Program-made: the position numbers and the translations under genes | Assembly: GCA_011772755.1 (NCBI GenBank) | Contig: WVYX01000192.1 | Coordinates: 1,856 to 65,855 of the forward strand | Reading direction: 5' to 3' | Source: Gemmatimonadales bacterium | GTDB taxonomy: Bacteria; Gemmatimonadota; Gemmatimonadetes; Gemmatimonadales; GWC2-71-9 | Length of the DNA stretch: 64,000 nt | Notes under the pieces: generated by a model | What the model was told of the DNA's origin: nothing | What the model saw: only the letters and a program-made list of their open reading frames with translations | The model's database searches: none | Shown here: piece by piece, positions 1 to 64,000 of the stretch | How the letters are laid out: the number at the start of each line of letters is the position of its first letter | How positions within the stretch are numbered: position 1 is the stretch's first letter

Positions 1-207
1 GCTGGACCGTATAGGTGGAACGTGTGGCGTTGCAATGCGTTGAGAGTTTGTTGAGCCGTCGGTGGCTACTTGTCATCCGGGTGCCGGCGGTGGGTGCTGG
101 CCCGGTGGGGAAGCGAGCGAAGCGGAGTGCCGAGCGGAACCGTCCACCACCGGTCAGTACAGGCCGTCGGCACCGGCCAGCGGTCCGCTACCACACTGCG
201 TCCCCCA

Positions 208-236
208 CCCCGGGTATTCGCCCGGGGTTTTCTTCT
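208..236 (+). terminator. Intrinsic-terminator-like hairpin with T-rich tail
   Basis: Perfect 7-bp GC stem CCCCGGG (208-214) / CCCGGGG (221-227), 6-nt loop TATTCG, then TTTTCTTCT (228-236). Lies 77 nt upstream of the larE-like ATG. Confidence 0.5.
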
Positions 237-312
237 GGTCGTCCCCGCGGGGCTCGATTCCGGGTCCCGGCTTGCCTTCCGTCGCCATTCATCCCCGGTT
301 ATTAATTCGCCG

Positions 313-1140
313 ATGACTGCCGCTGCGAAACTCGAAGGCCTGATCGCCACGTTTCCCTCGCTCCTGGTCGGCTACTCAGGCGGTGTCGACTCGGCGCTCC
401 TGGCGGTGGTGGCGCAGCGGGTGCTGGGTGGACGGCGTGCAGTGGCCGCGATGGGGATCAGCCCGTCGTACCCAGCGGTGCAGCGAGAGCAGGCGCTCGA
501 CGTGGCGCGACAGTTCGACCTCAATGTCGTCCAAATCCACACGGAGGAGATGACTGATCCGGCCTACCTCGCCAATTCCACCGATCGCTGCTATTTCTGC
601 AAGCGCGAACTGTGGGCAAAGCTGTCTGCCCTCGCTCGGGAGCGGGGCCTTGCCATCGTCGCCGACGGCACCAACGCGGACGACTTGACCGAGCACCGCC
701 CGGGGCTCCAGGCAGCGGCCGAGCATGAGATTCGGTCGCCCCTCGCAGAAGTAGGCTACTCGAAGGCAGACGTGCGTCGTGAAGCTCGGGCCCTGGGTAT
801 TCCCATCTGGGACAAGCCCGCGGCGCCGTGCCTCTCCAGCCGGGTGATGTACGGTCTCTCCATCACTGCTCGGCGACTCGCGCAGGTCGAACAGGGGGAG
901 GCGCTGCTTCGGGCAGTCGGAGTGGAGGGCGATCTTCGCGTACGGCATCGAGCGCAGGAGGCGCGGATCGAGGTTGCGCCGTCGCAGTTTGGCCGAGTGC
1001 GGGCGCGGGCCGGCCACATCGGTGAGCGACTCCTCGCGCTGGGCTTTGATCGCGTGACCCTTGATCTCCGAGGTTACCGGCGCGGCAGCCTGCTCGAGGC
1101 CGGCGAGTTGGCGCTGGAGCTGCTAGCCGAGCGCACCTGA
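313..1140 (+). CDS. larE: PP-loop ATP pyrophosphatase, LarE-like sulfur transferase (three-cysteine type)
   Basis: SGGVDS PP-loop near the N-terminus. CYFCK and PAAPCLSSR cysteines as in cluster-binding LarE/TIGR00268-type proteins. ATG at 313 chosen inside track ORF 70..1140, whose upstream part is R/G/S-rich and looks non-coding. Confidence 0.75.
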   Translation: MTAAAKLEGLIATFPSLLVGYSGGVDSALLAVVAQRVLGGRRAVAAMGISPSYPAVQREQALDVARQFDLNVVQIHTEEMTDPAYLANSTDRCYFCKRELWAKLSALARERGLAIVADGTNADDLTEHRPGLQAAAEHEIRSPLAEVGYSKADVRREARALGIPIWDKPAAPCLSSRVMYGLSITARRLAQVEQGEALLRAVGVEGDLRVRHRAQEARIEVAPSQFGRVRARAGHIGERLLALGFDRVTLDLRGYRRGSLLEAGELALELLAERT

Positions 1141-1147
1141 CCGTTCC

Positions 1148-1708
1148 ATGCGCCTGTTCATCGCCGTGAACCTTCCCCAGCAAGTTCGCCGAGGCATGTG
1201 GGAAGCGGCTGAGTCCCTGCGCGCCCGATCCTACCCCATCCGATGGGTGCCGCCAGACTCCCTGCATCTGACGCTCAAGTTCCTGGGGGAGGTTGCCGCC
1301 GAGAGGGAGGAGGAGATCGTGGGCGGCATACGGCGGGCGGTGAAAGGGACCAAGCCGTTCACCCTGCCGATTGCGGGGTTCGGTGCCTTCCCGTCACCGG
1401 TGCGGCCACGGGTGGTGTGGGTCGGATGCGAGGGCGTTCCTTCGCTGGAACTGCTGCAGCACCGGGTGGAGCAGGAGATGGACCGACTGGGGTTCCCCGT
1501 TGAGGGACGGCCCTTCCACCCTCACCTGACCCTGGGCCGTGTCAAACGTGGGGTGAAACAGCGGACCTTGGCTGGGTTTGCCGCAGACCTGGGACCGCTG
1601 GAGTACGCTGCGGAGGTGCTGGTTGAGTCGGTGGATCTCATGCAGAGTGAGCTGATGCGTGACGGGGCGCGTTACACTCGGCGCCGCAAGGTGGAGCTCG
1701 AGGCATGA
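1148..1708 (+). CDS. thpR: RNA 2',3'-cyclic phosphodiesterase (2H family, LigT/ThpR)
   Basis: Two HxTx motifs (SLHLTLKF and HPHLTLGR). 186 aa, typical size. Confidence 0.85.
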   Translation: MRLFIAVNLPQQVRRGMWEAAESLRARSYPIRWVPPDSLHLTLKFLGEVAAEREEEIVGGIRRAVKGTKPFTLPIAGFGAFPSPVRPRVVWVGCEGVPSLELLQHRVEQEMDRLGFPVEGRPFHPHLTLGRVKRGVKQRTLAGFAADLGPLEYAAEVLVESVDLMQSELMRDGARYTRRRKVELEA

Positions 1709-2361
1709 AGGGCGGATGTTTCAGAAATATCTTTGCCATGGTCGGCTGCTTCACCGTGCTTCTCGTTGCCGGCATCCTGGCGTGGGAGTACCGGGGTCAG
1801 ATCACGGGGGCCTTCCGCTCCGTCATCTCGTTAGGTGGGGAGGGCACGGCCCCTGAGCCGATGGTTGGCGTACCGTCGAGTGGGGCTCTACGCTCGGCCG
1901 AGCGCAAGGAGGAGGCGATTGCGAGGCGGGGTGGCCCGGGCTACGTCTACTTGTCCGCTGACGAGATCGCTGCCCTGATCGAGGACCGGTTGGACCCGGT
2001 GGCGAGAGCTGGCATGGATTCGATCCGGGTAATGCTCGGTGAGGACCGATTCACCTTCGAGGGACAGGTGCGGTTGGATGTGTTCAGCCCGGATTTGCTC
2101 GGGCCGCTGATCGAGCTGCTGGGTAGTCGTCAGCCGATGCGCGTGGCTGGGGAGGTGAAGTTCCGGGAAGCCGGTGTGGTGGCGTGGACCTGCGACGAGT
2201 TCGTCATCGCGTCGTTCCCGTTTCCCCAATCGGCGATTCCGCGACTGGTGAATCGTCTCACCGGGGGGACCGATGGAGCATTTTTGATCCCGATCCCGGA
2301 GACCGTTGGTGACGTCCGCGTCCGTCCGGATGGGGTGACCTTTTACCGCAAGGTTGTGTAA
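1705..2361 (+). CDS. Hypothetical membrane-anchored protein
   Basis: Single N-terminal hydrophobic helix (FAMVGCFTVLLVAGILAW). ATGA overlap with the thpR stop and TAATG junction with the next gene. No family recognised. Confidence 0.55.
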   Translation: MKGGCFRNIFAMVGCFTVLLVAGILAWEYRGQITGAFRSVISLGGEGTAPEPMVGVPSSGALRSAERKEEAIARRGGPGYVYLSADEIAALIEDRLDPVARAGMDSIRVMLGEDRFTFEGQVRLDVFSPDLLGPLIELLGSRQPMRVAGEVKFREAGVVAWTCDEFVIASFPFPQSAIPRLVNRLTGGTDGAFLIPIPETVGDVRVRPDGVTFYRKVV

Positions 2362-3716
2362 TGGCGAAACGCGTACTGGTGGTCGATGACGAGAAAGGCG
2401 TGCGGGAAGCGCTGCGCCAGATCCTGGAGTACGAAGGCATCGAGGTGCGTGCCGTCGACTCGGGAGACATCGCGCTGAAGGCGTATCCGGAGTTTCACCC
2501 GCACCTCGTTCTGTTGGATGTGAAGATGGCGGGGATGGACGGGCTCGAGGTACTGGCACGACTCCGCGAGCAGGATCCCCAAGCCCAGGTGGTGATGATC
2601 TCCGGTCACGGGACCATCCAGACGGCGGTGGAAGCTACCCAACTCGGGGCCTACGACTTTCTGGAGAAGCCCCTCGACACCGACCGTATCCTGCTCACCT
2701 TGCGGCACGCCCTTGACCAAGCCGAGCTCGAATCGGAAAACCTGCGTCTGCGGGAGACCGTCAGCGACCGCTATGCGATCGTGGGCGAGAGTCCAGCGAT
2801 TCGTCAGCTGCTCAATACGGTTGATCGGGTGGCGCCCACGGCCGCGCGGGTGCTCATCGCTGGCGAGAATGGGAGCGGTAAGGAACTCGTCGCGCGGGCC
2901 CTCCACCGCCGGTCGCCGAGAGCGGATCAGCCGTTCGTGGAAGTGAACTGTGCAGCGATCCCAGGAGAGCTCATCGAGAGCGAGCTTTTCGGCCACATGA
3001 AGGGCTCGTTCACCGGGGCATTTGCGGACCGCGCTGGCAAGTTCGAGCAGGCCGACAGCGGCACGCTGTTTCTCGACGAGGTCGGCGACATGAGCCTGGC
3101 GGCGCAGGCAAAAGTGCTGCGGGCGCTGGAAGAGGGTAGGGTCACGCGCATCGGTGCCACCAAAGCGGTGTCAGTGGACGTCCGGGTAATTGCGGCGACC
3201 AACAAAGTCATCGAGGACGAGATCGCTGCGGGTCGCTTCCGCGAGGACTTGTACTATCGCCTCAATGTGGTGCCGATCGACGTGCCGCCGCTTCGGAGCC
3301 GTCGCGAGGACGTGCCCCTCCTCGTGGAGAAGTTCGCTGGTGATCTGGCTCGTGACAGCGGTGTCAGGCTGAAGAGCTTCGACGCGGATGCTCTCCAAGC
3401 CCTGGCTGCCCGCGATTGGCCCGGAAACGTACGGGAGCTCCGCAACGCCGTCGAGCGCCTGATAATACTCTCAGCGGGTGAGACCGTCACTGCCGCGGAT
3501 GTGGGCCGCCTTGCCGGTACGACGAGCGACGCGACCGTTGGCGACTTGGTGCGCTGCGAGACGTTCGAGGATTTCAAGCAGACTGCTGAGCGGGCATTCC
3601 TCGAGGCCAAGCTGGCGGAGAATGGGTGGAACGTGAGCGAGACAGCGCGCAAGCTCGATATGCCTCGGAGCAACCTGTACAAGAAGATCGAGAAATACGA
3701 GCTGCAGCGCCGCTGA
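2361..3716 (+). CDS. Sigma-54-dependent response regulator (NtrC/AtoC family)
   Basis: REC domain (VLVVDDE ... LLDVKMAGMDG). AAA+ core with GENGSGKE Walker A, GSFTGA (GAFTGA loop variant) and ESELFGH. C-terminal Fis-type HTH (ETARKLDMPRSNLYKKI). No adjacent histidine kinase. Confidence 0.9.
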   Translation: MAKRVLVVDDEKGVREALRQILEYEGIEVRAVDSGDIALKAYPEFHPHLVLLDVKMAGMDGLEVLARLREQDPQAQVVMISGHGTIQTAVEATQLGAYDFLEKPLDTDRILLTLRHALDQAELESENLRLRETVSDRYAIVGESPAIRQLLNTVDRVAPTAARVLIAGENGSGKELVARALHRRSPRADQPFVEVNCAAIPGELIESELFGHMKGSFTGAFADRAGKFEQADSGTLFLDEVGDMSLAAQAKVLRALEEGRVTRIGATKAVSVDVRVIAATNKVIEDEIAAGRFREDLYYRLNVVPIDVPPLRSRREDVPLLVEKFAGDLARDSGVRLKSFDADALQALAARDWPGNVRELRNAVERLIILSAGETVTAADVGRLAGTTSDATVGDLVRCETFEDFKQTAERAFLEAKLAENGWNVSETARKLDMPRSNLYKKIEKYELQRR

Positions 3717-3809
3717 CACCCAACACCTCCCCCCCGCCCCGCAAGGAAGTGACCCTCGGCGCATAACATTCGTTGTCACTCCAGGAAGTCGTGTTGTTAC
3801 CGTCACACC

Positions 3810-4061
3810 ATGGGCAACCAGCGTGCCTCCATCGCCGTCATTCTCAGCGCGGGCGGTGCGGTGCTTGACCTCCGCGCCCTGAGTGACGTACCGGGTGGAA
3901 AGGTGGTGCGCGCGGAGTTTGCGTGGGGAGAACGCGCAGCGTGTGCTACGGCGACCCTCGAGCACGAGTGTGATACTGCCGAGCTCATACGCCTGCTGCG
4001 CCCGTGGGCAGCCGGACGCGGATGGTCGGTAACGGTTGCGCCGTTGCCGAAGCCTGGCTAA
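3810..4061 (+). CDS. Possible small hypothetical protein (83 aa)
   Basis: Only an open frame with moderately high third-position GC inside a 612-nt gap. No Shine-Dalgarno near the ATG and no recognisable motif. Confidence 0.25.
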   Translation: MGNQRASIAVILSAGGAVLDLRALSDVPGGKVVRAEFAWGERAACATATLEHECDTAELIRLLRPWAAGRGWSVTVAPLPKPG

Positions 4062-4328
4062 AGTAAAGTACAGCGCGTTCTTTGGAGGGAGCCTGACGCT
4101 GCAGCTTCCGGTACCGGCGGGCGGGGCGAACTCCGTCTCCAATGTGTATGTGCCCGATACTTCGATCGATCAGCCCGATCGACCGGAAGCCTTGTCCACC
4201 CCCTCCGTCGTCGTAACGCCCGCGCGTTTGGCTGACGGACTGGTGCGAATCATGGTGGCGGTCGCTTGCGATCGCCCCTTCCCGTATCCCGCATACCGCG
4301 ATTCGGAACCGACGGAGGAGCGCGCGGC

Positions 4329-5186
4329 ATGACACTCCCCTCTGCCAGGAAGACCTCGGTCGATGAGGGCTCCCTGGATCAGTACCTTCGAGAGATCAGC
4401 CAGTATCCGTTGATCAGTCGAGAGGACGAGGTCGAGCTTGCCACGAAGATCAAGCAGGGGTGTGAGGAGTCTCTCGACAAATTGGTGCGCAGCAACCTGC
4501 GGTTCGTGGTCTCGGTAGCCAAGAAGTACCAGAACCAGGGTGTGAGCTTGAGCGACCTGATCAATGAGGGGAACCTCGGGCTGATCCGCGCGGCCCATAA
4601 GTTTGACGAGACCAAGGGCATCAAGTTCATCTCCTACGCCGTGTGGTGGATTCGCCAGGCGATTCTCCAGGCCCTGGCTGAGCAGAGCCGCATCGTGCGC
4701 GTGCCGCTCAACCGAGCGGGGACGCTGCACAGGATAGGCAAGCGCTCGTCAGCGCTGCAGCAGGAGCTGGGCCGAGAGCCGACGGTTGAAGAGATAGCGG
4801 AGGGCATGGACATCTCCGAAGAGGAGGTGGCCAAGACGCTCTCCATCTCACAGAGCCATCTCTCCCTTGATGCACCCCTCACCCCTGGTGAGGACAATAA
4901 GCTACTCGACTACCTCCCGGACACGCAGAATGCGGGTCCCGATCAGGAAACGTTCGAACGCGCGCTCTCCGACTCGATCGAGGAAGTGCTGAGCACGCTC
5001 AAGGAGCGGGAAGCGAGGATCCTCCGTCTGTACTTCGGCCTGGACGGTCAGGAACCGATGACCCTGGAAGAGATTGGGAGCATGATGGGGATTACGCGCG
5101 AGCGCGTGCGTCAGATCAAAGAGAAAGCCCTTGCCCGACTGCGGCACGTCAGCCGCGCTCGGGCGCTGGAGAGCTTCTTGTCCTAG
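4329..5186 (+). CDS. rpoD: Primary-type sigma-70 factor lacking region 1.1 (short, Bacteroidetes/FCB-style RpoD)
   Basis: Regions 2-4 intact: NLRFVVSVAKKYQNQG, DLINEGNLGLIRAAHKFD, ISYAVWWIRQAILQA, TLEEIG..ITRERVRQIKEKAL. Only about 20 aa precede the region 1.2-like SLDQYLREI. ATG 4329 preferred over the TTG at 4266. Confidence 0.9.
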   Translation: MTLPSARKTSVDEGSLDQYLREISQYPLISREDEVELATKIKQGCEESLDKLVRSNLRFVVSVAKKYQNQGVSLSDLINEGNLGLIRAAHKFDETKGIKFISYAVWWIRQAILQALAEQSRIVRVPLNRAGTLHRIGKRSSALQQELGREPTVEEIAEGMDISEEEVAKTLSISQSHLSLDAPLTPGEDNKLLDYLPDTQNAGPDQETFERALSDSIEEVLSTLKEREARILRLYFGLDGQEPMTLEEIGSMMGITRERVRQIKEKALARLRHVSRARALESFLS

Positions 5187-5292
5187 CCGTGAGCTGCGCG
5201 CCGCAGCAGACGTCAGCTCGTCAGTTTCCGAACGACCGCTCACCATAGACGGCTCGCCCCTCGCTTCCCCAGCGCAGCTTATATTGCCCTCC

Positions 5293-6609
5293 ATGAAGCT
5301 GGGCGTCATCTCCCTCGGGTGCGACAAGGCAACCGTCGATTCCGAGCGCTTGATCGGCGAGCTGGTTGGACACGGAGCCCGCGTCGTGCGCGAGCTCGAG
5401 CGCGCCGACGTGGTGCTCGTGAACACCTGCGGGTTCATCGATGCGGCGAAGCGGGAATCGATCGAGGCGATGTTGCAGGCCGCTGCGCTGAAGGAATCGG
5501 GGAACGCCAAAGCAGTGGTAGCGGTCGGCTGCCTGGTCCAGCGTTACCCAGAGGAGCTGCGCCGTGAGATTCCCGAGGTGGATCTGTTTCTGGGATTCGG
5601 CGACCTCCACCACCTCGTGCCCGCGCTCGCCGAGCGAGGGCTCATCGCCGATCCTGCGGCGGGCCATCCCGGCGTGCGCCAGTACTTCGGCGATGCCCCC
5701 CACGTGCGCTACCTCAAGATCTCCGAGGGGTGCGATCACACCTGCGCCTTCTGCGCAATCCCCCTCATGCGCGGCAGGCATCGTTCTGAGCCCCTCGAGC
5801 GTCTGGTGCGGGAAGCGCAACAGCTCGAGGCCGTTGGTGCCAAGGAGATCAACCTCGTGGCTCAAGACCTGGGACACTATGGCCGCGACCTCGGGCGCAA
5901 CGGGCCGAAACTCTCCGATCTCCTGGAGGCGCTGCTACGCGAGACCGGGGTCCCATGGTTCCGCCTGCTCTATGTGTATTCCGCGGGGCTGACCGACCGC
6001 CTGGTTGGATTGATGGCGGGCGAGCCACGCATAGTCCCCTACCTCGACATCCCGATTCAACACGCGTCCGATCGGATGCTCGAGCGGATGCGGCGCCCGG
6101 AGCGCCGAGATACTGTCCGGGTCACGGTCAGCCGCTTGCGTGCGGCTGTGCCGGACATCGCGATCCGCACGACGGCGGTCGTGGGGTTTCCTGGCGAGAC
6201 TGAGGAAGACTTCCGGATCCTGTGTGACTTCGCTGAGGAAATCGAGTTCGAACGACTGGGTGTGTTCACCTATTCCGAGCAAGAGGGGACCCGGGCGGCA
6301 CAATTACCCGACGACGTGCCCGAGGACGTGAAGCGCACCCGCCAGGAGGAGCTGCTCGAGCTGCAGCGGGCCATCTCGCAAGAGCGTCTGGGTCGCTATG
6401 TCGGCCGGGAGACCGAGCTCCTGGTGGATCGAATCGCTGACCCCGATGACGGTGGGGCGACCCATGTGGGTCGAGTGCAGTGGCAGGCCGATGACATCGA
6501 TGGCATTACGTACCTTGCCCGGGGCGGATGGGCCCAAGCCGGTGACTTCGTCTCAGTGGTCCTGGAGGACAATATCGACTACGACTTCATCGCCGCGGCG
6601 GCGCTGTGA
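5293..6609 (+). CDS. rimO: Ribosomal protein S12 methylthiotransferase
   Basis: MTTase N-domain (VISLGCDKATVDSE), radical-SAM CDHTCAFC (CxxxCxxC), C-terminal TRAM-like region. ATG 5293 inside track ORF 5131..6609. Confidence 0.9.
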   Translation: MKLGVISLGCDKATVDSERLIGELVGHGARVVRELERADVVLVNTCGFIDAAKRESIEAMLQAAALKESGNAKAVVAVGCLVQRYPEELRREIPEVDLFLGFGDLHHLVPALAERGLIADPAAGHPGVRQYFGDAPHVRYLKISEGCDHTCAFCAIPLMRGRHRSEPLERLVREAQQLEAVGAKEINLVAQDLGHYGRDLGRNGPKLSDLLEALLRETGVPWFRLLYVYSAGLTDRLVGLMAGEPRIVPYLDIPIQHASDRMLERMRRPERRDTVRVTVSRLRAAVPDIAIRTTAVVGFPGETEEDFRILCDFAEEIEFERLGVFTYSEQEGTRAAQLPDDVPEDVKRTRQEELLELQRAISQERLGRYVGRETELLVDRIADPDDGGATHVGRVQWQADDIDGITYLARGGWAQAGDFVSVVLEDNIDYDFIAAAAL

Positions 6610-7892
6610 CCGAGAGAGCCCTCTTGCTCGGCCGGGCCCGTGCCGTCCTCCCCGGCGGCGTCAACTCGCCGGTGCGCGCCTTCCAAGCCGTGGGCGGTGA
6701 TCCGTTTTTCGTGCGCGAAGCCCACGGTGCCTATCTGACCACGACGGACGGCGAGACCCTCATCGACTATGTGATGTCGTGGGGACCGCTTCTGCTCGGT
6801 CACGATGCGCCGGAGGTGCGCGACGCCCTCGAGCGCGCCCTGGCTCGGGGGACGTCATTCGGCATGACGTCGCCTGTCGAGATCGAGCTCGCCGAGTTGG
6901 TGGTTGCCCTGGTACCATCGGTCGAGATGGTGCGCTTCGTGAACAGTGGGACGGAGGCGACGATGGCCGCGGTGCGGGTGGCGCGGGCAGCTACCGGCCG
7001 CCGGCTACTGGTCAAGTTCGAAGGCGGCTATCACGGCCACGGAGACAGCTTCCTGGTGGCGGCGGGAAGTGGAGTTGCCACCCTCGGGCTTCCCGATAGT
7101 CCAGGCGTCCCCGGCGAGGTAGCGCAGCTGACCGTGACGGCGCCGTTCAACGACATCTCGGCTGTCGCGGCCATCTTCGACCGCTATGGCGATGATGTCG
7201 CCGGCGTCATCGTCGAACCCTTCCTCGGCAATGCCGGATTCATTCCACCGGTATCTGGATTCCTGGAAGCGCTGCGGGATCTCACGAGTCGACGTGGTGC
7301 TCTGTTGATTTTCGACGAGGTCATGACGGGCTTCCGGGTCCACGTCGGCGGCGCACAGGCGCTGACCGGCGTGATGCCGGATCTCACAACTCTCGGCAAA
7401 GTTCTTGGCGGCGGCCTGCCCGTTGGTGCCTTTGGTGGTCGGCGTGACCTCATGGAATTGCTGGCGCCGGCGGGGCCAGTCTATCAAGCCGGGACCCTGT
7501 CGGGGAACCCCCTTGCCATGGCTGCGGGCCTGGCGACATTGCGGACAGTCCAGGACGGGAAGGTGTATGACAGCCTCGGCCGCCGCGCCGCAAAGCTGGT
7601 TGCAGGGCTGAAGGATGCAGCTTCCGCCGCAGGAGTCCCGTTCACCGGCAGCCATGCCGGAGGCATGTGGGGCTTCTTCTTCCATCCCGGCCCCGTGACC
7701 AACTTCGCCCAGGCGAGGCAGGTCGACGTCGACCTCTTCGCGCGCTTCCACCGAGCCTCTCGGGAACGCGGCGTGTATCTGGCGCCCTCGCCCTTTGAGG
7801 CAGCATTCGTTTCCACCGCACACGCGGACGAAATCATTGGAGAAACTCTCGATCGCCTGGCTGAGGCCCTGGCCCAGGTCGCTCGCGGCTAA
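6606..7892 (+). CDS. hemL: Glutamate-1-semialdehyde 2,1-aminomutase
   Basis: LPGGVNSPVRAF N-terminal signature and PLP-lysine context TLGKVLGGGLP. 428 aa. GTG start overlaps the rimO stop. Confidence 0.92.
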   Translation: MTERALLLGRARAVLPGGVNSPVRAFQAVGGDPFFVREAHGAYLTTTDGETLIDYVMSWGPLLLGHDAPEVRDALERALARGTSFGMTSPVEIELAELVVALVPSVEMVRFVNSGTEATMAAVRVARAATGRRLLVKFEGGYHGHGDSFLVAAGSGVATLGLPDSPGVPGEVAQLTVTAPFNDISAVAAIFDRYGDDVAGVIVEPFLGNAGFIPPVSGFLEALRDLTSRRGALLIFDEVMTGFRVHVGGAQALTGVMPDLTTLGKVLGGGLPVGAFGGRRDLMELLAPAGPVYQAGTLSGNPLAMAAGLATLRTVQDGKVYDSLGRRAAKLVAGLKDAASAAGVPFTGSHAGGMWGFFFHPGPVTNFAQARQVDVDLFARFHRASRERGVYLAPSPFEAAFVSTAHADEIIGETLDRLAEALAQVARG

Positions 7893-9093
7893 CGCCGCGC
7901 TGGTGGCTGTCGCCGCAGTTTGTGCGCGGCCAACGACTACGCGCCCGGTCGGCGCGGAGCCGGATATTCGGATCGGGCTGGTGACCAATGGGACCAGTGT
8001 CCGGCTCGGTGGTGAGGGGCGAGTCGCGGCGGTAGTTGGAGGGCGCTCACAGTTCCGGCTGCTACCGGGCGAGGCAGTGCGGGTAACTCCCGAGGGACGT
8101 GGGATCCGCGTCGCGGGCGATGCCGGCGCCGGCCGATACGAGCGCCTGACATTCGTGAGCCTTGATCGGTCGAGGTTCGTCACGGTAGAGGGGAAGCCAT
8201 ACCGTGGCGTCGTGGATGTGTTCGTGGGGGGCGGCGCCCTCACGGTGGTCAACGAGGTACCCGTCGAGGCTTACCTGGCGGGCGTGGTGAACGCGGAATT
8301 GGGTCGCCGCACTGCCAACGAGCGGGCTGCCGTCGAGGCGCAGGCGATCGTGGCCCGAACCTTTGCTCTCAAGAACATTGGCCGGCGCTCGGCGGATGGG
8401 TTTGACCTCCGGGCCACACCGGCCGACCAAGCCTACGGTGGTGTGGCCGCAGAGACCGAGCTTGGCCGGCAGGCGGTGCGTGCAACGGCTGGGAAGGTTG
8501 TGACATATCGAGGTGAACTCATCGAGACATTCTTCCACTCGACCTGCGGTTACTCCACGGCGTCTCCGGAGGAGGTCTTCCGCTGGGGGCGACGGCTGCC
8601 GTATCTGAGACCGGTGTCAGATCGTCGGCCCAATGGGCACTACTGTGACATCTCTCCGCGATTTCGCTGGACCGTCGAGTGGGAGGCGGAGACGCTGCAG
8701 CGTATATTACGGCGCACTGTGCCCGCCGTTCTGGGGATCGAGGGCGCCAAGATCGATGTGTTGCGTGATGTGCGGGTACACCGCACCGGCCCTTCGGGTC
8801 GGGTGATCGAAGCGCGTATCGGCGTGAGCCAGGGCGAGGTTCCCGTGTTCGGTCCCGATCTCCGCTCGGTGCTACGCACCCCGGACGGACGGCTCCTGGG
8901 GAGTACGGCAGTGCAGTTCGCGGTCGACAAGCGGGACGGCCGCGTGCAGCGCGTTCAGGTCTCTGGAGCCGGCTGGGGGCACGGGGTCGGGATGTGTCAG
9001 TGGGGTGCTGTGGGCAGGGCGCGGGCGGGGCAGGATGCGCGAACGATTGTGACCACCTACTTCCCGGGCACGCGAATTGAACGCCGCTACTAG
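7795..9093 (+). CDS. SpoIID/LytB-domain protein (peptidoglycan remodelling)
   Basis: EAYLAGVVNAELG, AQAIVARTFAL, TFFHSTCGYSTAS, GHGVGMCQWGA motifs. Start uncertain: the track start overlaps hemL by 98 nt, and an in-frame GTG at 7903 lies 11 nt after the hemL stop. Confidence 0.8.
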   Translation: MRQHSFPPHTRTKSLEKLSIAWLRPWPRSLAANAALVAVAAVCARPTTTRPVGAEPDIRIGLVTNGTSVRLGGEGRVAAVVGGRSQFRLLPGEAVRVTPEGRGIRVAGDAGAGRYERLTFVSLDRSRFVTVEGKPYRGVVDVFVGGGALTVVNEVPVEAYLAGVVNAELGRRTANERAAVEAQAIVARTFALKNIGRRSADGFDLRATPADQAYGGVAAETELGRQAVRATAGKVVTYRGELIETFFHSTCGYSTASPEEVFRWGRRLPYLRPVSDRRPNGHYCDISPRFRWTVEWEAETLQRILRRTVPAVLGIEGAKIDVLRDVRVHRTGPSGRVIEARIGVSQGEVPVFGPDLRSVLRTPDGRLLGSTAVQFAVDKRDGRVQRVQVSGAGWGHGVGMCQWGAVGRARAGQDARTIVTTYFPGTRIERRY

Positions 9094-9724
9094 GCTCGCT
9101 ATCACGCTGCTTTTGTTCCCCGGCTCGCTGTCGGCGCAGGGGTTTCTCGAGCAGTTCAGCTACGAAGGCCTGCGGTTTTCGGGGATTGGCTTCGAGTTCG
9201 GGGTCGTGGCGTCCGACCGCCTGACGGCGGAGCCCACCGGCGCCCTCCGGATCGACTACGGCTTCATCGGGCCCAAGGTTCGTGTGCTCATCGGTGCGTC
9301 GTACTTCAAGGGCGATTTCAACGCCGATGAGGTCAGTCAGTTCGAGACTCGCCTGCGGGGCGTGGTCCAGGACCCCACCGGCGATTTCGACATCGACGTT
9401 GGAACCATCACGTGGGCTGATCTCGAGGCCGCTCTGGATCTCCAGTATGTCCTCCAGCCGGATGGCCCGGTGAACCCGTATTTCGGCTTCGGCCTCGGCG
9501 TGCACATACGTGACGGGGACGGGGTCGCCATCGACGAGACCTTCGTCGAGGACGCGCTGGACACGATCGCGGCGGGTCTCACCCTGTCGCTCGGCGTCGA
9601 GATCGCCGTGGCGCGGCCCTTCTACTTCACCACCGACATCCGCGGGGAGGTCACCAGCGAACTCCGGACCGTGGCGGTCCGCGGTGGGTTCATGTATCGG
9701 ATCCCTCGGGGAGGCGGCGAGTGA
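9077..9724 (+). CDS. Secreted hypothetical protein, probable small outer-membrane beta-barrel
   Basis: Signal peptide (LAITLLLFPGSLSAQ), alternating beta-strand-like pattern rich in G/Y/F. No family recognised. Confidence 0.55.
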   Translation: MNAATRLAITLLLFPGSLSAQGFLEQFSYEGLRFSGIGFEFGVVASDRLTAEPTGALRIDYGFIGPKVRVLIGASYFKGDFNADEVSQFETRLRGVVQDPTGDFDIDVGTITWADLEAALDLQYVLQPDGPVNPYFGFGLGVHIRDGDGVAIDETFVEDALDTIAAGLTLSLGVEIAVARPFYFTTDIRGEVTSELRTVAVRGGFMYRIPRGGGE

Positions 9725-10731
9725 GCGACGCCGTCAAGCTCGGCGTCATTGGGGCCGGCGCCATTGCGCAAGTGGCTCACCTGGTCGTCCTCGGCAGGCT
9801 CGAAGGGGTCAGGATGGTGGGGATCTGCGACACCGACGTGGCGACGGCACAGGCGCTGGCGGGGCGGTTCGGCATCAGTGATGTCTACGACGATATCGAA
9901 GACCTCTTCCGGTACTCCCAGCCGGATGCGGTCGTGATCTGCACCCCGAATCATCTCCACGAAGTGCACGTCATGAGCGCTTTGTCCGCCGGTATGCACG
10001 TGCTGTGCGAACGGCCACTGGCGCTCACGCTGGACGGGGTCGAGCGGGTCATGGCGGCCCGGGAACAGGCCGACCGTGCCGTCCTGGTGGGCATGAATCA
10101 TCGGTATCGCAGCGACGTGGAAGCGGTGCGGCACTTTGTGGCGGGTGGTGAGCTGGGTCCCCTCCGGTTGATACGGGGCACGTGGCACATCTTTCGACCG
10201 ACTGGCCCCGCTGCAGGATGGCGCGAGCGCCGCGCCGAGTCGGGCGGCGGCGCCATGTTTGACCTGGGCTTGCCACTGGTGGATCTGGCGCTGTGGCTTT
10301 CCGGTTGCCCTGCGGCGAAGCGGGTGACGGCGGTCCTCAGTGCCCGCGAGGAAGAGTCGGAGGTGGAGGACTCCGGATGTGCCCTCATCCGGTGCCAGCA
10401 CGATCATTCGATCTTTGTGGACGTCTCGTGGCGTTTCGTGGGAAAGGCCGAGGCGTTCTCGTTCCAGGTCATGGGGAATCGGGGATCCGCGAGTATCGCC
10501 CCACTGGCCGTGTTCAAGGAGATGCATGCAGCGCCGGTCAACGTGACTCCCACTGAGCCCAAGTCCCACGAGGACGTGTTCAGTGGATCGTATCGGGCGG
10601 AATGGGAGCATTTCCTGGACATCGTGCGTGGGGACGCGGCGCACCCCGAACTGAAGGACCAGCTACTACTCCACCGTACGATGGAAGCCATCCGGCGCTC
10701 GGCTGAAGAAGGCCGCGACATCGTTCCGTGA
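9721..10731 (+). CDS. Gfo/Idh/MocA-family NAD(P)-dependent oxidoreductase
   Basis: N-terminal Rossmann motif KLGVIGAGAIAQ plus the ERP motif (LCERPLA). GTGA overlaps at both ends. Confidence 0.8.
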   Translation: MSDAVKLGVIGAGAIAQVAHLVVLGRLEGVRMVGICDTDVATAQALAGRFGISDVYDDIEDLFRYSQPDAVVICTPNHLHEVHVMSALSAGMHVLCERPLALTLDGVERVMAAREQADRAVLVGMNHRYRSDVEAVRHFVAGGELGPLRLIRGTWHIFRPTGPAAGWRERRAESGGGAMFDLGLPLVDLALWLSGCPAAKRVTAVLSAREEESEVEDSGCALIRCQHDHSIFVDVSWRFVGKAEAFSFQVMGNRGSASIAPLAVFKEMHAAPVNVTPTEPKSHEDVFSGSYRAEWEHFLDIVRGDAAHPELKDQLLLHRTMEAIRRSAEEGRDIVP

Positions 10732-12260
10732 AAGCCCTCGCACTGCCCCGGGGTGATTGGCCCCTCATCGTCGGCGGAGCGATTCTGCTCTGCACAGCGT
10801 ATCCGCCTTTTCACCTCGTCGTTCCCTCCTTCGTGTGCCTCATCCCGGCAGTCTGGCTCATCTCCGCTGGAGCACTGGACCAGCGACCCCTCAGACGGCA
10901 CCTCGTACAGGGATTCTGGTTCGGTCTACTCTCGAACGGGTTGATCCTGTACTGGATGGTCGTTGCCCTGTGGCGTTTCACGAAGCTGTCGGCTCTGGGC
11001 TACGGCGCCACGATCGTCGTCCTCGGTCTGACCGGTGCTGCGCTCTTCGCGCTCACCGGTTGGGTGGCCCGCCGTACGAGCCTGAGCTTGCTGGTCGTCT
11101 TCCCGGTGCTCTGGACTATGGCGGAGTGGCTCATCGGTCACCTGAGCGATGTTCGTTTCCCGTGGCTCGGTCTGGGCACCTCCCTCAGCCGCGCTCCCAC
11201 CTTGGTGCAGATCGCGGACGTCGTGGGTGCACGGGGGCTTACACTGCTCTTGGCCGCTGCCAATACTGCGCTTGCGCTGGCGTGGCTGCGGCGGCATAAC
11301 CGACCGCAGGTGGTGGCGCTGGCCGGTGGCGTAGCTGCGGGCATCGTGTTCGCCCTTGGTTATGGCATCGTGCGTGAGCGCACGCTCTCATTGCGCCCGG
11401 TGGGCAACATCGTGGTGCTCCAACCGAACGTGGACTACGACGAGAAATGGCAGCCGGGCAACCGGGACGCGATTCTGCAGCGCGTGCTCGATATGTCAGC
11501 GCAGGCCATCGAACAGACCGAACCCGATCTCGTGGTGTGGCCCGAAGCGGCGGTGCCGGACTACTTCATTCGACGTCCGAACTGGGCGACCCGGATCGCT
11601 GAGCTGGCCCGGGAGAGCCGCACCCCACAGTTCGTGGGCGGGCTGGACGCGGAGCGGACTGCTGACGGGAGAATCGAGGTGTTCAATGCCGCGTTTCTGT
11701 TCGACTCCCTCGGCCGGTCGGACGCGTACCCGGTGTACCATAAGCGCTATCTGGTGCCGATTACCGAGCGGGTACCGTTCCTCCCCCCACGCTGGTTCCG
11801 GAGTCTGGAGCACTTCGGCGGGGCTACGCCGGGGCGCGAGACCCCGGTCTATCGCGTTGGCATTGGCCGCTTCGGGACGCTCATCTGCTACGAGTCGGCG
11901 TTCGAGGATCTGAGCCGCAGTTATCGGCGGCAGGGCGCCGACTTCCTCCTCAACATCACCAACGACGCGTGGTTCGGCCGGACGAGTGCACCGTATCAGC
12001 ACGCTGCCCATCTGGTGATGCGGGCGATCGAGAATCGAGTCGGCATTGCCCGTGCGGCCAACACCGGCATCTCGGAGTTCGTCGATCCCTTGGGGCGAGA
12101 GTATCGGCGGACAGGGTTGTACGTCAGGGCCGTCGAGAACCATGAGCTGGTCACCAGCGACGTGATGACCATCTACACCCGATGGGGCGACTGGGTTGGG
12201 ACCCTGAACCTGATGGCGACGCTGTTCTTGGTGGGGTATGCTCTGTGGCGGAAACGCTGA
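10728..12260 (+). CDS. lnt: Apolipoprotein N-acyltransferase
   Basis: Multi-helix N-terminal membrane domain followed by a CN-hydrolase domain with WPEAAVP and catalytic-Cys context LICYESAF. 510 aa. Confidence 0.88.
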   Translation: MKALALPRGDWPLIVGGAILLCTAYPPFHLVVPSFVCLIPAVWLISAGALDQRPLRRHLVQGFWFGLLSNGLILYWMVVALWRFTKLSALGYGATIVVLGLTGAALFALTGWVARRTSLSLLVVFPVLWTMAEWLIGHLSDVRFPWLGLGTSLSRAPTLVQIADVVGARGLTLLLAAANTALALAWLRRHNRPQVVALAGGVAAGIVFALGYGIVRERTLSLRPVGNIVVLQPNVDYDEKWQPGNRDAILQRVLDMSAQAIEQTEPDLVVWPEAAVPDYFIRRPNWATRIAELARESRTPQFVGGLDAERTADGRIEVFNAAFLFDSLGRSDAYPVYHKRYLVPITERVPFLPPRWFRSLEHFGGATPGRETPVYRVGIGRFGTLICYESAFEDLSRSYRRQGADFLLNITNDAWFGRTSAPYQHAAHLVMRAIENRVGIARAANTGISEFVDPLGREYRRTGLYVRAVENHELVTSDVMTIYTRWGDWVGTLNLMATLFLVGYALWRKR

Positions 12261-12271
12261 TACGCGTCGCT

Positions 12272-12342
12272 GTGGGGTGTGTGGCTTGCGGTTAGTGGTG
12301 TGAGATTAAAGTTGGGGCCGGAACCATCGGACCACACCCCAC
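12272..12342. terminator. Long-loop inverted repeat between convergent lnt and HD-GYP genes (possible bidirectional terminator)
   Basis: GTGGGGTGTG (12272-12281) is the exact reverse complement of CACACCCCAC (12333-12342). Both arms are G/T- or C/A-rich low complexity. No U-tract. Confidence 0.35.
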
Positions 12343-12361
12343 CAACCACTGACCCAAGCGG

Positions 12362-14314
12362 CTAGCTTGCTTCTTCGCTTTCCGCAGCCTTTTGAAACGC
12401 CTTCGCTTCCGAGAACAGTCTGAGGAGTGCGGGATCCAGCATCCCGGCTTCCGTCTCGTCCCGCAAGATATCGAGGGCTCGGGGCACCGGCACGGCATGT
12501 TTGTACGGTCGGTCGGATGCCGTCAGTGCGTCGAAGATGTCCGCGATCGTCATCATGCGCGTCTGGATGGGGATTCGCTCGGCCCCCACGCGCCGAGGGT
12601 AGCCCGATCCATCCAGCTTCTCGTGGTGTCCGAAGGCGATGTCAGGGACCGACCGGAGTTCCGGGGTCCACGGGATCTGCATGAGAAACCGATACGTATG
12701 CGTGACGTGGCTCTCGATCTCCTCTCGCTCACTCTGATCAAGACTACCCTTGCGAATGGAGAGGAACCGCACCTCGTCGCCGGTGAGGTACGGCTGCGAC
12801 TTCCCGTCGAGGTCCTCGAAGTACCGACTCGCATAGCGGCGTAGACTCTCGAAGCTCCCCTCCGGCAGGACCGTCGGTTCGTTCGATTCGAGCACCAGCC
12901 GCATGAACCGGTCCAGCTCCTCGATCTGCGTGCGATAGTCGGCTTCCAGGCGGCGGAGGAACTCCTCATAGCCTTGCCGGCCGTTGCGCTCCAGATACTG
13001 CGCGCGCTGGCGATGGAATTCGCTCTCTTGCGTGCGGCGGATGAACGCGAAGCGCTGCTTGATCAGCGCCAGGTCGGACGGGGGAAGCTTTTTCGCCTTG
13101 ACGAGCACCTGCTCCCGCACACCTACCTTCCCGAAGTCGTGGAGCAGACCGGCGTAGCGAATCTCACGGAGCTCTTCACGGGAATACCCGACGTGGCGAT
13201 ACGGTCCCTCTCGGGTGCGGTCCACCGCCTCGGCCAGCGCCACCGTCATGGACGCCACCCGTCCGGAGTGCCCGAACGTGGTGGGGTCCCGCTGCTCGAT
13301 GGCATAGACCGACGCTCGGACGAATCCCTCGAACAGTCGCTCGATGCCCTCATAGAGCTGGCTGTTCTCGATGGACACGGCGGCCTGCCCCGCCATGGCG
13401 GAGACTAGCTCGACGAGGCGGTGGGTGTACGGAATCACCTCCGCGTCAAAGTCCTCGGGGCTGGTGAGCTTGGCGTCACCGTGCCGCTTGCGGTTGATGA
13501 GCTGGAGCACCCCGATGACCGTGTCCTTGTGATCCTTCATCGGGATGGTGAGCATCGATTTTGAACGGTATCCGTACCTCTCATCAATCGAGCGGTTGAA
13601 CGTGTAGTCCACGTCTGGAGGAAGGAAATACACGTCGTCGATGACCAGGGGCTCACCGGTGGTCGCGGCACACCCTGCGATGCTCGTCGTGTCGAGGGGC
13701 ATCGTGTACTCCACCAGAGGTATGTCAGGCCGTGACGTGGTCTGCGACAGCTTGAACCGGAGGCGCCGTGGCTGGTCCTCGGGTGTCTCGACGAGATACA
13801 GGCTTGCCGCGTCGGAGGCGGTCAGTTCTAGCGCCTGTGACAGGATCAGCTCGAGCAGCGCGTCGTAGTCGCGCTCCGTGGAGAGCGCCATCCCGATCCG
13901 CGTGAGTTCCTTGATCTCCCTTGCACGGTATGCGGCTTCCTGGCGCGCGCGGGAGCTTTCGGCGCGGGCGGCCGCTTCACGGTATGCCGTACGGAGCGCG
14001 ACCAGGAGGTGCCGCGTACCGAAGGGCTGCGGAACGAATGCGCTGATCAGGTCGTCGGGCAGGGCGGTGGGGGCGTCTTTCTCGTCCGGGGCGCCGATTG
14101 CCACGATGGCACCACCTGCGCTCACGAACGTGCGGAGCTGGGCCGCGGGAAACGCCGAGCGACTAGCGGAATCCAGCACGAGCGTCGTTGGTACGTCGGC
14201 GACAGACAGGCCGTCCGCGGGTGTCACTTGTCGCGCGTCAACCGCTTCAGCCTCCAGGGCGGGGGCGATGGGATCCAGATCGAGGCTGGCTGGATGGAGC
14301 AGTACGTACTTCAT
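12362..14314 (-). CDS. HD-GYP-domain phosphodiesterase with N-terminal REC-like and central GAF-like regions
   Basis: HDFGKVGV and HHEKLDGSGYPR motifs in the C-terminal half. Central segment resembles GAF (SLYLVE ... MLTIPM ... GVLQLIN). ATG overlaps the mlaD stop (ATGA at 14311-14314). Confidence 0.85.
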   Translation of the reverse strand: MKYVLLHPASLDLDPIAPALEAEAVDARQVTPADGLSVADVPTTLVLDSASRSAFPAAQLRTFVSAGGAIVAIGAPDEKDAPTALPDDLISAFVPQPFGTRHLLVALRTAYREAAARAESSRARQEAAYRAREIKELTRIGMALSTERDYDALLELILSQALELTASDAASLYLVETPEDQPRRLRFKLSQTTSRPDIPLVEYTMPLDTTSIAGCAATTGEPLVIDDVYFLPPDVDYTFNRSIDERYGYRSKSMLTIPMKDHKDTVIGVLQLINRKRHGDAKLTSPEDFDAEVIPYTHRLVELVSAMAGQAAVSIENSQLYEGIERLFEGFVRASVYAIEQRDPTTFGHSGRVASMTVALAEAVDRTREGPYRHVGYSREELREIRYAGLLHDFGKVGVREQVLVKAKKLPPSDLALIKQRFAFIRRTQESEFHRQRAQYLERNGRQGYEEFLRRLEADYRTQIEELDRFMRLVLESNEPTVLPEGSFESLRRYASRYFEDLDGKSQPYLTGDEVRFLSIRKGSLDQSEREEIESHVTHTYRFLMQIPWTPELRSVPDIAFGHHEKLDGSGYPRRVGAERIPIQTRMMTIADIFDALTASDRPYKHAVPVPRALDILRDETEAGMLDPALLRLFSEAKAFQKAAESEEAS

Positions 14315-15168
14315 TTCGGCTGCTTCGCGGTATCGGGCGGCGGGGTGACGCCGGTGAGGATCCGCAGGGGACGTCGGCTGATCTTGTCCGCGAGGTTCTC
14401 GAGAATCACGGCGGAGCGGCTCAGGTTGGCGATCGTCTCATTGATGGCTTCTCGGTTCTCGCTGGCCATCCCGTAGGCGGTGGTGGCAAGGCTGTCCAGT
14501 TGGGCCAGCACGTCGCGAGTGAGCACGAGTGTCGCTACGAGGCTGTCGGCGATTGGCCCGACGCGGGGTTCGACCTGCGCCAGGATGCGGTCCGTCCGTT
14601 CCAGACTCTCCGTCAGGCGTTCGAGCACGGTTTCGAGCTGAGGCCGGGTGCTTGCCAGCAGGCTGCCGGTGGCGTCCACGGTCTGGGTCGTTCGGCTCAC
14701 GAGCTGTCGGGTTTCTGCCAGAGCGGCCACCAGGTCGCCACGCATTTCCGACGCGATCTGCGACAGCGCGTCCACCACGCTGGCGCGGCGCTGGGACCCG
14801 ATGGTATCGCCTGGCTGCAGGTCTGCCTGACCCGGCGCGGGTGGTGGCATGGTGAGCTGGATGACCGTAGGGCCCACCAAAGTCGGGGGTGGAGCGATTT
14901 CCGCTTTGATCTCTGCCGGCAGCCCCAGGCGCGTCCCGTCCGGAAACCGCTCTCGGATGGACAGCGTGGCGATGAATCCCAGGGTGTTAGTCGCTGAATC
15001 GAGTTTCGGGTTCACCTCGGTCACGCGTCCGATCTCCAGGCCCTGAAGCACCACGCGGGTATCCCGGGTGAGGCCTTCGGCCTCGCCGGCGCGCATGTAG
15101 ATCACATACCGGCCCTCCATCAGCCCGCTGGTCAACACCAGGGCGCCGATGATGATGCCCAGACTCAC
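14311..15168 (-). CDS. mlaD: MlaD/MCE-family substrate-binding protein
   Basis: N-terminal TM helix then MCE core (VVLQGLEIGRVTEV). The first canonical start is GTG at 15168, but the helix continues upstream to the preceding stop (see findings). Confidence 0.8.
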   Translation of the reverse strand: MSLGIIIGALVLTSGLMEGRYVIYMRAGEAEGLTRDTRVVLQGLEIGRVTEVNPKLDSATNTLGFIATLSIRERFPDGTRLGLPAEIKAEIAPPPTLVGPTVIQLTMPPPAPGQADLQPGDTIGSQRRASVVDALSQIASEMRGDLVAALAETRQLVSRTTQTVDATGSLLASTRPQLETVLERLTESLERTDRILAQVEPRVGPIADSLVATLVLTRDVLAQLDSLATTAYGMASENREAINETIANLSRSAVILENLADKISRRPLRILTGVTPPPDTAKQPK

Positions 15169-15222
15169 AAGGATGAACAGGCCGACCAGGAAATCGGTGC
15201 GTCCCGTGGGTTCCTCCCGAAC

Positions 15223-15897
15223 TCAGCCTTGCCGCCGCAGCTCACCCTTGGCGAGCCGGTAGCGGATCTCGATGCGGGGCTCCAATTGCTGGGGGACATA
15301 CTGCCCCGTCATGAACACCGTCCGCCTCGAACCTGCCTCAATTTCGCCACCTCGCGCAAGCTCCAGCACTTCGGCCGCGGCTCGGTTCGTGAGACCGTCG
15401 AACGGATCGGCCATGATTACCAGATCCGGGTCGAACGCCAGCGCCCGCGCCAAGGCCGCACGCCGTCGCTGCTCGTCGGTCGCTGACGCCGGCCTCAGAT
15501 CTGCCGCATCCACCAGTTGCAGCAGCGCTAGCATGATCCGTATCCGGCCGTCGATCTCCCGCTCCGTCATGTCGCTCCCGAAGCGCAGCGGTAGAGCGAT
15601 GTTGTCACGCAGGGAGAGGTTGTGCAACAGGCCGTCGCCGGCCGGAAGGTATCCCACCTGCCGGCGGAAGGCGAGCGTGGCACGCCGGGGCAACTTGGCG
15701 ACGTCCTGGCCGAACAGGAACACCCGGCCCGTGGTGGGCCGGTGGAGGGCCAGGGCGTATCCTGGTAGCGCGTCCACCCCGCTGGCTTCCGGCCCCACCA
15801 CCAGCACGGCACGGTGCTCGGGGACCTCCAATGTGGCGCCGCCAACGGCGATCCCGGGAAGGGAGATGTTCTCGAACTTGAGCGGCGCCGGCGTCAT
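15223..15897 (-). CDS. MlaF-like ABC nucleotide-binding-domain protein with degenerate catalytic motifs
   Basis: Collinear with ABC NBDs (LKFENISL ... RRQVGYL ... NIALPLRF ... RRRAALARALAFDPDLVIM). Walker A reads GPEASGVD, the signature reads ASATD, Walker B reads IMADPF, the H-loop reads MTGQ. ATG 15897 overlaps the mlaE stop (ATGA). Confidence 0.8.
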   Translation of the reverse strand: MTPAPLKFENISLPGIAVGGATLEVPEHRAVLVVGPEASGVDALPGYALALHRPTTGRVFLFGQDVAKLPRRATLAFRRQVGYLPAGDGLLHNLSLRDNIALPLRFGSDMTEREIDGRIRIMLALLQLVDAADLRPASATDEQRRRAALARALAFDPDLVIMADPFDGLTNRAAAEVLELARGGEIEAGSRRTVFMTGQYVPQQLEPRIEIRYRLAKGELRRQG

Positions 15898-16676
15898 GAC
15901 AGCAAGACGACGAAGAGGCCAGAGCAGATGAAGATAGCCACGATGCTGGCGACCACCGCCTGGCTCGAGGCAATGGGCACTTCGGTGGGAGAACCGCGGA
16001 TCGCCAGTCCCTGAAAACTGGGAATCATGCCCACGATGGTGCCGAACACCAGGCCCTTCACCACCGTGAGCCACACATCGCGAAACGTGAGGGAAGCGAG
16101 GACGATGTCAAAGTAGCGTGCGCTGGTCATCCCCGACGCGGCGGCGGCGAGCAGACCTGCGAAGATCGCCACGAGGTCGAAGAAGATGATCAAGCCCAAC
16201 AGCGAGAGGAGAGCCGCGCCGAAACGGGGAAGCACGTGATAGTGGAGGGGATCGATGCCCATGCCCTCAAGGGCGTTCATTTCGCCCATCACCTTGTTCG
16301 TGGCCAGCTCCGCCGCGATCGCCGTGCCCGAGCGCCCGGCCACGACCAGGGCTGTCAGCAGGGGACCGAGCTCCCGCACGATGGCCACGACCATGAGCCG
16401 CCCGATAAGCTCGGTGGCCCCCAGCCGCCCCAGCTCCCGAACGGCCTGGGAGATCACCAGGAAGCTCAGGATCGATGAGAGAACGATGATCAGGGGGACG
16501 GCTTGGAGGGCCGTGAACCACACCTGCCGCAGGAGAACGCGCAGGGCGACGCGGCGGCCTGCCCTCGGCAGCCAGCGCCACGATCCGAGCGTGAGAACGA
16601 AGAAGCGCGCCAGCGCCCCGAGCCAGGCGATTGAGCGCGCTACTCCTTGTCCGAGTGCCGCAACCGGCGCTGTCAC
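15894..16676 (-). CDS. mlaE: MlaE-family ABC transporter permease
   Basis: 260 aa polytopic protein with the conserved VRELGPLLTALVVAGRSGTAIAAELATNKV block typical of MlaE/Ttg2B permeases. GTG start. Confidence 0.88.
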   Translation of the reverse strand: MTAPVAALGQGVARSIAWLGALARFFVLTLGSWRWLPRAGRRVALRVLLRQVWFTALQAVPLIIVLSSILSFLVISQAVRELGRLGATELIGRLMVVAIVRELGPLLTALVVAGRSGTAIAAELATNKVMGEMNALEGMGIDPLHYHVLPRFGAALLSLLGLIIFFDLVAIFAGLLAAAASGMTSARYFDIVLASLTFRDVWLTVVKGLVFGTIVGMIPSFQGLAIRGSPTEVPIASSQAVVASIVAIFICSGLFVVLLS

Positions 16677-16688
16677 GCGCCTATGTTA

Positions 16689-17390
16689 CTATCCCTGCTG
16701 GATCTGCTTCAAGGCCTCCTGCGCCTCGGTGTACTCCGGGAACTCCCGCGTCACCTGGGTGAATAGCTCCACCGCCCGGTCGGTATCACCCCGGTCGGCG
16801 TACAGCAACGCCTTGCTGTAAAGCCGGAGCGCTTCCGGCGCGATCCGTTCGGACCGCTGCTGTCGCTGCTGGAAGGCCTGCCGGGCCAGGGGCGGCAGAT
16901 CGAGCCCGCGGGTCAGGTCGTTGGCGAGGTCCACGACGATGGAGAACATCTTGTCCCGGTTGTCACGCCCGCGCTCGACCTTGATGATCTCGCTGGTTTC
17001 GACATCCACGACGCGCGCGGTGAGGGTGAAGTCGCCGTACCAGTCTATGAACGTCCCAAACACCATGTACCTGGCGCCCACGAGTTTACCCACCCGGGCT
17101 GCGGTGCTCGGGTCCACCGTGCCTGAAGCCCCCAGCTCCAACTCCCGGACCAAGTCGGCAATCCGGCCGCGCTCGATGACGCGGAGCTGGTCGTTGACCG
17201 CAAACTCCGTCAGGAGGAGCTGTTGGATGCCCACGGTGAGCGCTTCGAAGTCTTCCTTGTCCTGACCGTACGAACCGCCGTCCTCGAACGGCATCACGGC
17301 CACGCCGGGCCGAGTGTCCTGCGCGGTCACGACCCGTGGTGCCACGAGCCCTGCGACCAGGGTCACGGCCAAAATCGAACGCCAGCGCAT
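16689..17390 (-). CDS. Secreted TolB-N/CsgG-like domain protein with C-terminal TPR-like helices
   Basis: Signal peptide (ILAVTLVAGLVAPRVVTAQD), VAVMPFEDGG ... ARYMVFGTF ... pattern of the TolB-N/CsgG-like fold, then TPR-like ALRLYSKALLYADRGDTDRAVELF. ATG 17390 is preceded by GGAGGAAAGG. Alternative ATG at 17405. Confidence 0.65.
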   Translation of the reverse strand: MRWRSILAVTLVAGLVAPRVVTAQDTRPGVAVMPFEDGGSYGQDKEDFEALTVGIQQLLLTEFAVNDQLRVIERGRIADLVRELELGASGTVDPSTAARVGKLVGARYMVFGTFIDWYGDFTLTARVVDVETSEIIKVERGRDNRDKMFSIVVDLANDLTRGLDLPPLARQAFQQRQQRSERIAPEALRLYSKALLYADRGDTDRAVELFTQVTREFPEYTEAQEALKQIQQG

Positions 17391-17404
17391 AGACCTTTCC
17401 TCCA

Positions 17405-18280
17405 TCACAGAGTCAGTTGCATCCCTTCGGTTGCGGCAAACACGTCGAGCGAATGCCCTGCCTCCTCCGCTTCGTTGCGAGTTGCCTCGAGCAGATTGTC
17501 CATAACGGCATCGTCGTGTTCCGGCCGGTGGTGAAACAGGAGCAGCTGCTTCACCCCAGCCTCCCCGGCCAACGCCACCGCCTCGGACGGTGTCGAATGA
17601 CCCCAGCCACGGTGTTGATCCAGATCTCCCGGCGCGTACATCGCGTCGTGGATGAGCACCTGCACCCCCGCGAGGAACTGCACAAACTCGGTGCGCCATG
17701 TCGGTGCCACGTCGTAGCTGCCGCCCGAGCCCAGCTCGTTGTCGGTTACGTATGCCATGCTGGCCCCGCCATCCGTCGGAGTCAGTCGGTAGCCGAGCGT
17801 GTTCCCAGGGTGGCGAAGCCGAATGGCTTCGACTGCAAACCCGTCGATCTCAAACGCTCCGGGGCCGACGTGCGCGACAGTCAGCTCGGCCGATAGTTGA
17901 TCCAGAGGCACCGGGAACACCACCGGGTGCATCTGCTGCCGGAGGATCACCCCGAGATCCACGTCGCCCTGTTTCGACCCCCAGATCCGCACCTCGTTCC
18001 CCTTGCCGAAGAACGGTGCAAAGAACGGCAATCCCTGAATGTGATCCCAGTGCGTGTGGCTCAGGAGCAGGTCGAGCTGCAGGCTGCCGTTGCCTAGCTT
18101 GACCAACTGCTTACCGAGGAGGCGGATACCGGTACCCGCATCCAGGATGACGAGGCGTTCCCCGGCGCCACTCCCGCACTGGACAGCCACGCACGGGGTG
18201 TTGCCACCGTACCGGGTGGTCAGCGCGCCAGGCGTAGGGACCGAGCCCCGGGCACCCCAGATGGTTATCGTGTACGCCAT
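17405..18280 (-). CDS. MBL-fold metallo-hydrolase
   Basis: WGARGSVPTPG ... YGGNTPC N-terminal block and the HTHWDH metal motif. 291 aa. Confidence 0.8.
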   Translation of the reverse strand: MAYTITIWGARGSVPTPGALTTRYGGNTPCVAVQCGSGAGERLVILDAGTGIRLLGKQLVKLGNGSLQLDLLLSHTHWDHIQGLPFFAPFFGKGNEVRIWGSKQGDVDLGVILRQQMHPVVFPVPLDQLSAELTVAHVGPGAFEIDGFAVEAIRLRHPGNTLGYRLTPTDGGASMAYVTDNELGSGGSYDVAPTWRTEFVQFLAGVQVLIHDAMYAPGDLDQHRGWGHSTPSEAVALAGEAGVKQLLLFHHRPEHDDAVMDNLLEATRNEAEEAGHSLDVFAATEGMQLTL

Positions 18281-18372
18281 GCACCCGATTTCGGCGCCAT
18301 CCCCGCCAAGCTACGGGGGGCCCCGAAGCTCGAGCAAGGCAACGTGTCACGGCGGGTCGGTGACATGGCTCA

Positions 18373-19071
18373 CTACAGGCCGGCGAGTGCCTCGAGGCCC
18401 ACCCGGTCGACGATGGCTATGTCCTTGCGGGACACTTCGATGAGGCCCCGGTCGGCGAACTCACGGATGGTCCGCGAGACGGTCTCCCGGCTGGAGCCGA
18501 TCATCTGGGCGATGGTATGGTGCGTCACCTTGCGGGGGATGGTCTTTCCATCGTTCTCATCCGCCAGCTCGATCAGGAGGCGGGCCACCCGACCGTTCAC
18601 GTCTAGCAGTACTAGGCCACCGATCTTGTCATCGGCACGCCGCAGGCGTCGCGACAGCGCCCGGAGCAGTCCCAGGGCGATCCGCGGTGTCTCTTCGAGG
18701 CACTGGCGAAAGTCCTCTCGCCGCAGCACCAGGAGGTTCGACTCCTCCATGGCGATGACGTGGGCTGATCGTGGCTGATCGTCGATCAGCGACATCTCTC
18801 CAAAGAAATCTCCGTCCCTCAACATGGACAGAATGACCTCTCGTCCGTCCTCGCCAATCAGGACTACCTTCACCTGGCCACTGAGGACCACGTAGAGGGC
18901 ATCGCCTGGGTCGTCTTCGAACAGGATGACGCTGTTCTTGGGGTAGCTCTTTTCGCGGGCCGCTTCGGTGATGTGCGCGATCTCCGCGTCGCTCAGCTGG
19001 GTGAACAGCGGGATCTGCCGCAGTCGCTTGGTCACGGACATGGGCGCATCAGCTGGGGAGCTGTCTGGCAT
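18373..19071 (-). CDS. Crp/Fnr-family transcriptional regulator (cNMP-binding domain + HTH)
   Basis: cNMP-binding fold (FGEMSLID ... RSAHVIA) followed by the HTH THHTIAQMIGSSRETVSRTIREF. 232 aa. Confidence 0.85.
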   Translation of the reverse strand: MPDSSPADAPMSVTKRLRQIPLFTQLSDAEIAHITEAAREKSYPKNSVILFEDDPGDALYVVLSGQVKVVLIGEDGREVILSMLRDGDFFGEMSLIDDQPRSAHVIAMEESNLLVLRREDFRQCLEETPRIALGLLRALSRRLRRADDKIGGLVLLDVNGRVARLLIELADENDGKTIPRKVTHHTIAQMIGSSRETVSRTIREFADRGLIEVSRKDIAIVDRVGLEALAGL

Positions 19072-19131
19072 GGTCAGGCCCTAGCTTACTCCTGGACCCC
19101 GGCTGTGTCAAATCAGAACCGAGTCGTCCGC

Positions 19132-19161
19132 TTGCCCCCAAGTCTCTGTCGCCATTATATT
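19132..19161 (+). promoter_or_regulatory. Candidate promoter for rpmE-prfA-prmC
   Basis: TTGCCC (19132-19137), 18-nt spacer, TATATT (19156-19161), the only AT-rich hexamer in the gap. TATATTTC also resembles the TAnnTTTG -7 element used by short FCB-type RpoD. A small hairpin CCGCC-TCTTTG-GGCGG follows at 19164-19179. Confidence 0.35.
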
Positions 19162-19214
19162 TCCGCCTCTTTGGGCGGGCTCAGTCCGGGGCAATGTCAC
19201 ATGGAGCTTAGCCG

Positions 19215-19433
19215 GTGAAAGCGGGTATTCATCCCACCTACCAGCGTGCCGTCGTCCAGTGCGCGTGTGGTAACACTTTTGAGACGCGATCGACTCTCCC
19301 AGCGATCCACGTGGAGATCTGTGCGCGTTGCCACCCGTTCTTTACCGGGCGGCAGAAGCTGGTCGATACGGCGGGTCGCGTGGAGCGTTTCCGGCAGCGC
19401 TACGGAGCCGGCGCCGAGCAGGACGGAGAGTAG
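19215..19433 (+). CDS. rpmE: 50S ribosomal protein L31
   Basis: MKAGIHPTY ... CACGN ... [10 protein letters not shown] zinc-ribbon signature. 72 aa. GTG start. Confidence 0.95.
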
Positions 19434-19439
19434 GTAGGC

Positions 19440-20498
19440 ATGGAAGCGCGGCTCGAAGCCGCGCTTGCTCGCGCGGCCGAAGTCGAACGTGAACTGGCCG
19501 AGCCAGCCACCGCACGCGATCCCGCCAGGCTCAGGGCCCTAGGCCGCGAGCACGCCCGCCTCGAGCACATCCGTCGGATTGCCGCTCAATACCACAAGCT
19601 GAAGTGCGAGCGTGACCAGTCTCAGGAATTGGCACGCGACCCCGACCCGGCGCTGGCGGAGCTCGCCCGGGCGGACCTGGAGCGGCTCACGCCGGAAGTC
19701 GCGGCACTGGAGGCGCAGCTCACTGACCTGCTCGTGCCACGGGATCCCCTGGACGGTCGCGACACGATCATGGAGATCCGTGCCGGGACTGGGGGGGACG
19801 AGGCTGCTCTCTTCGCTGCCGACCTACTGCGGATGTACACGCGGTACGCAGAGCGCCGCGGATGGACCGTGGCCATGGTTGCCTTGTCGGAGGGGAACGT
19901 CGGGGGGGTCAAGGAGGCGATCTTCAAGGTGCAGGGGGAAGCGGCCTACGGCCGGCTCCGCCATGAGTCCGGCGTCCACCGGGTTCAGCGGGTGCCCGTG
20001 ACGGAGGCTCAGGGTCGCATCCACACGTCCGCCGCCACGGTGGCGGTACTGCCGGAAGCGGAGGAAGTGGACGTGCGGGTCGAGGAAAAGGACCTCAAGA
20101 TCGACGTGTTCCGATCGTCGGGGCCAGGCGGCCAGAGCGTGAATACCACCGACAGTGCGGTGCGGATCACGCACCTACCCACCGGCCTCGTGGTGCACTG
20201 CCAGGATCAGAAGTCGCAGCTCCAGAACAAGCTCCGGGCGCTAGAGGTGTTGCGGGCGCGGCTGTTGGATCGGATGCTCGCCGAGCAGGAAACCGAGCGC
20301 GCACGGGAACGGCGGGCGATGGTGGGCACCGGTGATCGGTCGGCCAAGATCCGGACCTACAACTTCCCACAGAATCGGGTCACCGACCACCGTATCAACC
20401 TCACCGTGCATCGGCTGGACGAGATCCTGGATGGGGAGCTCGACCGGATCATCGACGTGCTCAGGCTCGCCTACCAAGGTGAGCGGGCGTCGACTTGA
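19440..20498 (+). CDS. prfA: Peptide chain release factor 1
   Basis: [20 protein letters not shown] (GGQ loop) and [14 protein letters not shown] (PxT tripeptide region, P-V-T here). 352 aa. Confidence 0.95.
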
Positions 20499-20502
20499 GC
20501 GC

Positions 20503-21381
20503 GTGTCCGGGTCGTCGCTCGGTGAGGAGCTGGATGGGGCCGCCCGCGTCCTCGCGGCGGCCGGAGTGAGACACGCCCGGCGAGAAGTGACGTCCATCTG
20601 GGCGCGTCTCACTGGGGCGGCTGTTGGGAACGCGTGGATCTCCCGGAGTGAGGAGGTCCCGCCTGACGTCCACGTCGCCCTTCGCCGCGCCGTGGCGCGG
20701 CGTGCTCGAGGCGAGCCGTTGGCGTACGCCACGGAGCTCGCCGGCTTCCGTACGCTCGACGTGAAGGTGGACCGGCGGGTGTTGATTCCCCGGCCGGAGA
20801 CGGAGGGGCTGGTCGAGCTGGTGCTTGCCTGGGGTGGGGAAGAAAAGGGACCCCTGGCATCCTGGGGGGTCGCCCTCGACCTCGGCACCGGCAGCGGGTG
20901 CGTTGCGCTGAGTCTCGCGGTTGAGGGACGGTTCCACCGGGTGGTGGCTACCGATGTCTCGGCTGATGCTCTGGCGGTGGCGCGAGAGAATCTCGCCCAG
21001 GTTCGGCCGCCGGTACCGGTGGAGCTTCGCCAGGGTTCGCTGTTCCGGCCCGTGGCCGGAGAGTTGTACGACGTCATCGTGTCCAACCCGCCGTATGTCA
21101 CCGAGGACGAGTTCGCGCGACTCGACACTGGTGTGCGGAACTTCGAACCGCCCGAGGCGCTGGTGAGCGGAGAGGATGGGCTCGAGCTGACCAGGTGTCT
21201 GGTTGAGCACGCCGGCGCCCACCTTGCGCCGGGCGGACTGTTCGCTCTTGAAGTAGATTCGAGCAGGGCGGATACGGTGCTCGAGCTGGCCCGAGTTGCT
21301 GGCTGGCGCGCTGCCCGCCTGGAGATGGACGTGTTTGGCCGCGCCAGGTACCTGCTTGCCACCATGGAGTCGAATCAGTGA
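20503..21381 (+). CDS. prmC: Release-factor glutamine N5-methyltransferase
   Basis: SAM-binding DLGTGSGCVAL and catalytic VSNPPYV. GTG 20503 lies just after the prfA stop; the track ORF start at 20332 would overlap prfA by 167 nt. Confidence 0.88.
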   Translation: MSGSSLGEELDGAARVLAAAGVRHARREVTSIWARLTGAAVGNAWISRSEEVPPDVHVALRRAVARRARGEPLAYATELAGFRTLDVKVDRRVLIPRPETEGLVELVLAWGGEEKGPLASWGVALDLGTGSGCVALSLAVEGRFHRVVATDVSADALAVARENLAQVRPPVPVELRQGSLFRPVAGELYDVIVSNPPYVTEDEFARLDTGVRNFEPPEALVSGEDGLELTRCLVEHAGAHLAPGGLFALEVDSSRADTVLELARVAGWRAARLEMDVFGRARYLLATMESNQ

Positions 21382-21731
21382 TAGCGGAGAAGGCCCACGA
21401 GCTCGGACGGCTCATCGGACAGAGTGACGACTACAAGGCGCTCAAGCGAGCGCGTGAGGGCCTGGATGAGGCCAGGGAGCTGAAACCGAAGCTCGATCGG
21501 CTGCAACAGATTGCGGAGGCTGCCGAGCGGCAGGCGGCCGACGGGAACGAACCTGGCAAGGCCGACGCTGAAGAGTACGACCGGCTGCTGGGCGAGATTC
21601 AATCCAATTCACAATACCAGCAGCTGGTTGCCGCCCAGTCGAATTTCGACAAACTGATGTTGCGCGTCCAGGAACGGATCATGGAGGGGATGCGCAAGGG
21701 CGGCGAGAGTTCCATCATTACGCTCGACTGA
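21378..21731 (+). CDS. YlbF/YmcA-like small helical protein
   Basis: 117 aa all-helical. A..LG..I..S..Y..L ... Q.N..Y pattern reminiscent of the YlbF family. Overlaps the prmC stop. Confidence 0.5.
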   Translation: MIAEKAHELGRLIGQSDDYKALKRAREGLDEARELKPKLDRLQQIAEAAERQAADGNEPGKADAEEYDRLLGEIQSNSQYQQLVAAQSNFDKLMLRVQERIMEGMRKGGESSIITLD

Positions 21732-21742
21732 CGGTAGCTGCC

Positions 21743-22363
21743 GTGCCGGGCCTATTCATCGTGGTCGAGGGGCCGGAGGGAGCGGGCAAGACCACCCTGG
21801 TCAAGCGGCTCACGCGGCGGCTACAGCAGGCCGGGTACCAGGTCCTCGAGGTGCGGGAACCCGGTGGGACGGACGGGGCGGAGGCTGCGCGAGCCCTGGT
21901 GCTGGACCCGGAGAGGCACTGGAGCCCCGTGGCGGAGCTGTTCCTCATTCTTGCCGCCCGGGCCGAGCTCGTGACGCGGGTCATAGAGCCACGCCTGCGA
22001 GAGGATTATTGGGTAGTCATCAGTGACCGATTCGACCTCTCCACCGAGGCGTATCAGATTGCTGGACGCGGACTCCCGCGTGATGGCGTGTTTGCGGCGA
22101 ACCAGCTCGCCACGGGGGGGCTGCGGCCTGATCTGACACTGGTGTTGGACATCCCTCCTCAGGTGGGTCGCCGGCGCCAGGCCGCCCAGGGCAAGGCACC
22201 CGACCGTATGGAGCGGGAGGACGAGGAGTTGCACGAGCGGGTTGCCCAGGCGTTCCGGGATGCAGTCGGCCCTGGGGTCGTTCACCTCGATGCCCAGCGG
22301 ACGCCGGAAGAGCTGGAGGGTGTCGCCTGGGATGCCATTCGAGCCCGGATCGGAACACCATAG
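21743..22363 (+). CDS. tmk: Thymidylate kinase
   Basis: P-loop FIVVEGPEGAGKTT, DRF motif (VISDRFDLS). 206 aa. Confidence 0.92.
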   Translation: MPGLFIVVEGPEGAGKTTLVKRLTRRLQQAGYQVLEVREPGGTDGAEAARALVLDPERHWSPVAELFLILAARAELVTRVIEPRLREDYWVVISDRFDLSTEAYQIAGRGLPRDGVFAANQLATGGLRPDLTLVLDIPPQVGRRRQAAQGKAPDRMEREDEELHERVAQAFRDAVGPGVVHLDAQRTPEELEGVAWDAIRARIGTP

Positions 22364-22441
22364 GTATTTGACGGGTTGAAATGAAAGCGTGAAGTGGATC
22401 CTCTATCTGAGGCGCGTCATGCAGCGGCACGGAGGTAATCG

Positions 22442-24079
22442 ATGAAAGGTCAGCGGATTCTGTTGCTCGCGTTGGTCGGCTTCGTGTCCTTCCTCTCCGG
22501 GGGGTGGCTCCTTCAGCGGGGCACCTCCCAAGCGGGCAACGTCTACCAGCGGGCGCGGCTCTTCGACGACGTACTGGGCTACGTAGCCGACTACTACGTG
22601 GATTCGGTAGGTGAGGCCCAGCTCTACGACATGGCCATCGACGGTCTGCTCGACCGGCTGCAGGATCCGTACGCACGCTTGCTTCGCAGAGAAGACTTCG
22701 ACCAACTCACCGAGAGCACGACCGGGAACTACGGCGGGCTTGGTATCCAGATTGATGTGCGCGATGGCTGGATCACCGTAATTGCACCCATTGCGGGAAC
22801 CCCAGCGGACGAGGCCGGGCTGGAGACCGGTGATCGCATTGTTGGTGTCGACGGGGAGTCGACTTTCGGTTGGAAGAACGACAAAGCGGTATCGGAGCTC
22901 CGGGGGAAGCCGGGCACTTCGGTGGATCTCACGATTGCGCGCCCTGGCTTCCCAGAACCCCTTGAGTTCACCGTCGAGCGGGCTGTGATCCACATCAAGG
23001 CTATCCGCCTCGCGACACTCGTCGGGGGCGATGTCGGCTACATCTCGTTGGTGAACTCGAACATCAGCGAGACGCTGGCTGACGAGCTCCAGGAGGAGAT
23101 CATACGACTGCGGAGCGAGGGTGCCCGCTCGCTCATTCTCGACCTCCGCAACAACCCGGGCGGGCTCCTGGACCAGGGCGTCGAGGTGTCGGATCTGTTC
23201 CTCGGTCCGGGTCAGACCATCGTCTCTACGCGGGGGCGCGCGCGGGGTACATCGGAGTCATACGCCGCTCAGCAGCGGCAGCGCTGGCCGGACCTTCCCA
23301 TGGTCGTGCTGGTGAACGGTGGCACGGCCAGCGCATCGGAGATCATCGCTGGCGCGCTGCAGGATCACGACCGCGCCCTGGTCCTCGGTACTCCGACGTT
23401 CGGCAAGGGGCTGGTGCAGACGGTCTTCCGGCTGGGCCGGTATCAGGCGCTGCGGCTGACTACGGCCCGGTGGTATACACCGAGCGGCCGCACGATTCAG
23501 CGGATGCGCACCCAGCCGAGTTCTGCAGCGCTCGTGGTGGCGCAGGCTCAGCAGGCGGCTGGCGAAGCTGCCGACTCGGCGGCCGTGGATTCGAGCAAAG
23601 TGTTCCACACGGACGCTGGTCGCACTGTCCTCGGCGGCGGCGGCATCAGACCGGATCTGATCGTGCGGCCTGACACGCTCACCGACGGGGAGCAGGAGTT
23701 CCTGCGGAACCTCGGCTCGAAGCTCCCTGTGTACCGAGATGTGATGACGACGTACGCGCTCGAGCTCAAGGCCTCCGATGCTGTGCGGGACCCCAGCTTC
23801 CAGGTAACTCGCCAGATGCGCGCTGAGCTGCTGCGCCGCTTGAGGGACCGGGGTGTCGAGATGTCAGACCAAGAGTTCCACGCAGCAGCTGTGCTCATTG
23901 AACAGCAATTCGGGTACGAAGTCCAGCGCTACGTCTTCGGTCGTGAGGCAGAGACGCACCGGCGCATTCAGGACGACGTGCAGGTTCGGAAGGCCCTTGA
24001 GCTGTTGGAGCAGGCGCGCTCCGTGCAAGAGTTGCTGGCGCTCGCGGCGGCAAGTACGGAGCGCACCCGTACGCCGTGA
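22442..24079 (+). CDS. S41-family C-terminal processing peptidase with PDZ domain
   Basis: N-terminal anchor, PDZ (GLETGDRIVGVDGES), catalytic-Ser context NGGTASASEI and Lys context TFGKGLVQ. Confidence 0.88.
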   Translation: MKGQRILLLALVGFVSFLSGGWLLQRGTSQAGNVYQRARLFDDVLGYVADYYVDSVGEAQLYDMAIDGLLDRLQDPYARLLRREDFDQLTESTTGNYGGLGIQIDVRDGWITVIAPIAGTPADEAGLETGDRIVGVDGESTFGWKNDKAVSELRGKPGTSVDLTIARPGFPEPLEFTVERAVIHIKAIRLATLVGGDVGYISLVNSNISETLADELQEEIIRLRSEGARSLILDLRNNPGGLLDQGVEVSDLFLGPGQTIVSTRGRARGTSESYAAQQRQRWPDLPMVVLVNGGTASASEIIAGALQDHDRALVLGTPTFGKGLVQTVFRLGRYQALRLTTARWYTPSGRTIQRMRTQPSSAALVVAQAQQAAGEAADSAAVDSSKVFHTDAGRTVLGGGGIRPDLIVRPDTLTDGEQEFLRNLGSKLPVYRDVMTTYALELKASDAVRDPSFQVTRQMRAELLRRLRDRGVEMSDQEFHAAAVLIEQQFGYEVQRYVFGREAETHRRIQDDVQVRKALELLEQARSVQELLALAAASTERTRTP

Positions 24080-24912
24080 CAGCCGTCGGGATAGTGGGGC
24101 CGGGCCGTGCTGGGGTGGGGTTCGGCCTGGCGCTCTCCCGAGCCGGTCATCAGGTTGTGCTGCACGGCCGGCGGCCGAAACATCTACCCATACCGCTTGA
24201 ACTCACCTGGGGCGAAGCTCCACCCTGGCTCCCGTCGGTGGACGTCGTCCTGCTAGCAGTGCCCGACGACACAGTGCGGGACGTTGCCGCAGCCGTTGCC
24301 GAGACGGGGGCGGTGACGGCACAGCACACCGTGCTCCACGTGTCCGGGGTTCTCGATCACCTGGTGCTCGACCCCCTCGCTCCCACAGGTGCAGCCCTGG
24401 GCTCTCTCCACCCGTTTCAGACGCTGGCCGATCCCCTAGACGCGCCGCAGCGGCTGGACGGTGCCACGGCCGCCGTTGAAGGAATGCCGGAGGCTGTGGA
24501 GGTGGCCACAACCCTGGCGCGTTCGGTGGGGCTGCGGCCCATAACGATCTCCCGGGAGCACAAAGTCGTGTATCATGCAGCGGCGGTGTTCGCCTCTAAT
24601 CACCTGGTGGTGCTCGCAGGTATGGCAGAGGAGCTGCTCCAGGACGCTGGTCTTTCCCAAGCCCAGGCACGGGAGGCGATCGGGTCGCTCATGGCTGGTG
24701 CCCTCGAGAACGTCCGGAGAGGGGGACCAGCCCCGGCCCTCACTGGACCCGTGGTGCGGGGTGACCTCGAGACGGTCCGTAAGCACTTGGCCGCCCTGCC
24801 GGAGGAGGCGGTTCGAGTGTATCGCTCAATGGCCCTCGCAGCACTCCGGCTCGCGGAATTGCGCCCGGAGCGACGCCAGGCAATCGAGGCGGAGCTCTCG
24901 ACTAACAACTAG
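24076..24912 (+). CDS. Rossmann-fold NAD(P)-binding protein (DUF2520-like C-terminus)
   Basis: N-terminal VGIVGPGRAGVGFGLAL dinucleotide-binding motif. 278 aa. Overlaps the preceding stop. Confidence 0.6.
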   Translation: MTAVGIVGPGRAGVGFGLALSRAGHQVVLHGRRPKHLPIPLELTWGEAPPWLPSVDVVLLAVPDDTVRDVAAAVAETGAVTAQHTVLHVSGVLDHLVLDPLAPTGAALGSLHPFQTLADPLDAPQRLDGATAAVEGMPEAVEVATTLARSVGLRPITISREHKVVYHAAAVFASNHLVVLAGMAEELLQDAGLSQAQAREAIGSLMAGALENVRRGGPAPALTGPVVRGDLETVRKHLAALPEEAVRVYRSMALAALRLAELRPERRQAIEAELSTNN

Positions 24913-25013
24913 CAGTTAGCAACTAGCAATTGCCAACTGGCAGTTTGTGACTTGGGGAGCGCACACCGTCGACGCGCGTCACGAATTGCTGATTGCAAAC
25001 TGCTGATTGCTGT
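24905..25013. repeat. AT-richer short-period repeat arrays in inverted orientation around a GC-rich core
   Basis: About nine copies of [ATG]GCA[AG][TC]T every 7-8 nt. Nested complementary pairs: AGCAAT 24925-30 / ATTGCT 25005-10, GCAGTTTG 24940-47 / CAAACTGC 24996-25003, GTGAC 24947-51 / GTCAC 24978-82. Between convergent genes. Confidence 0.6.
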
Positions 25014-25028
25014 GCCGAAGGCTTCAGC

Positions 25029-25670
25029 TCACGGTACCACAACCCGTACCCCTGCTGGTACGTCGAACCGCAGCTCGGCATCGGGGATGGGAACATTGGT
25101 GCGGATCCGCCGGAAGATGAACGTCCGTCGCTGGCCTGAGGGCTCCCGCACCGCTATCCGCCGCAGCAGACCGTCGCTTCGAGCCACCGCTATTTCAGCC
25201 TCCCGAAACGGCAGGTCGTCGCGTCTCGGAGTGAGATGAACCACGTCAACCGTCTCGCCGCCGATGGTGTCCGTACCCACATAGCGTGCCGTGTAGCGTT
25301 CCAGTGGATTGTCGACGAACTGGCTAACCAGGTTAGGCGACGCGGTGCCCGACCGTGGGACGGGTTGCCTGATCACCTGGTCGGGTACACTGCTGGGAGC
25401 GTAGGCCCAGAGCCACGTCCCATCGGCCACGATCCGGTCTCCCTCGGGATGGATGAACCGCATCGCGAAGCGATCGGGAGGTACCAGGTACAGCACGCCC
25501 TGCGACTCCTCGGGGCCGCCCAGCATCGGATTGACCAGCGTTTGGGTGAACTCGGCCGTCAGCGTAGTGATCCCGCCGTAGGTCCGCTCGGCACGCCGCA
25601 GCGCCGTCGCCGCATCCTGCGCGGCCAGCGGCGAGGCCACGGCCAGGAGGGTGAGAAGCGCGGCTCTCAA
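25029..25670 (-). CDS. lolA: Outer-membrane lipoprotein carrier protein LolA-like
   Basis: Signal peptide, then TLTAEFTQTL ... GVLYLVPPDRFAMRF ... DGTWLWAY, the typical LolA pattern. 213 aa. Confidence 0.8.
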   Translation of the reverse strand: MRAALLTLLAVASPLAAQDAATALRRAERTYGGITTLTAEFTQTLVNPMLGGPEESQGVLYLVPPDRFAMRFIHPEGDRIVADGTWLWAYAPSSVPDQVIRQPVPRSGTASPNLVSQFVDNPLERYTARYVGTDTIGGETVDVVHLTPRRDDLPFREAEIAVARSDGLLRRIAVREPSGQRRTFIFRRIRTNVPIPDAELRFDVPAGVRVVVP

Positions 25671-26710
25671 GCGCTCATGGCCGGGAGCGGGTCCGCCACG
25701 TGCCGCCCGATGGCCTCGGCGATGACCCGGATCTCCCGCATCAGCTGGGTGAACTGTTCGGGGTAGAGGCTCTGGGCTCCGTCCGACAGCGCTCGGTCGG
25801 GATTGGGGTGTACCTCGACCATGACACCGTCCGCACCGGCGGCCACGGCAGCACGGGCCATGGGAATCACCTTGTCTCGCCGACCGGTGCCATGACTCGG
25901 GTCGGCGATGATTGGCAGGTGTGACAGCTCATGCACCACCGGGATTGCCGTCACGTCGAACACGTTCCGAGTTGTGCTGTCAAACCCGCGGATACCCCGC
26001 TCGCACAGAATGACCTGATCGTTGCCTTCAGCCAGCAGGTACTCGGCGGAGAGCAACAGCTCTGTTATTGTCGCGGCAATGCCGCGCTTGAGGAGCACCG
26101 GCTTGCCGGCGCGTCCCGCAGACTTGAGCAGGGAGAAGTTCTGCATGTTGCGCGCACCGATCTGAATTACGTCGGCGTATTGCGCTACTGCATCCACGCC
26201 TTCCGAATCCAACGCCTCGGTTACCACTAGGAGTCCCGTCTGGTCCCGGGCCTTCGCCAAGAGCTTGAGACCCTCGATGCCCAGCCCCTGGAAGGAGTAG
26301 GGGGACGTGCGCGGCTTGAACGCTCCGCCCCGCAGCATGGCGGCGCCCGCCGCCCGCACGGCGTGTGCCGAGGCCAGAATCTGCTCCTCGGATTCCACCG
26401 AGCACGGACCCGCGGTGACGAGAACCCCGTCCCCTCCAATGGTGAGTCCGCCGCAAAGGCGCACGACGGTCGACTCTTCCTTCCACTCCCGGGAGACCTG
26501 CTTGTATGGCTGAGTGACGTGGATGATCTCTTTGACGCCGGGGAGGGCCGCCAACCGGGAGGCGTCGACTCGTCCGTCGTTGCCGACCAGGCCGACCGCC
26601 GTGCGCTGTTTGCCCGGCATCGGACGGGCTTGATAGCCGAGCTCTTCGATGGTGTCGACGACGCGTTGCACGTGGTCTGCGGTCGCGCCGTGCTTCATTA
26701 CGATCAGCAT
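25667..26710 (-). CDS. 3-deoxy-7-phosphoheptulonate (DAHP) synthase, type I-beta with N-terminal regulatory domain
   Basis: KPRTSPYSFQGLG signature and N-terminal ferredoxin/ACT-like module (MLIVMKHGATADHVQRVVDTIEELG), as in Thermotoga-type enzymes. Confidence 0.9.
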   Translation of the reverse strand: MLIVMKHGATADHVQRVVDTIEELGYQARPMPGKQRTAVGLVGNDGRVDASRLAALPGVKEIIHVTQPYKQVSREWKEESTVVRLCGGLTIGGDGVLVTAGPCSVESEEQILASAHAVRAAGAAMLRGGAFKPRTSPYSFQGLGIEGLKLLAKARDQTGLLVVTEALDSEGVDAVAQYADVIQIGARNMQNFSLLKSAGRAGKPVLLKRGIAATITELLLSAEYLLAEGNDQVILCERGIRGFDSTTRNVFDVTAIPVVHELSHLPIIADPSHGTGRRDKVIPMARAAVAAGADGVMVEVHPNPDRALSDGAQSLYPEQFTQLMREIRVIAEAIGRHVADPLPAMSA

Positions 26711-26716
26711 GACCTA

Positions 26717-27481
26717 CTACGCTCCTACGGAGAACCGGTCCCCATCCCGTGCGGCGACGATCTCACCGTCGAACTCCCGCGCGGCGACCGCCGCCGGGTC
26801 GATGTCGCCGAACACTGGGTAGAAGTGCGTCAGCACGAGGTGACGGGCACCAGCGGCACGCGCGAGCGCACCTGCCTGCGTAGGCGTTAAATGTAGCTCG
26901 ATCCCGAGTTCGTCCGGTAGGGAACATTCCGCGAGCAGGAGGCTGCAACCCACGGCCCAGCGAGCCAGCTCTTCGCTCGGCCCCGTATCACCGGTGTACA
27001 CCAGGCGCGTGCTGCCAGCGCGAATCCCATAGGCCAGGCTCTCCTCGGTGTGTGGCGTCTTGCAGGCCTCCAAGACCACCGCGTCTGCCAGCTCCCGTTG
27101 CTCGCCGGGCCCGATCTCGACGATCTCCAGCGGAAACTCCGGATCAAGCACCCAATCGCCATACGCGCTGGCCAGGTGCGCCATACGGGCTTGAAGCCCC
27201 CGGGGTCCGATCACCGTGAGTGGGGCGCTACGGCTAGGCTCAGTTCCCCACCGCAGCGCGAACATAAACATGACCAGCTCGCCCCAGTGATCCGGATGGA
27301 AGTGGGTGATCGCCAGGTGAGTCACCTCCGCCCACGGGATCTGGTATGTGACGGCGCGATGCAGGGTTCCGGCACCGCAGTCCAGTAGCAGCTGTACCGG
27401 TGGGGCGCTCACCCAGTACGCGGGCGCGGTTCGCTCGCTAGTGGGCGCAACGGTGCCACTCCCCAGAACGGTGAGGTCCAC
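26717..27481 (-). CDS. MBL-fold metallo-hydrolase (RNase Z/BN-like)
   Basis: HFHPDHWGEL metal motif. 254 aa. Confidence 0.75.
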   Translation of the reverse strand: MDLTVLGSGTVAPTSERTAPAYWVSAPPVQLLLDCGAGTLHRAVTYQIPWAEVTHLAITHFHPDHWGELVMFMFALRWGTEPSRSAPLTVIGPRGLQARMAHLASAYGDWVLDPEFPLEIVEIGPGEQRELADAVVLEACKTPHTEESLAYGIRAGSTRLVYTGDTGPSEELARWAVGCSLLLAECSLPDELGIELHLTPTQAGALARAAGARHLVLTHFYPVFGDIDPAAVAAREFDGEIVAARDGDRFSVGA

Positions 27482-27482
27482 T

Positions 27483-29768
27483 TCAGAACTCCGGTCCCAT
27501 GAAGACGATCCGCTTGAACAACGTTCCCGCTGGCGTTTGCAGCCGAAGGAGATAGACCCCCTGCGCTACGGTGGAACCGTCGGACGCCGTGCCGTCCCAC
27601 TCCAGGCGGGGGTCGCACTGGCCAGGCGCGCCGACTGCCGGCCGACCGTAGCGCCCTGGCTGCAGCAGCCCACTGAACTCCGCGGTGGGCACTAGTATGC
27701 GAACCACGTGTCCCCGGATGTCGAGGATGTCGAGACGAACTCGCCCCGCTACAGCGAGATCGAACCAGATGCAGGTCGCCCGCCGGCCGCTATCGCGAGA
27801 CGGGAATGGGTTCGGAAAGTTCTGAAACAGCAGGGTCACCGACGGCGCCGAGTCGTCCACGATCACGAACGTTCCGCGACTCTCAATCACCGCGCTGTCC
27901 GGCCCGAGCCGGGAGATAACCCGCCAGCGGTAGGGCGTGTTCCGTTCCAGGTCCCGTGACGGGGTGAACCGGCGCCTGGTGAGGCCGAGTTCTTCGAGGT
28001 CGATCTCGCCGTCGTCAGCCCGAATGATGGCGACATCGTAGGTGAAGGGGCCGGGCGGCGTAGCTACGGCGGGAGAGGTCCATTCGAAGGTGGGTCGTAG
28101 GTCTCGGGATATCACGCCCACCGGATCGTCTAGTGTGGTGAGTGCTGCCCATGGGGGAACGACCATCTCGTCACTCGCCGGCGTCACAAGCGTCACCGAG
28201 TCCACTCCAGTGGCGGTGATGGTGAAGACGAACCGTGTGTCGGGTGGCTGCGGAGTCCTGAAGGTCACGCTGGTCTGTGCAACCGTGGTGTCGAGCAGCA
28301 CCTCGGCAAACGTGGTATCTCGGGCCACTACCAGGCGGTAGCTGACCGGCGCCGCAAACGCCGGCATCTCGGGCGTGCTCCAAGAGAAGGTGGGGGTGAC
28401 GCTCGTGAGCTGGGTGTCAACCGGGTTCGCTACGACGATTCCTCGTGGAAAGAACGCCGCGGCGGACCCGCTTGGCCGCCCCCAGCCCTGGTTGGAATCG
28501 GGCTCCGCGCGGTTGGACCCGGTGCGTCGCAGGGCTTCCAGTATCTCGAGGGGAGTCAACGTTGGGTGGATCTCGCGCAACAGCGTGGCCGCGCCGGCGA
28601 TGAGTGGCGTGCTGAACGAGGTACCTAGCACCCGCGAGAAACCGGACGGGGCGAGGGGGTTTACCACGAAGACCCCCTGACCGGGAGCAGTGAGATCCGG
28701 CTTGATACGCCCATCGGCCGTAGGACCACGAGAGCTGAAGGGCCGCAATACCCCTAGTGAGTCCTCCGCGCCTACGGCAATGACGGAGTCTCCGTCGGCA
28801 GGAGTGATCAACGAGCGATAGTTGGGTGCGCCGCTCGAGACCCCGTTGTTTCCCGCCGCGGTCACGACCACGATGCCCCGGGCGGCTGCGGAATCCGCTG
28901 CCACGGTGGTCACGGCGATATCCCCGTTCATGTCGCCGGGCTGGTAGCTGAAGTTGTTGTCGAAGTCGAGGTATCCCACGCTCGACGACACGACGTCGAC
29001 CCCGATGGAGTCGGCCCATTCGATCGCCGCCACCCAGTGATCTTCCTCTACCCGGGTCTCGGAGCGGATGTCTTCCGTCTTGGCGAGGATGTAGTCGGCT
29101 TCCGGGGCGACTCCGATGATCTGGGTGGGGAGGTTCGCCGCCAGCAGGGACCAGGTCTCGGTGCCGTGTTGGGATGCTGTCACGGTGTCGCCAGCCTCGT
29201 TGCGCACGATGGAGTCGTCGAACACGAAATCCCGCTGGGCGATCACCGAAGCGGAGTCGAAGGCGGGGTGTTCCGTCTCGAATCCCGTGTCGAGCATTGC
29301 GATGGTCACGCCGCCTCCGCGGAATCCTCTGCTGGCCAGCGGAAACAGCTCGAGCTGCCGGAAGGGCATGGCCGACGGTCCGTAGAGGCTGTCCTGGGCC
29401 GTCAGGCCAGCGGGCGGGCCCAACAGCCACGGGGTCTCTTCAGCGCGCTCCGGGCGTCCCACGAACCGGGCTACAGGTTGGAGACGGCGGAATTCGACCC
29501 GGTTGCGCGCCGCTGCCACGCCAGACGAGGCAATGGTGGCGGAAACGGCGTGTAGCCAACGGCTGCGCCGCCGGATGCGACCGTTGAGGTCCTCTACGGC
29601 CGCTGCCACGGCGTCCAGGCTGTACTGAGGCGCGCCGAAGAACCAGATCGTCACTACGGTGTCCCGATCCAGTATCTGCTCCAGCGCACGTGACACCGTC
29701 GGCCGCTGAGCCTGAGCGGTCGCCACCGATACCAGGACGGCGGTCAGGAGCAGCCCGATGCGCCTCAA
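27483..29768 (-). CDS. Secreted S8 (subtilisin-family) serine peptidase with FlgD-Ig/T9SS-like C-terminal domain
   Basis: Asp (VTIAMLDTGF), His (HGTETWS) and Ser (GTSFSTPLIAG) triad contexts. Signal peptide. C-terminal LFQNFPNPFPS ... GVYLLRLQT module. TTG start overlaps the smc stop (TTGA). Confidence 0.85.
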   Translation of the reverse strand: MRRIGLLLTAVLVSVATAQAQRPTVSRALEQILDRDTVVTIWFFGAPQYSLDAVAAAVEDLNGRIRRRSRWLHAVSATIASSGVAAARNRVEFRRLQPVARFVGRPERAEETPWLLGPPAGLTAQDSLYGPSAMPFRQLELFPLASRGFRGGGVTIAMLDTGFETEHPAFDSASVIAQRDFVFDDSIVRNEAGDTVTASQHGTETWSLLAANLPTQIIGVAPEADYILAKTEDIRSETRVEEDHWVAAIEWADSIGVDVVSSSVGYLDFDNNFSYQPGDMNGDIAVTTVAADSAAARGIVVVTAAGNNGVSSGAPNYRSLITPADGDSVIAVGAEDSLGVLRPFSSRGPTADGRIKPDLTAPGQGVFVVNPLAPSGFSRVLGTSFSTPLIAGAATLLREIHPTLTPLEILEALRRTGSNRAEPDSNQGWGRPSGSAAAFFPRGIVVANPVDTQLTSVTPTFSWSTPEMPAFAAPVSYRLVVARDTTFAEVLLDTTVAQTSVTFRTPQPPDTRFVFTITATGVDSVTLVTPASDEMVVPPWAALTTLDDPVGVISRDLRPTFEWTSPAVATPPGPFTYDVAIIRADDGEIDLEELGLTRRRFTPSRDLERNTPYRWRVISRLGPDSAVIESRGTFVIVDDSAPSVTLLFQNFPNPFPSRDSGRRATCIWFDLAVAGRVRLDILDIRGHVVRILVPTAEFSGLLQPGRYGRPAVGAPGQCDPRLEWDGTASDGSTVAQGVYLLRLQTPAGTLFKRIVFMGPEF

Positions 29769-32700
29769 GTTGTGGTGTGTTCAGGGTGACCCAGCCGCAC
29801 ACCGACGATCGTCGACACACCCGGCTCCTGCATCGTCACCCCGTACACCGAGTCTGCCACTTGCATCGTCCGCGGGTTGTGCGTGATCACGATGAACTGC
29901 GTGTCGGCCTTGAATTCTTCGAGCAGGCGTACGAACCGGCTGACGTTGGCGTCGTCGAGCGGGGCGTCCACCTCGTCCAGCAGGCAGAACGGTGCAGGCT
30001 TGGTCAGGTAGATGGAAAAGAGTAGCGAGATCGCCACCAATGCACGCTCGCCGGAAGAGAGCAGGTGAATGCGCTGCGTGCGCTTGCCTCGCGGCGCGGC
30101 ACGAATCTCGATTGGGCTCTCCAGCGGGTCGCCCTCATCGGTGAGGAGTAGGTCGCAGTCGCCGCCTTCAAACAGCGTCCGGAACACGGAGTGGAAGTGC
30201 TCCCGGACGGCGTTGAACGTCTCGGTGAACATCGCTCTGGCGGTCTGGTCGATCTCCCGCAGTGCCTGCAGCAGCCCATTACGTGCCGCCACTAGGTCCT
30301 CACGCTGGCCGCGCAAGAATTCGAGGCGTTTCATCTCCTCGGCGTGCTCCTGGACCGCCAGGGGGTTCACCGGTCCGATCCGCTCAATCTCGCGGGCCAG
30401 GTGTTCGGCTTCCTCTCGGAGCGCCGCTGTCTCACCTTCAATGTCAGCGGCTTCTTCCAGCAGCACCTCAATCGTCTTGTGCCATTCTCCTTCGAGCCGT
30501 TCCACCATTGCGCGTCTGCGACCTTCCGCCTCCGTGAGCTCGATCTCCAGCTGGTGCAGCTCCTCGGTCAGCTGTTCCTGGTCTGCCCGGGCCCCCTCCA
30601 GGGCGCGCTCTTCGGTCTCGAGTGCGGCTTCGGCAGTCTGAACGGCGGTCTCGGCAGCTCCCGTCGCTGCTTCCATCTCCTGAACCGCAATGCGACGTTC
30701 GGCGAGGGCGTCCGCCCATTCGCCGCGCTGTTGGGTCAGCCCCTGCGTGCTCCGCTCGACCTCGGCCACTTCGTCGTCGAGCCGCCGGATCGTCTCGCTG
30801 GATTCTGCGAGGGCCGCCCGCGCCCGCGCCTCGCGATCCAGCGCGCCCTGCTCTCGGGCTGACACCTGTGCCTCTTCCACCTGCCAGTGGACTCGCCGTT
30901 CCCGAGCGGCCTCCTGCGCCGCCTCGAGATCGGCGAGCGTGACCTGTTGGCTCTTCAGCTCTTCGTCCAGCCGCGCCCGCTCCGCCTCGCCGCTGGCCAG
31001 TTCCTCCGTGACATCGTGAAGTCGGGCCTGTCGCTCCCGGACGCGTTGCTTGATCCGGGTCACGACCTCTTCAGCTTCGGCCTGCTCCCGCTCAGCCCGA
31101 AGCAGCCGACGGCCTGCATCGTCATTTGCCCCCTGCGCTTCCCGCAGGGCAGTCCTGGCCCGTGCATGCTTCTCCGTAGCGGCCGCCAGGGAACGCTCAG
31201 CTCCTGCGTGCGCGGCCGCCGCCTGTTCCGTCGACTGCGTCAGCTCGGCGAGACGGCGATCGGCATCGCTCAGCTGTCGCACGAGTTCGTCGAGCTCTGC
31301 TCTCCGGGTCAAGGGGCCGGTCGCCTCAGCGCCGGGGAGGAAGACGGCGCCGTTTGCGCGGCGGATCACCTGCCCCTCGCCGTCATCCGAGCGGCTCCCG
31401 GCGAGCAGTGTCAACACCCAGGGCCGCGCCGGTGCTGCAACGTCAGGCTGCAGGGCGAGCCCCTCGGAACCCACCGGCTGGGCGGGACCTGGCTCCACCG
31501 GCAACAACACGAGAGGACCGGGGTTGGCCGTGGCGTGCCAGCGCCGCACGGCGTCGACTGTGGCCTGGTCACGGACCAGCACAGCGTGCAGCCAGTCGGC
31601 GAGCAGCCGCTCGGCGAGGCGCGCCTCCTCGGCGGCGATCGTCAGGAAGTCTGACAGCGGACCCAGCACGGCGCCCTCGCCGAACTGGTCGCGGGCTCGG
31701 AGTAGCTCCCGGGCGGCCGGTGCCAGACCTTCCCGCTTTCGCTCGAGCTCGGTCAGTGCCTCACGCCGCGCCGTGAGTTGTGCGATGCTCTCTTCCTGTT
31801 CCCGTCGCTCCACCCGCACGGCCGCCTCGTGCTCTCGGGCTGCCGCGAGCTGGTGTCGCGCACGCTCCAGGCCGGCTGCCGCTTCGCGCTCCTCCCGCTC
31901 GCTGACCGCCAGGTTCTCTCGCGCGGCGTCTGACTGCTGCCGTGCGGCATCGTTCTCACGCTGGGTGTCGGCCAAGCGTGCCGTGGCCTCCGACTCCTGG
32001 GGCCGGAGATCTTCGACGTCACGCTCCACAGCGCTGTGCTCGCCTTCCAGCGCCCGGAGATGCTCCGCATGGTGCTGGAGGGCGGTTTCCATGCTGCGCA
32101 CGGCGCGGCGCTGCTGGTTCAGCCGCTCTCGAGCTTGGTCCTCAGTGGCGGCCCGCAAGTCGAGCTCCATCTGGACCGACTGGCGGGCTGCTTCCGCCGC
32201 CTGCCGTTCCCTGGTGGCTGCCTCCAGTTCCCGCTCGGCCTGGCTGGCACGCTCCTCCGCTTGTGTGCGTTCCTCCAGCGCCCGCGCCTTGCGGGCCGTG
32301 GCGTGCTCGAGACGTTCCGCCGCGAGGTTGAGGTCGCCTTCGAGGCGTCCCATCTCGATCCGCGTCGCCGCCAGCCGCCGCTCCAGTTCGGTGCGCCGTG
32401 CCTCGGCTGCCGCCCGCTCCTGGATCCGGGTCTCACGTCGCTTCTCCCGATCCGTGACCGCTCGGCGCGCCTCCGGGATGCGAACGCGAAGGACTTCCCG
32501 TTTGTCCCGCAGCGCCGCGTGCTGCGCCTCGAACGACCCGAGCTCTCGGCGCGTGAGCGTCATGACGATGGCGAATCGCTGGCGGCTGAACTTCTGGTAG
32601 CGTTCTGCCCTCCCCCGCTGCCGGGCGAGGCTGCGGACCTGCGTGTGGACCTCCCCGATTAGGTCGTCGAGGCGCTGTAGATCGGCTGCTGTCCGCTCCA

Positions 32701-33241
32701 GCCTGCGCTCCGTGCTCGCCTTGCGGTCACGGTAGAGGCCGATCCCCGCGGCCTCTTCGAACAGCGAGCGACGCTCCTCAGTGCGGTCCGACAGGAGCCG
32801 GTCGATCATCTGTGCCTCGATCACGACACCAGCGTCACTGCCGAGCCCAGTGCCGTGGAGCGCGTCCTGCACGTCCCGCAGGCGCACCGGGGATTGGTTA
32901 AGCAGGTAGTCGCTCTGCCCGCTCCTGGAGAGGCGCCGGCTCACGGCGACCTCGCGATACTCCAGGGGCAGGGTACCGTCGCTGTTGTCGAAGAAGAGCG
33001 ACACTTCGGCGATGTTGATGGGGCGGCGCTTCAATGACCCCTGGAAGATGACCTCGTCCATGCGCGCGGAGCGCAACAGACGCGCCCGTTGCTCACCCAG
33101 CACCCACCGCACGGCGTCCGAGATATTGGACTTCCCGCAGCCGTTCGGTCCGACGACGGCCGTAATCCCATCTTCGAACTCCAGGCCCACGGTGTCAGCG
33201 AATGACTTGAAGCCCGACAATTCGAGCCGGGTGAGCTTCAT
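29765..33241 (-). CDS. smc: Chromosome segregation protein SMC
   Basis: Walker A GPNGCGKSN, long coiled coils with central hinge, signature LSSGERALVAISLLF, Walker B FCLLDEVDAPLD. 1158 aa. Confidence 0.95.
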   Translation of the reverse strand: MKLTRLELSGFKSFADTVGLEFEDGITAVVGPNGCGKSNISDAVRWVLGEQRARLLRSARMDEVIFQGSLKRRPINIAEVSLFFDNSDGTLPLEYREVAVSRRLSRSGQSDYLLNQSPVRLRDVQDALHGTGLGSDAGVVIEAQMIDRLLSDRTEERRSLFEEAAGIGLYRDRKASTERRLERTAADLQRLDDLIGEVHTQVRSLARQRGRAERYQKFSRQRFAIVMTLTRRELGSFEAQHAALRDKREVLRVRIPEARRAVTDREKRRETRIQERAAAEARRTELERRLAATRIEMGRLEGDLNLAAERLEHATARKARALEERTQAEERASQAERELEAATRERQAAEAARQSVQMELDLRAATEDQARERLNQQRRAVRSMETALQHHAEHLRALEGEHSAVERDVEDLRPQESEATARLADTQRENDAARQQSDAARENLAVSEREEREAAAGLERARHQLAAAREHEAAVRVERREQEESIAQLTARREALTELERKREGLAPAARELLRARDQFGEGAVLGPLSDFLTIAAEEARLAERLLADWLHAVLVRDQATVDAVRRWHATANPGPLVLLPVEPGPAQPVGSEGLALQPDVAAPARPWVLTLLAGSRSDDGEGQVIRRANGAVFLPGAEATGPLTRRAELDELVRQLSDADRRLAELTQSTEQAAAAHAGAERSLAAATEKHARARTALREAQGANDDAGRRLLRAEREQAEAEEVVTRIKQRVRERQARLHDVTEELASGEAERARLDEELKSQQVTLADLEAAQEAARERRVHWQVEEAQVSAREQGALDREARARAALAESSETIRRLDDEVAEVERSTQGLTQQRGEWADALAERRIAVQEMEAATGAAETAVQTAEAALETEERALEGARADQEQLTEELHQLEIELTEAEGRRRAMVERLEGEWHKTIEVLLEEAADIEGETAALREEAEHLAREIERIGPVNPLAVQEHAEEMKRLEFLRGQREDLVAARNGLLQALREIDQTARAMFTETFNAVREHFHSVFRTLFEGGDCDLLLTDEGDPLESPIEIRAAPRGKRTQRIHLLSSGERALVAISLLFSIYLTKPAPFCLLDEVDAPLDDANVSRFVRLLEEFKADTQFIVITHNPRTMQVADSVYGVTMQEPGVSTIVGVRLGHPEHTTT

Positions 33242-33337
33242 ACCATCATCCTGGTTGAGTAACGATGACGTCCTGGGGATCCCTCACGGCGGCCTCCACC
33301 TGCGGCGCTGATCGACGAGTCGCGAACGCCTCCCGGG

Positions 33338-34726
33338 TCACGGTGTCGTGCGAGTCGTATCCCGGATGTAGATCCAGGAAGGCATGTTGAGTCTTCGACG
33401 GAAGGCCTCTGCTTCCTCACGGTTTGGGTACGGCCCAAGCACCACCCGAAACCGTTCGTCCAGTTCGGTGGGTGGCAATACGGAGGCAGCGATTCCCGCA
33501 CGGCGCAGGTTGTTGGCCAAGTCTTCGGCCCACTCCTGATTGCTCGTGCTACTCATCTGAATGTAGATCAACTGGCTTGGCGGCGCGGCCGCGAGCACCT
33601 CCTGTTGCGCGAATTCCAGCGCGGGGCGCCGCGGGTCCCAGGCGATGGGCATCCACCGGTCCGGCTCGGAATCCTGCACCGTGCCGACCACACCTAGCGA
33701 GTCGTAGGAGAAGGCAACGATCTGCTGGCCTCTCCACAGCAGAATGGTTCCATCGGGCGCGATGACAGGGAGGTGCTGGTCCCAGGAACCGGGTATGGTG
33801 CCCGCTAGCATCCACTGTGCCAGGTCGACGATCCAGATGGAGTCTCCTACCATCGGTTGTACGAGCAACAGCCGACCGAGTGGATCGCTCCTGAGTGCCC
33901 GGGCCCTTCCCGGCAAGCTCAGCTGCGCGAGCCGGGTGAGCCCCACAGGGTCGACCGCGAGCAATTCGCCGATGGCGTTCACTGCGTACACTCGATGGAC
34001 GGAAGGCGAGAACACGGCGAGGTGAAGTGCCGTGTCTGATGCCAGGAATCGGGGTACGGAGCCGCCCGACGGGTCAAGGATCACCAGACCCGAATCCGTG
34101 GCGACCGCGGCCACGTCGCCCCACATCGCGACCGCGATGTCGCCGTCTGGCAGGTGGCTGGTGACTGGTGGTTGCCCGTCTGCCACCAGCTGCAAGCTTC
34201 GCCCTTCGTCCTCGGCCATCAGGGCTAGCAGCCGGTTGCGGGTGGCTCCCCACACTGCCGTCGGCAATTGCGAGAAGCCGTTCGACCAGCTGACCGGCCG
34301 ACGATGACGTATGGTGGCGATGGAGCCATCGCCATGAACGACGTGGGGGATGCCGGTGGGGCCCAGGGCTGCGTGGGCGACGTTCGTGTCCACGATCCGG
34401 GCGCGTCCGCTTGCCAGGTCAAGGGCGACCAGTTCGTCTCGTGTCGTGACGGTGTAGGCAAGATCGTCGTCTCCCGCGAACCCGACCACGTAGGCGATGG
34501 GTGCCGCGCCGGCTTCGAACCGCCAGGCGACCTCATCCAGACCCGGTAGTCGGTAGAGTCTGGCATCACCTGCGGCGCCGCTGGGGAAGCGAAATGCCAC
34601 CGAGGACCCCAGCCCGAGCGCCCGCGGAGCCTGGGCAAACGCCTCTTTTACGGGATTGGGCCGCTGGTCGTTTGCGCAGGCGACGGAGCCGACGAGACCG
34701 AGCAGCAGAGCGGAGCGAGGTAGCAC
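33338..34726 (-). CDS. Lipoprotein with beta-propeller-like body and C-terminal SPOR domain
   Basis: Lipobox-like LVGSVAC. C-terminal about 75 aa resembles a SPOR peptidoglycan-binding domain (IYIQMSSTSNQEWAEDLANNLRRAG ... FRVVLGPYPNREEAEAF). Confidence 0.65.
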   Translation of the reverse strand: MLPRSALLLGLVGSVACANDQRPNPVKEAFAQAPRALGLGSSVAFRFPSGAAGDARLYRLPGLDEVAWRFEAGAAPIAYVVGFAGDDDLAYTVTTRDELVALDLASGRARIVDTNVAHAALGPTGIPHVVHGDGSIATIRHRRPVSWSNGFSQLPTAVWGATRNRLLALMAEDEGRSLQLVADGQPPVTSHLPDGDIAVAMWGDVAAVATDSGLVILDPSGGSVPRFLASDTALHLAVFSPSVHRVYAVNAIGELLAVDPVGLTRLAQLSLPGRARALRSDPLGRLLLVQPMVGDSIWIVDLAQWMLAGTIPGSWDQHLPVIAPDGTILLWRGQQIVAFSYDSLGVVGTVQDSEPDRWMPIAWDPRRPALEFAQQEVLAAAPPSQLIYIQMSSTSNQEWAEDLANNLRRAGIAASVLPPTELDERFRVVLGPYPNREEAEAFRRRLNMPSWIYIRDTTRTTP

Positions 34727-34740
34727 GGGCGCAAGCTAGG

Positions 34741-34880
34741 GATGGAAGGGAGGGGATGCAAGGCGGTTGGACGAGCGGTCAGGCGGTCAGGCGGTTCCGA
34801 CTTCGAGAGGTCGGAATCCGTACCGGCCCCACGAGAGGACGCACGGCAACACCTTGCAACCGCCTGTCCGACTGTCCGCC
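34741..34880. repeat. Purine-rich / pyrimidine-rich short-period repeat arms flanking a tight hairpin, just 3' of the large Omp85-fusion gene
   Basis: GGCGGTCAGGCGGTCAGGCGG (about 8-nt period) on the left and CTGTCCGACTGTCCGCC on the right (imperfectly complementary). Central hairpin TTCCGAC (34795-34801) / GTCGGAA (34810-34816) with an 8-nt loop. Confidence 0.55.
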
Positions 34881-34882
34881 CC

Positions 34883-37800
34883 TCAGAATGTGGGGCCCAA
34901 GCTCAACGTCCAGTACGATCCTTGCTCCTCCCGGGAGATGGGCTTGGAGTAGTCCGCCCGGACGATCATGAAGCCCAGCAGGTTGCCGCGGATGGAGATG
35001 CCCCAGCTTGCCAGGGGCTGGCGCACCAGATCTTTGTTGGCGTCCGGGGCGCGGCTGAAGACGACGTCCACTCCGTCCCGCCAGGCCAACCCGACGTCGA
35101 AAAAGACCGCTCCCTCGATGGGGGGGAGGCCGATCGGAGCGAACCCGAGGGCGACATTCCGCAGCAGTGGGAACCGCAGTTCTGCGTTGAACACGGCAAC
35201 GCGGGAGCCGATCAGCTGATCCAGGGCGCCGCACCCCGAGAACGATCCGCTGGCATCGCTGCGGCATTCGTTGTTCCTCAGGGAGCCCGAGGTGTAGCCC
35301 CGCAGCAACTCAGGTGTTCCCAAGAAGATTGGGAACTGGTTGCTGTCACGGCCGAATCGTCCAAAGAACAGGAACCGCGACGCGAAGGTGAAGGGGCCGA
35401 ACAGGTGGTCGTATCGCCGATAGTCACCCAACAGTTGGTGGAACGTCCAGTCACCGAAGGCGGGGGCATACTCGAACCGGCTCCGCCGCCCCATGAACGG
35501 GCCGACCCAGAGCGAGACGGAATTGTCGAAGACCAGTGCCAGGGACGGTTGGAAGTAGTTGATCCCACCCAGCCCGCGGTCCTGCCGATCCCGGTCGAGC
35601 ACCAGCATGGACGCCGGGTCGAATGTGTCGATGATGTCCACCGCCGCCCGCGACACGTTGGCGGCACGGATGCCAAGCTCGACTCGGCGGAACCGGTTGA
35701 ACGGCCGGAGAGCGTCCGCAAACGCCTCCCGCACGATGAACCGCTCCAGCGTGGTGGTGAGAGTCGGATTACCCACCGAGTCGAGCCCGAACTCGCTCTG
35801 CGTGAAGAAGAAATAGGGTGTCTGCGAGATGCCTACCGCCCAGTTAATCCGGCGGCTCAGGTTGGCGTAGATCGCGAGAACCTGCGCCTCCTCGATGCGC
35901 CCGTTCACCTGTCCGGCCGCCAGCACCCGATGGTTCCCCAGCATGTCGGAGAGGGAGATTGCACTGCCGCCGAAGAAGCCGCTGCCGAAGTTGTCCCGTA
36001 CGTATCCGACCGACGGCTGAACCACGTAGTCTACGGACAGCTTGGACGAGTAATCTCGGAACATGAACGCGAGCGAGTCAGGCAGCTCGAAGGCAGCGCT
36101 GTCCAGCAGTGCTTTGACCGAAATCGGAGCAGGCGACGAGTCGGTCGCCTCGGGCGTACTCGCGGATGTACGGAGGCCTGCCGCGGAGCGGTACAACGAC
36201 CGACGGCCGGTGCTGGGGCGCGCGGCTGCTCCTGGGGGTTCTCCGCGTCGGATAGCGCCAGCGCTGTCCCCGGGGGCGGGCGTCGCTACCGGCGTGTATT
36301 GCAGAGCCGCCCGGTCCTGCCCCGGTGGCGCCGCAGTGTCCGGACGATCGGAGATTAGGGACGCCACGATCGGGCGGGGCGCCGACTCGTCGTAGGGACG
36401 ACCCTTGAGGCTCCGGGGATTGTCGGCGGCGTAGACGTTGAACTCACCCTTCTCGTAGTACGTGAACACCAGTCGGTCGGCTGTTCGCGCCCAGGAGATA
36501 GCCGGCGAGAGGGGCGTGATACCTGAGACGCCCGTGAAAACGTCGGTGAGCTGATACGTCTCCCTGTCGTCGAAGTCGAAGAGGAACAGGTTCGGAATGC
36601 CGGTCCGATCAGACAGGAATGCGATCGACCGCCCGTCGGGTCCCCACTGAGGATTCGTGTTGTTGCCCGACATCCGATCAAGGACGTCGATGCTATGGCC
36701 TTGGAGGTCGTAGAGTCCGATGCTCAACGGTCCTACCTGGAGCGAGCGGAGATCCGTGTGGGGCCCACGGTCCGTGGCAAACGCGATCGTGCGGCCGTCT
36801 GGTGACCATGACGGGTGCAGATCAGCAAAGCGATCGTTGGTCAGCCGGCGCAGGTTAGCGCCGTCGGCATCTACGATGAAGAGATCCGAGAATCCCCCAT
36901 CGTAGCCGGTGAAGACGAGTTGCGTCCCGTCAGGGGACCACGATGGCGTCGTCACCCCGTGCAACGGCACTTCAATCCGTTTGTGCACACGAGTCCGCTG
37001 CATGTCGAAGATGACGAGATCGTCCACGCCGGCATGCTTGACCGCGATGGCGAAGAACTGTCCGTCCGGGGACCAGGCGCCTGCTGAGTTCAGGAAGCGG
37101 AGGCTCTCGAAGTCACTGCTGAAGGCACTCTTGATCAGCCGCTTCTTGACCAAGCCGGTCTCCGCGTCGGCCAGGTACAGATCGATGAAGAACGAGTTGC
37201 CTTCGGAGAGATAGGCAATGTCCTGCCCGTCGGGGGAGATCACCGGCGATATGTGCAGGGTCCCGTTGGACCTCCGCCTGGTGAGCACGGGGTGGGAGAA
37301 CTGACGTGCCTGCTGGAGGTCCGCGATCTGCGGGAGATACGTCCGCTGCACCGCGTCTTGCCATTGCTCCACCAAGTCTTCCAGGGTCACCCCCAGAGCG
37401 CGACGAAAGGCCCCTTGCACACCGGATATGGATGCCGCGTGTAGAATCTCGCCCACGGCTTCATCACCCCACCGTTCGCCGATGTATGACCACAGCGCAT
37501 GGCCGAAACGATACGGGGAGTAACGGGGGTCCCAAGTCAGCTGCTCGATGCTCGGCAGCCCGCCCTCGAGCGCGGCGTCCCGCACCCACATCGCCGTCTG
37601 CGGGTCGATCGGTCCCAGCGACAGGTACTCAGCCATTCCCTCCATGAACCACAGCGGCGGGCTCACTGAGATGAGGCGTTGAATGCCGGCGCCTACCTGA
37701 CCACGGGCGAATACGTCGAACTGGAACTGGTGGACGATTTCGTGCTGGAGAACGTGCTCGAACTCTGCGTACGAGCCCGTGAAGGGCAGTAGCACGCGGT

Positions 37801-38146
37801 GTCGGAAAGGCTCGGTGACGCCGCCCGTACCCTCGCCGATAGTGGTGATATTGTTCTGTTGGAACTCGCTATGTGACGCGAACAGGATGATTGGCTGGCG
37901 CTCGCGGTATCGATGATTGAGGATGCGTGACAGCCGACCGTAGGCCCGCTCCGCCATGCGTGCCCCATCCAGCGCCGCCTCCCGTTCACCTGCGTAGAAG
38001 TACACGTCGAAGTGCTCCGTCTCGATTACAGCAAAGTCGAGATGGCGGTACTGGACCTTGTTTCGGCCGAAGTACTGCGCCGGCAACGGCGTGGTGAGTA
38101 ACACCGTTGCGCACACGGCCAGTTCGACGATTCGACGCATCGGCAC
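34883..38146 (-). CDS. Omp85-family outer-membrane beta-barrel fused to an HExxH peptidase-like domain and a PD40/TolB-type beta-propeller
   Basis: Signal peptide. HEIVH at residues 135-139. Five W/SPDG PD40 repeats (SPVISPDGQ, AWSPDGQ, PSWSPDGT, PSWSPDGR, QWGPDGR). P/A/S-rich linker. C-terminal surface-antigen barrel (FFDVGLAW ... ADYSKP ... LSLGPTF, terminal Phe). Confidence 0.8.
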   Translation of the reverse strand: MPMRRIVELAVCATVLLTTPLPAQYFGRNKVQYRHLDFAVIETEHFDVYFYAGEREAALDGARMAERAYGRLSRILNHRYRERQPIILFASHSEFQQNNITTIGEGTGGVTEPFRHRVLLPFTGSYAEFEHVLQHEIVHQFQFDVFARGQVGAGIQRLISVSPPLWFMEGMAEYLSLGPIDPQTAMWVRDAALEGGLPSIEQLTWDPRYSPYRFGHALWSYIGERWGDEAVGEILHAASISGVQGAFRRALGVTLEDLVEQWQDAVQRTYLPQIADLQQARQFSHPVLTRRRSNGTLHISPVISPDGQDIAYLSEGNSFFIDLYLADAETGLVKKRLIKSAFSSDFESLRFLNSAGAWSPDGQFFAIAVKHAGVDDLVIFDMQRTRVHKRIEVPLHGVTTPSWSPDGTQLVFTGYDGGFSDLFIVDADGANLRRLTNDRFADLHPSWSPDGRTIAFATDRGPHTDLRSLQVGPLSIGLYDLQGHSIDVLDRMSGNNTNPQWGPDGRSIAFLSDRTGIPNLFLFDFDDRETYQLTDVFTGVSGITPLSPAISWARTADRLVFTYYEKGEFNVYAADNPRSLKGRPYDESAPRPIVASLISDRPDTAAPPGQDRAALQYTPVATPAPGDSAGAIRRGEPPGAAARPSTGRRSLYRSAAGLRTSASTPEATDSSPAPISVKALLDSAAFELPDSLAFMFRDYSSKLSVDYVVQPSVGYVRDNFGSGFFGGSAISLSDMLGNHRVLAAGQVNGRIEEAQVLAIYANLSRRINWAVGISQTPYFFFTQSEFGLDSVGNPTLTTTLERFIVREAFADALRPFNRFRRVELGIRAANVSRAAVDIIDTFDPASMLVLDRDRQDRGLGGINYFQPSLALVFDNSVSLWVGPFMGRRSRFEYAPAFGDWTFHQLLGDYRRYDHLFGPFTFASRFLFFGRFGRDSNQFPIFLGTPELLRGYTSGSLRNNECRSDASGSFSGCGALDQLIGSRVAVFNAELRFPLLRNVALGFAPIGLPPIEGAVFFDVGLAWRDGVDVVFSRAPDANKDLVRQPLASWGISIRGNLLGFMIVRADYSKPISREEQGSYWTLSLGPTF

Positions 38147-38431
38147 CTACCCGACTGACTCAGTGGAGACGGCGGGCGCGTCGGCCCACAGCCGCTCCAG
38201 TTGATAGTACGCGCGGAGCGTGGGATGGAAAATGTGGACGACGACGTCCACATAGTCCAGCAACGCCCATCGCCCTGCGGCCACTCCCTCAATATGGTGA
38301 GGGCGGCCCCCTGCTCGGTCAATGGCCTGTATCACATGCTCGGCTAGTGCACGGACATGCACATCCGAGGAACCGGACGCGATTACGAAGAAATCGGCGG
38401 CGTCACTGACCTTTCTCAGATCCAGCACCAC
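38147..38431 (-). CDS. rsfS: Ribosomal silencing factor RsfS (Iojap family)
   Basis: VLDLRKVSDAADFFVIASGSSDVHVRALAEHV ... WALLDYVDVVVHIFHP ... YYQLERLW. Family-like sequence continues upstream of the first canonical start (GTG 38431), so the true 5' end is probably further upstream. Confidence 0.85.
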   Translation of the reverse strand: MVLDLRKVSDAADFFVIASGSSDVHVRALAEHVIQAIDRAGGRPHHIEGVAAGRWALLDYVDVVVHIFHPTLRAYYQLERLWADAPAVSTESVG

Positions 38432-38499
38432 GAGCTCGAGCGCCTTGTGTGCTTCCAGCGCACCGACGGCGAGCCGCAGTTCTCGGCGCGCGTCGCTCC

Positions 38500-40383
38500 C
38501 TATCTTGTCGTATCGAGTTCTGCTGCGAATTGTTCCGCGGCTTCCGAAGGTGCTGCGTCCTCAACCTGGTAAAATATACCCCATGCCCCTGGTCCAGTGT
38601 GCACACCGAGCGCGGCCGTCACTTCACTGACGTGGCACTCGCGCGGCGAATAGCCGCGCACCAGCTCCTCCTTCAGAGCCTGTGCCAGCTCCGGGACGCC
38701 GGCATGCGCCACTCCCAGGCGCAGTACCGCGGGTCGGGGCGTGAGCCGGCGATCGAGATGCTCGAGTACCCGCGGGACCAGGGCGTCCCGACCGCGGACT
38801 CGGTCCAGCGGCGCGATCCGTCCCTCCGGCGTCACCTCGAGGATCGGCTTGATGTGCAGCAGACCACCGAGCCAGGCACGTCCCCGGCTCACCCGACCCG
38901 AGCGGAGCAGGTTCTCGAACGTATCTACCGTGAAGAAGCCCCCAGACTGGTCGCGCACGCGGTTCAGTTCCCGCACGATCTCCGCCACGCTCCAGCCTGC
39001 ATCGACCAGCTCTACCGCGCGCAACGCGAGCATCCCGAGCCCGTAGGACGCCGACCGCGAGTCCACAATGGTCACTGAGTTGCCCTGGCTGCAGGCCTGA
39101 GTTGCTGCCTGCGCTGACGCCAGCGTGCCGGACAGCTGACCGGCTATGAACAGGCCGAGGACCTCATCTGCACTTGAGCAAGCGTCTTGAAACGCGTTGA
39201 CGAAAGCACCTGGCGGAGGCTGTGAGGTGGTGAAGATCTCGCCCCCCTCCTGCATCCGGCGGTAGAGTTCCTCTCCCTGGATATCGACCCGGTCGGCGTA
39301 GGTCCGCTCGCCAGCGATGACTTGGAGAGGGACCACCACCATGCCGTGGACATCCAGCAGACGATCCGGTAGGTCGCAGGAGGAATCCACGACGATGGCG
39401 ATTCGGCGACGTGCGGCGTGCAACGCACGGTGCTGCTCCCGGATGTCGTCCGCTTTAGTGGTTTCAATGGCGCCCCAAGTGGCCGCGAGGTCGAAGACCT
39501 GGTGGGGGGCGTCCGTGTGCACGTGGACCTTCAGCAGGTCGTCGGTTGCAAGCACGACGATCGAGCCGCCGAGGCGCCGTAGCTGCGTTCGGATCTCGAT
39601 GCTGGGTGGGAAGTTGCTCCCCCGAACCAGCACTTCCGTGCAGTAGCCGTAATCGCGCTCAGCTGCGACCTCCGCAAGTGCCGCAGCATCCGGAACGGTG
39701 TACGCAATCGGCTCCGTGGCTGGTAGGATCGGGTCGCCCTCCATCAGGCGGACGACACCCTCGAGTACCCGGATGAATGCCTTGGCGCCGGCATCGACCA
39801 CGCCTGATTCCTTCAGCACGGCGAGGAGCTCGGGAGTGCGTCTCAGAGAGACCTCACCCCGTGCCAGGACGTGGTGCATCATCTCCTGCAGGTTCGTCGT
39901 GCGCTCTGCCGCCCACTCTGCGGCGGTAGCAACGTCCCGGGAGACTGTGAGGATCGTGCCTTCCACGGGCTCGTCCAGCGAGCGGTAGAGCCGCTCGGCT
40001 CCCCTCCGCATGGCGCGGGCCACATCCTCGGGTGCCGCGGTCTCGAGATCTCCCAGGGCTTCGCGGAAGCCCAGCAGGAACTGGGAAAGGAGCATGCCCG
40101 AGTTGCCACGTGCCCCGAATACGCAGGCCTCCGCCATCGCCTTTGTCACTACGGGGAGCTTCGCCGTCTCCAGAGCACGCACTGCCTCGGCTGTAGCGCG
40201 CAGGGTCATGGCGAAGTTCGTGCCAGTATCTCCGTCGGGGACCGGGAACACGTTGATGCGGTTGAGTTCCTCGCGCCAGGCGTCCACCCAGTCGGCGGCG
40301 GCGAGGAGCGACCGGCGGAGACGGACGCCGTCGAGGTAGGCGATCCCGACAGCGGCGTGACTCACTATTCTTTCACCACCCAC
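38500..40383 (-). CDS. DAK2 (DhaL-like) domain protein fused to a DegV-type fatty-acid-binding domain (FakA/YloV-like)
   Basis: N-terminal NVFPVPDGDTGTN Dak2 motif, middle GYCTEVLV ... LKVHVHTD module, C-terminal IAIVVDSSCDLP ... TTSQPPPGAF DegV signature. Alternative GTG start at 40365 overlaps the rplI stop by 1 nt. Confidence 0.8.
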   Translation of the reverse strand: MGGERIVSHAAVGIAYLDGVRLRRSLLAAADWVDAWREELNRINVFPVPDGDTGTNFAMTLRATAEAVRALETAKLPVVTKAMAEACVFGARGNSGMLLSQFLLGFREALGDLETAAPEDVARAMRRGAERLYRSLDEPVEGTILTVSRDVATAAEWAAERTTNLQEMMHHVLARGEVSLRRTPELLAVLKESGVVDAGAKAFIRVLEGVVRLMEGDPILPATEPIAYTVPDAAALAEVAAERDYGYCTEVLVRGSNFPPSIEIRTQLRRLGGSIVVLATDDLLKVHVHTDAPHQVFDLAATWGAIETTKADDIREQHRALHAARRRIAIVVDSSCDLPDRLLDVHGMVVVPLQVIAGERTYADRVDIQGEELYRRMQEGGEIFTTSQPPPGAFVNAFQDACSSADEVLGLFIAGQLSGTLASAQAATQACSQGNSVTIVDSRSASYGLGMLALRAVELVDAGWSVAEIVRELNRVRDQSGGFFTVDTFENLLRSGRVSRGRAWLGGLLHIKPILEVTPEGRIAPLDRVRGRDALVPRVLEHLDRRLTPRPAVLRLGVAHAGVPELAQALKEELVRGYSPRECHVSEVTAALGVHTGPGAWGIFYQVEDAAPSEAAEQFAAELDTTR

Positions 40384-40808
40384 ACTCTGACTTCGGCGCG
40401 CACCTCGGGGTGCAGCCGCACCGGCACCTTGTAGACGCCGATCATCTTGATCGGTTCCTCCAGCTCGACCGCCCGCTTGTCCACCGAGTATCCCAGGTCG
40501 CCGAGCTGTCCAGCGATGTCGGCCGAGGTGATCGAACCGAAGAGCTTGTCACCCTCTCCAGCTCTTGCCGTGAAGTGAAGCTCCAGGCTGTCCAGCTGGG
40601 CCGCGACTGTTTCGGCGTCCGATTGCTCGGCCGCCGTTCGCACCGCGCGGTGCTTGGACTCCGCTTCGACCTGGCGCTTGTTTCCTTTCGTTGCCAGATA
40701 GGCTTTTCCCTGCGGGATCAGGTAGTTACGTCCGTACCCGTCTTTGACCTTCACGATCTCGCCGACGCGCCCCAGGTTCGGGATCGTTTCACGCAGAATC
40801 ACTTCCAT
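40365..40808 (-). CDS. rplI: 50S ribosomal protein L9
   Basis: MEVILRETIPNLGRVGEIVKVKDGYGRNYLIPQGKA N-terminal signature. 147 aa. Confidence 0.95.
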   Translation of the reverse strand: MEVILRETIPNLGRVGEIVKVKDGYGRNYLIPQGKAYLATKGNKRQVEAESKHRAVRTAAEQSDAETVAAQLDSLELHFTARAGEGDKLFGSITSADIAGQLGDLGYSVDKRAVELEEPIKMIGVYKVPVRLHPEVRAEVRVWVVKE

Positions 40809-40811
40809 GGT

Positions 40812-41789
40812 CTATTCACTCGCTGGCGGTGTGGCCCACCGCCGTCTCAGGTCCAGGCCTGCATCTAACACCCCTAACACCATGGCACCGCCGAGGACGA
40901 GAGGCAACAGCACGACCACGGCGACGGCAATCAGCACCGTGAGCAGGGCACCCCCGCCCCCCAGCATGTGCAGGCCGAAGGCGGCAACTGCGGCACCACG
41001 GAGGATGTACAAGGTACCGGTTATCAGCAGCACGTTTGCAGCAGCGGCCTTTGCCGCCGCGAGCGCCGGCACCAGCAACACGACCAGCGGTACCGCCACG
41101 GCCCAGCCGAAGTGCTCCGAGAACCGGAAGTGCCGCAGCCGCTGTGGCGGAACGCCACGGGGCCGCCGCGCTATTCGGTAGTAGATCGCAGCCGCCAGGG
41201 TGAGGCCCACCAGCAGCTCCAGCCCGGTCACGGCTGGGAAGAAATCCGCCAGAAACCGCACCACACCTTGGAACAGCGCCTCGAGTTGCTCCAGCGTCGG
41301 TTGGGGGGTCTGAGTCGCGGCCCCCCCGGTTTCCGGCGGCGCCACCGACCATAGCCGCCCGATCAGCGAGCGCGCGGCGAGCCCCGTGCGGTGTGCTACC
41401 CACCAGCGGAGCTCACCCCAGGATGAGCCTAGGGCGACCATTAGCGCGCCGGTTCCTGCCGCCGCAGCTGCGATGGCGAGGAGCCCGCGGTGGGTGAAGG
41501 GCACCCGCGTCCGGAGCGTCATCCCGACGAACACGGCGGTGGTCAGGACGGCGCTGGCGCGTACCAGCTGGTCCGGGAGTTCGCCGGGGGCCAGCAGCCA
41601 CCAGGCGCTGTACCCGGCGGCCACTCCCGCTGCCACCAACTCGGTCCGCGTGTGAGGATGCGATACCACCAGCAGCACCGCCAGCGGTAGGGCGGCCAGA
41701 GCTACCGGGGCGAAGACGGCGAACGCAACGGCGCCGACGACCAGACGCCCGAGCCCGCCGGTCGGCGCCTGCTCGGACGGCAATGCCAT
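40812..41789 (-). CDS. Polytopic membrane protein (DUF2232/YybS-like by position and topology)
   Basis: About 8 hydrophobic helices. Sits between rpsR and rplI as yybS does in Firmicutes. ATG 41789 lies 1 nt after the rpsR stop; the track start at 41879 would overlap rpsR. Confidence 0.55.
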   Translation of the reverse strand: MALPSEQAPTGGLGRLVVGAVAFAVFAPVALAALPLAVLLVVSHPHTRTELVAAGVAAGYSAWWLLAPGELPDQLVRASAVLTTAVFVGMTLRTRVPFTHRGLLAIAAAAAGTGALMVALGSSWGELRWWVAHRTGLAARSLIGRLWSVAPPETGGAATQTPQPTLEQLEALFQGVVRFLADFFPAVTGLELLVGLTLAAAIYYRIARRPRGVPPQRLRHFRFSEHFGWAVAVPLVVLLVPALAAAKAAAANVLLITGTLYILRGAAVAAFGLHMLGGGGALLTVLIAVAVVVLLPLVLGGAMVLGVLDAGLDLRRRWATPPASE

Positions 41790-41790
41790 G

Positions 41791-42012
41791 TCAGCGGGCG
41801 TGGCCGCGGATGAACGGCAAGAGCGCGAGCTGGCGGGCGCGCTTGATGGCCCGTGCGAGCTGTCGCTGGTGCCGGGCACACATCCCCGACAGGCGGCTGG
41901 GAATGATCTTCCCGCGCTCGGTCAAGAAGCGAGACAGGGTTCGCTCATCCTTGTAGTCTAGAGTTCGAACCCCCATCTCACAGACGGGACAAGTCTTCTG
42001 CTGGCGCCTCAT
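41791..42012 (-). CDS. rpsR: 30S ribosomal protein S18
   Basis: [25 protein letters not shown] ... [15 protein letters not shown] signature. 73 aa. Confidence 0.95.
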
Positions 42013-42383
42013 TCCGCTTCCTCCTCGCTCTCATCAGTGCCGTTGTGGTCCGCCGCGGCCTGCTGGGCCGGCGCACTCACCGGCGCCAGGCCCTCGTTCA
42101 CAACGAGGAGATGCCGCAGAACGGCCTCGTCCAGCTTGATGGATCGCTCCAGCTCGCCCAGCAATTCGGGGTCGGCCTCGAACTGTGCGACCACGTAGTA
42201 CCCCACCTGTCTCCCCTTGATGGCGTATGCCAGGGTGCGTTTGCCCCAGTGGTTGGTTGAGACAACTGGATTGGGCGATTCGTGACTCTTGAGGAGAGCG
42301 TGGAAGCGGTCGAGGCGCTCGTTGATCTGAGCTTCTTCCAGCGCGCTGTCGAAGATGTAGACGAGCTCGTACTGGCGAGTCAT
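42009..42383 (-). CDS. rpsF: 30S ribosomal protein S6
   Basis: [11 protein letters not shown] ... [10 protein letters not shown] signature with an acidic tail. ATG 42383 is preceded by AAGGA. The 4-nt overlap with rpsR leaves no ssb/priB gene between them. Confidence 0.92.
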
Positions 42384-42501
42384 GGCACCATCCTTTGGAC
42401 AAAATGACCCGGCCCAGGTGCAGGACCGAGTAGGTGATATGGACACTGCAACATAGTGGGTCGGGGGTCAGGCGGGTAGGGGACCCCGTTTCCGCGTTCC
42501 C

Positions 42502-43602
42502 TCAGACGTGGAACCGAAACAGCAGCACCTCACCGTCCTGCACCACGTACTCCCGTCCCTCGCTCCGGGTCAGCCCCTGTTCTCTGGCCGCCTTGTACGA
42601 GCCCGCCTTGATGAACTCTTCCACGTGCAGAGTTTCCGCCCTGATGAATCCCCGCTGGAAGTCCGAATGGATCTCGCCGGCGGCCTCGAACGCGGTGGCC
42701 CCGATCCGAATCGTCCAGGCGCGCACCTCATGCTCTCCCACCGAGAAGAAGGTGTGGAGGTTGAGTAGACGGTAGCCGGCGTGAATCAGACGCTCGAGCC
42801 CCGGACTGCTGATTCCTGCAGCGGCGAGAAACTCCCCACGTTCCGCCGCGTTCAGCTGTGCCAGCTCGGCCTCGAACTTGGCGGAGAACACCACCACTTC
42901 CGCCTCCTCGTCGTGGGCGCGGGCCGTGGCCCGCAACGCCTCCACGGCCGGCGTGGTGGCCTGTCCCAGCTCTGCCTCATTCACGTTGGCAGCATAAAGA
43001 ACCGGCTTGAGCGTTAGGATGCCCAGCTGCCCGAGGTACTGTCGGTCACTCGTCGACGTCACCGCTGCACGGGCTCCGCGGCCCGCATTGAGTTCGGTCA
43101 GGACGAGATCGAGTATCGCCTGTTCCGCTTGCGCCTCCTTGTCCCCCGAGCGGGCGGTCTTCACCACCCGTTCCCGGCGCCGTTCAATTACGGCGAGGTC
43201 CGCCAGCGCCAGCTCGCTGGTTATGACGTCGTGATCCCGCTCCGGCGCCACCTCCCCCCCCACGTGAGCTACGTCCGGATCGTCGAAGCACCGCACCACG
43301 TGCACGATGGCGTCGACGTTGCGCACGTGGGACAAGAACTGGTTGCCCAGTCCCTCGCCCCGACTCGCTCCCTCAACCAGCCCAGCGATGTCCACGAACT
43401 CCACAGTGGCCGGCACACGGTGTTCCTGACCCACAGTGTCCGCCAGTCGGTGCAGTCGATCGTCCGGCACGGGCACGATGCCCATGTTCGGCTCGACGGT
43501 GCAGAAAGGGTAGTTATCTGCGGCGGCGCTGGCGCTGGTCAGGGCGTTGAACAGGGTGGTCTTACCCACGTTGGGGAGGCCGATTATGCCCAGACGTAGC
43601 AT
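42502..43602 (-). CDS. ychF: Ribosome-binding ATPase YchF
   Basis: [19 protein letters not shown]-loop, C-terminal TGS-like [15 protein letters not shown] 43602 within the track ORF. Confidence 0.93.
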
Positions 43603-43796
43603 GTAGGGGAGTCGGAGTAGGGTGGAGGAGAGAAGCCAACACACCTACACGCACGGCGGCTGGTCGTGGTAAGTGTGCCGCCGGGAGCCCCGGCGAATCC
43701 GGTCGTCAGTTCGCTCTGCCGGCTACGAGCGCCACACCGCTCGGCGTCCAGACGTCCACGCGTCTTCTGTGTCGTCTTGTACCTGCCTCCTGCGTG

Positions 43797-45854
43797 TTAC
43801 CCGATAAACCAGGGCGCCAGCACCAGGCTCACCACCGACATCAGCTTGATCAGGATGTTCATGGATGGGCCGCTGGTGTCCTTGAAGGGATCCCCCACAG
43901 TGTCGCCTACGACTGCCGCCTTGTGGGGCTCGGAACCCTTGCCGCCGTGGGCGCCTGCTTCAATGTGCTTCTTGGCGTTGTCCCACGCGCCCCCCGCGTT
44001 GGCCATGAAGAGGGCCAGCATGACACCCGTCAGGGTGGCACCGGCAAGCAGCCCACCCAGCGTCTCGACGCCGAGCAGCTTGCCCACCACCACGGGTGCC
44101 GTTACGGCGGTCACACCCGGGAGAATCATCTCGCGCAGCGCGGCTCGCGTCGAGATGTCCACACAGCGAGCGCTGTCGGGCGTTGCCTTCCCCTCCATCA
44201 GACCGACGATCTCTCGGAACTGGCGTCGGACTTCCTGCACCATTCCCTCCGCAGCACGGCCTACCGCGGTCATGGTCGCCGCCGCGATGAAGAATGGCAG
44301 AATGCCGCCCAGGAATATGCCGATGACGACCTTGGGATCCGCGATGTTCAGCAGTATCGGTTCGGCCTCTTGCGGCGTTACCGCGTTGGTGTAGGCGCTG
44401 AACAGCGCCAGGGCCGTTAGCGCGGCGGACCCGATGGCGAAGCCCTTCCCGATGGCAGCCGTGGTGTTGCCCAGCGCGTCCAGGCCGTCGGTGATCTTGC
44501 GGACTTCCGGGCCAAGCCCGCTCATCTCGCTGATGCCGCCCGCGTTGTCCGCGATCGGGCCGTAGGCGTCCACCGACATGGTGACGCCCACCGTCGCGAG
44601 CATGCCTACGGCGGCAATGCCGATCCCGTACAAGTCCGCGTTGGTGTAGGCGACGTAGATCGCGCCGCAGATGACCAGTAGCGGTACCGCCGTCGAGCGC
44701 ATCCCGACGGCAAGGCCGGAGATGATGTTCGTGGCGGGACCGGTCAGCGAAGCCTCGGCGATGATGCGGATCGGCCTGGCTGCCGTGTAGTACTCCGTGG
44801 TCACGCCGATCATGATGCCCGCAATGGTGCCCACCACGACGGCCCAGAACGGTCCTAGCTGGTTGGGCGTACCGTCGCCGGCCAGCAGGCCCACGTTCAC
44901 CCGGGAGGTGATGAAATACGCGGCGGCCAAGAAGAGGCCCGCCGCGATGAACGTTGCCCAGCGCAGAGCACCGGCCGGGCTGAACCCTTCCAGGATGCGG
45001 AACAGCCAGATCGCAATCAGGCTCGCCGCCAGGCCGGTGATGATGAAGAGCATTGGCAGGGCGACGGCCGCCAGCCGTTCGGTGATCGCGGGGCTGGTGG
45101 CCGCGATGGCGATGGTGGCGATGACGGCTCCGACGTAGCTCTCGAAGATGTCGGCGCCCATGCCGGCTACATCGCCCACGTTGTCCCCCACGTTGTCGGC
45201 GATGGTCGCCGGGTTCCGTGGATCGTCCTCGGGAATCCCGGCTTCGACCTTGCCGACCAGGTCGGCCCCCACGTCGGCGGCCTTGGTGTAGATCCCGCCG
45301 CCGACACGGGCAAAGAGGGCGATGGACGAGGCGCCCATGGCAAACCCCGTGATGATCTCGCTGAACGCCCGCCAGGCGCCCTCGGTCTCGGGAGACCCCA
45401 GGAAGACCTGAAGCACCACCCCGATGCCCAGCAGCCCCAGGCTCGCCACGGCCAGTCCCATGACAGCGCCGCCGTTGAACGCGACGCGGAGGGCCATGGC
45501 CTGTCCCTTGCCCCGAGCCGCTTCGCTGGTGCGGGCGTTGGCGCGGGTGGCCGAGTTCATACCGAAGAAGCCGGCGAGGACGGAGCAGATCCCGCCACCC
45601 AGGTACGCGACCGCCGTCGCCCAGCCGATCACCAGGCCGAGCAGGATCGCCACGATGCCAAGGAAGGGGAGGAGATACATGTATTCCCGCTTCAGGAATG
45701 CCATCGCGCCGGTGTGGACCGCCTGCTGCAGGTCCTGCATGCGTTGGTTGCCAGGAGGCTGGCGGCGGACGTAGAAAAAGGTGAGCCAGGCTATGATGAG
45801 GCCAACGATCCCGGCGACAATAGCGGACGTCGGCAGAAATGCGAATTCGCTCAC
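43797..45854 (-). CDS. hppA: Membrane-bound proton/sodium-translocating pyrophosphatase
   Basis: 685 aa, about 16 helices. [19 protein letters not shown] and [21 protein letters not shown] signatures. GTG start overlaps the pth stop (GTGA). Confidence 0.93.
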
Positions 45855-46432
45855 TCTTCAGTTCCCTTTCGGTTGAAACGGTTCATGGCGACCTCGATGC
45901 CTTCCGTGAGCCAGCACTCGACTGCATCGACCAGCGGCGGCAGCAGGTCCGCCAGGACGGACAGTTCGTCGGGCTGGAAGGGTGCCAGGACGAACTCCGC
46001 CTGGTCTTCTACCTCGTCGGGCACCGGACCGATACCGATCCGGAGCCGGTCGTACTCCTGGGTTCCCAGCGCCGCTTCCACGCTTTCGAGACCGTTGTGG
46101 CCGCCCGCCGAGCCTCGCGCGCGCAGGCGAAATGTACCCAGCGGCAGTGCGAGATCGTCGACCAGTACCAGGAGATCGCGGGCGGGATCGAATCCGGGAG
46201 AAGCGAGCATGGGGCTGAGCGCATCGCCGCTGCGGTTCATGTAAGTCAACGGCTTGACTAGCAGGAATGACAAGTCACCCCGCGTGCCCTCCGACACCAG
46301 GGCGCGCTCTGCCCGCCGAAAATCGGGGAGCTGCCACTGTTCGGCCAGCACATCGGCCAACAGGAAGCCGGCATTGTGCCGGGTGACCGCGTACTGGGGA
46401 CCTGGGTTTCCCAGCGCGACGACGGCGCGCAG
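45851..46432 (-). CDS. pth: Peptidyl-tRNA hydrolase, probable CTG start
   Basis: The conserved N-terminus [20 protein letters not shown] lies upstream of the track start (TTG 46360). The only codons between the rplY TAG and this motif are CCA CTG CGC GCC. AAGGAG (46439-46444) sits 6 nt 5' of the CTG at 46432-46430. Confidence 0.8.
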
Positions 46433-46435
46433 TGG

Positions 46436-47113
46436 CTACTCCTTGGGCGGTTCGCCTTCGGGCAGTTGTGCCTCTTCTTCGGCCTTCGGCTTCCGGATGA
46501 GCTCGGGCTCCGCAACCTCCTCCTCCTCCTCGACGACCTCCACAGGCGGCGCCTCTTCCACACGCGGCGGAACGACCGTGCAGACGGTCGTTTCAGGATC
46601 CGTCAGGATCTTGGCATTCGCAACCATCACATCCTCGACGTGGAGCGAGCTGCCCACCCCCAACTCGGTCACATCGACGTCGATCCGCTCGGGGATGTGC
46701 TGCGGCAGGACCTCGATCTCGATCTCGCGAAGAAACTGCTCCAACACACCACCGGCGTTGCGCACTCCGTCAGGCGAGCCTACCAGGTTGACTGGTACGC
46801 CGAGGGTGATCTTCTCGCCTGCGTGGATCTCATAGAAGTCCACGTGAGTGACCGTCTTCTTCGTTGGGTGCCGCTGGATTTCCCTGATCAACACGCGCAC
46901 GGGGTGGCCGTCCAGCGCAAGCTCGATGACCGTCGCTCCCGTGATGTCGTGCAGCACCTTGTCGAGGTCCATCTGGGCGACCGCGAGCGCTTCCGACTGA
47001 CGCCCGTGCCCGTAGATGATCGCAGGAATCTGTCCCTGGCGCCTGAGCTGCCGCGCGGCCCCCGTTCCGGTGCCGCTGCGCCGTTCGGCATTGAGTGTTA
47101 CAGTCTGAGCCAT
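46436..47113 (-). CDS. rplY: 50S ribosomal protein L25 / general stress protein Ctc
   Basis: RRSGTGTGAARQLRRQGQIPAIIYGHG N-terminal signature and long acidic/Pro-rich C-terminal extension. 225 aa. Confidence 0.92.
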   Translation of the reverse strand: MAQTVTLNAERRSGTGTGAARQLRRQGQIPAIIYGHGRQSEALAVAQMDLDKVLHDITGATVIELALDGHPVRVLIREIQRHPTKKTVTHVDFYEIHAGEKITLGVPVNLVGSPDGVRNAGGVLEQFLREIEIEVLPQHIPERIDVDVTELGVGSSLHVEDVMVANAKILTDPETTVCTVVPPRVEEAPPVEVVEEEEEVAEPELIRKPKAEEEAQLPEGEPPKE

Positions 47114-47144
47114 GTCTGTCCTTCTACCACGAATCCGTGCTTCC

Positions 47145-48098
47145 TCAGTCGAACAGCGAACTCACTGATTGATCGCTGTGGGTGAATCGGATCGCCTGCG
47201 CGAGCAGCGGGCCAATCGAGAGGATCTTCAGTCCCTCGAATCGGCGCTCCTCCGGTATGCGGACGGTGTTCGTAACGGCCACCTCCGTCGCGCCGGACGC
47301 GCTCAGCCGATCCACGGCCGGGCCTGAGAGGAGCGCGTGCGTGGCGCAGCAATACACCTCGCGGGCGCCCAACCGTCTGAGGGCCTGAATCCCTTCAGCC
47401 ATCGTGCCGCCCGTGTCGATCATGTCGTCCACCAGGAGGCAATCGCAACCCTCCACCTCCCCCACTACGTTGACGACTTCAGCAACGTTGGCGGACGGAC
47501 GCCGCTTGTCGATGATGGCAAGCGCCGCATCGAGCCGCTTGGCGAATCCCCGGGCCATCTTCGCGCCGCCGACGTCGGGCGCCACTACGACTGGCCGGTG
47601 CAGCGTCTTGTCCCGATAGTGCTGCACCAGCACCGGTGCCGCATACAGGTGGTCCACCGGAACGTCAAAGAACCCCTGGAGCTGATGCTGGTGGAAGTCC
47701 AGTCCGAGCACCCGGTCCGCTCCGGCCGTAGTGATCAGGTTCGCCATCAGCTTGGCGCTGATGGCGACCCGTGGCTGGTCCTTCCGGTCCTGGCGTGCGT
47801 ACCCGAAATAGGGGATGACCGCCGTGACACGCGCCGCGCTGGCTCGCTTTACCGCGTCGAGAAGAATCAGCAGTTCGAGAATGTTCTCCGCCGGTGGGTT
47901 CGTGGGCTGAATGATGAAGACGTCCTGCCCCCGCACGTTCTCGTCGATCTTGACGAAGATCTCACCGTCGGCGAACCGCCGAATCGTGACGCAGCAAAGC
48001 GGCCGATTCAGCTGCCCAGCCATCTCCTCGGCCAGGGGGCGGTTCGCCGTCCCGGCCATGAGAAGCATCTTGCTGCTCGTAAGGGAGATTTCGGCCAT
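47145..48098 (-). CDS. prs: Ribose-phosphate pyrophosphokinase
   Basis: RFADGEIFVKIDENVRGQDVFIIQPT and PRPP-binding LLVDDMIDTGGT. ATG 48098 within the track ORF. Confidence 0.93.
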   Translation of the reverse strand: MAEISLTSSKMLLMAGTANRPLAEEMAGQLNRPLCCVTIRRFADGEIFVKIDENVRGQDVFIIQPTNPPAENILELLILLDAVKRASAARVTAVIPYFGYARQDRKDQPRVAISAKLMANLITTAGADRVLGLDFHQHQLQGFFDVPVDHLYAAPVLVQHYRDKTLHRPVVVAPDVGGAKMARGFAKRLDAALAIIDKRRPSANVAEVVNVVGEVEGCDCLLVDDMIDTGGTMAEGIQALRRLGAREVYCCATHALLSGPAVDRLSASGATEVAVTNTVRIPEERRFEGLKILSIGPLLAQAIRFTHSDQSVSSLFD

Positions 48099-48309
48099 AA
48101 CAGCCCCGACAAAGTACTTAGATGCAGACGGGAAGCCAAGATCGAGTCGCCGATGGCCGGCGGGCGCGGTCTGGTGCCGGCGGGTTAGATGCCGTAGAAG
48201 GGCTCGCGCCATGACGTGCCGAGGGCAACGTTGCCGTGCTCGACCGGTTGAGGTAATCTTGTTCACAGAGTATCCGACTCCCCTGGCGAGGCTTTTCGAG
48301 GAGCTGGCG

Positions 48310-48567
48310 ATGCCGCCACCCGCCGATCGGATTTCGGACGCGCCGTTTTCGAGTGAGGAAGCGGCCCATATCCGACACCTGCTGAATCATCCAGGTACCC
48401 CGCTCGGCTGTCCCCGTTGTGGTACGCCCCTGACCAGCGACACGCCCGTAGCGGGTGCGGAAGGTAGCAACGCCGTTTGGTTGCTCCGCTGCGCAGAGTG
48501 CCGGCGTTTCGCCATCTTCGACGACCTCGGTGAGCGGGCCGCACCGAGGGGCCGCCACACCCTCTAG
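48310..48567 (+). CDS. Small zinc-ribbon hypothetical protein (85 aa)
   Basis: CPRC ... CAEC four-cysteine pattern. GAGGAG lies 6 nt upstream of ATG 48310. No family recognised. Confidence 0.5.
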   Translation: MPPPADRISDAPFSSEEAAHIRHLLNHPGTPLGCPRCGTPLTSDTPVAGAEGSNAVWLLRCAECRRFAIFDDLGERAAPRGRHTL

Positions 48568-48750
48568 CAGGCTGGGACACGCCGTCGCCGGCGGAGTCCG
48601 CCCCCCTTATCGCTGGCTGCCTCGCTTTGGTCAGTTGGTGGTCGATTTGCGGTAGCCGGGACTACGCTCTGGGCCCCGCGCGATGAGACGTGTAGGTGGG
48701 AATGATGGCGTTGCTGTGGCGCTAGGCGGTCTGTCCACGGCTCGTCGGCA

Positions 48751-49122
48751 TTACTCCTCAGTGTCCAGGGCCTCATGCCACCACGACGTCCGCGGATCGA
48801 CTTCGAGGATCCGGGCCTTCCCGTGGGCGTTGATCAGTTCGGCCGACGCAATCCAGAGCTGCGTGTCCCACAGCATGCCTTCGAGTTCGAAGGGTTTCAG
48901 TTCTTCTTCGGTGAGATCGACGGTCACCTCGAGCAGCGCGTCCCCGTCGATCCCTTCATCGCGGCCGATCGGCCGGTCCGTGAGCCACACGCCGGTTACG
49001 ACGGTATCCTCGCCAGTTCGGGCGTCCTTGAGTCCGAAGTCCCAGTCGACGTCCTCAAAGCCGTGCTGCACGATCGAACGTGCCTCGGCTATGCTCGTTC
49101 GGTGGAAAAGCACAGTGCTCAT
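48751..49122 (-). CDS. Acidic hypothetical protein (123 aa)
   Basis: Clean ORF preceded by an AAGG-type SD. Motifs LFHRTS, GVWLTD, LLEVTV (see findings). No confident family. Confidence 0.55.
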   Translation of the reverse strand: MSTVLFHRTSIAEARSIVQHGFEDVDWDFGLKDARTGEDTVVTGVWLTDRPIGRDEGIDGDALLEVTVDLTEEELKPFELEGMLWDTQLWIASAELINAHGKARILEVDPRTSWWHEALDTEE

Positions 49123-49167
49123 GCTTGCCTTTGCCTCGGCATCTCGCCCCCGCCGGCATTCGGCGGG

Positions 49168-50352
49168 CTAGAAGAGTTGGCCTAATCCTATATACGTCTG
49201 CAGTCCGGCCTCCGATCCGTGGGCCACGTCCATCGCGATAATGAACGTTTCGCCCCACGTGACGCGAAGTCCACCCCCACCCCCCCAATGTAAACCCTGA
49301 TCCGCCGCAGCGTCTGTGTCACCCCACACACGCCCGGTGTCCACAAAGGCCAGCGTGCCAAGTCGCCATCGCTGACCCAGAAAGCCGAACGGCCTGCCGC
49401 GCCAACGGAGCTCGAGGTTGGCGAGGAACCGCGATGCACCCAGATAGCGGTTCCGGAGCACCCCGCGGATGGACTTGTCCCCGCCGAGCCCCGTGAAATC
49501 GCGGAACGACGAGGCGATGTCGGGGAGCATGGGCATCGGCATCGTCCCTGCTACCCACTCCCCCACCAGCCGCCCGGCGACCGTGAGGCTGCTGCCCAGT
49601 GGGACATAGGCACGGACCGTTCCCGTGAGGCGCGTGAAACTATGCTCGCTCCCCGTCAGCCGGAGGCCTTGCCACAAGAGTACTTCCGCCCACAGGCCAT
49701 GGTGTGGATCGCGTTCGTGGTCCCGGCTGTCCAGCACAATCCCCACCTTGGGACCGATGGACGCCGCCGATAGTTGAGGGGCGGGGAGGAGCCCCGTGAT
49801 ACTGTCTTGCGCGAACAGGGTGTTGGGGTCGCGGCTCTCCCCGGCGTTGTGGTGTGCCGCAAAACCGGTCAGGATCCGCACGTTCCTGCGGGCTCGCCAC
49901 TGCAGGTTGAGAACCGCGCTCCAGCGACGCCGGGCGTAGGTGTAGAAGCTCGGGCCGGACTCCAGCTTTGCCAGATCCGGGTCATACACCGAGGCGTTGC
50001 CCAGACCGAAGTACGGCTGGCAGCAGTCGCGCTCGAATCCCACGACCAGGGTCAGCCTACCCACGCCGCCGAACACGAAGGGCGCGTCCGCGACGGCCGA
50101 CACCTCCCGGCGCCCTCCGGTCGTGAAGAAGACTGTGGGCTCGAAGGACCAGAGGTAGGGTTGCTGGCCGGCCGCACCGTAGCGATAGACGCCTGCGACC
50201 ACGCCGTATCCAAATCCTTCGTCTGAGTTGTAGTTGAGGGCGGGGAACCCCGTGAGCTGGAGTCCCCCAGGGGTTATCTCTTGCGCTCGGCAGAGCGCTG
50301 GACTGAGGAGACAGAGCCACGCCAGGTGGGTGGTCCGGAACATCCTGCTCAT
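49168..50352 (-). CDS. Omp85/surface-antigen-family outer-membrane beta-barrel protein
   Basis: Signal peptide (LAWLCLLSPALCRAQE). C-terminal FVDTGRVW ... GGGLRV ... IGLGQLF (terminal Phe), typical of Bac_surface_Ag barrels. Confidence 0.75.
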   Translation of the reverse strand: MSRMFRTTHLAWLCLLSPALCRAQEITPGGLQLTGFPALNYNSDEGFGYGVVAGVYRYGAAGQQPYLWSFEPTVFFTTGGRREVSAVADAPFVFGGVGRLTLVVGFERDCCQPYFGLGNASVYDPDLAKLESGPSFYTYARRRWSAVLNLQWRARRNVRILTGFAAHHNAGESRDPNTLFAQDSITGLLPAPQLSAASIGPKVGIVLDSRDHERDPHHGLWAEVLLWQGLRLTGSEHSFTRLTGTVRAYVPLGSSLTVAGRLVGEWVAGTMPMPMLPDIASSFRDFTGLGGDKSIRGVLRNRYLGASRFLANLELRWRGRPFGFLGQRWRLGTLAFVDTGRVWGDTDAAADQGLHWGGGGGLRVTWGETFIIAMDVAHGSEAGLQTYIGLGQLF

Positions 50353-50511
50353 TTGAAGCCAACAATAGAACGCGCGCACTGGAGGTGCAATCGCTGATAG
50401 GGGCTGAGAGGGAATCACCCTGGCGGTCGGCTCGGCGGGCCTGCGATATTAGGGACAGCCGGAGCGTCGATGGGAGAATGACGCCGCACGCCACCGCTGA
50501 GGAGGACCACT

Positions 50512-50766
50512 ATGCCCGAACAACTTGTCGGAACCGTCACGCACTACTTCAAGGGACCGGGAGTGGCCGTGGTCAAGGTGACCGACGGGGAGGTAGCAGT
50601 CGGCGATGAAGTACATTTCCTCGGTCACACGACTGACTTCACTGAGCGGATCACCTCTATGGAGGTGGAGCACAAGAAGGTCGAGCGGGCAAAGGCGGGT
50701 GAGGAAATCGCAATTCAGGTGGTTGAGCGCGCGCGTCCGCACGATCAGGTGTTGAAGATCACCTGA
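50512..50766 (+). CDS. Small EF-Tu domain-2-like beta-barrel protein
   Basis: 84 aa. G.V.HYF....VAVVKV.DG.V.VGD...F.G pattern of translation-factor domain-II-like barrels. GAGGAGG SD upstream. Confidence 0.5.
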   Translation: MPEQLVGTVTHYFKGPGVAVVKVTDGEVAVGDEVHFLGHTTDFTERITSMEVEHKKVERAKAGEEIAIQVVERARPHDQVLKIT

Positions 50767-50959
50767 CTCATGACCGTCGTGGCGTGGCAATCCGCGCCCA
50801 TCTCGCCCCGCATTCCCGCCGCTCGCCATCGCCAGGCGCGAGTCGTGTTGGGCTACTCACGCTAGCACTGCCACCAGTCCCCGAACCCTGGGAGGCGAGT
50901 GCGGCAACCGGGGCAGCAGCTCCTGACGTACCGCAGTGCAATGATCCACGGGGGAGACC

Positions 50960-51412
50960 ATGAGGAGAGTGCTACCGCTGGTATTCGCGAGTGCGCTGGT
51001 TGGGGTCGGCGCATCGCATGCGCAGACGGCGGCCGACTCGGCTGCGATCCGGCAGACAGCGCTGGACTACATCGAGGGCTGGTACGAGGGGGATGCGGAA
51101 CGGATGAAGGGCGCCCTGCATCCGGAGCTGGCGAAACGTATCGTCATGACCGACCCTCAGTCGGGGGAGAGCCGCCTGCAGCACATGACCGCCGAGCGGC
51201 TAGTCCAGGTCACTGCGGCCGGCTCCGGTGCTCGCACTCCGAAGGAACGTCAGCTCAAGGACGTCGCAATCCTCGATATCTTCGAGAATGCCGCGAGCGT
51301 GCGGGTCGATGCCTCCGATTGGATCGACTACCTCCATGTGGCCAAGTGGGACGGGAAGTGGGTGATCGTGAACGTGTTGTGGGAGTTGAAGCCGCACGCG
51401 AAAAGGAGATGA
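50960..51412 (+). CDS. Secreted NTF2-fold (SnoaL/lumazine-binding-like) protein
   Basis: Signal peptide, then IRQTALDYIEGWYEGDAERM ... DYLHVAKWDGKWVIVNVLW, typical of the NTF2-like family. Confidence 0.65.
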   Translation: MRRVLPLVFASALVGVGASHAQTAADSAAIRQTALDYIEGWYEGDAERMKGALHPELAKRIVMTDPQSGESRLQHMTAERLVQVTAAGSGARTPKERQLKDVAILDIFENAASVRVDASDWIDYLHVAKWDGKWVIVNVLWELKPHAKRR

Positions 51413-51429
51413 CCTCAGCGGGACGCAGA

Positions 51430-51639
51430 CTACGGAGATCCGTCCTGTCTGCGGACCCGCCTCCACCACACGGGTACGAGGGCGGCTGCCATAGCGAGTG
51501 CCGGCCAGGACGAAACCGGGCTCGTCCCCGGTGCAGAAACGAGTAGGCTCCCCACGCCGTACGGCATCAGGAAGAGTGAGACCGCCGTCAGTGCGGTGCT
51601 CGTAATGCCCTGGATGGGCTTCCTGAGCGGTGCAGCCAT
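51430..51639 (-). CDS. Possible small two-helix membrane protein (69 aa)
   Basis: Only the 3' part of a long high-GC track ORF looks protein-like (two hydrophobic stretches). Weak support. Confidence 0.25.
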   Translation of the reverse strand: MAAPLRKPIQGITSTALTAVSLFLMPYGVGSLLVSAPGTSPVSSWPALAMAAALVPVWWRRVRRQDGSP

Positions 51640-51734
51640 GTCGTCGCCAACGGCAACAGCCGTGCCGTGGCAGAATCCGGAAGGCGTGACCCGTCGGTAG
51701 AACTGACCCACATCTCCGACCGCCCGGCCGTCAG

Positions 51735-51764
51735 TCCATCCTTCCGTCGTTCCGTCGTTCCGTC
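51735..51764. repeat. Octamer-periodic pyrimidine-rich repeat (TCCGTCGT family)
   Basis: TCCATCCTTCCGTCGTTCCGTCGTTCCGTC directly abuts the TAG stop (51765-51767) of the amidohydrolase gene. Shares CCGTCGTTCC and TCCATCCTTCC with the elements at 61386-61434 and 62421-62481. Confidence 0.6.
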
Positions 51765-53516
51765 CTAACGCCGCACCACGGGGCCGGTGGCCTCGTGCTG
51801 GTACAGCACCTTGCCCCCGACGATCGTGTACACGACCTGAGCAGTTGGGATCTGATCCTCGGGAATCGTCATGATGTCTTTCGACAGCACCACGATGTCT
51901 GCGAGCTTGCCGGAAGCCAGCGATCCCTTGACGTCCTCCTCGAAAGCCGCGTAGGCGTTGTTCAGCGTGTAGGATCGGAGGGCTTCCTCCCGGCTCATAC
52001 GCTCGTCTGGGAAGAAGGCAGATCCGTCTTTCGTCCTCCGCGAGACCGACGCATAGAAGCTGGCGATCGGATCGACGTCCTCCACCGGTGCGTCGCTGCC
52101 GTTGGCGACAATAGCTCCGGATTGCATGAGCTTCCGCCAGACGTAGGCACCCTCTTCGGCTCGCTGTCTCCCCAAGCGCTTGATCACCCAGGGGCCATCC
52201 GACGTGCAGTGGATTCCCTGCATGGCTGCGATGACCCCGAGTTGGGCGAACCGGGGAATCTCGTCGGGATGAAGATGCTGGGCGTGCTCGATCCGCCAGC
52301 GCAGGTCTGTCTTGTCGGGGTTGGCCTGGAAGACTCGTTCGTACAGGTCGAGGACCTCTCGGTTGCCACGGTCTCCGATGGCATGAGTGTTCACCTGGAA
52401 GCCATGCTCGATGGCCAGCTCGGCGGTCCGAGCAATGTCTTGCAGGGGTTCCAGGTTGAGGCCGGTGCTCGTGGGGAGATCCATGTATGGCTCCAGCAGC
52501 CATGCCCCGTGGGGACCCAGCGCGCCGTCGACCTGCCGCTTGATGGAGCGGACGGTGAGGCGCCCTTCGCCGTAGCCGATCATCCGATAGTCGGGAAGCT
52601 TCTCCGCCATCTCCTCGTTCGACGCGTATCGGACCATCACGTAGAGACGGACCGGCAGCTTCCCTTCGTCGGCGAGTCGCCGGAAGAAGTCGATGGTCTC
52701 GAACGATGCACCGGCGTCGTGAAAGCTGGTGATACCCTTTGCCAGGAGTTCCTCGTTCGCGAGTTCCACCGCTCTGCGCTCGTCCGCATCAACCTCTTCT
52801 GGCGAGCGCTGTGCCTGGGAACGGGCGATCGCGTCGCGCACCGGGACCTGTGCCTTCTCTCGCAGGGCGCCGGTTGGGGTGCCGCGGGCATCTCGCACGA
52901 TCTCGCCACCGGGTGGGTCGGGGGATTCCGACGTGATGCCTGCCAACTCCATGGCCCGGGCGTTGGCGAAAGAGGCGTGACCGCTGGCGTGGGTGAGGAA
53001 CACCGGGTTGTCGGGTGAGACCCGGCTCAGGCTGCGATGCGTCGGCAGCCCCTCGACGCTGGGCGAGGGCACGCGATCCCACTTCTCCTGGTGCCAACCC
53101 CGTCCGAGAATCCACGCACCGGGCTCGGTTCCTGGAACAGCTTCGGCCACCATGGCGACGATCTCGTCCCAGTTAGCCGCGCCGGTGAGGTCGAGAATCA
53201 TCTTGGACCGACCCAGGCTCATGAAGTGTCCGTGCCCCTCGATAAAGCCCGGGATCGCGAGCCGGCCGTCCAGATCGATCACCTCGGTGGCGGGGCCGAC
53301 GTATGGCTGTATCTCCTCGTCACTTCCGACGGCGACGATTGTCTGTCCTCGAATCGCAAGGGCCTGCACTTCAGGATTGGCAGAGTCGACGGTCACGATC
53401 CTCCCGTTTTGGAGGACGAGATCGGCGGGTCGCGTTCCGCAGCCGGCGAGCCAGCTCGCGCCGAGAATAACGACAAGCCGCGCCACGACCATCCTTGCTG
53501 TGAGCTTTGAATTCAC
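51765..53516 (-). CDS. Amidohydrolase-3 (YtcJ-like) family lipoprotein
   Basis: Lipobox LAGC, LVLQNGRIVT entry strand, PGFIEGHGH metal motif, downstream HAIGD and FNSD/GSD motifs. Confidence 0.8.
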   Translation of the reverse strand: MNSKLTARMVVARLVVILGASWLAGCGTRPADLVLQNGRIVTVDSANPEVQALAIRGQTIVAVGSDEEIQPYVGPATEVIDLDGRLAIPGFIEGHGHFMSLGRSKMILDLTGAANWDEIVAMVAEAVPGTEPGAWILGRGWHQEKWDRVPSPSVEGLPTHRSLSRVSPDNPVFLTHASGHASFANARAMELAGITSESPDPPGGEIVRDARGTPTGALREKAQVPVRDAIARSQAQRSPEEVDADERRAVELANEELLAKGITSFHDAGASFETIDFFRRLADEGKLPVRLYVMVRYASNEEMAEKLPDYRMIGYGEGRLTVRSIKRQVDGALGPHGAWLLEPYMDLPTSTGLNLEPLQDIARTAELAIEHGFQVNTHAIGDRGNREVLDLYERVFQANPDKTDLRWRIEHAQHLHPDEIPRFAQLGVIAAMQGIHCTSDGPWVIKRLGRQRAEEGAYVWRKLMQSGAIVANGSDAPVEDVDPIASFYASVSRRTKDGSAFFPDERMSREEALRSYTLNNAYAAFEEDVKGSLASGKLADIVVLSKDIMTIPEDQIPTAQVVYTIVGGKVLYQHEATGPVVRR

Positions 53517-53603
53517 CGTCTTCCTCCCCTGTGGCTGACCGATGTCGTGCGTCGTACGACGCGGCAGTCGGTGGTCTGGTGTGCCGCGCCAACTGGGCTG
53601 CAG

Positions 53604-55424
53604 TCAGCGCCCTGCTTCGTAGACGACTCGACCAGCCACCACCGTAAGTAGAATGGATCCCTCCAGTAGTCCCTCGGGCGCGCTGTCTCCCAGAACCATC
53701 GGATCGATGTCCATCACCGTGACGTCGGCCCATCTGCCGGGTGCCAGCACCCCTGTCTCGTTCTCGAGGAACGCGGCGTACGCCGGCCACACCGTGTACC
53801 CCCTCACGGCCTCCTCTGGGGTCATCCGGTGCTCGGCGTACCACCCACCCTCTGGCTGGAGCTCCTTGTCACGTCTGGTGATCGCTGCGTGCAGCCCATA
53901 GAAGATGTCGTGATCCGAGCCGGGGAGATCGGAGTTGAATACGAGGCGCGCTCCCACCTGCCGCAGAGCCCGCCACGCATACGCATACCGCACCCGCTCC
54001 GGCCCGAGACGATCCTCGGCCCATGTCTTGTCTTCCACTGCGTGCGGCGGCTCCATCGAGGCAATGACATCGAGGGCGGCAAACCGGGGGATGTCGGTCG
54101 GGTGGAGCACCTGTGCGTGCTCGATGCGGTGCCGCCAGATCTTCGCGTCAGGATCACTGGCAAACGTGCGTTCTAAGAAGTCCAAGGTCTCCCGATTGCC
54201 CGCATCGCCGATCGCGTGTATTGCGACTTGGAAACCGGCTCCCATCATCTGCGCGACCAGCGCCTCGTCGAAGCCGTACTCGTCACCGCTCACCCCTCGA
54301 TGGCCGGGTCGGTCTGCGTAATCCTCAATCAGGCGGGCGCCGCGAGACCCAAGGGCACCATCGTAGAATGCCTTGACGGATCGAGTGATGAGCATGCTCT
54401 CGGCATTGGTGACGGGTCCTGTAGCGAGCCAGGCTCGGATCAGCTCCTCGTCCCTCCCGGCGAGCATCGCATACACCCGAAGTGGCAGGCTTCCCTCTGC
54501 TTCGAGGTCTTCCAGGGCCGCCATTAGCGCGCTGCCGGCACCCGCCTCGTGTACCCCCACGTATCCTGCTGCCGCCATCGCTTCCAATCCGGCAACGACC
54601 CGGGTCTTGAGCTGCGCGTGGGTCGGTGGTGGAATCGCCGCCGCGAGCAGTTGGACGGCGTTGTTCAACAAGATCCCGGTCGGACGACCGCTAGCGTCCT
54701 TCCGGATTGCGCCGCCTTCCGGCGCCACCGTCTGGGGGGTGATGCCCGCTCGCTCGAACGCCAGGCGGTTACCCCACGCGGCAAACCCGTGGAGACCTCT
54801 GAGGTAAACCGGATGATCAGGGACCCGCTCGCTCAAGAGCCGCATGTCAGGGTAGCGATTGGCCCACGCCCCCTCGTCCCAGCCCCATCCCACGATCCAC
54901 TCCCCCTCGGGTACGTTGACGGCCCAGGCCACCACCCGCTCGACAGCCTCGATCTCCGTCGAGACGCCGACCAGATCGACCTGCTCGAGGGCGGCGCCCA
55001 ACCCAGCGATATGGACGTGTGAGTCCACCAGGCCGGGGAGCACCGCACCACCGTCGACGTCGATAACGCGGCTGTCGGGACCCCGGTAGACTTCGGCGGC
55101 TTGGTCGCTTCCGACGAAGACGATCTCTCCGCCGCGGATGGCGACGGCCGTGGCGTCAGGCCGCCAGCCCTCGACTGAGTGGGGAGCGGTGGCTGCCGGG
55201 GTGCCGTCGGGGGCCGGATCGTCCCACGTGAAGGTGTACACGCGGCCGTTGACCAAGAGCAGGTCGGCCGGTGCCTCCGCACAACCGATTGAGCCCACGA
55301 GCAGCAGAGTCCAGACTCGGCGCAGCAGTAACGCCAGGCGGCTCGGCTCGGCATTGGTTCGTGTGCTATGATCGGGGGGCGGTCGGTGGGAGGCCGGTTG
55401 CAGACGGTTCGGCAGGCTAGTCAT
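53604..55424 (-). CDS. Amidohydrolase-3 (YtcJ-like) family lipoprotein, tandem paralogue
   Basis: Lipobox SIGC, LLLVNGRVYT, PGLVDSHVH, HAIGDAGN, VFNSDLPG. Collinear with the downstream paralogue. Confidence 0.8.
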   Translation of the reverse strand: MTSLPNRLQPASHRPPPDHSTRTNAEPSRLALLLRRVWTLLLVGSIGCAEAPADLLLVNGRVYTFTWDDPAPDGTPAATAPHSVEGWRPDATAVAIRGGEIVFVGSDQAAEVYRGPDSRVIDVDGGAVLPGLVDSHVHIAGLGAALEQVDLVGVSTEIEAVERVVAWAVNVPEGEWIVGWGWDEGAWANRYPDMRLLSERVPDHPVYLRGLHGFAAWGNRLAFERAGITPQTVAPEGGAIRKDASGRPTGILLNNAVQLLAAAIPPPTHAQLKTRVVAGLEAMAAAGYVGVHEAGAGSALMAALEDLEAEGSLPLRVYAMLAGRDEELIRAWLATGPVTNAESMLITRSVKAFYDGALGSRGARLIEDYADRPGHRGVSGDEYGFDEALVAQMMGAGFQVAIHAIGDAGNRETLDFLERTFASDPDAKIWRHRIEHAQVLHPTDIPRFAALDVIASMEPPHAVEDKTWAEDRLGPERVRYAYAWRALRQVGARLVFNSDLPGSDHDIFYGLHAAITRRDKELQPEGGWYAEHRMTPEEAVRGYTVWPAYAAFLENETGVLAPGRWADVTVMDIDPMVLGDSAPEGLLEGSILLTVVAGRVVYEAGR

Positions 55425-55703
55425 AGGTGCCTTCCAGTAAGCCGGCAGTGAGTCTCCTTGTTGATAGCATGCCTCTTGCTCAAGGGAGATATGTCATGAG
55501 GTGCGCAAGGGGTCCAGGGCTGTTGCATACCTGGGATCCTGCAATCGGAGGTGTTGGCTCAGGTAAGACGCCGCTAGGGGGGACTCAAGGGAGAGATGAG
55601 ATGCGAGGCGCTGGCCCGTGGGGGCGCGTTGGTGCGTCGGCCACACGCCCTCCCGAGCGCGGCGCACGGCCTCAGGTTGCCTACGACCGCGACAGCGGCG
55701 CCC

Positions 55704-57842
55704 CTATTGTCCCGGACTCTTGCCAGCCGCCTCCCGCTCCTCGCGCAACGTATTGATGGCGGCTTCCGCCTGCATCGTCTGGAAGGCGAGGGAGCCTGCC
55801 GTCTGGACGACCTTCTCGAGAAACTCCTTCTGATCGAGCACCGTCTGGAGGGTCGACTGCAGGTCGATCAGGAGAGCGTCGAGCCTGGAAAGGCGCTCCT
55901 CCGCCTCCTGGAACTGCCTCTTCCGCTCCTCCAGCGACTCCGCGTGCCGATCCAGCTCTCGCAGCTCCACGATCACCGAATCCAGCGAATGCCGGCGTCC
56001 CTCGATCTCCTGCTGGAGCGCCGCTACGCCCCGCACCTGCTCCATGGTGGCGTCGGCAACCTCGAACAGCCGCTGGAGATCCGACCGCATGGTATCGACT
56101 GCTGCCTGACGCTCGGTCGCGAGCTCTAGCGACCGATCCACTCGCTCCTCGACCGCCCCCAACTCAGTGAGCTTGTTCTCCAGTTGGACGATCCGCGTCC
56201 GTGCCTCCTCGAGCTGTCTCGTCCGCTCGTCGAGTTCCTGGAGCAACCGCCCCGCACGCTCGCCCGCCTCCGCCGCTCCTTCCAGGCGCTGGCGGAGCGC
56301 TTCCGACTCCTGCCCGAGTTCGCCGACCATACCCGCAGCCTGCTGCCGCAGCGTGCTGGCGTGATCGAGCTGCTCCAGCGCTTTTTCCAGGGCAGTCTCG
56401 CGGGAGCTGAGCTCGCGGCCGACCTGGGCGAGGCGCTCCTCGTAGCCCTCGAGCTTTCGCGCCCGCTCCTCGAGTGCCGAGACGGCCTCGTCCAGCTGCG
56501 CTACCCGGGCCTCGGCCTCATCCAGCGACTTGACCGCGGGCTGGGCGATCTTCTCCATCTGGCGCGCGAGGTTCCGGACCGTCTCCTCCAACTGCCGCAC
56601 GTCGGCCCGCACGGCCTGGGCGGTCGCGGCATCGGTTTCGAGGTCGGCGACCTGCTGGGTGATGCTCTGGACGCGGCCGGCGAGCTGTTCCGCATCCGAC
56701 ACCGCGCTCCCGATCGTGGTTCGCGCCTCCTCCACCGTGGGCAACTGCTTCTCGACCCCACTCAGCGCCTGGCGAAGCTCGGCCACGCGCTGGTTGACTG
56801 TGTCCAGTCCTTCCCGCTCGAACTGGAACTGGCTCATCGACTTCTGCACCTCGTCCCGCAGGGAGGTGAATTCCTCCCGCCGCGTGCGGTCCTCCGCCTC
56901 GATCACCCGATGCTTCTGTTGGATCTCCTCGGCGCGCTCCATGACGCTTTCGTGGATCTTTTTGATCTGCTCGACGTTTGTCTGGAGCTTGTTCAGGAAC
57001 TTCGCGTTCGTCTGCTGCTCCTGCAGCTGCCGATCGACCTGGCTGACGAGGTCCGCGAGTCGCTCGGCGCGCGTCGTCGCCCGCTCCACGGTGTCACGCT
57101 GACCTTCGAGCGTCGCCGCCTTCTGTGACACATATTCTGCCAGCGTGCGGAGTGTCCCCAGCTCGCGCTTGACGTTCGGCAGTTCCGTCAGAAGCTCGCG
57201 GAGCTGCTCGGCTGTGGTCTCGAACTTGGTGACCCGCGCCGAGAGGTCCTTCACGCTGCTGGCTGCTGTCTTACGCTCCTTCTCGGACTCCGCCAGGCGG
57301 GACTGCGCGTCGGCGCTGGCACTAGCGATCTTCTCATGTTCGCCCCGGAGCTTGTCCAACCGCTCGGCCAGCTCGCTGAGCTGGCTGTCGAGCGTGCCGG
57401 CCTGGGTCCGCAATTCCGCGACCGGCTCTGCCAGCTCGAGGATTCCGGGTAGCTGCTCCTTGAGCGCCAGAATCTCCGTCATCGGACCACGCATTTCGTC
57501 GAGTTCGTCCCGGGCACGATCGGCGATGCGCTTGGTCTCGTCGAGCCGGGCTTGAGTGTCGCGCTGTCCCTGGTCGAGCGCGGCGGCACCCTGCGTGAGG
57601 TCGCTGAGCTGCGACATGAGTTCGTCGAACGCCGCTAGCCGCTGCTTGAGTTGATCGACCTTTTCCTCTGTCTGCGCAACCGGCTCAGCGAGCTGCTCGG
57701 CCTGCTTCACCGTGCCCTCCGCCCGGGTGACCAAGCTCTCGTAGGCGGCCCGCTCCTTCCGCATCTGCTGCAGTAGGGTCTTGAGCTCGGCTGGGAGCTT
57801 CTCGAGTTCCGCTTTACTGAACAGCTTCTTCAGCGCTGCCAT
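55704..57842 (-). CDS. Long coiled-coil protein (712 aa), no enzymatic motif recognised
   Basis: Nearly continuous heptad-like E/Q/R/L/A-rich sequence. No TM segment, signal peptide or P-loop. AGGAGAG SD before the ATG. Confidence 0.75.
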   Translation of the reverse strand: MAALKKLFSKAELEKLPAELKTLLQQMRKERAAYESLVTRAEGTVKQAEQLAEPVAQTEEKVDQLKQRLAAFDELMSQLSDLTQGAAALDQGQRDTQARLDETKRIADRARDELDEMRGPMTEILALKEQLPGILELAEPVAELRTQAGTLDSQLSELAERLDKLRGEHEKIASASADAQSRLAESEKERKTAASSVKDLSARVTKFETTAEQLRELLTELPNVKRELGTLRTLAEYVSQKAATLEGQRDTVERATTRAERLADLVSQVDRQLQEQQTNAKFLNKLQTNVEQIKKIHESVMERAEEIQQKHRVIEAEDRTRREEFTSLRDEVQKSMSQFQFEREGLDTVNQRVAELRQALSGVEKQLPTVEEARTTIGSAVSDAEQLAGRVQSITQQVADLETDAATAQAVRADVRQLEETVRNLARQMEKIAQPAVKSLDEAEARVAQLDEAVSALEERARKLEGYEERLAQVGRELSSRETALEKALEQLDHASTLRQQAAGMVGELGQESEALRQRLEGAAEAGERAGRLLQELDERTRQLEEARTRIVQLENKLTELGAVEERVDRSLELATERQAAVDTMRSDLQRLFEVADATMEQVRGVAALQQEIEGRRHSLDSVIVELRELDRHAESLEERKRQFQEAEERLSRLDALLIDLQSTLQTVLDQKEFLEKVVQTAGSLAFQTMQAEAAINTLREEREAAGKSPGQ

Positions 57843-58197
57843 AGTCGATCTCTCCTATCGCGCGCGAGCCTCTCGAACCAGGGGTGGTGACCCGGACACG
57901 GGGGGCTGGCCTGCCGACGGGCCTCCCTCCCGGGGTTCCTAGGAGCCTAGATATTCCGGTGGGGCGGGTATCGAGCTAGTAGAAGCCGCCAATGGAACTC
58001 GGTCCCCGAGTGGCGGTTGACGCTCGCGCCGGGCCCGTGGTGCGCGAGGGTCGAGGGTGCGGCGTGAAACGAGTGAGGTGTTCGTCTTGGGCGTCGAGGC
58101 GACTGAGGGTATCCGAGTCTTCTCACAACAGTGGCCCCGCATCTCAGGCAGTGGCGATGCCTGGGGTCTTCATTTCCGGAGCAGCAGTGGGCGCGTG

Positions 58198-60009
58198 CTA
58201 CGATTTGAGACTCAGCACTTCAAACACGGCCAGTCTCTGGGATTTGCCCCTCAGAGGCACTTCGGGCATGGGACGGCATTCAAACTCGCCACGGACTGCC
58301 TCGTAAGTGGCCCCGGTAATGAGAATGGTCGTGCCGAACTCCTTGTTGAGAGCCTGCACCCGCGAGGAGGTGTTGACGCCATCACCGATGACCGTGTACT
58401 CGAGTCGTTTGCGCGAACCGATGTTGCCGACGACCACCTCGTCGGTGTGGATCCCGATCCCGATGGAAATGGGGGCCAGGCCCTTCATCGCCCGCTCGCC
58501 GTTGATCTTCCCCAGCAGGGCTTTCATGCGCAGCGCCGCCATCACGGCGCGCCGGGGGTGGTCCGAAGTCTTGCCCAGCGAACCGAAGACGGCCATCATC
58601 CCATCCCCGATGAACTTGTCGAGTATGCCGCTCTGCTCGAAGACGGCTTCCACCATTTCGCTGAAGTAGTCATTCAGGAAGGCGACCACCTCGGTGGGCG
58701 CCATCTGCTCGGCCAGGGCCGTGAAGCTGCGGATGTCGGAGAAGAGGATGGTGACGCACCGGCTTTCGCCCCCCAGATTCACGTCTCCCCTCATCACCTC
58801 TTCCGAGACCTGCTTCGTCACGTACCTCCCGAAAACCTCCTTGATGAACTCCTTTTCTTCCAATCCTTTCGCCATCCGATTCAAAGAGACGCTCAGCTGG
58901 CCGAACTCGTCCCGGCCGGGATCGGCGATGCGGGCCGTGAGTTCGCCCGAATCGATCAGATTAACCTCATTCAAGAGACTGGACAAAGGCTTCCGCAAAC
59001 TGTGCGCGATCCACCACGCCACCAGCAGACAGAGTGCGGTAAAGACCGCGGCACCGAAGATGAACTGCCTACGCAAGGTGACAAGGGCTGCGGACGCCTC
59101 GCTCTGCTGCATTTCCGTCATGAGCACCATCGGTTTCGGATTAACGGTCGCCGTACCGTCTAGCGCACGGTAGACGTAAAGCATCTCTTTCCCCTCATTG
59201 TTCACTGCGACCGCCGAACCCTCTTCGCCCCGGAGCGCGGCGCGCACAGCGGGATACTGGGACACGTTGTCTCGCAAACGCTGGGGGTTAGGGTGCGCCA
59301 GCATCAGGCCATCCTGGCCGACGATGGCCGAATAGCCTGTCTCCCCGAATCGGGTGGAAGCGACGATGCGGGTCAGCACTCCCTGGATGTCGAAACTGGA
59401 GGCCAGAAATCCGGCCACTTCTCCCGACGTGGACTTGACCGGGACGCCAATAGTGAGGACGTAGCGGCCGAGTGCCGCGGAGTAGTGGGGATCGCTGGCG
59501 AAACGGACACCCTCGAGGCCGTAGGCAATCGCCACGCGGCCGATGGCCTCGGACTTTGCGCTCGGATCGACGGTCAACACCGAATTGCCGTGCCGGTCGA
59601 TGAGGTTGAACTGTAAGAAGCTGGGATTAGCGTGCTGGAGATCGCGAAGCGACTGGCGTATCAGACTGGCGTCCCCGGAAGAGAGGCCGCGCTTCGAGGC
59701 GTCCGCGATCGCATCCAGCGAGGTCATGGCCTGATCGAGCGAACCGCTGACCTCGCTTTCAATGATGCCCTCGATGTTTCCCAAGTGCTGGACCGCTTGT
59801 GCGGAGAGGAGGCGTTCCGCCGAATTGAATCCCCACGCGCCGAGGAGGATCGAAGAGGTGACTCCGATGCCTCCTAGCGCCAGCATCAGGGTGATCAAGA
59901 ACCCCCGCCGGTAACCCGCCAGCCAGCGCCGTTCCAGCGCAAACAGGAATAATGCGAGCAGCGCGGTCGCCGCCAGAGCGGTTAACCCCCAGCTCATCGT
60001 CAAAACCAT
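58198..60009 (-). CDS. Membrane-bound class III adenylate/guanylate cyclase with periplasmic Cache-like sensor and HAMP
   Basis: Two TM segments flanking a roughly 270-aa sensor, HAMP (DEFGQLSVSLNRM), cyclase core (VTILFSDIRSFTAL ... KFIGDGMMAVFG ... IGIHTDEVVVGNIG). Confidence 0.88.
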   Translation of the reverse strand: MVLTMSWGLTALAATALLALFLFALERRWLAGYRRGFLITLMLALGGIGVTSSILLGAWGFNSAERLLSAQAVQHLGNIEGIIESEVSGSLDQAMTSLDAIADASKRGLSSGDASLIRQSLRDLQHANPSFLQFNLIDRHGNSVLTVDPSAKSEAIGRVAIAYGLEGVRFASDPHYSAALGRYVLTIGVPVKSTSGEVAGFLASSFDIQGVLTRIVASTRFGETGYSAIVGQDGLMLAHPNPQRLRDNVSQYPAVRAALRGEEGSAVAVNNEGKEMLYVYRALDGTATVNPKPMVLMTEMQQSEASAALVTLRRQFIFGAAVFTALCLLVAWWIAHSLRKPLSSLLNEVNLIDSGELTARIADPGRDEFGQLSVSLNRMAKGLEEKEFIKEVFGRYVTKQVSEEVMRGDVNLGGESRCVTILFSDIRSFTALAEQMAPTEVVAFLNDYFSEMVEAVFEQSGILDKFIGDGMMAVFGSLGKTSDHPRRAVMAALRMKALLGKINGERAMKGLAPISIGIGIHTDEVVVGNIGSRKRLEYTVIGDGVNTSSRVQALNKEFGTTILITGATYEAVRGEFECRPMPEVPLRGKSQRLAVFEVLSLKS

Positions 60010-60120
60010 GTGCGAGTTCCTCCATCTCCGAAATCGGAACGGTGCGGCCTCCGCGGAACTCTGCGGAGCCCCGATGTCCGCACACGAATTTCAATCGACC
60101 CTTCGAAACTACCGCTCGGT

Positions 60121-60687
60121 ATGCGACGGGCAAGAGAGCGTGAGTTGGGGGCCACCCGGCGCCGCGCGGCCAAGCTCAGCGGCCTCCGACGAGTGATTGC
60201 CCGCAGGTCGGTGATGCGTTACCAGCAAACTGACAAGCCGCTGCGGCGGATCGCGCGCGAGCTGGGCGTGGACGCACTGGTTACAGGGTCGGTGCTGCGT
60301 TCGGGCGATCGCGTGCAGATCACGGCCCATCTCATCGATGCGGCGACGGAGGAGCACCTGTGGGCGCACCGATACGAGCGGGAGGTACGCAACGTTCTCG
60401 CGCTGCAGAACGAGATGGTGGCTGCGATGACTCGGCAAATCAGGTTACAGCTAACCCCACAGGAGCAGGCACGGCTGGCGGGCGCCCCGCCCGTCGACCC
60501 CGAGGCGTACGAGGCTTATCTCAAGGGCAGGTTCTTCATGAACACCATGACACCGGAGGGATTCGAAAGAGGTCTGGCGTTGATGCAGTGGGCCATCGAC
60601 AAGGACCCGACGAATCCCTTGCCCCACGCAGGGCTGGCACCTGCGTACAGCATGATGGGTCACGAGAGGTTCCGGCTTAACTCCTAG
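60121..60687 (+). pseudogene. Truncated TolB-N-like + TPR gene fragment
   Basis: Contains LRRVIARRSVMRYQQTDKPLRRIARELGVDALVTGSVLRSGDRVQITAHLIDAATEEHLWAHRYE and LTPQEQARLAGAPPVDPEAYEAYLKGRFF. Lacks the usual N-terminal anchor/VLPF strand and all but the first TPR. Stops 13 nt from the tRNA-Gln 3' end. Confidence 0.5.
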
Positions 60688-60699
60688 TTGGCCAACAAG

Positions 60700-60770
60700 T
60701 TGGCCCCGCTGGACTCGAACCAGCATTTCCGGATCCAAAGTCCGGCGTCCTGCCGTTGGACGAGGGGCCA
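60700..60770 (-). tRNA. tRNA-Gln (anticodon UUG)
   Basis: Hand-folded cloverleaf on the minus strand: acceptor UGGCCCC/GGGGCCA, D arm GUCC-AACGGCA-GGAC, anticodon arm CCGGA-CUUUGGA-UCCGG, variable AAAU, T arm GCUGG-UUCGAGU-CCAGC, discriminator A. No encoded CCA. Confidence 0.9.
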
Positions 60771-60817
60771 GGGACGTAAGCTGTGCGGGGGTGCGGAAGA
60801 TAACGTGAGGGGCTGCG

Positions 60818-61204
60818 CTACAGAATGTCCATCGCGTCCCACCCGATCGACTTCCTGAGGGCCCCGTCCACCGCCTCCAGTAGATCGGGGGGCTTCACCG
60901 GTTTCAGCAGCGTGCGGAGCGCCCCATAGTCCTCAGCCAGCGGGAATTGCTCCGGGCTAACCCCCGAGATCGCGATGATGCGGGCAGTCTTGTCGAACTC
61001 GAGCAACTCCCGGATCGTTCTCAGGCCGCTCTTGACCGGCATTGCGAGGTCCACAATCACGAGATCAAAGGGCTCCCGCTGGTAGAAGGAGAACCCTACC
61101 TCGCCATTGGGCGCATAGGAGACCTCGTGATCTGCACCTTCAAGCACTGAGCCGAGGGCTACTCGGGTTACCTCGTCGTCGTCGATGACCAAGATGCGCG
61201 ACAT
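60818..61204 (-). CDS. Stand-alone CheY-like response regulator receiver protein
   Basis: MSRILVIDDDE ... DLVIVDLAMP ... AISG receiver motifs with no output domain. ATG 61204 preferred over the TTG at 61243. Confidence 0.85.
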   Translation of the reverse strand: MSRILVIDDDEVTRVALGSVLEGADHEVSYAPNGEVGFSFYQREPFDLVIVDLAMPVKSGLRTIRELLEFDKTARIIAISGVSPEQFPLAEDYGALRTLLKPVKPPDLLEAVDGALRKSIGWDAMDIL

Positions 61205-61328
61205 CGCCAAACTCTGGGCCAGAGCACGGGCGCTACTGCTCAATTGCTAAGCCGGGAAATGCCAAAGTCAACCGGTCTTCGGGTTTCTATCGGGTCGCGC
61301 CGCGCTGGCAGCCCCTGGCCTCCGCCCC

Positions 61329-61434
61329 CGACGGAACGGCGGTACGGCGGAAGGTGGCACCGCTGGAACTCGCTGCTTTGAGGCTCGTTCCGTCGTACCG
61401 TCCGTCCCTCGTTCCGTCGTTCCATCCTTCCACC
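61329..61434. repeat. Imperfect about 105-nt palindromic element built from octamer-periodic repeats
   Basis: Purine-rich arm CGACGGAACGGCGGTACGGCGGAAGGTGG (61329-61357), about 28-nt spacer, pyrimidine-rich arm CGTTCCGTCGTACCGTCCGTCCCTCGTTCCGTCGTTCCATCCTTCCACC (61386-61434). CGACGGAACG is exactly complementary to 61386-61395 and 61410-61419. Confidence 0.65.
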
Positions 61435-61469
61435 CCGAGTTGGACAGGGGTCGCGGGAAAGCATAGCTT

Positions 61470-62306
61470 TTGGGTGAGGTGGAGCCCTACACGCTCGTCG
61501 TCTCGAACCCGCCCCACGGCCAGGTTAACGCCGCGAAGGCCGCGCAGTGTCTCGGTCTTCCCCCCGTCGATGTGAACGTGAAGTCCCACTACCCCGTGCC
61601 CGAGATCTGGCTGGCCCATACCAATCAGGAGAAGATGGAGGCAGCCGCGGCCACGTTGCGGGGCGCGGGTCTCAATGTCGCGGCAATTCCAGGGGAAGAT
61701 CTGCTCCGAGTTCCACCGCGTACACTGGCCAAGTCTTTTGCGTTCCACGATGTGCATTTCAGTGCACAGCTCGAAGACGCCGCAGAGGTGTTGGGCTACG
61801 ATGTGTCGATGATCGCTGTCTTCTGTACCCTGCGTGAGCAAGACGCTGTCCGAACGAGCCGTGCTTCACGGGCTCGACTCAGTGAGGCGGAGGAAGGTCT
61901 CGCCCCAGGTGCCCAGGTTCCGAGCGTGGAGGAGATTCTCGAGACCTCGCCGTTTCTCGATATCTACGCGCCGCGGGTGGACCGCCTGCTGCGACTTGCC
62001 ATCGTGCCGGAGCTGGTGGACTTCTCCGGGCTGGGGGAGCTAGCGGGACCCAGCGCGGTGGGCAACCTCAGGCACCTGGAAGAAGAGATAGAGAAGCGGT
62101 TCAGAAACGCCCGCATCGACCGGCGGCTGATGAACATGCAGCTTCGTCAGCGGCACACCGCTGGCCTGGCACACGCGGACAAGCGGAGGGGTTATTCCTA
62201 CGGGAGCTTCGGCCTGCTCAAGCTGCTCAAGGCTGTCTCACCCCATCTGGCGGACCTCGGCCATCTGGAGCTTTCCTCGCGGTTGGCCTACCTCACGGCA
62301 CGCTGA
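61470..62306 (+). CDS. Hypothetical protein (278 aa), no family recognised
   Basis: Clean ORF (TTG 61470 or GTG 61479) with genome-like codon bias. No TM helix, signal peptide or catalytic motif seen. Bracketed by the two hairpin repeat elements. Confidence 0.55.
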   Translation: MGEVEPYTLVVSNPPHGQVNAAKAAQCLGLPPVDVNVKSHYPVPEIWLAHTNQEKMEAAAATLRGAGLNVAAIPGEDLLRVPPRTLAKSFAFHDVHFSAQLEDAAEVLGYDVSMIAVFCTLREQDAVRTSRASRARLSEAEEGLAPGAQVPSVEEILETSPFLDIYAPRVDRLLRLAIVPELVDFSGLGELAGPSAVGNLRHLEEEIEKRFRNARIDRRLMNMQLRQRHTAGLAHADKRRGYSYGSFGLLKLLKAVSPHLADLGHLELSSRLAYLTAR

Positions 62307-62370
62307 AGCCCCGCCGCACTACCCATCCCGCCGGCGGTCCCCGCTGCCCCGCAGCCCGTCCCAGGCGGCT

Positions 62371-62481
62371 CGGCGGTAAGAAGGAACGACGGAAGGTGAT
62401 CATGCTGCCCTCGCAGCGCCCGTCCCGTCCTTCCGTCGTTCCGCCCTTCCGTCGTACGGTCGTACCGCCGAACCGTCCGCC
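62371..62481. repeat. Imperfect about 110-nt palindromic element of the same octamer-repeat family
   Basis: GGAACGACGGAAGG (62383-62396) is the exact reverse complement of CCTTCCGTCGTTCC (62429-62442). Outer pair CGGCGGTA (62371-78) / TACCGCCG (62463-70). The right arm is 8-nt periodic. Ends 1 nt before the pilX-like stop. Confidence 0.65.
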
Positions 62482-63624
62482 CTAGAACAGCTGTATCCAC
62501 CCCCGCGACCGGAGGGGAGTGCCTCCTGAGCCGGCCTGCTGGGCCCGGGCGAGGGCGCAGCTGGAATAGGCCAGGTCGACCGTGCCGAAGATCATGTTGT
62601 TGTCGATGTAGAAGTTCGCCGCCATCACCCCGCCGTGGAACTTGTTGCCGTTGCCCGCAGACATGAGACTCCCCTTGACGATGACGATGCCGTAGAACTC
62701 GAATTTGCCCTGGGCCGAGAGGTCACCCTCCACTAGGAGGATCCCCTGCCCGACGCCCGTATTCACCGTCAGGTTGCCGGGCGCGTAGATGATCGGCAGA
62801 TAATCTCCGCACGGTGCGGTGGGGTTCTCGGGGTCGCCCCAGTTCTTGATATCCGCCGTGTTGCAGTCCCCTCCGCCCGTCAGGCTCGGCCCGATGTTCT
62901 GATAGTTGTCGCCGGGAAGCCGTTTGGTCGCTAGGGACACCAGCAGGTCCCAGTCCGCGTCGCCGTACTCGAAGAACGTATCGTCGTCGATGCTGGGATC
63001 TACGTCCACGGGAGGGTCGCCATCGATGCAACTGGCGCTCTTACAGCCGCCGCCGAACGTGAGCTGGTCGGCATCCGGGATCCGGATGCCGGGCTTGAGG
63101 CCCTCCAGGGGCGGACACTTACCCCACGGCCCTCCCTGGTCGTTGCCATTGACCCCCGCGTTCCCGCCGATCTGGCTGTTCCCCCGCGTGGTGAGCACGG
63201 CCTGGATGTCGAACAACAGGTTGCGCAGCTTCACGAACGCTCCGATCCGCTGCCGCGCCCGGCCGGCGTTGGCGACGCCGGTGACGTCCACCAGAAAGAT
63301 CTCGTTATTGAGTCGCTGCACCCTGCCGGCGTACGAGCCGGTGCCTCCGGACAACGTCCCCCACACCGTGTCGCTCGCCATGACGGCGAGGTCGTTCCAT
63401 GACATGGCGTTCCAGTTGGCGATGGTCGCGTTAATGCCGTGCTCGGCGGCCGCGAAAGCCTGCTCCGCTCGCCGGGAGTTATGGCCCACCCGGTTCTCCT
63501 GCACGGCCACCATGAAGAAACCCGTGAACAGGGCGCCCACCACCACAATCCCTAGAACCGCCACGATGAGCGCGATCCCCCGCTCGTCGCGCGGCTTCGA
63601 CGTGGACATCATGTGGTGTGCCAT
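62482..63624 (-). CDS. PilX-like type IV pilus minor pilin/assembly protein
   Basis: N-terminal ERGIALIVAVLGIVVVGALFTGFFMV helix typical of PilX_N-type proteins. 380 aa, G/N/D-rich extracellular body. Confidence 0.6.
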   Translation of the reverse strand: MAHHMMSTSKPRDERGIALIVAVLGIVVVGALFTGFFMVAVQENRVGHNSRRAEQAFAAAEHGINATIANWNAMSWNDLAVMASDTVWGTLSGGTGSYAGRVQRLNNEIFLVDVTGVANAGRARQRIGAFVKLRNLLFDIQAVLTTRGNSQIGGNAGVNGNDQGGPWGKCPPLEGLKPGIRIPDADQLTFGGGCKSASCIDGDPPVDVDPSIDDDTFFEYGDADWDLLVSLATKRLPGDNYQNIGPSLTGGGDCNTADIKNWGDPENPTAPCGDYLPIIYAPGNLTVNTGVGQGILLVEGDLSAQGKFEFYGIVIVKGSLMSAGNGNKFHGGVMAANFYIDNNMIFGTVDLAYSSCALARAQQAGSGGTPLRSRGWIQLF

Positions 63625-63625
63625 A

Positions 63626-64000
63626 TCAGAACCCCCGGTTGTTGCGGAGCGTGACGCGGGTTATGACCGAATCCTGCACGTAACCGATGCCGCCGGTGGA
63701 TAGATACGCTCGGGCGGGAGAGCGCCCCCGCACGACGAGACCGACGCTGGCGATGTCCGCCAGGGTTGCTGTCACCGCCCCGGTGGTGTCGTAGTAGGCG
63801 AAAGCCATTCCGTCGGCCGTCAGCGGCCCGACGAGCAGCTGCCACTCACTCCATCCCCCCCCTCGATCTGCAGAGCGGCGTCCCAGCCAGGCCTCTCCGC
63901 CAGATTGATACAGTGAGATTTCTTCCATCTGGAAGCCGCGAATCGGCGCGCCTGCGGTCACAAAGCCGACGGTGGAGTCGCGACCGCCGGACGCGGCGGA
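63626..64000 (-). CDS. PilW-like minor pilin, C-terminal part (gene runs off the window)
   Basis: Frame stays open from 63626 to the window edge. Stop lies 1 nt before the pilX-like start. Call rests on the pilW-pilX gene order, not on motifs. Confidence 0.4.
   Translation of the reverse strand, partial: SAASGGRDSTVGFVTAGAPIRGFQMEEISLYQSGGEAWLGRRSADRGGGWSEWQLLVGPLTADGMAFAYYDTTGAVTATLADIASVGLVVRGRSPARAYLSTGGIGYVQDSVITRVTLRNNRGF

Follow-up and report, generated by a model that had tools for sequence, protein, structure and literature searches.

A Gemmatimonadota gene cluster with a predicted pseudo-ATPase suggests a link between an Mce-type envelope complex and second-messenger signalling

An Mla-type transporter core lies among signalling genes in a packed minus-strand cluster (12362–19071) of the 64-kb stretch of Gemmatimonadales DNA analysed here (the window). 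The question is whether this cluster encodes a lipid transporter gated by nucleotide second messengers, as the initial annotation had proposed. The packed layout and its junctions were borne out on the sequence, and the calls of Mla/MCE, HD-GYP, GAF, MBL and Crp domains were backed by Pfam and NCBIfam profile searches. Seven genes were read in the order crp, MBL, TolB-N/CsgG-N plus TPR, mlaE, NBD, mlaD-like and HD-GYP. A gap of 92 nt separates crp from the MBL gene, which stops at TGA 17407–17405. The TPR gene could start either at ATG 17405, overlapping the MBL gene by 1 nt, or at ATG 17390, with a 14-nt gap and GGAGGAAAGG before it; the latter is favoured because the corresponding gap in orthologues is 11–22 nt (median 14). 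Its stop at 16689 is followed by a 12-nt gap and the GTG start of mlaE (16676), the end of mlaE overlaps the NBD gene in an ATGA (15897–15894), and immediately past the NBD stop codon (TGA 15225–15223) the mlaD-like frame is open, in the same frame. The mlaD-like and HD-GYP genes again overlap as ATGA (14314–14311), and the HD-GYP gene ends at 12362.

This adjacency is not confined to one genome. All 80 species-level genomes retrieved from Gemmatimonadota keep gene order and strand, as far as the contigs reach, the exception being locus L073, where the TPR gene is missing and the remaining cluster genes are retained. Such an arrangement is far beyond chance expectation. The searchable literature gave no description of it, in agreement with the initial annotation, which had not recognised it as a known system. 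The cluster is thus predicted to be a lineage-wide Gemmatimonadota operon of MBL, periplasmic TolB-N/CsgG-N plus TPR, MlaE, pseudo-NBD, Mce-type MlaD and GAF-HD-GYP genes, immediately downstream of its own crp. However, the surrounding ~20 kb is largely syntenic across these genomes, and the gene order alone therefore overstates functional linkage. Order conservation may in part be phylogenetic inertia, and the MCE, HD-GYP, MBL and TPR products could be mechanistically independent modules, co-regulated on one Crp-driven transcript and sharing expression timing only. Evolutionary-rate covariation is compatible with such independence: MlaE–MlaD, MlaD–HD-GYP and MlaE–HD-GYP ranked as the top three pairs, but control pairs were 'significant' as well, and the NBD correlation was negative. 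Likewise, GAF-HD-GYP proteins are stand-alone enzymes elsewhere (PmGH, 4mcw). Conversely, the cluster is intact even though its flanks vary by insertions, deletions and rearrangements, and the 4-nt mlaD/HD-GYP overlap persists in 72 of 76 genomes over ~40% protein divergence (the mlaE/NBD overlap is found in 48 of 66, other gaps being 1–22 nt). In addition, the dead NBD described below must have some non-catalytic role. Independence of the modules is consequently regarded as unlikely, albeit a serious contender.

The presence of adjacent MlaE, MCE and NBD-fold proteins, with signalling domains in the same operon, would also fit a conventional ATP-driven Mla transporter that is gated by nucleotide second messengers and has the TPR, MBL and HD-GYP proteins in place of MlaC and MlaB. 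The permease (15894–16676, minus strand, 260 aa, GTG start) is an MlaE-type protein (Pfam MlaE 8.5e-57, 192.6 bits) with 52–85% identity across loci. The next product (15223–15897, minus strand, 224 aa) scored just 39 bits against ABC_tran and is read, from Pfam, alignment and AF2 modelling, as a pseudo-ATPase with an ABC NBD fold. Alignment to FtsE and MlaF located the motif remnants as GPEASGVDA (Walker A), ATDEQ (signature) and IMADPF (Walker B). Every orthologue has lost the Walker A Lys/Ser, the Q-loop Gln, LSGGQ, the Walker B Asp–Glu pair and the H-loop His; GK[ST] or LSGG[QE] was found in 0 of 81, and the residues at the Walker B pair are variable. The 'MlaF-like' NBD is thus predicted to be incapable of acting as an ATPase, because the catalytic motifs are lost in 81/81 orthologues. 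ATP sites of ABC dimers each combine the Walker A of one subunit with the signature of the other; therefore even a heterodimer of this dead NBD with a live one would be left without any intact site. No second NBD was found within the window. The family is narrow (at E ≤ 1e-30 it has 29 representatives out of 1.84 billion), and all full-length members checked are degenerate. The proposed gating of lipid trafficking on a normal Mla ABC transporter is unlikely because the NBD lacks its catalytic motifs, and ATP-driven transport is accordingly held to be improbable.

Loss of all catalytic motifs could equally be read as decay, i.e. a non-functional transporter whose NBD is becoming a pseudogene. 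However, the NBD reading frame is intact in 81 loci, with 53–80% identity and 48 invariant columns, and its rate of evolution does not exceed that of its neighbours: the mean pairwise distance is 0.56, compared with 0.49 for MlaE, 0.50 for HD-GYP and 0.34–0.83 for flanking housekeeping genes. As judged from these alignments, the NBD is under purifying selection at a rate within the flanking housekeeping range. The AF2 model is confident (pLDDT 87.5) and has the full ABC NBD fold (TM 0.87 to MlaF 6xbd_I). A decaying relic, already disfavoured, is thus extremely improbable. The most conserved block of the NBD is the Q-loop/helical-subdomain region, which in ABC structures forms the groove holding the permease coupling helix. 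The dead NBD may serve as a docking or relay platform on the cytoplasmic side.

A different use of the fold would be re-use of the pseudo-NBD pocket as a receptor for c-di-GMP, cAMP or cGMP, with the ligand opening or closing the MlaE/MCE conduit without hydrolysis and the HD-GYP and MBL proteins setting its local level. The former P-loop keeps an invariant Ser39-Gly40 and Gly35 though the Lys is gone, the family alignment reveals a new, family-specific invariant loop, RGGE..G.RR, after Walker B, and the same operon unit holds a cNMP regulator and two enzymes of phosphodiesterase type. Still, this proposal is purely inferential, known c-di-GMP or cNMP binding motifs were not recognised in the pseudo-NBD, and phosphate would be less readily bound with an Asp in place of the Walker A Ser/Thr; we give the proposal little credence.

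The initial annotation had missed not only the conserved pseudo-ATPase but also the CRP box with its promoter and the Mce1-type character of the MlaD-like protein, together with its probable ACG start. The mlaD-like gene has no canonical start codon upstream of its conserved N-terminus (RTDFLVGLF), the first one being GTG 15168. Translation probably starts at ACG 15207–15205, since the N-terminus is conserved and the ACG is invariant behind a GGAGG Shine-Dalgarno sequence at 15217–15213 (together 15205–15217, minus strand). The invariance refers to the clade of the window (16 loci); the equivalent codon in other clades is GTG, ATG, CTG, ATA or ATC. The resulting protein (14311–15207, minus strand, 298 aa) is assigned from profiles and AF2 as an Mce1-type MCE protein with a TM helix (residues 2–26), an MCE β-barrel (strands 33–140) and two long helices (144–212 and 217–278) that form a helical needle of ~135 residues, and it carries a conserved tail motif, SRRPLRxLTGVxPPP. 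It matched Pfam MlaD at 1.8e-7, TIGR00996 Mtu_fam_mce at 4.7e-19 and, in a profile search of the PDB, Mce1 (8fed_E) at 3.9e-9 over residues 30–265; the best Foldseek matches were Mce1A–F.

The cluster shares with the phospholipid transporter of E. coli, MlaFEDB (which works with MlaC and MlaA), an MlaE-family permease, a membrane-anchored subunit with a single MCE domain, an NBD-fold subunit and the E-F-D adjacency. It differs in that its NBD lacks both the ATP-binding/hydrolysis motifs and the extension that MlaF has at its C-terminus, its MCE protein has the long needle, MlaB, MlaC and MlaA are absent from the cluster, and HD-GYP, MBL and periplasmic TPR proteins are added, with a CRP box in front. 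The absence of MlaB and MlaC noted initially is thereby upheld, whereas their 'replacement' is not: most MlaEFD systems lack both anyway, MlaEFD-only systems with elongated MlaD being reported as the widespread ancestral form (PMC10665443), and the Mce1-like MlaD brings its own needle. The minimal bridge system of Veillonella parvula, MlaEFD, similarly has a three-gene E-F-D core without MlaA/B/C and a lengthened MlaD that is proposed to reach across the periplasm; however, that MlaD ends in an outer-membrane β-barrel rather than a short conserved Pro-rich tail, its MlaF is reported as canonical-like where the NBD of the cluster is dead, and no signalling genes are reported (PMC10665443). The best sequence-profile and Foldseek match of the MCE subunit, mycobacterial Mce1 (YrbE1A/B-MceG-Mce1A-F; PDB 8fed/8fee), likewise passes from a TM helix through an MCE barrel to a long helical needle, but six different Mce proteins make up its heterohexamer and MceG, an active ATPase, drives it, in contrast to the inactive NBD here. 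The single MCE gene of the cluster implies a homohexamer. MlaE2, pseudo-NBD2 and (MCE-needle)6 would form an envelope-spanning complex that could not be driven by ATP, and which would therefore either provide a bridge for lipids, passive or regulated, or sense the lipid state in the periplasm or outer membrane.

The last gene (12362–14314, minus strand, 650 aa) is predicted to encode a PmGH-type HD-GYP phosphodiesterase with all catalytic and c-di-GMP-specifying residues. PDB profile matches were PmGH (4mcw, 3.7e-34) and V-cGAP3 (1.1e-23), and the GAF domain matched that of cAMP-binding CyaB2 (1ykd) at 2.1e-15. The motifs HD, HHEK[LM][DN]GxGYP and RxY[KR] are retained in 68–69 of 69 orthologues. 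The GAF-HD-GYP core with its HD, HHExxDGxGYP and RxYK motifs is shared with PmGH from Persephonella marina and with Tlr0485. Unlike these, the cluster protein has an extra, degenerate-REC-like N-terminal domain of ~125 aa, which weakly matches receiver domains but whose own Asp is not conserved, and an insert of ~100 aa at the KPG-loop region, and its gene is predicted to be translationally coupled to the MCE gene. Tlr0485 is a GAF-HD-GYP protein activated by cAMP (10.1101/2021.11.05.467447); by analogy, the GAF domain may respond to cAMP or cGMP, while the co-made HD-GYP would reduce c-di-GMP and thereby tie the envelope state to the second-messenger level. A physical or allosteric coupling of HD-GYP to the MCE complex is an inference. 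FtsEX and BceAB-BceS, ABC-type complexes that signal or transmit mechanical force instead of transporting and in which an ABC-like membrane module regulates a partner enzyme, offer a comparison in possible mode of action, not in family membership, for a putative partner contact here; both need ATP hydrolysis, unlike the cluster. In combination, the operon suggests an as yet undescribed connection of second-messenger signalling with the cell envelope. Our preferred explanation, held with somewhat less than even confidence, is an Mce-type envelope complex that is independent of ATP, is under the control of cNMP-Crp and is functionally linked to a GAF-HD-GYP phosphodiesterase like PmGH.

The two remaining products are a predicted cytoplasmic MBL-fold hydrolase and a predicted secreted periplasmic protein. 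The former (17405–18280, minus strand, 291 aa; Lactamase_B_2, PF12706, 5.3e-17) retains the HxHxDH motif in 70/70 orthologues. Its fold was correctly named at the outset, whereas the label of signalling enzyme is unproven: matches were weak, with 74.7 bits for RNase Z and 41.5 bits for the cNMP phosphodiesterase NF041851 against a cutoff of 400 bits, and it appears only remotely related to cyclic-nucleotide phosphodiesterases. It may act as a phosphodiesterase and so reset the inducing nucleotide. The latter (16689–17390, minus strand, 233 aa) combines a signal peptide, a CsgG-N/LpoB/TolB-N-like domain and a C-terminal TPR. Matches comprised Pfam CsgG (1.5e-14, profile positions 7–99 only), LpoB (9e-5) and weak TPR families; the domain behind the initial 'TolB-N' call is backed, with the best score going to CsgG N-terminal/LpoB-like. 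A type I signal peptide with no lipobox Cys was found in 14/14 orthologues examined.

The crp gene (18373–19071, minus strand, 232 aa) encodes a CRP/FNR-family cNMP-binding transcription factor (Pfam cNMP_binding 3.7e-29 and HTH_Crp_2 7.4e-21; NCBIfam CRP NF008732 1.9e-40). In 69/69 orthologues the cNMP pocket shows the pattern GE...R[ST]A and the recognition helix, of CRP type, reads RETVSR (RE..R). A putative crp promoter, TTGACA-N17-TAAGCT (19083–19111, minus strand), has a −10 element ending ~11 nt upstream of the ATG, and the crp mRNA is therefore predicted to be nearly leaderless; TTGACN-N16-18-TANNNT occurs in 61 of 71 orthologous upstream regions, mostly ~40 nt from the start codon. 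A predicted CRP-type operator, GTGAgccatgTCAC (18360–18373), overlaps the final base of crp's stop codon. GTGA-N6-NCAC is found in 67/67 crp–MBL intergenic regions, perfect (GTGA-N6-TCAC) in 57 and with 45 different spacers, against a background of 0.056 per kb estimated from 1.4 Mb of loci. A third half-site, GTGA(C) (18346–18350, minus strand), lies 9 nt downstream of the box and recurs 8–10 nt past it in 59/67 regions. Alignment of the 67 regions revealed conserved CTTG and TAnnTT blocks at a putative operon promoter (18308–18337, minus strand) with −35 TTGCTC (18337–18332), an 18-nt spacer and −10 TAGCTT (18313–18308). Class I/II CRP-cAMP promoters likewise combine an RE..R helix with a GTGA-N6-TCAC palindrome that lies upstream of a sigma-70-like promoter; the cluster differs from them in that its box adjoins the stop codon of the regulator itself, with the third half-site coming after. 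In our preferred explanation cNMP-bound Crp would turn the operon on via the CRP box; the spacing between this box and the predicted −35 is similar to that seen at class I activator sites. In support of this explanation, the window also contains a gene for a dCache-HAMP class III cyclase.

The nucleotide-binding domain (NBD) subunit encoded in the seven-gene minus-strand cluster at 12362-19071 was initially annotated as MlaF-like, and the alignments show a point that the annotation had missed: the catalytic motifs are gone. In the alignment to FtsE and MlaF, the Walker A motif of the 224-aa product (15223..15897, minus strand) reads GPEASGVDA instead of GxxGxGK[ST], the ABC signature reads SATDEQ, with ATDEQ at the LSGGQ position, and Walker B reads VIMADPF instead of hhhhDEP, the catalytic Glu being gone. 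Likewise, in the NBD family alignment the Q-loop reads LPAG, without its Gln, and the H-loop reads TGQ, without its His. A motif scan of the orthologues found neither GK[ST] (0/81) nor LSGG[QE] (0/81). The Walker B pair varies freely among them (AD, EQ, EE, ED, EN, ER and others), which is the pattern expected if catalysis is not under selection. Judged by its motifs, the NBD of this operon is a pseudo-ATPase, predicted to be unable to use ATP, and no second ABC NBD, MlaE or MCE gene was found within the 64-kb window.

The subunit is nevertheless well conserved, with 53-80% identity and 48 invariant columns in the family alignment, and its evolutionary rate does not exceed those of MlaE, of HD-GYP and of the housekeeping genes on the flanks. 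Conservation is strongest in the Q-loop/helical-subdomain region, the part of ABC structures with the groove that receives the coupling helix of the permease, and an invariant loop, RGGE..G.RR, is specific to the pseudo-NBD family. ABC_tran (Pfam) gave only 39 bits; the AF2 model is a confident ABC NBD fold (pLDDT 87.5, pTM 0.85), with Foldseek TM values of 0.81-0.87 against MlaF, LolD, FtsE and MacB. Among 1.84 billion representatives, only 29 proteins were returned by a profile search at E<=1e-30, and the full-length family members among these 29 are all degenerate. The NBD-like protein of the window has a match of 100% identity in a Gemmatimonadales MAG. Public pipelines label the subunit, like the orthologues, as 'MlaF ATPase' or 'ATP-binding cassette domain-containing protein', so that annotations do not reveal the dead-NBD variant.

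Of the other single-NBD proteins, the nearest are metagenomic; they keep Walker A and lack the Walker B Glu and LSGGQ. Their Walker B reads DDP, DTP or DQP (loci L086-L088 and L090, and one JGI contig), and their operons consist of MlaE, NBD, a long MlaD (Helical_needle) and a 263-316 aa protein, without HD-GYP. These NBDs may belong to a broader group of MCE systems that are impaired in hydrolysis.

Profile HMM searches with the seven proteins (Pfam, NCBIfam) recovered the domain families named in the initial annotation. For MlaE, PF02405 scored 192.6 bits against a gathering cutoff of 22.5 (Pfam), and TIGR00056 scored 140.9 bits, under the subfamily cutoff of 212 (NCBIfam). The MlaD-like protein matched PF02470 (31.8 bits, cutoff 25.1; Pfam) and also the actinobacterial Mce family TIGR00996 (NCBIfam). 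Its AF2 model has a TM helix at residues 2-26, the strands of an MCE barrel at 33-140 (pLDDT 84-92) and, after the barrel, helices at 144-212 and 217-278 (69 and 62 residues). Against the PDB, the family profile ranked Mce1 of M. smegmatis (8fed_E, 3.9e-9, residues 30-265) above E. coli MlaD; with the model as query, Foldseek placed all six Mce1 chains at the top of the list and gave a TMt of ~0.8 against the E. coli MlaD core. A weak match to Mce4_CUP1 (0.004) was also observed. The protein accordingly combines an MCE barrel behind an N-terminal TM anchor with an Mce1-type C-terminal helical domain. Neither MlaA nor MlaB (STAS) nor MlaC was found in the cluster or among the annotated ORFs of the 64-kb window. 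The earlier suggestion that MlaB and MlaC have been replaced is unnecessary, because MlaEFD-only systems are reported as the ancestral form (PMC10665443).

In the mlaD-like gene, the first canonical start codon falls downstream of the sequence for the conserved N-terminus, RTDFLVGLF. A GGAGG Shine-Dalgarno sequence is followed after 5 nt by an ACG (15205-15217, minus strand) that is invariant in the 16 loci of the window's clade; the equivalent position in other clades is GTG, ATG, CTG, ATA or ATC, and the homologues with canonical starts contain the RTDFLVGLF N-terminus. On these grounds, the gene probably starts at the non-canonical ACG at 15207. Gene callers start it at an internal GTG, with the loss of part of the TM helix. 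At the other end, the tail of the MCE family is near-invariant (F.DQ.SRRPLRxLTGVxPPP.DT in its alignment; window 14311-14370, minus strand), and may be a docking peptide for a periplasmic or outer-membrane partner. Binding of the tail by the TPR protein was considered but is not supported by one locus (L073), which is without the TPR gene yet has the tail.

The last gene of the cluster encodes a GAF domain and a split HD/HD_5 (Pfam/NCBIfam), and the protein matches in the PDB the GAF-HD-GYP enzyme PmGH (4mcw, 3.7e-34) and also V-cGAP3. The motifs LLHDFGK, HHEKLDGSGYP and RPYK are kept in 68-69 of 69 orthologues, and the enzyme is catalytically competent-looking at the sequence level; the RxYK motif has been tied to c-di-GMP, not cGAMP, specificity (10.1101/2021.11.05.467447). 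The GAF domain resembles cNMP-binding GAFs, e.g. that of CyaB2. The HD-GYP contains a ~100-residue insert (421-521) without a Pfam match, both flanks of which align to the same PmGH segment. For the N-terminal 125 residues there was no Pfam match and no match to CheY by hhalign; the three best PDB profile matches are receiver domains, all weak (4n0p 0.0047, 3hv2 0.035, 2jk1 0.074), and the residues equivalent to the receiver Asp and Lys are not conserved. Given the weak matches, the unconserved Asp and the negative CheY alignment, this domain would be at most a degenerate receiver.

The MBL protein of the operon belongs to Lactamase_B_2, with HxHxDH in 70/70 orthologues. Its assignment as a clear Apyc1-like cNMP phosphodiesterase was set aside as unproven, the score against NF041851 (cyclic-nucleotide phosphodiesterase) being 41.5 bits with a cutoff of 400. 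A second Lactamase_B_2 protein (26717-27481, minus strand), a neighbour of LolA (25029-25670, minus strand), scores far above it on the same model (103.8 bits), and no significant similarity was found between the window's two MBLs. The TPR protein has a signal peptide, a CsgG-N/LpoB-type domain (a fold class shared with TolB-N) and a weak TPR. The loss of its gene from L073 (about 9160-9228) is clean, and the remaining six genes are kept, as is the MlaD tail.

The seven ORFs were read from the window (G+C ~65%) on the minus strand at 12362-19071, and the reverse-strand reading bore out each junction listed in the initial annotation. The crp stop (TAG, 18375-18373) is followed by 92 nt to the MBL ATG (18280). 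The MBL TGA lies at 17407-17405 and the TPR gene starts at ATG 17405 or ATG 17390, of which the latter, preceded by GGAGGAAAGG, is more likely. A 12-nt gap separates the TPR-gene stop (16689) from the mlaE GTG (16676), ATGA overlaps occur at 15897-15894 (mlaE/NBD) and 14314-14311 (mlaD-like/HD-GYP), and the mlaD-like frame is open directly after the NBD TGA (15225-15223). Read-through or fusion across this TGA, which lies in the frame shared by the two genes, was ruled out; the frames differ in other genomes, and the common frame is therefore a coincidence.

A pattern scan with one genome per GTDB species gave 153 relatives of the pseudo-NBD, and the best 80 of the 153, all labelled Gemmatimonadota, Gemmatimonadales or Gemmatimonadaceae, were taken. 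By tblastn with the seven window proteins, order and strand are the same in every locus as far as the contig reaches, down to 53% (NBD) and 30% (MlaD) identity, and metagenome contigs show agreeing gene order. The TPR gene is missing from L073 alone. The mlaD and HD-GYP genes overlap by 4 nt in 72/76 cases and mlaE and NBD overlap in 48/66, while the distances are 11-22 nt from MBL to the TPR gene, 1-19 nt from the TPR gene to mlaE and, in 68/69 loci, 61-111 nt from crp to MBL (median 89; one outlier at 770 nt).

The Crp protein matches cNMP_binding and HTH_Crp_2 (Pfam, NCBIfam); its recognition helix RETVSR, of the CRP type RE..R, is present in 69/69 orthologues, and the cNMP-pocket residues are conserved too. 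In the alignment of the crp-MBL intergenic regions, the first base of a predicted CRP box (GTGA-N6-TCAC) is the final base of the crp stop. The box occurs in 67/67 regions, perfectly in 57 and with 45 different spacers, the background rate of the pattern being 0.056 per kb. A third GTGA lies 8-10 nt downstream of the box in 59/67, and the conserved CTTG and TAnnTT blocks of a putative operon promoter come after it (18337-18332 and 18313-18308 in the window). A putative crp promoter, TTGACA-N17-TAAGCT with a perfect -35 (19083-19111, minus strand), is conserved in 61/71 loci and ends ~11 nt before the ATG, which suggests that the crp mRNA is leaderless or nearly so. The consensus scan missed both promoters, which are proposed from conservation. 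No CRP box was found for crp itself, the scan for terminators and promoter consensus gave no convincing internal terminator in the operon, and the Rfam scan of the window gave only one tRNA and no riboswitches or leaders. A membrane dCache_1-HAMP-class III adenylate/guanylate cyclase (58198-60009, minus strand), encoded 39 kb away, may supply the cNMP for Crp and the GAF domain.

Taken at the level of genes and predicted sites, these data establish an operon that is Crp-box-fronted and translationally coupled, with HD-GYP in the same translation unit. Synteny largely extends to the flanks as well (L31, RF1, PrmC, YlbF, Tmk and CtpB to one side; Lnt, GFO/IDH, OMP and SpoIID to the other), though with insertions, losses and rearrangements, and conserved order by itself therefore exaggerates how closely the genes are linked in function. 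In the analysis of rate covariation (mirror-tree residuals and partial Mantel, 41 genomes), the three top residual correlations were those within the MlaE-MlaD-HD-GYP trio; pairs with flanking housekeeping genes, which served as controls, were just as 'significant', and the NBD correlation was negative. These values did not separate physical coupling from the main rival explanation, namely co-regulation of the modules without it.

The motifs likewise establish, as a prediction, an MlaE/Mce-needle complex whose NBD is unable to use ATP, which renders the ATP-driven 'gated transporter' of the initial annotation unlikely. On the reading preferred here, the MlaE/NBD/MCE complex would serve as an ATP-independent bridge or sensor, which HD-GYP, and perhaps MBL too, would link to c-di-GMP/cNMP signalling, the GAF of the HD-GYP protein possibly being cNMP-responsive as in Tlr0485. 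It is conceivable, if rather improbable, that the MCE/Mla machine, once an ATP-driven transporter, has become a signal transducer that spans the envelope or a ligand-gated passive lipid conduit. The dead NBD dimer would then be a cytoplasmic adaptor, and may signal to the degenerate-REC-GAF-HD-GYP enzyme how far the MlaE/MCE needle is occupied by lipid, setting c-di-GMP; alternatively, the dead NBD may itself bind a cyclic nucleotide, upon which the conduit would open. If true, such a transducer or conduit would be a direct, hard-wired link from outer-membrane lipid status to second-messenger signalling.

MCE/Mla systems have a central part in the lipid homeostasis of the outer membrane, and debate continues over the direction in which they work and the energy they need. 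With a naturally ATPase-dead MlaE-NBD-MCE complex kept by purifying selection, it becomes possible to study what such a machine does without ATP, with passive bridge, sensor or scaffold as candidate roles. Every part comes from known families; what is distinctive is the dead NBD together with the fixed coupling to signalling enzymes. Full-text literature searches gave no description of MlaE/MlaFEDB linked to HD-GYP or c-di-GMP, nor of a degenerate MlaF or a Gemmatimonadota system, and within the literature searched the fixed genetic coupling to HD-GYP and to a Crp operator would be without precedent as a link between an MCE system and c-di-GMP/cNMP signalling. Gemmatimonadota are abundant in soil and sediment, and experimental studies of their physiology are few.

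Two further minus-strand genes of the window were noted. A 1087-aa protein (34883-38146) is an unusual fusion that carries PD40/TolB-type beta-propeller repeats and, at its C-terminus, an Omp85-superfamily barrel, and a single ORF of 627 aa (38500-40383) combines a Dak2/FakA-like fatty-acid kinase domain with a DegV (FakB-like) fatty-acid-binding domain.

Follow-up and report, generated by a model that had tools for sequence, protein, structure and literature searches.

The MlaFEDB complex is a model for MCE-type lipid transport, and both the direction of that transport and the role of ATP in it are debated. There is precedent for operation without ATP in the MCE systems PqiABC and LetAB and in the ABC-fold protein SbmA/BacA, which transport lipids or peptides without an ABC ATPase. 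In the asymmetric ABC transporters CFTR, TAP1/2 and TM287/288, only one of the two composite ATP sites is degenerate, ATP still being hydrolysed at the other. The system described here resembles the asymmetric transporters in that degeneration of NBD motifs has been tolerated and conserved, but Walker A and signature are both lost, so that a homodimer would have no competent site. It also departs from PqiABC, LetAB and SbmA/BacA, which have no NBD and either a PqiA/LetA membrane subunit or no MCE component, whereas the present system keeps an apparently canonical MlaE permease together with a subunit of NBD fold. MceG/Mkl (PDB 8fed), the ATPase of the actinobacterial Mce lipid importers, is likewise an NBD of an MCE-type transporter and is close in structure (TM 0.84), although it is catalytically active and its gene, which lies outside the mce operons, serves several of them, whereas the present subunit is operon-encoded and apparently dead. 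MceG has a structural, stabilizing role, and its Walker B mutants neither transport nor stabilize (PMC9947336). Full-text literature searches turned up no account of a degenerate MlaF, of Mla in Gemmatimonadota, or of a system of the type described below.

The gene of interest, which we call psF, lies in a 64 kb window (the whole stretch of Gemmatimonadales DNA that was analysed) at 15223..15897 on the minus strand, reading from an ATG at 15897 to a TGA at 15223, and encodes a 224-residue putative MlaF-derived pseudo-ATPase of ABC NBD fold. The preliminary description was right that the ORF encodes a protein of 224 residues, but its strand needed correction to minus. All of the neighbouring genes discussed here are also on the minus strand, in the order MBL-fold hydrolase, CsgG-like/TPR protein, MlaE, psF, MlaD and REC-like/GAF/HD-GYP protein, and every locus that is long enough keeps this order. 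The core order mlaE–psF–mlaD is present in the window and in all of the 80 species-level loci of sufficient length, and operon order and spacing are fixed across Gemmatimonadota. psF shares with MlaF its place beside mlaE and mlaD, in the E-F-D arrangement that characterizes the ancestral 'minimal' Mla cluster.

The mlaE gene (15894..16676) encodes an apparently canonical permease of 260 residues that scores 192.6 bits with Pfam MlaE, above the gathering cut-off, and matches Pseudomonas aeruginosa MlaE in the PDB with an E-value of 2.6e-22, the RELGP region being conserved. Its TGA overlaps the psF ATG in an ATGA at 15894–15897. Of 75 loci, 50 have the psF start at the same −4/−1 position with respect to the mlaE stop, and most of the others have a candidate start at −4, so that the translational coupling to mlaE proposed from the window is both present there and conserved. 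On the other side of psF, the mlaD gene (14311..15168) encodes an MCE protein with matches to Pfam MlaD (32 bits, above the gathering cut-off), weakly to Mce4_CUP1, and to NCBIfam Mtu_fam_mce (65 bits). The locus thus contains both a MlaE permease and an MCE-domain protein above Pfam gathering cut-offs, as expected of an Mla/MCE system. MlaD consists of a TM helix, a single MCE domain and, towards its C-terminus, about 150 residues of helical structure, and is Mce-like in this long helical region, as in actinobacterial Mce systems. Its translation probably begins not at the GTG at 15168 but further upstream, close to 15207 and putatively at an ACG, since an in-frame TM helix that is conserved in relatives is encoded upstream of that codon. 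In the window psF and mlaD are in the same frame and five codons apart, which raised the possibility of a readthrough fusion; the frames differ in loci L001–L005, however, and a fusion is therefore not conserved.

Upstream of mlaE is a gene (16689..17390; ATG at 17390, with a ribosome-binding site) for a secreted CsgG/LpoB-like protein of about 233 residues with TPR matches (Pfam CsgG, 52.8 bits) and the signal peptide MRWRSILAVTLVAGLVAPRVVTA; it ends 13 nt before mlaE, the median gap across loci being 7 nt. The next gene (17405..18280) is conserved at a median of 14 nt upstream of the CsgG-like gene, and NCBIfam and synteny point to an MBL-fold hydrolase of RNase Z-like or cyclic-nucleotide-phosphodiesterase-like type, both matches (RNase_Z, 74.7 bits; cyc_nuc_deg_phdiest, E-value 1e-10) being below cut-offs. 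The syntenic block begins with a conserved gene (18373..19071) for a probable cNMP-binding regulator of the Crp/Fnr family, assigned by synteny and a below-cut-off NCBIfam CRP match (E-value 1.9e-40). It is about 89 nt from the MBL gene and, given this gap, is possibly on a separate transcript. Pfam and synteny reveal no STAS/MlaB gene in the operon, and a published survey found no MlaB in Gemmatimonadetes. An Rfam scan of 12000–19600 gave no riboswitch or other RNA (one match, E-value 0.98).

The resemblance of psF to ABC NBDs is far beyond chance. It scores 39.3 bits (E-value 1.2e-9) with Pfam ABC_tran (PF00005; gathering cut-off 25), and phmmer searches of PDB sequences give E-values of about 1e-17 to FtsE, MlaF, LolD and MetN. 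An AF2 model (pLDDT 92.6, pTM 0.90) is predicted to form a complete ABC NBD fold, and when it is used as a Foldseek query the matches to solved NBDs have E-values of 7e-19 to 1e-17 and TM scores of 0.82–0.85; these include MlaF (7d06_B, 6xbd_I) and MceG (8fed_H), with TM of about 0.85 to MlaF, LolD and MetN. Both the ABC fold and the whole-length alignment with MlaF-type NBDs that had been seen by eye are thus upheld, psF residues 22–223 aligning with 33–231 of Acinetobacter baumannii MlaF (7d06_B). The MlaF proteins of E. coli, A. baumannii and P. aeruginosa (PDB 6xbd, 7d06, 7ch8) share with psF the fold (TM 0.84–0.85) and a full-length alignment, as well as the 'PF' after Walker B (DEPF in MlaF, DPF in psF) and an LxxNLSLxDNVALPL block. 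The flanking blocks NIALPLRF and RRRAALARALAFDPDLV are kept in psF, as first noted. psF differs from the proteobacterial MlaF proteins in its replaced ATP motifs, in having no MlaB partner, and in lacking the handshake extension (224 residues against 269), its last residue aligning to about residue 231 of the 273-residue 7d06_B. It scores only 64.2 bits with the NCBIfam MlaF equivalog (NF008809/PRK11831), for which the cut-off is 441, and failed every other NBD equivalog model as well.

We took motif equivalences from the phmmer alignment with 7d06_B, and at each of them the catalytic residues are replaced. The Walker A sequence GPSGTGKT of MlaF becomes G35-P-E-A-S-G-V41-D42, with Val41 in place of the lysine and Asp42 in place of the threonine; in the Q-loop GMLFQS becomes GYLPA86G, so that Ala86 replaces the glutamine; in Walker B LIMYDEPF becomes LVIMA163-D164-PF, with Ala163-Asp164 for Asp-Glu; and the SHD of the H-loop becomes G-Q199-Y, with Gln199 for the histidine. 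The signature LSGGM corresponds to A139-T-D-E-Q143. The preliminary description was correct that this motif is replaced, although its reading ASATD is shifted by two residues and should be ATDEQ, which leaves the conclusion unchanged. By inspection the A-loop aromatic position is Leu13, and no family member has an aromatic residue there. No intact Walker A or Walker B is placed elsewhere in psF by the proper alignment, and the earlier claim that every catalytic position is replaced is borne out. psF therefore lacks the Walker A, signature, Walker B with catalytic Glu, Q-loop Gln and H-loop His of an ABC ATPase, and judged by its sequence it has no residue for ATP binding or hydrolysis.

Members of the psF family occur throughout the phylum Gemmatimonadota. 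More than 1000 protein clusters contain a psF-type ORF and psF is found in at least 318 species-level genomes, of which the best 80 are all Gemmatimonadota; the complete or near-complete genomes among its carriers include CP070716.1 (locus L002), BEIJ01000001.1 and CAWFNY010000001.1. All 80 loci are degenerate in the ATP motifs. A Walker A GK[ST] is present in none of 119 and none of 121 homologues (two sets, about 240 aligned), and among the 121 there is no signature S.G[QEM], the family consensus being [TN][ED]E[QED], and no Walker B 'DE'. Position 163 is E, A or D and the catalytic-Glu position 164 varies freely (D/Q/R/H/E/A/S), with the following Phe166 invariant. When L080, the most divergent member, was used as a query, a second large subfamily came to light, its names again all being those of Gemmatimonadales MAGs, with no Gemmatimonas species among the top 120 matches. 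In this subfamily the P-loop reads GDEDSGVG in 100 of 120 members, and the two deep subfamilies have in common the pattern GxExSGV[DG], N/T-E/D-E-x-RRR, hhhh[EAD]x-PF and T-G/A-Q. Since both share the same degenerate pattern, motif loss predates their split.

Many of the replacement residues are themselves strongly fixed among the 119 homologues: Glu37 in 101, Ser39 in 114, Gly40 in 118 and Glu142 in 116, with Ala86 in 109 and Gln199 in 105. The former catalytic loops have conservation of 0.72–0.79, above the protein average of 0.71, with higher values at residues 144–157 (0.95) and in the Q-loop/helical-subdomain segment 78–108 (0.90). One explanation of this fixation is that the psF pocket has been remodelled and still binds a nucleotide or small ligand, for example a metal between P-loop residues Glu37 and Asp42 and the former signature residues Asp/Glu141 and Glu142, giving regulated dimerization without ATP hydrolysis. 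Conservation of Glu37, Ser39, Gly40, Glu142 and the GDEDSGVG loop does go beyond what loss of constraint alone predicts. Ligand binding is nonetheless very improbable, as no canonical position is occupied by Lys, Ser/Thr, Gln, a catalytic base or His, the A-loop position has no aromatic residue, the catalytic-Glu position is free to vary, and the acidic P-loop should repel phosphates.

The dN/dS ratio is 0.18 for psF, compared with 0.13 for MlaE, 0.23 for MlaD and 0.17 for the HD-GYP protein, and purifying selection on psF is thus as strong as on its neighbours; the random decay that this comparison of orthologues might have revealed is not seen. That psF is a decaying pseudogene or an annotation artefact, for which the only encouragement is an apparent frameshift in two of the 80 loci (L078 and L079), is effectively refuted by an ORF that is intact and does not vary in length across 78 or more species-level genomes, by the dN/dS of 0.18, by the confident AF2 model and by the conserved coupled start. 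Loss of catalytic residues with retention of the fold under purifying selection makes psF a pseudoenzyme, and the preliminary proposal of a conserved pseudo-ATPase scaffold rather than a decaying gene is supported by the conservation of the degenerate residues in 119 and 120 homologues and 80 genomes, together with the dN/dS.

Because a motor fold is present from which all ATP residues have been lost, the transporter has to differ from that of E. coli in how it works or in how it is powered. One way of powering it would be in trans, with a canonical MlaF from another Mla cluster in the same genome energizing this MlaE, and psF either holding the NBD position, assisting assembly, pairing with MlaF as a heterodimer or acting as a negative regulator that competes for the coupling helix. 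Gemmatimonadetes genomes are listed with 1–4 MlaE and 1–3 MlaD proteins each, and some of those with several MlaE/MlaD pairs have a recognized MlaF in another cluster; RBG_16_66_8 and SG8_28, for example, have E-x-D triples with an unrecognized middle gene plus separate clusters with a recognized MlaF (Grasekamp 2023, supplementary table). For Gemmatimonas aurantiaca and G. phototrophica the same table suggests E-D pairs that have no recognized F. Sharing of an NBD is also seen with MceG, which is common to Mce1 and Mce4 and is required for their stability (PMC9947336). However, a six-frame scan for Walker A plus signature across the 64 kb window and 10 kb to either side of the 80 psF loci found no canonical NBD, apart from one unrelated gene in L029; the window itself yielded only SMC and thymidylate kinase matches, and Pfam searches of 30 further ORFs in it gave no ABC, MlaA, MlaB or MlaC. 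A protein search with the closest canonical single-domain NBD (P0166, from Planctomycetota) gave no match sharing a contig with psF loci, which carries no weight either way. The coupling of psF to mlaE in most loci means that psF is made beside and in step with its presumed partner, and in a psF/MlaF heterodimer both composite ATP sites would be crippled because psF has neither Walker A nor signature. We thus think it unlikely that the complex is energized in trans. Tandem two-NBD MlaF-like proteins (P0127 and others) were also considered as relatives of psF, but they rank high in profile searches only because the scores of two intact domains are summed, and they are not special relatives.

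We consider it likely that psF descends from MlaF, has been conserved in a catalytically dead form and is the cognate cytoplasmic subunit of the Gemmatimonadota MlaE–MlaD (MCE) inner-membrane complex. Its most probable role is a structural, non-catalytic one, and the complex is then not energized at psF. Residues 78–108, which in canonical NBDs we take to line the groove into which the membrane subunit's coupling helix fits, are well conserved, and psF may still dock on the MlaE coupling helix and stabilize or cap an MlaE2–MlaD6 assembly. In E. coli, a C-terminal 'handshake' extension of MlaF and MlaB are both needed for stable binding to MlaE (PMC7367683), and the absence of such an extension and of an MlaB partner counts against the putative association of psF with MlaE. 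Either of the substitutions K47A and E170Q in E. coli MlaF is by itself sufficient to abolish function, with no complementation (Kolich 2020, PMC7367683). As psF carries the equivalents of both changes, and more, it would be unable to run an ATP-driven power stroke, and without one the complex would probably rest in a nucleotide-free state. E. coli MlaFEDB adopts an outward-open state when it is free of nucleotide, and a hydrophobic path then runs unbroken from the MlaE pocket through the MlaD pore (Coudray 2020, PMC7790496). In this state the Gemmatimonadota complex could be an equilibrative, non-energized lipid conduit or tether. The ATP-independent MCE systems Pqi and Let offer a loose analogy.

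A feature that a pure conduit leaves unexplained, and which counts against that model, is the tight coupling of mlaD to the gene that follows it (12362..14314). This encodes a REC-like/GAF/HD-GYP protein of 650 residues (Pfam HD_5, GAF and HD) with an intact HHEKLDGSGYP motif. The mlaD TGA overlaps its ATG in the window, an [A/G]TGA overlap is present in 72 of 75 loci, the N-terminal sequence MKYxLLH is conserved, and mlaD is translationally coupled to this gene. These features, along with the presence in the block of the Crp-family cNMP-binding regulator and of an MBL hydrolase weakly matching cyclic-nucleotide phosphodiesterases, would suit an envelope-lipid sensor in which psF relays the state of MlaE within MlaE–psF–MlaD to the HD-GYP phosphodiesterase, linking outer-membrane lipid status to cyclic-dinucleotide signalling; the above-average conservation of the former catalytic loops would fit a new interaction surface. 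We had also entertained an MlaB-like N-terminus for the HD-GYP protein, although PDB profile searches match this domain to receivers or pseudo-receivers (CpaE, HupR, RR/HD), rather than to STAS proteins, and Pfam gives nothing significant. That the domain is receiver-like, not STAS/MlaB-like, speaks against the sensor, as does the absence of an HD-GYP neighbour from the other degenerate-NBD clusters examined (L081–L088), and synteny within one phylum may in part reflect low rearrangement. A sensor is for these reasons a rather doubtful reading of the locus, and we prefer a non-catalytic structural role for psF.

Fully or partly degenerate NBDs also occur between mlaE and mlaD in unrelated lineages (P0140, P0220, P0234 and relatives). 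These resemble psF in their position and in having lost the signature, the catalytic Glu and the H-loop, and in some cases the Walker A lysine, but they form separate clades in a tree from which the motif columns were left out, have other replacement residues and no HD-GYP neighbour, and belong to taxa that are not assigned or are outside Gemmatimonadota. We suggest tentatively that a pseudo-NBD may mark a class of MlaE/MCE systems that has abandoned ATP, these being either passive trans-envelope lipid conduits or lipid-state sensors, in Gemmatimonadota perhaps wired through the HD-GYP protein to cyclic-dinucleotide signalling. The recurrence of dead NBDs at this position in unrelated lineages would then point to ATP-independent 'Mla-like' systems as a widespread and overlooked branch of MCE systems.

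In public databases psF proteins carry the names 'MlaF ATPase subunit' or 'ATP-binding cassette domain-containing protein', and in some genomes the published Mla survey seemingly did not recognize psF-type proteins as MlaF. What has been deduced about metabolism and transport in Gemmatimonadota, and in other lineages with similar genes, may therefore be overstated. The phylum offers a natural experiment, in that the whole of it keeps, under selection, MlaE and MlaD proteins whose only operon-encoded NBD appears from its motifs to be unable to use ATP. If the complex still moves lipids, then ATP would not be intrinsic to MlaE/MCE function; if it moves none, then an ABC scaffold would have been re-used, for example for structure or signalling.

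The gene for psF, the 224-residue pseudo-MlaF, is an ORF of 224 codons on the reverse strand running from 15897 (ATG) to 15223 (TGA), flanked by mlaE and MCE/mlaD genes on the same strand, with its start overlapping the mlaE stop in the tetranucleotide ATGA. The preliminary description took the product to have an ABC fold, and this is borne out by the Pfam, phmmer, AlphaFold2 and Foldseek comparisons. The Pfam ABC_tran match (39.3 bits, E-value 1.2e-9) exceeds the gathering score, and phmmer searches of PDB sequences return FtsE, MlaF, LolD and MetN at E-values of about 1e-17, the alignment to A. baumannii MlaF being full-length. An AlphaFold2 model built from an alignment of 120 homologues (pLDDT 92.6, pTM 0.90) matches solved NBDs in Foldseek with TM scores of 0.82-0.85, including those of MlaF (7d06_B, 6xbd_I) and mycobacterial MceG (8fed_H). 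As judged from its sequence and predicted structure, psF is an ABC NBD by fold and homology.

The earlier claim that all of the catalytic positions are replaced also holds when psF is aligned to MlaF with HMMER. The Walker A motif GPSGTGKT corresponds to GPEASGVD (Lys to Val41, Thr to Asp42), the Q-loop GMLFQS to GYLPAG (Gln to Ala86), Walker B LIMYDEPF to LVIMADPF (Asp to Ala163, catalytic Glu to Asp164) and the H-loop SHD to GQY (His to Gln199), and by inspection the A-loop aromatic position is Leu13. Loss of the signature is likewise upheld, but its register was two residues off: MlaF LSGGM aligns with ATDEQ (residues 139-143) and not with ASATD. The alignment places no second, intact Walker A or B motif at other sites in psF. 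The protein scores 64 bits against the NCBIfam MlaF equivalog, for which the cut-off is 441 bits, and is below the cut-off for all other NBD equivalog models too. Either K47A or E170Q, singly, destroys complementation by E. coli MlaF (Kolich et al. 2020, PMC7367683). On the evidence of its primary structure, psF fails all of the sequence-testable defining features of an ABC ATPase.

The possibility that psF is a pseudogene is rejected by the fixed degenerate residues and the dN/dS value, as the preliminary description anticipated. Relatives of psF form 1192 clusters in the protein database (E-value ≤1e-5), the best 120 of which are 58-78 % identical, 222-234 aa long and, wherever the source name states a taxon, from Gemmatimonadales or Gemmatimonadetes. 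Among genomes scanned at one per species, at least 318 encode a relative, and the best 80 are all Gemmatimonadota, with one complete chromosome (CP070716.1) among them. Fixed in the family are G35, E37, S39, G40, V41 and D/G/E42 of the P-loop, P136, [TN]140, [ED]141, E142 and R144-146 of the former signature, [EAD]163-x-P165-F166 of the former Walker B and T197-G198-Q199 of the former H-loop. A second deep subfamily of about 242 aa (represented by locus L080 and cluster P0123) has a like pattern (GDEDSGVG in 100 of 120, NEEDRRR, LEAPFD and TAQD), and GK[ST] occurs in none of 121 members; since the two subfamilies are alike in their degenerate pattern, the motif loss is older than their split. 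An exhaustive profile search against 1.84 billion cluster representatives assigned to the psF family no more than about three full-length clusters at 50 % identity; the family is a compact, distinct clade. For psF, Nei-Gojobori dN/dS across the window and its nine nearest loci comes to 0.18, near the values for MlaE (0.13), MlaD (0.23), HD-GYP (0.17), MBL (0.14), Crp (0.14) and the CsgG-like protein (0.18), a simple NG86 estimate on a high-GC lineage that is reliable only as a comparison of psF with its neighbours. The degenerate motif set is a conserved state, not decay. Apparent frameshifts are seen in 2 of 80 species-level loci (L078:10001-10638 and L079:2679-3325), where psF matches as two overlapping pieces in differing frames; either assembly error or genuine but rare loss could explain them.

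The most conserved parts of psF are residues 78-108 (RR-x-V-GYLPAGDGLL-x-NLSL-x-DNVALPLRFGS) and 144-157 (RRRAALARALAFDP), with mean top-residue frequencies of 0.90 and 0.95 against 0.71 for the whole protein. Residues 78-108 correspond to the Q-loop and the beginning of the helical subdomain; in ABC NBDs these build the groove into which the membrane subunit inserts its coupling helix. The window's MlaE retains the conserved RELGP region and matches solved MlaE proteins with an E-value of 2.6e-22. Contact between MlaE and MlaF is made by a coupling helix between TM2 and TM3 (Coudray et al. 2020, PMC7790496). The invariant Phe166 gives psF a 'PF' after Walker B as in the DEPF of MlaF, unlike the DEPT of most NBDs, and this, with the gene position, supports descent from MlaF; in fold, descent and position alike, psF belongs to the MlaF family of NBDs. 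The former catalytic loops also exceed the overall conservation (0.72-0.79), and a new, mostly acidic state has become fixed in them, constraint not having been lifted. That a metal or other ligand binds in this remodelled acidic pocket is an idea to which we give very little credence.

In all sufficiently long loci psF lies within an identical single-strand block, divergent from rpmE-prfA. Its order is a Crp-family cNMP-binding regulator (18373-19071), an MBL-fold hydrolase that weakly matches a cyclic-nucleotide phosphodiesterase model over its full length (17405-18280), a secreted CsgG/LpoB-like and TPR protein (16689-17390), the MlaE permease (15894-16676; Pfam MlaE, 192.6 bits), psF, the Pfam-assigned MCE/MlaD protein (14311-15168) and a REC-like/GAF/HD-GYP protein, all on the reverse strand in the window; the Crp, MBL and CsgG-like genes are always upstream of mlaE. 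Median gaps are 89, 14, 7, −4, about 52 and −4 nt, so that only 7-14 nt separate the MBL, CsgG-like and mlaE genes. The psF start at −4/−1 to the mlaE stop is selected in 50 of 75 loci and possible in most others, which agrees with the translational coupling to mlaE that the preliminary description proposed.

The first canonical mlaD start is GTG at 15168, although the true start is likely upstream, within about 15168-15222 (reverse strand). In-frame codons there encode the remainder of the N-terminal TM helix (TGRTDFLVGLFILV), which is present in relatives. Distant relatives have ATG, GTG or TTG 4-6 codons ahead of a conserved (R/Q)xDF, and the window clade (the window, L001-L007 and L009) has ACG at that position, in the window with GGGAGGAA 5 nt upstream; this ACG may be a near-cognate start. 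The window's psF and mlaD share a reading frame, with 5 codons between them; in L001-L005 their frames differ.

The mlaD stop and HD-GYP start overlap as [A/G]TGA in 72 of 75 Gemmatimonadota loci (14311-14314 in the window), followed by a conserved N-terminus, MKYxLLH, so the translational coupling of an MCE protein to this cyclic-dinucleotide phosphodiesterase-type protein is unusually strict. The HHEKLDGSGYP motif is intact, and in profile searches the N-terminal domain is receiver-like (CpaE pseudo-receiver, E-value 6e-4; RR/HD protein, 0.003), not STAS/MlaB-like. So striking an overlap would suit a MlaE-psF-MlaD complex that acts as a sensor signalling to the HD-GYP protein, but other clusters with degenerate NBDs lack an HD-GYP neighbour, and we regard a sensor as quite improbable.

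The rest of the window carries ordinary diderm housekeeping genes, including those for Lnt, LolA, Omp85-family proteins and SMC. We note, all on the reverse strand, a 627-aa ORF (38500-40383) with Dak2, FakA-like middle and DegV domains, which appears to be a fusion of fatty-acid kinase subunit A and a DegV/FakB-type fatty-acid-binding subunit; a 1087-aa protein (34883-38146) with PD40/beta-propeller repeats and a C-terminal Omp85-family barrel; a 603-aa dCache-HAMP-adenylate/guanylate cyclase (58198-60009), a further cyclic-nucleotide signalling gene; and a 712-aa ORF (55704-57842) of very high GC3 (0.84), whose Pfam matches are only of low-complexity, coiled-coil type, all below cut-offs.

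No canonical ABC NBD is encoded in the 64-kb window, and in the 80 loci the 10 kb on either side of psF contain none with Walker A and signature, barring an unrelated gene in L029. Full-text searches of the literature turned up no account of a degenerate MlaF, nor any of Mla in Gemmatimonadota. For Grasekamp et al. (2023, PMC10665443) the ancestral minimal cluster is mlaEFD, and they remark on 'the uncertainty of MlaF annotations'; their supplementary table gives Gemmatimonadetes genomes 1-4 MlaE and 1-3 MlaD each, with MlaA, MlaB and MlaC all absent. In two Gemmatimonadetes MAGs of that survey the E and D accessions are two apart and the middle gene, which we infer to be psF, is not called MlaF, while other clusters alongside have a recognised MlaF. 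Gemmatimonas aurantiaca T-27 has two adjacent-accession MlaE/MlaD pairs without MlaF in synteny and Lentisphaerae genomes have adjacent E-D pairs without F as well (PMC10665443), so NBD-less MlaE-MlaD clusters may exist beside the pseudo-NBD type. The recognised MlaF entries mean that a canonical MlaF may sit elsewhere in some Gemmatimonadetes genomes, and such a protein could energise MlaE in trans, for which the shared MceG of mycobacteria is a precedent (PMC9947336); the translational coupling of mlaE to psF weakens this proposal, as does the damage that both composite sites would carry in a psF/MlaF heterodimer, and we think it unlikely.

psF combines an NBD fold with a lack of ATP-handling residues, is under purifying selection and is co-translated with MlaE; conservation is highest in its coupling-groove segment. 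In the reading that we favour, psF would remain docked on MlaE, capping or stabilising it structurally, but could not drive it with an ATP power stroke. MlaFEDB free of nucleotide is open to the outside, and a hydrophobic path leads without a break from the pocket in MlaE through the pore of MlaD (Coudray 2020, PMC7790496); the psF-bound complex plausibly rests in this state and could be an equilibrative lipid conduit or tether via the long, Mce-like helical MlaD. ABC transporters with 'one degenerate site' differ in that psF is without both halves of both composite sites, whereas the ATPase-less MCE systems Pqi and Let differ from the psF system, which retains both a permease, MlaE, and a subunit with the NBD fold. 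We class psF, from its sequence, as a putative conserved pseudo-ATPase subunit of a Mla/MCE ABC-type system.

Many of the representatives near the psF profile (P0151-P0270) are degenerate, in varied combinations. Among the 82 nearest single-domain cluster representatives aligned, a sample biased by the degenerate query, many keep Walker A and lack the signature, catalytic Glu and H-loop His, and in more than 12 the Walker A Lys is missing too. Four degenerate examples were looked up, and all three with contigs long enough (P0140, P0220 and P0234; that of P0161 is too short) have genes that lie between mlaE and mlaD, in other organisms' contigs (L081-L083, L085-L088). With the motif columns removed, a neighbour-joining tree recovers psF as monophyletic and spreads the remaining degenerate forms over several separate multi-cluster clades, which, the tree having no support values, is suggestive only. 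From this placement and these separate clades, catalytic-motif loss at the MlaF position seems to be recurrent; psF would thus not be unique, and dead or partly dead NBDs at the MlaF position extend beyond the psF of Gemmatimonadota.
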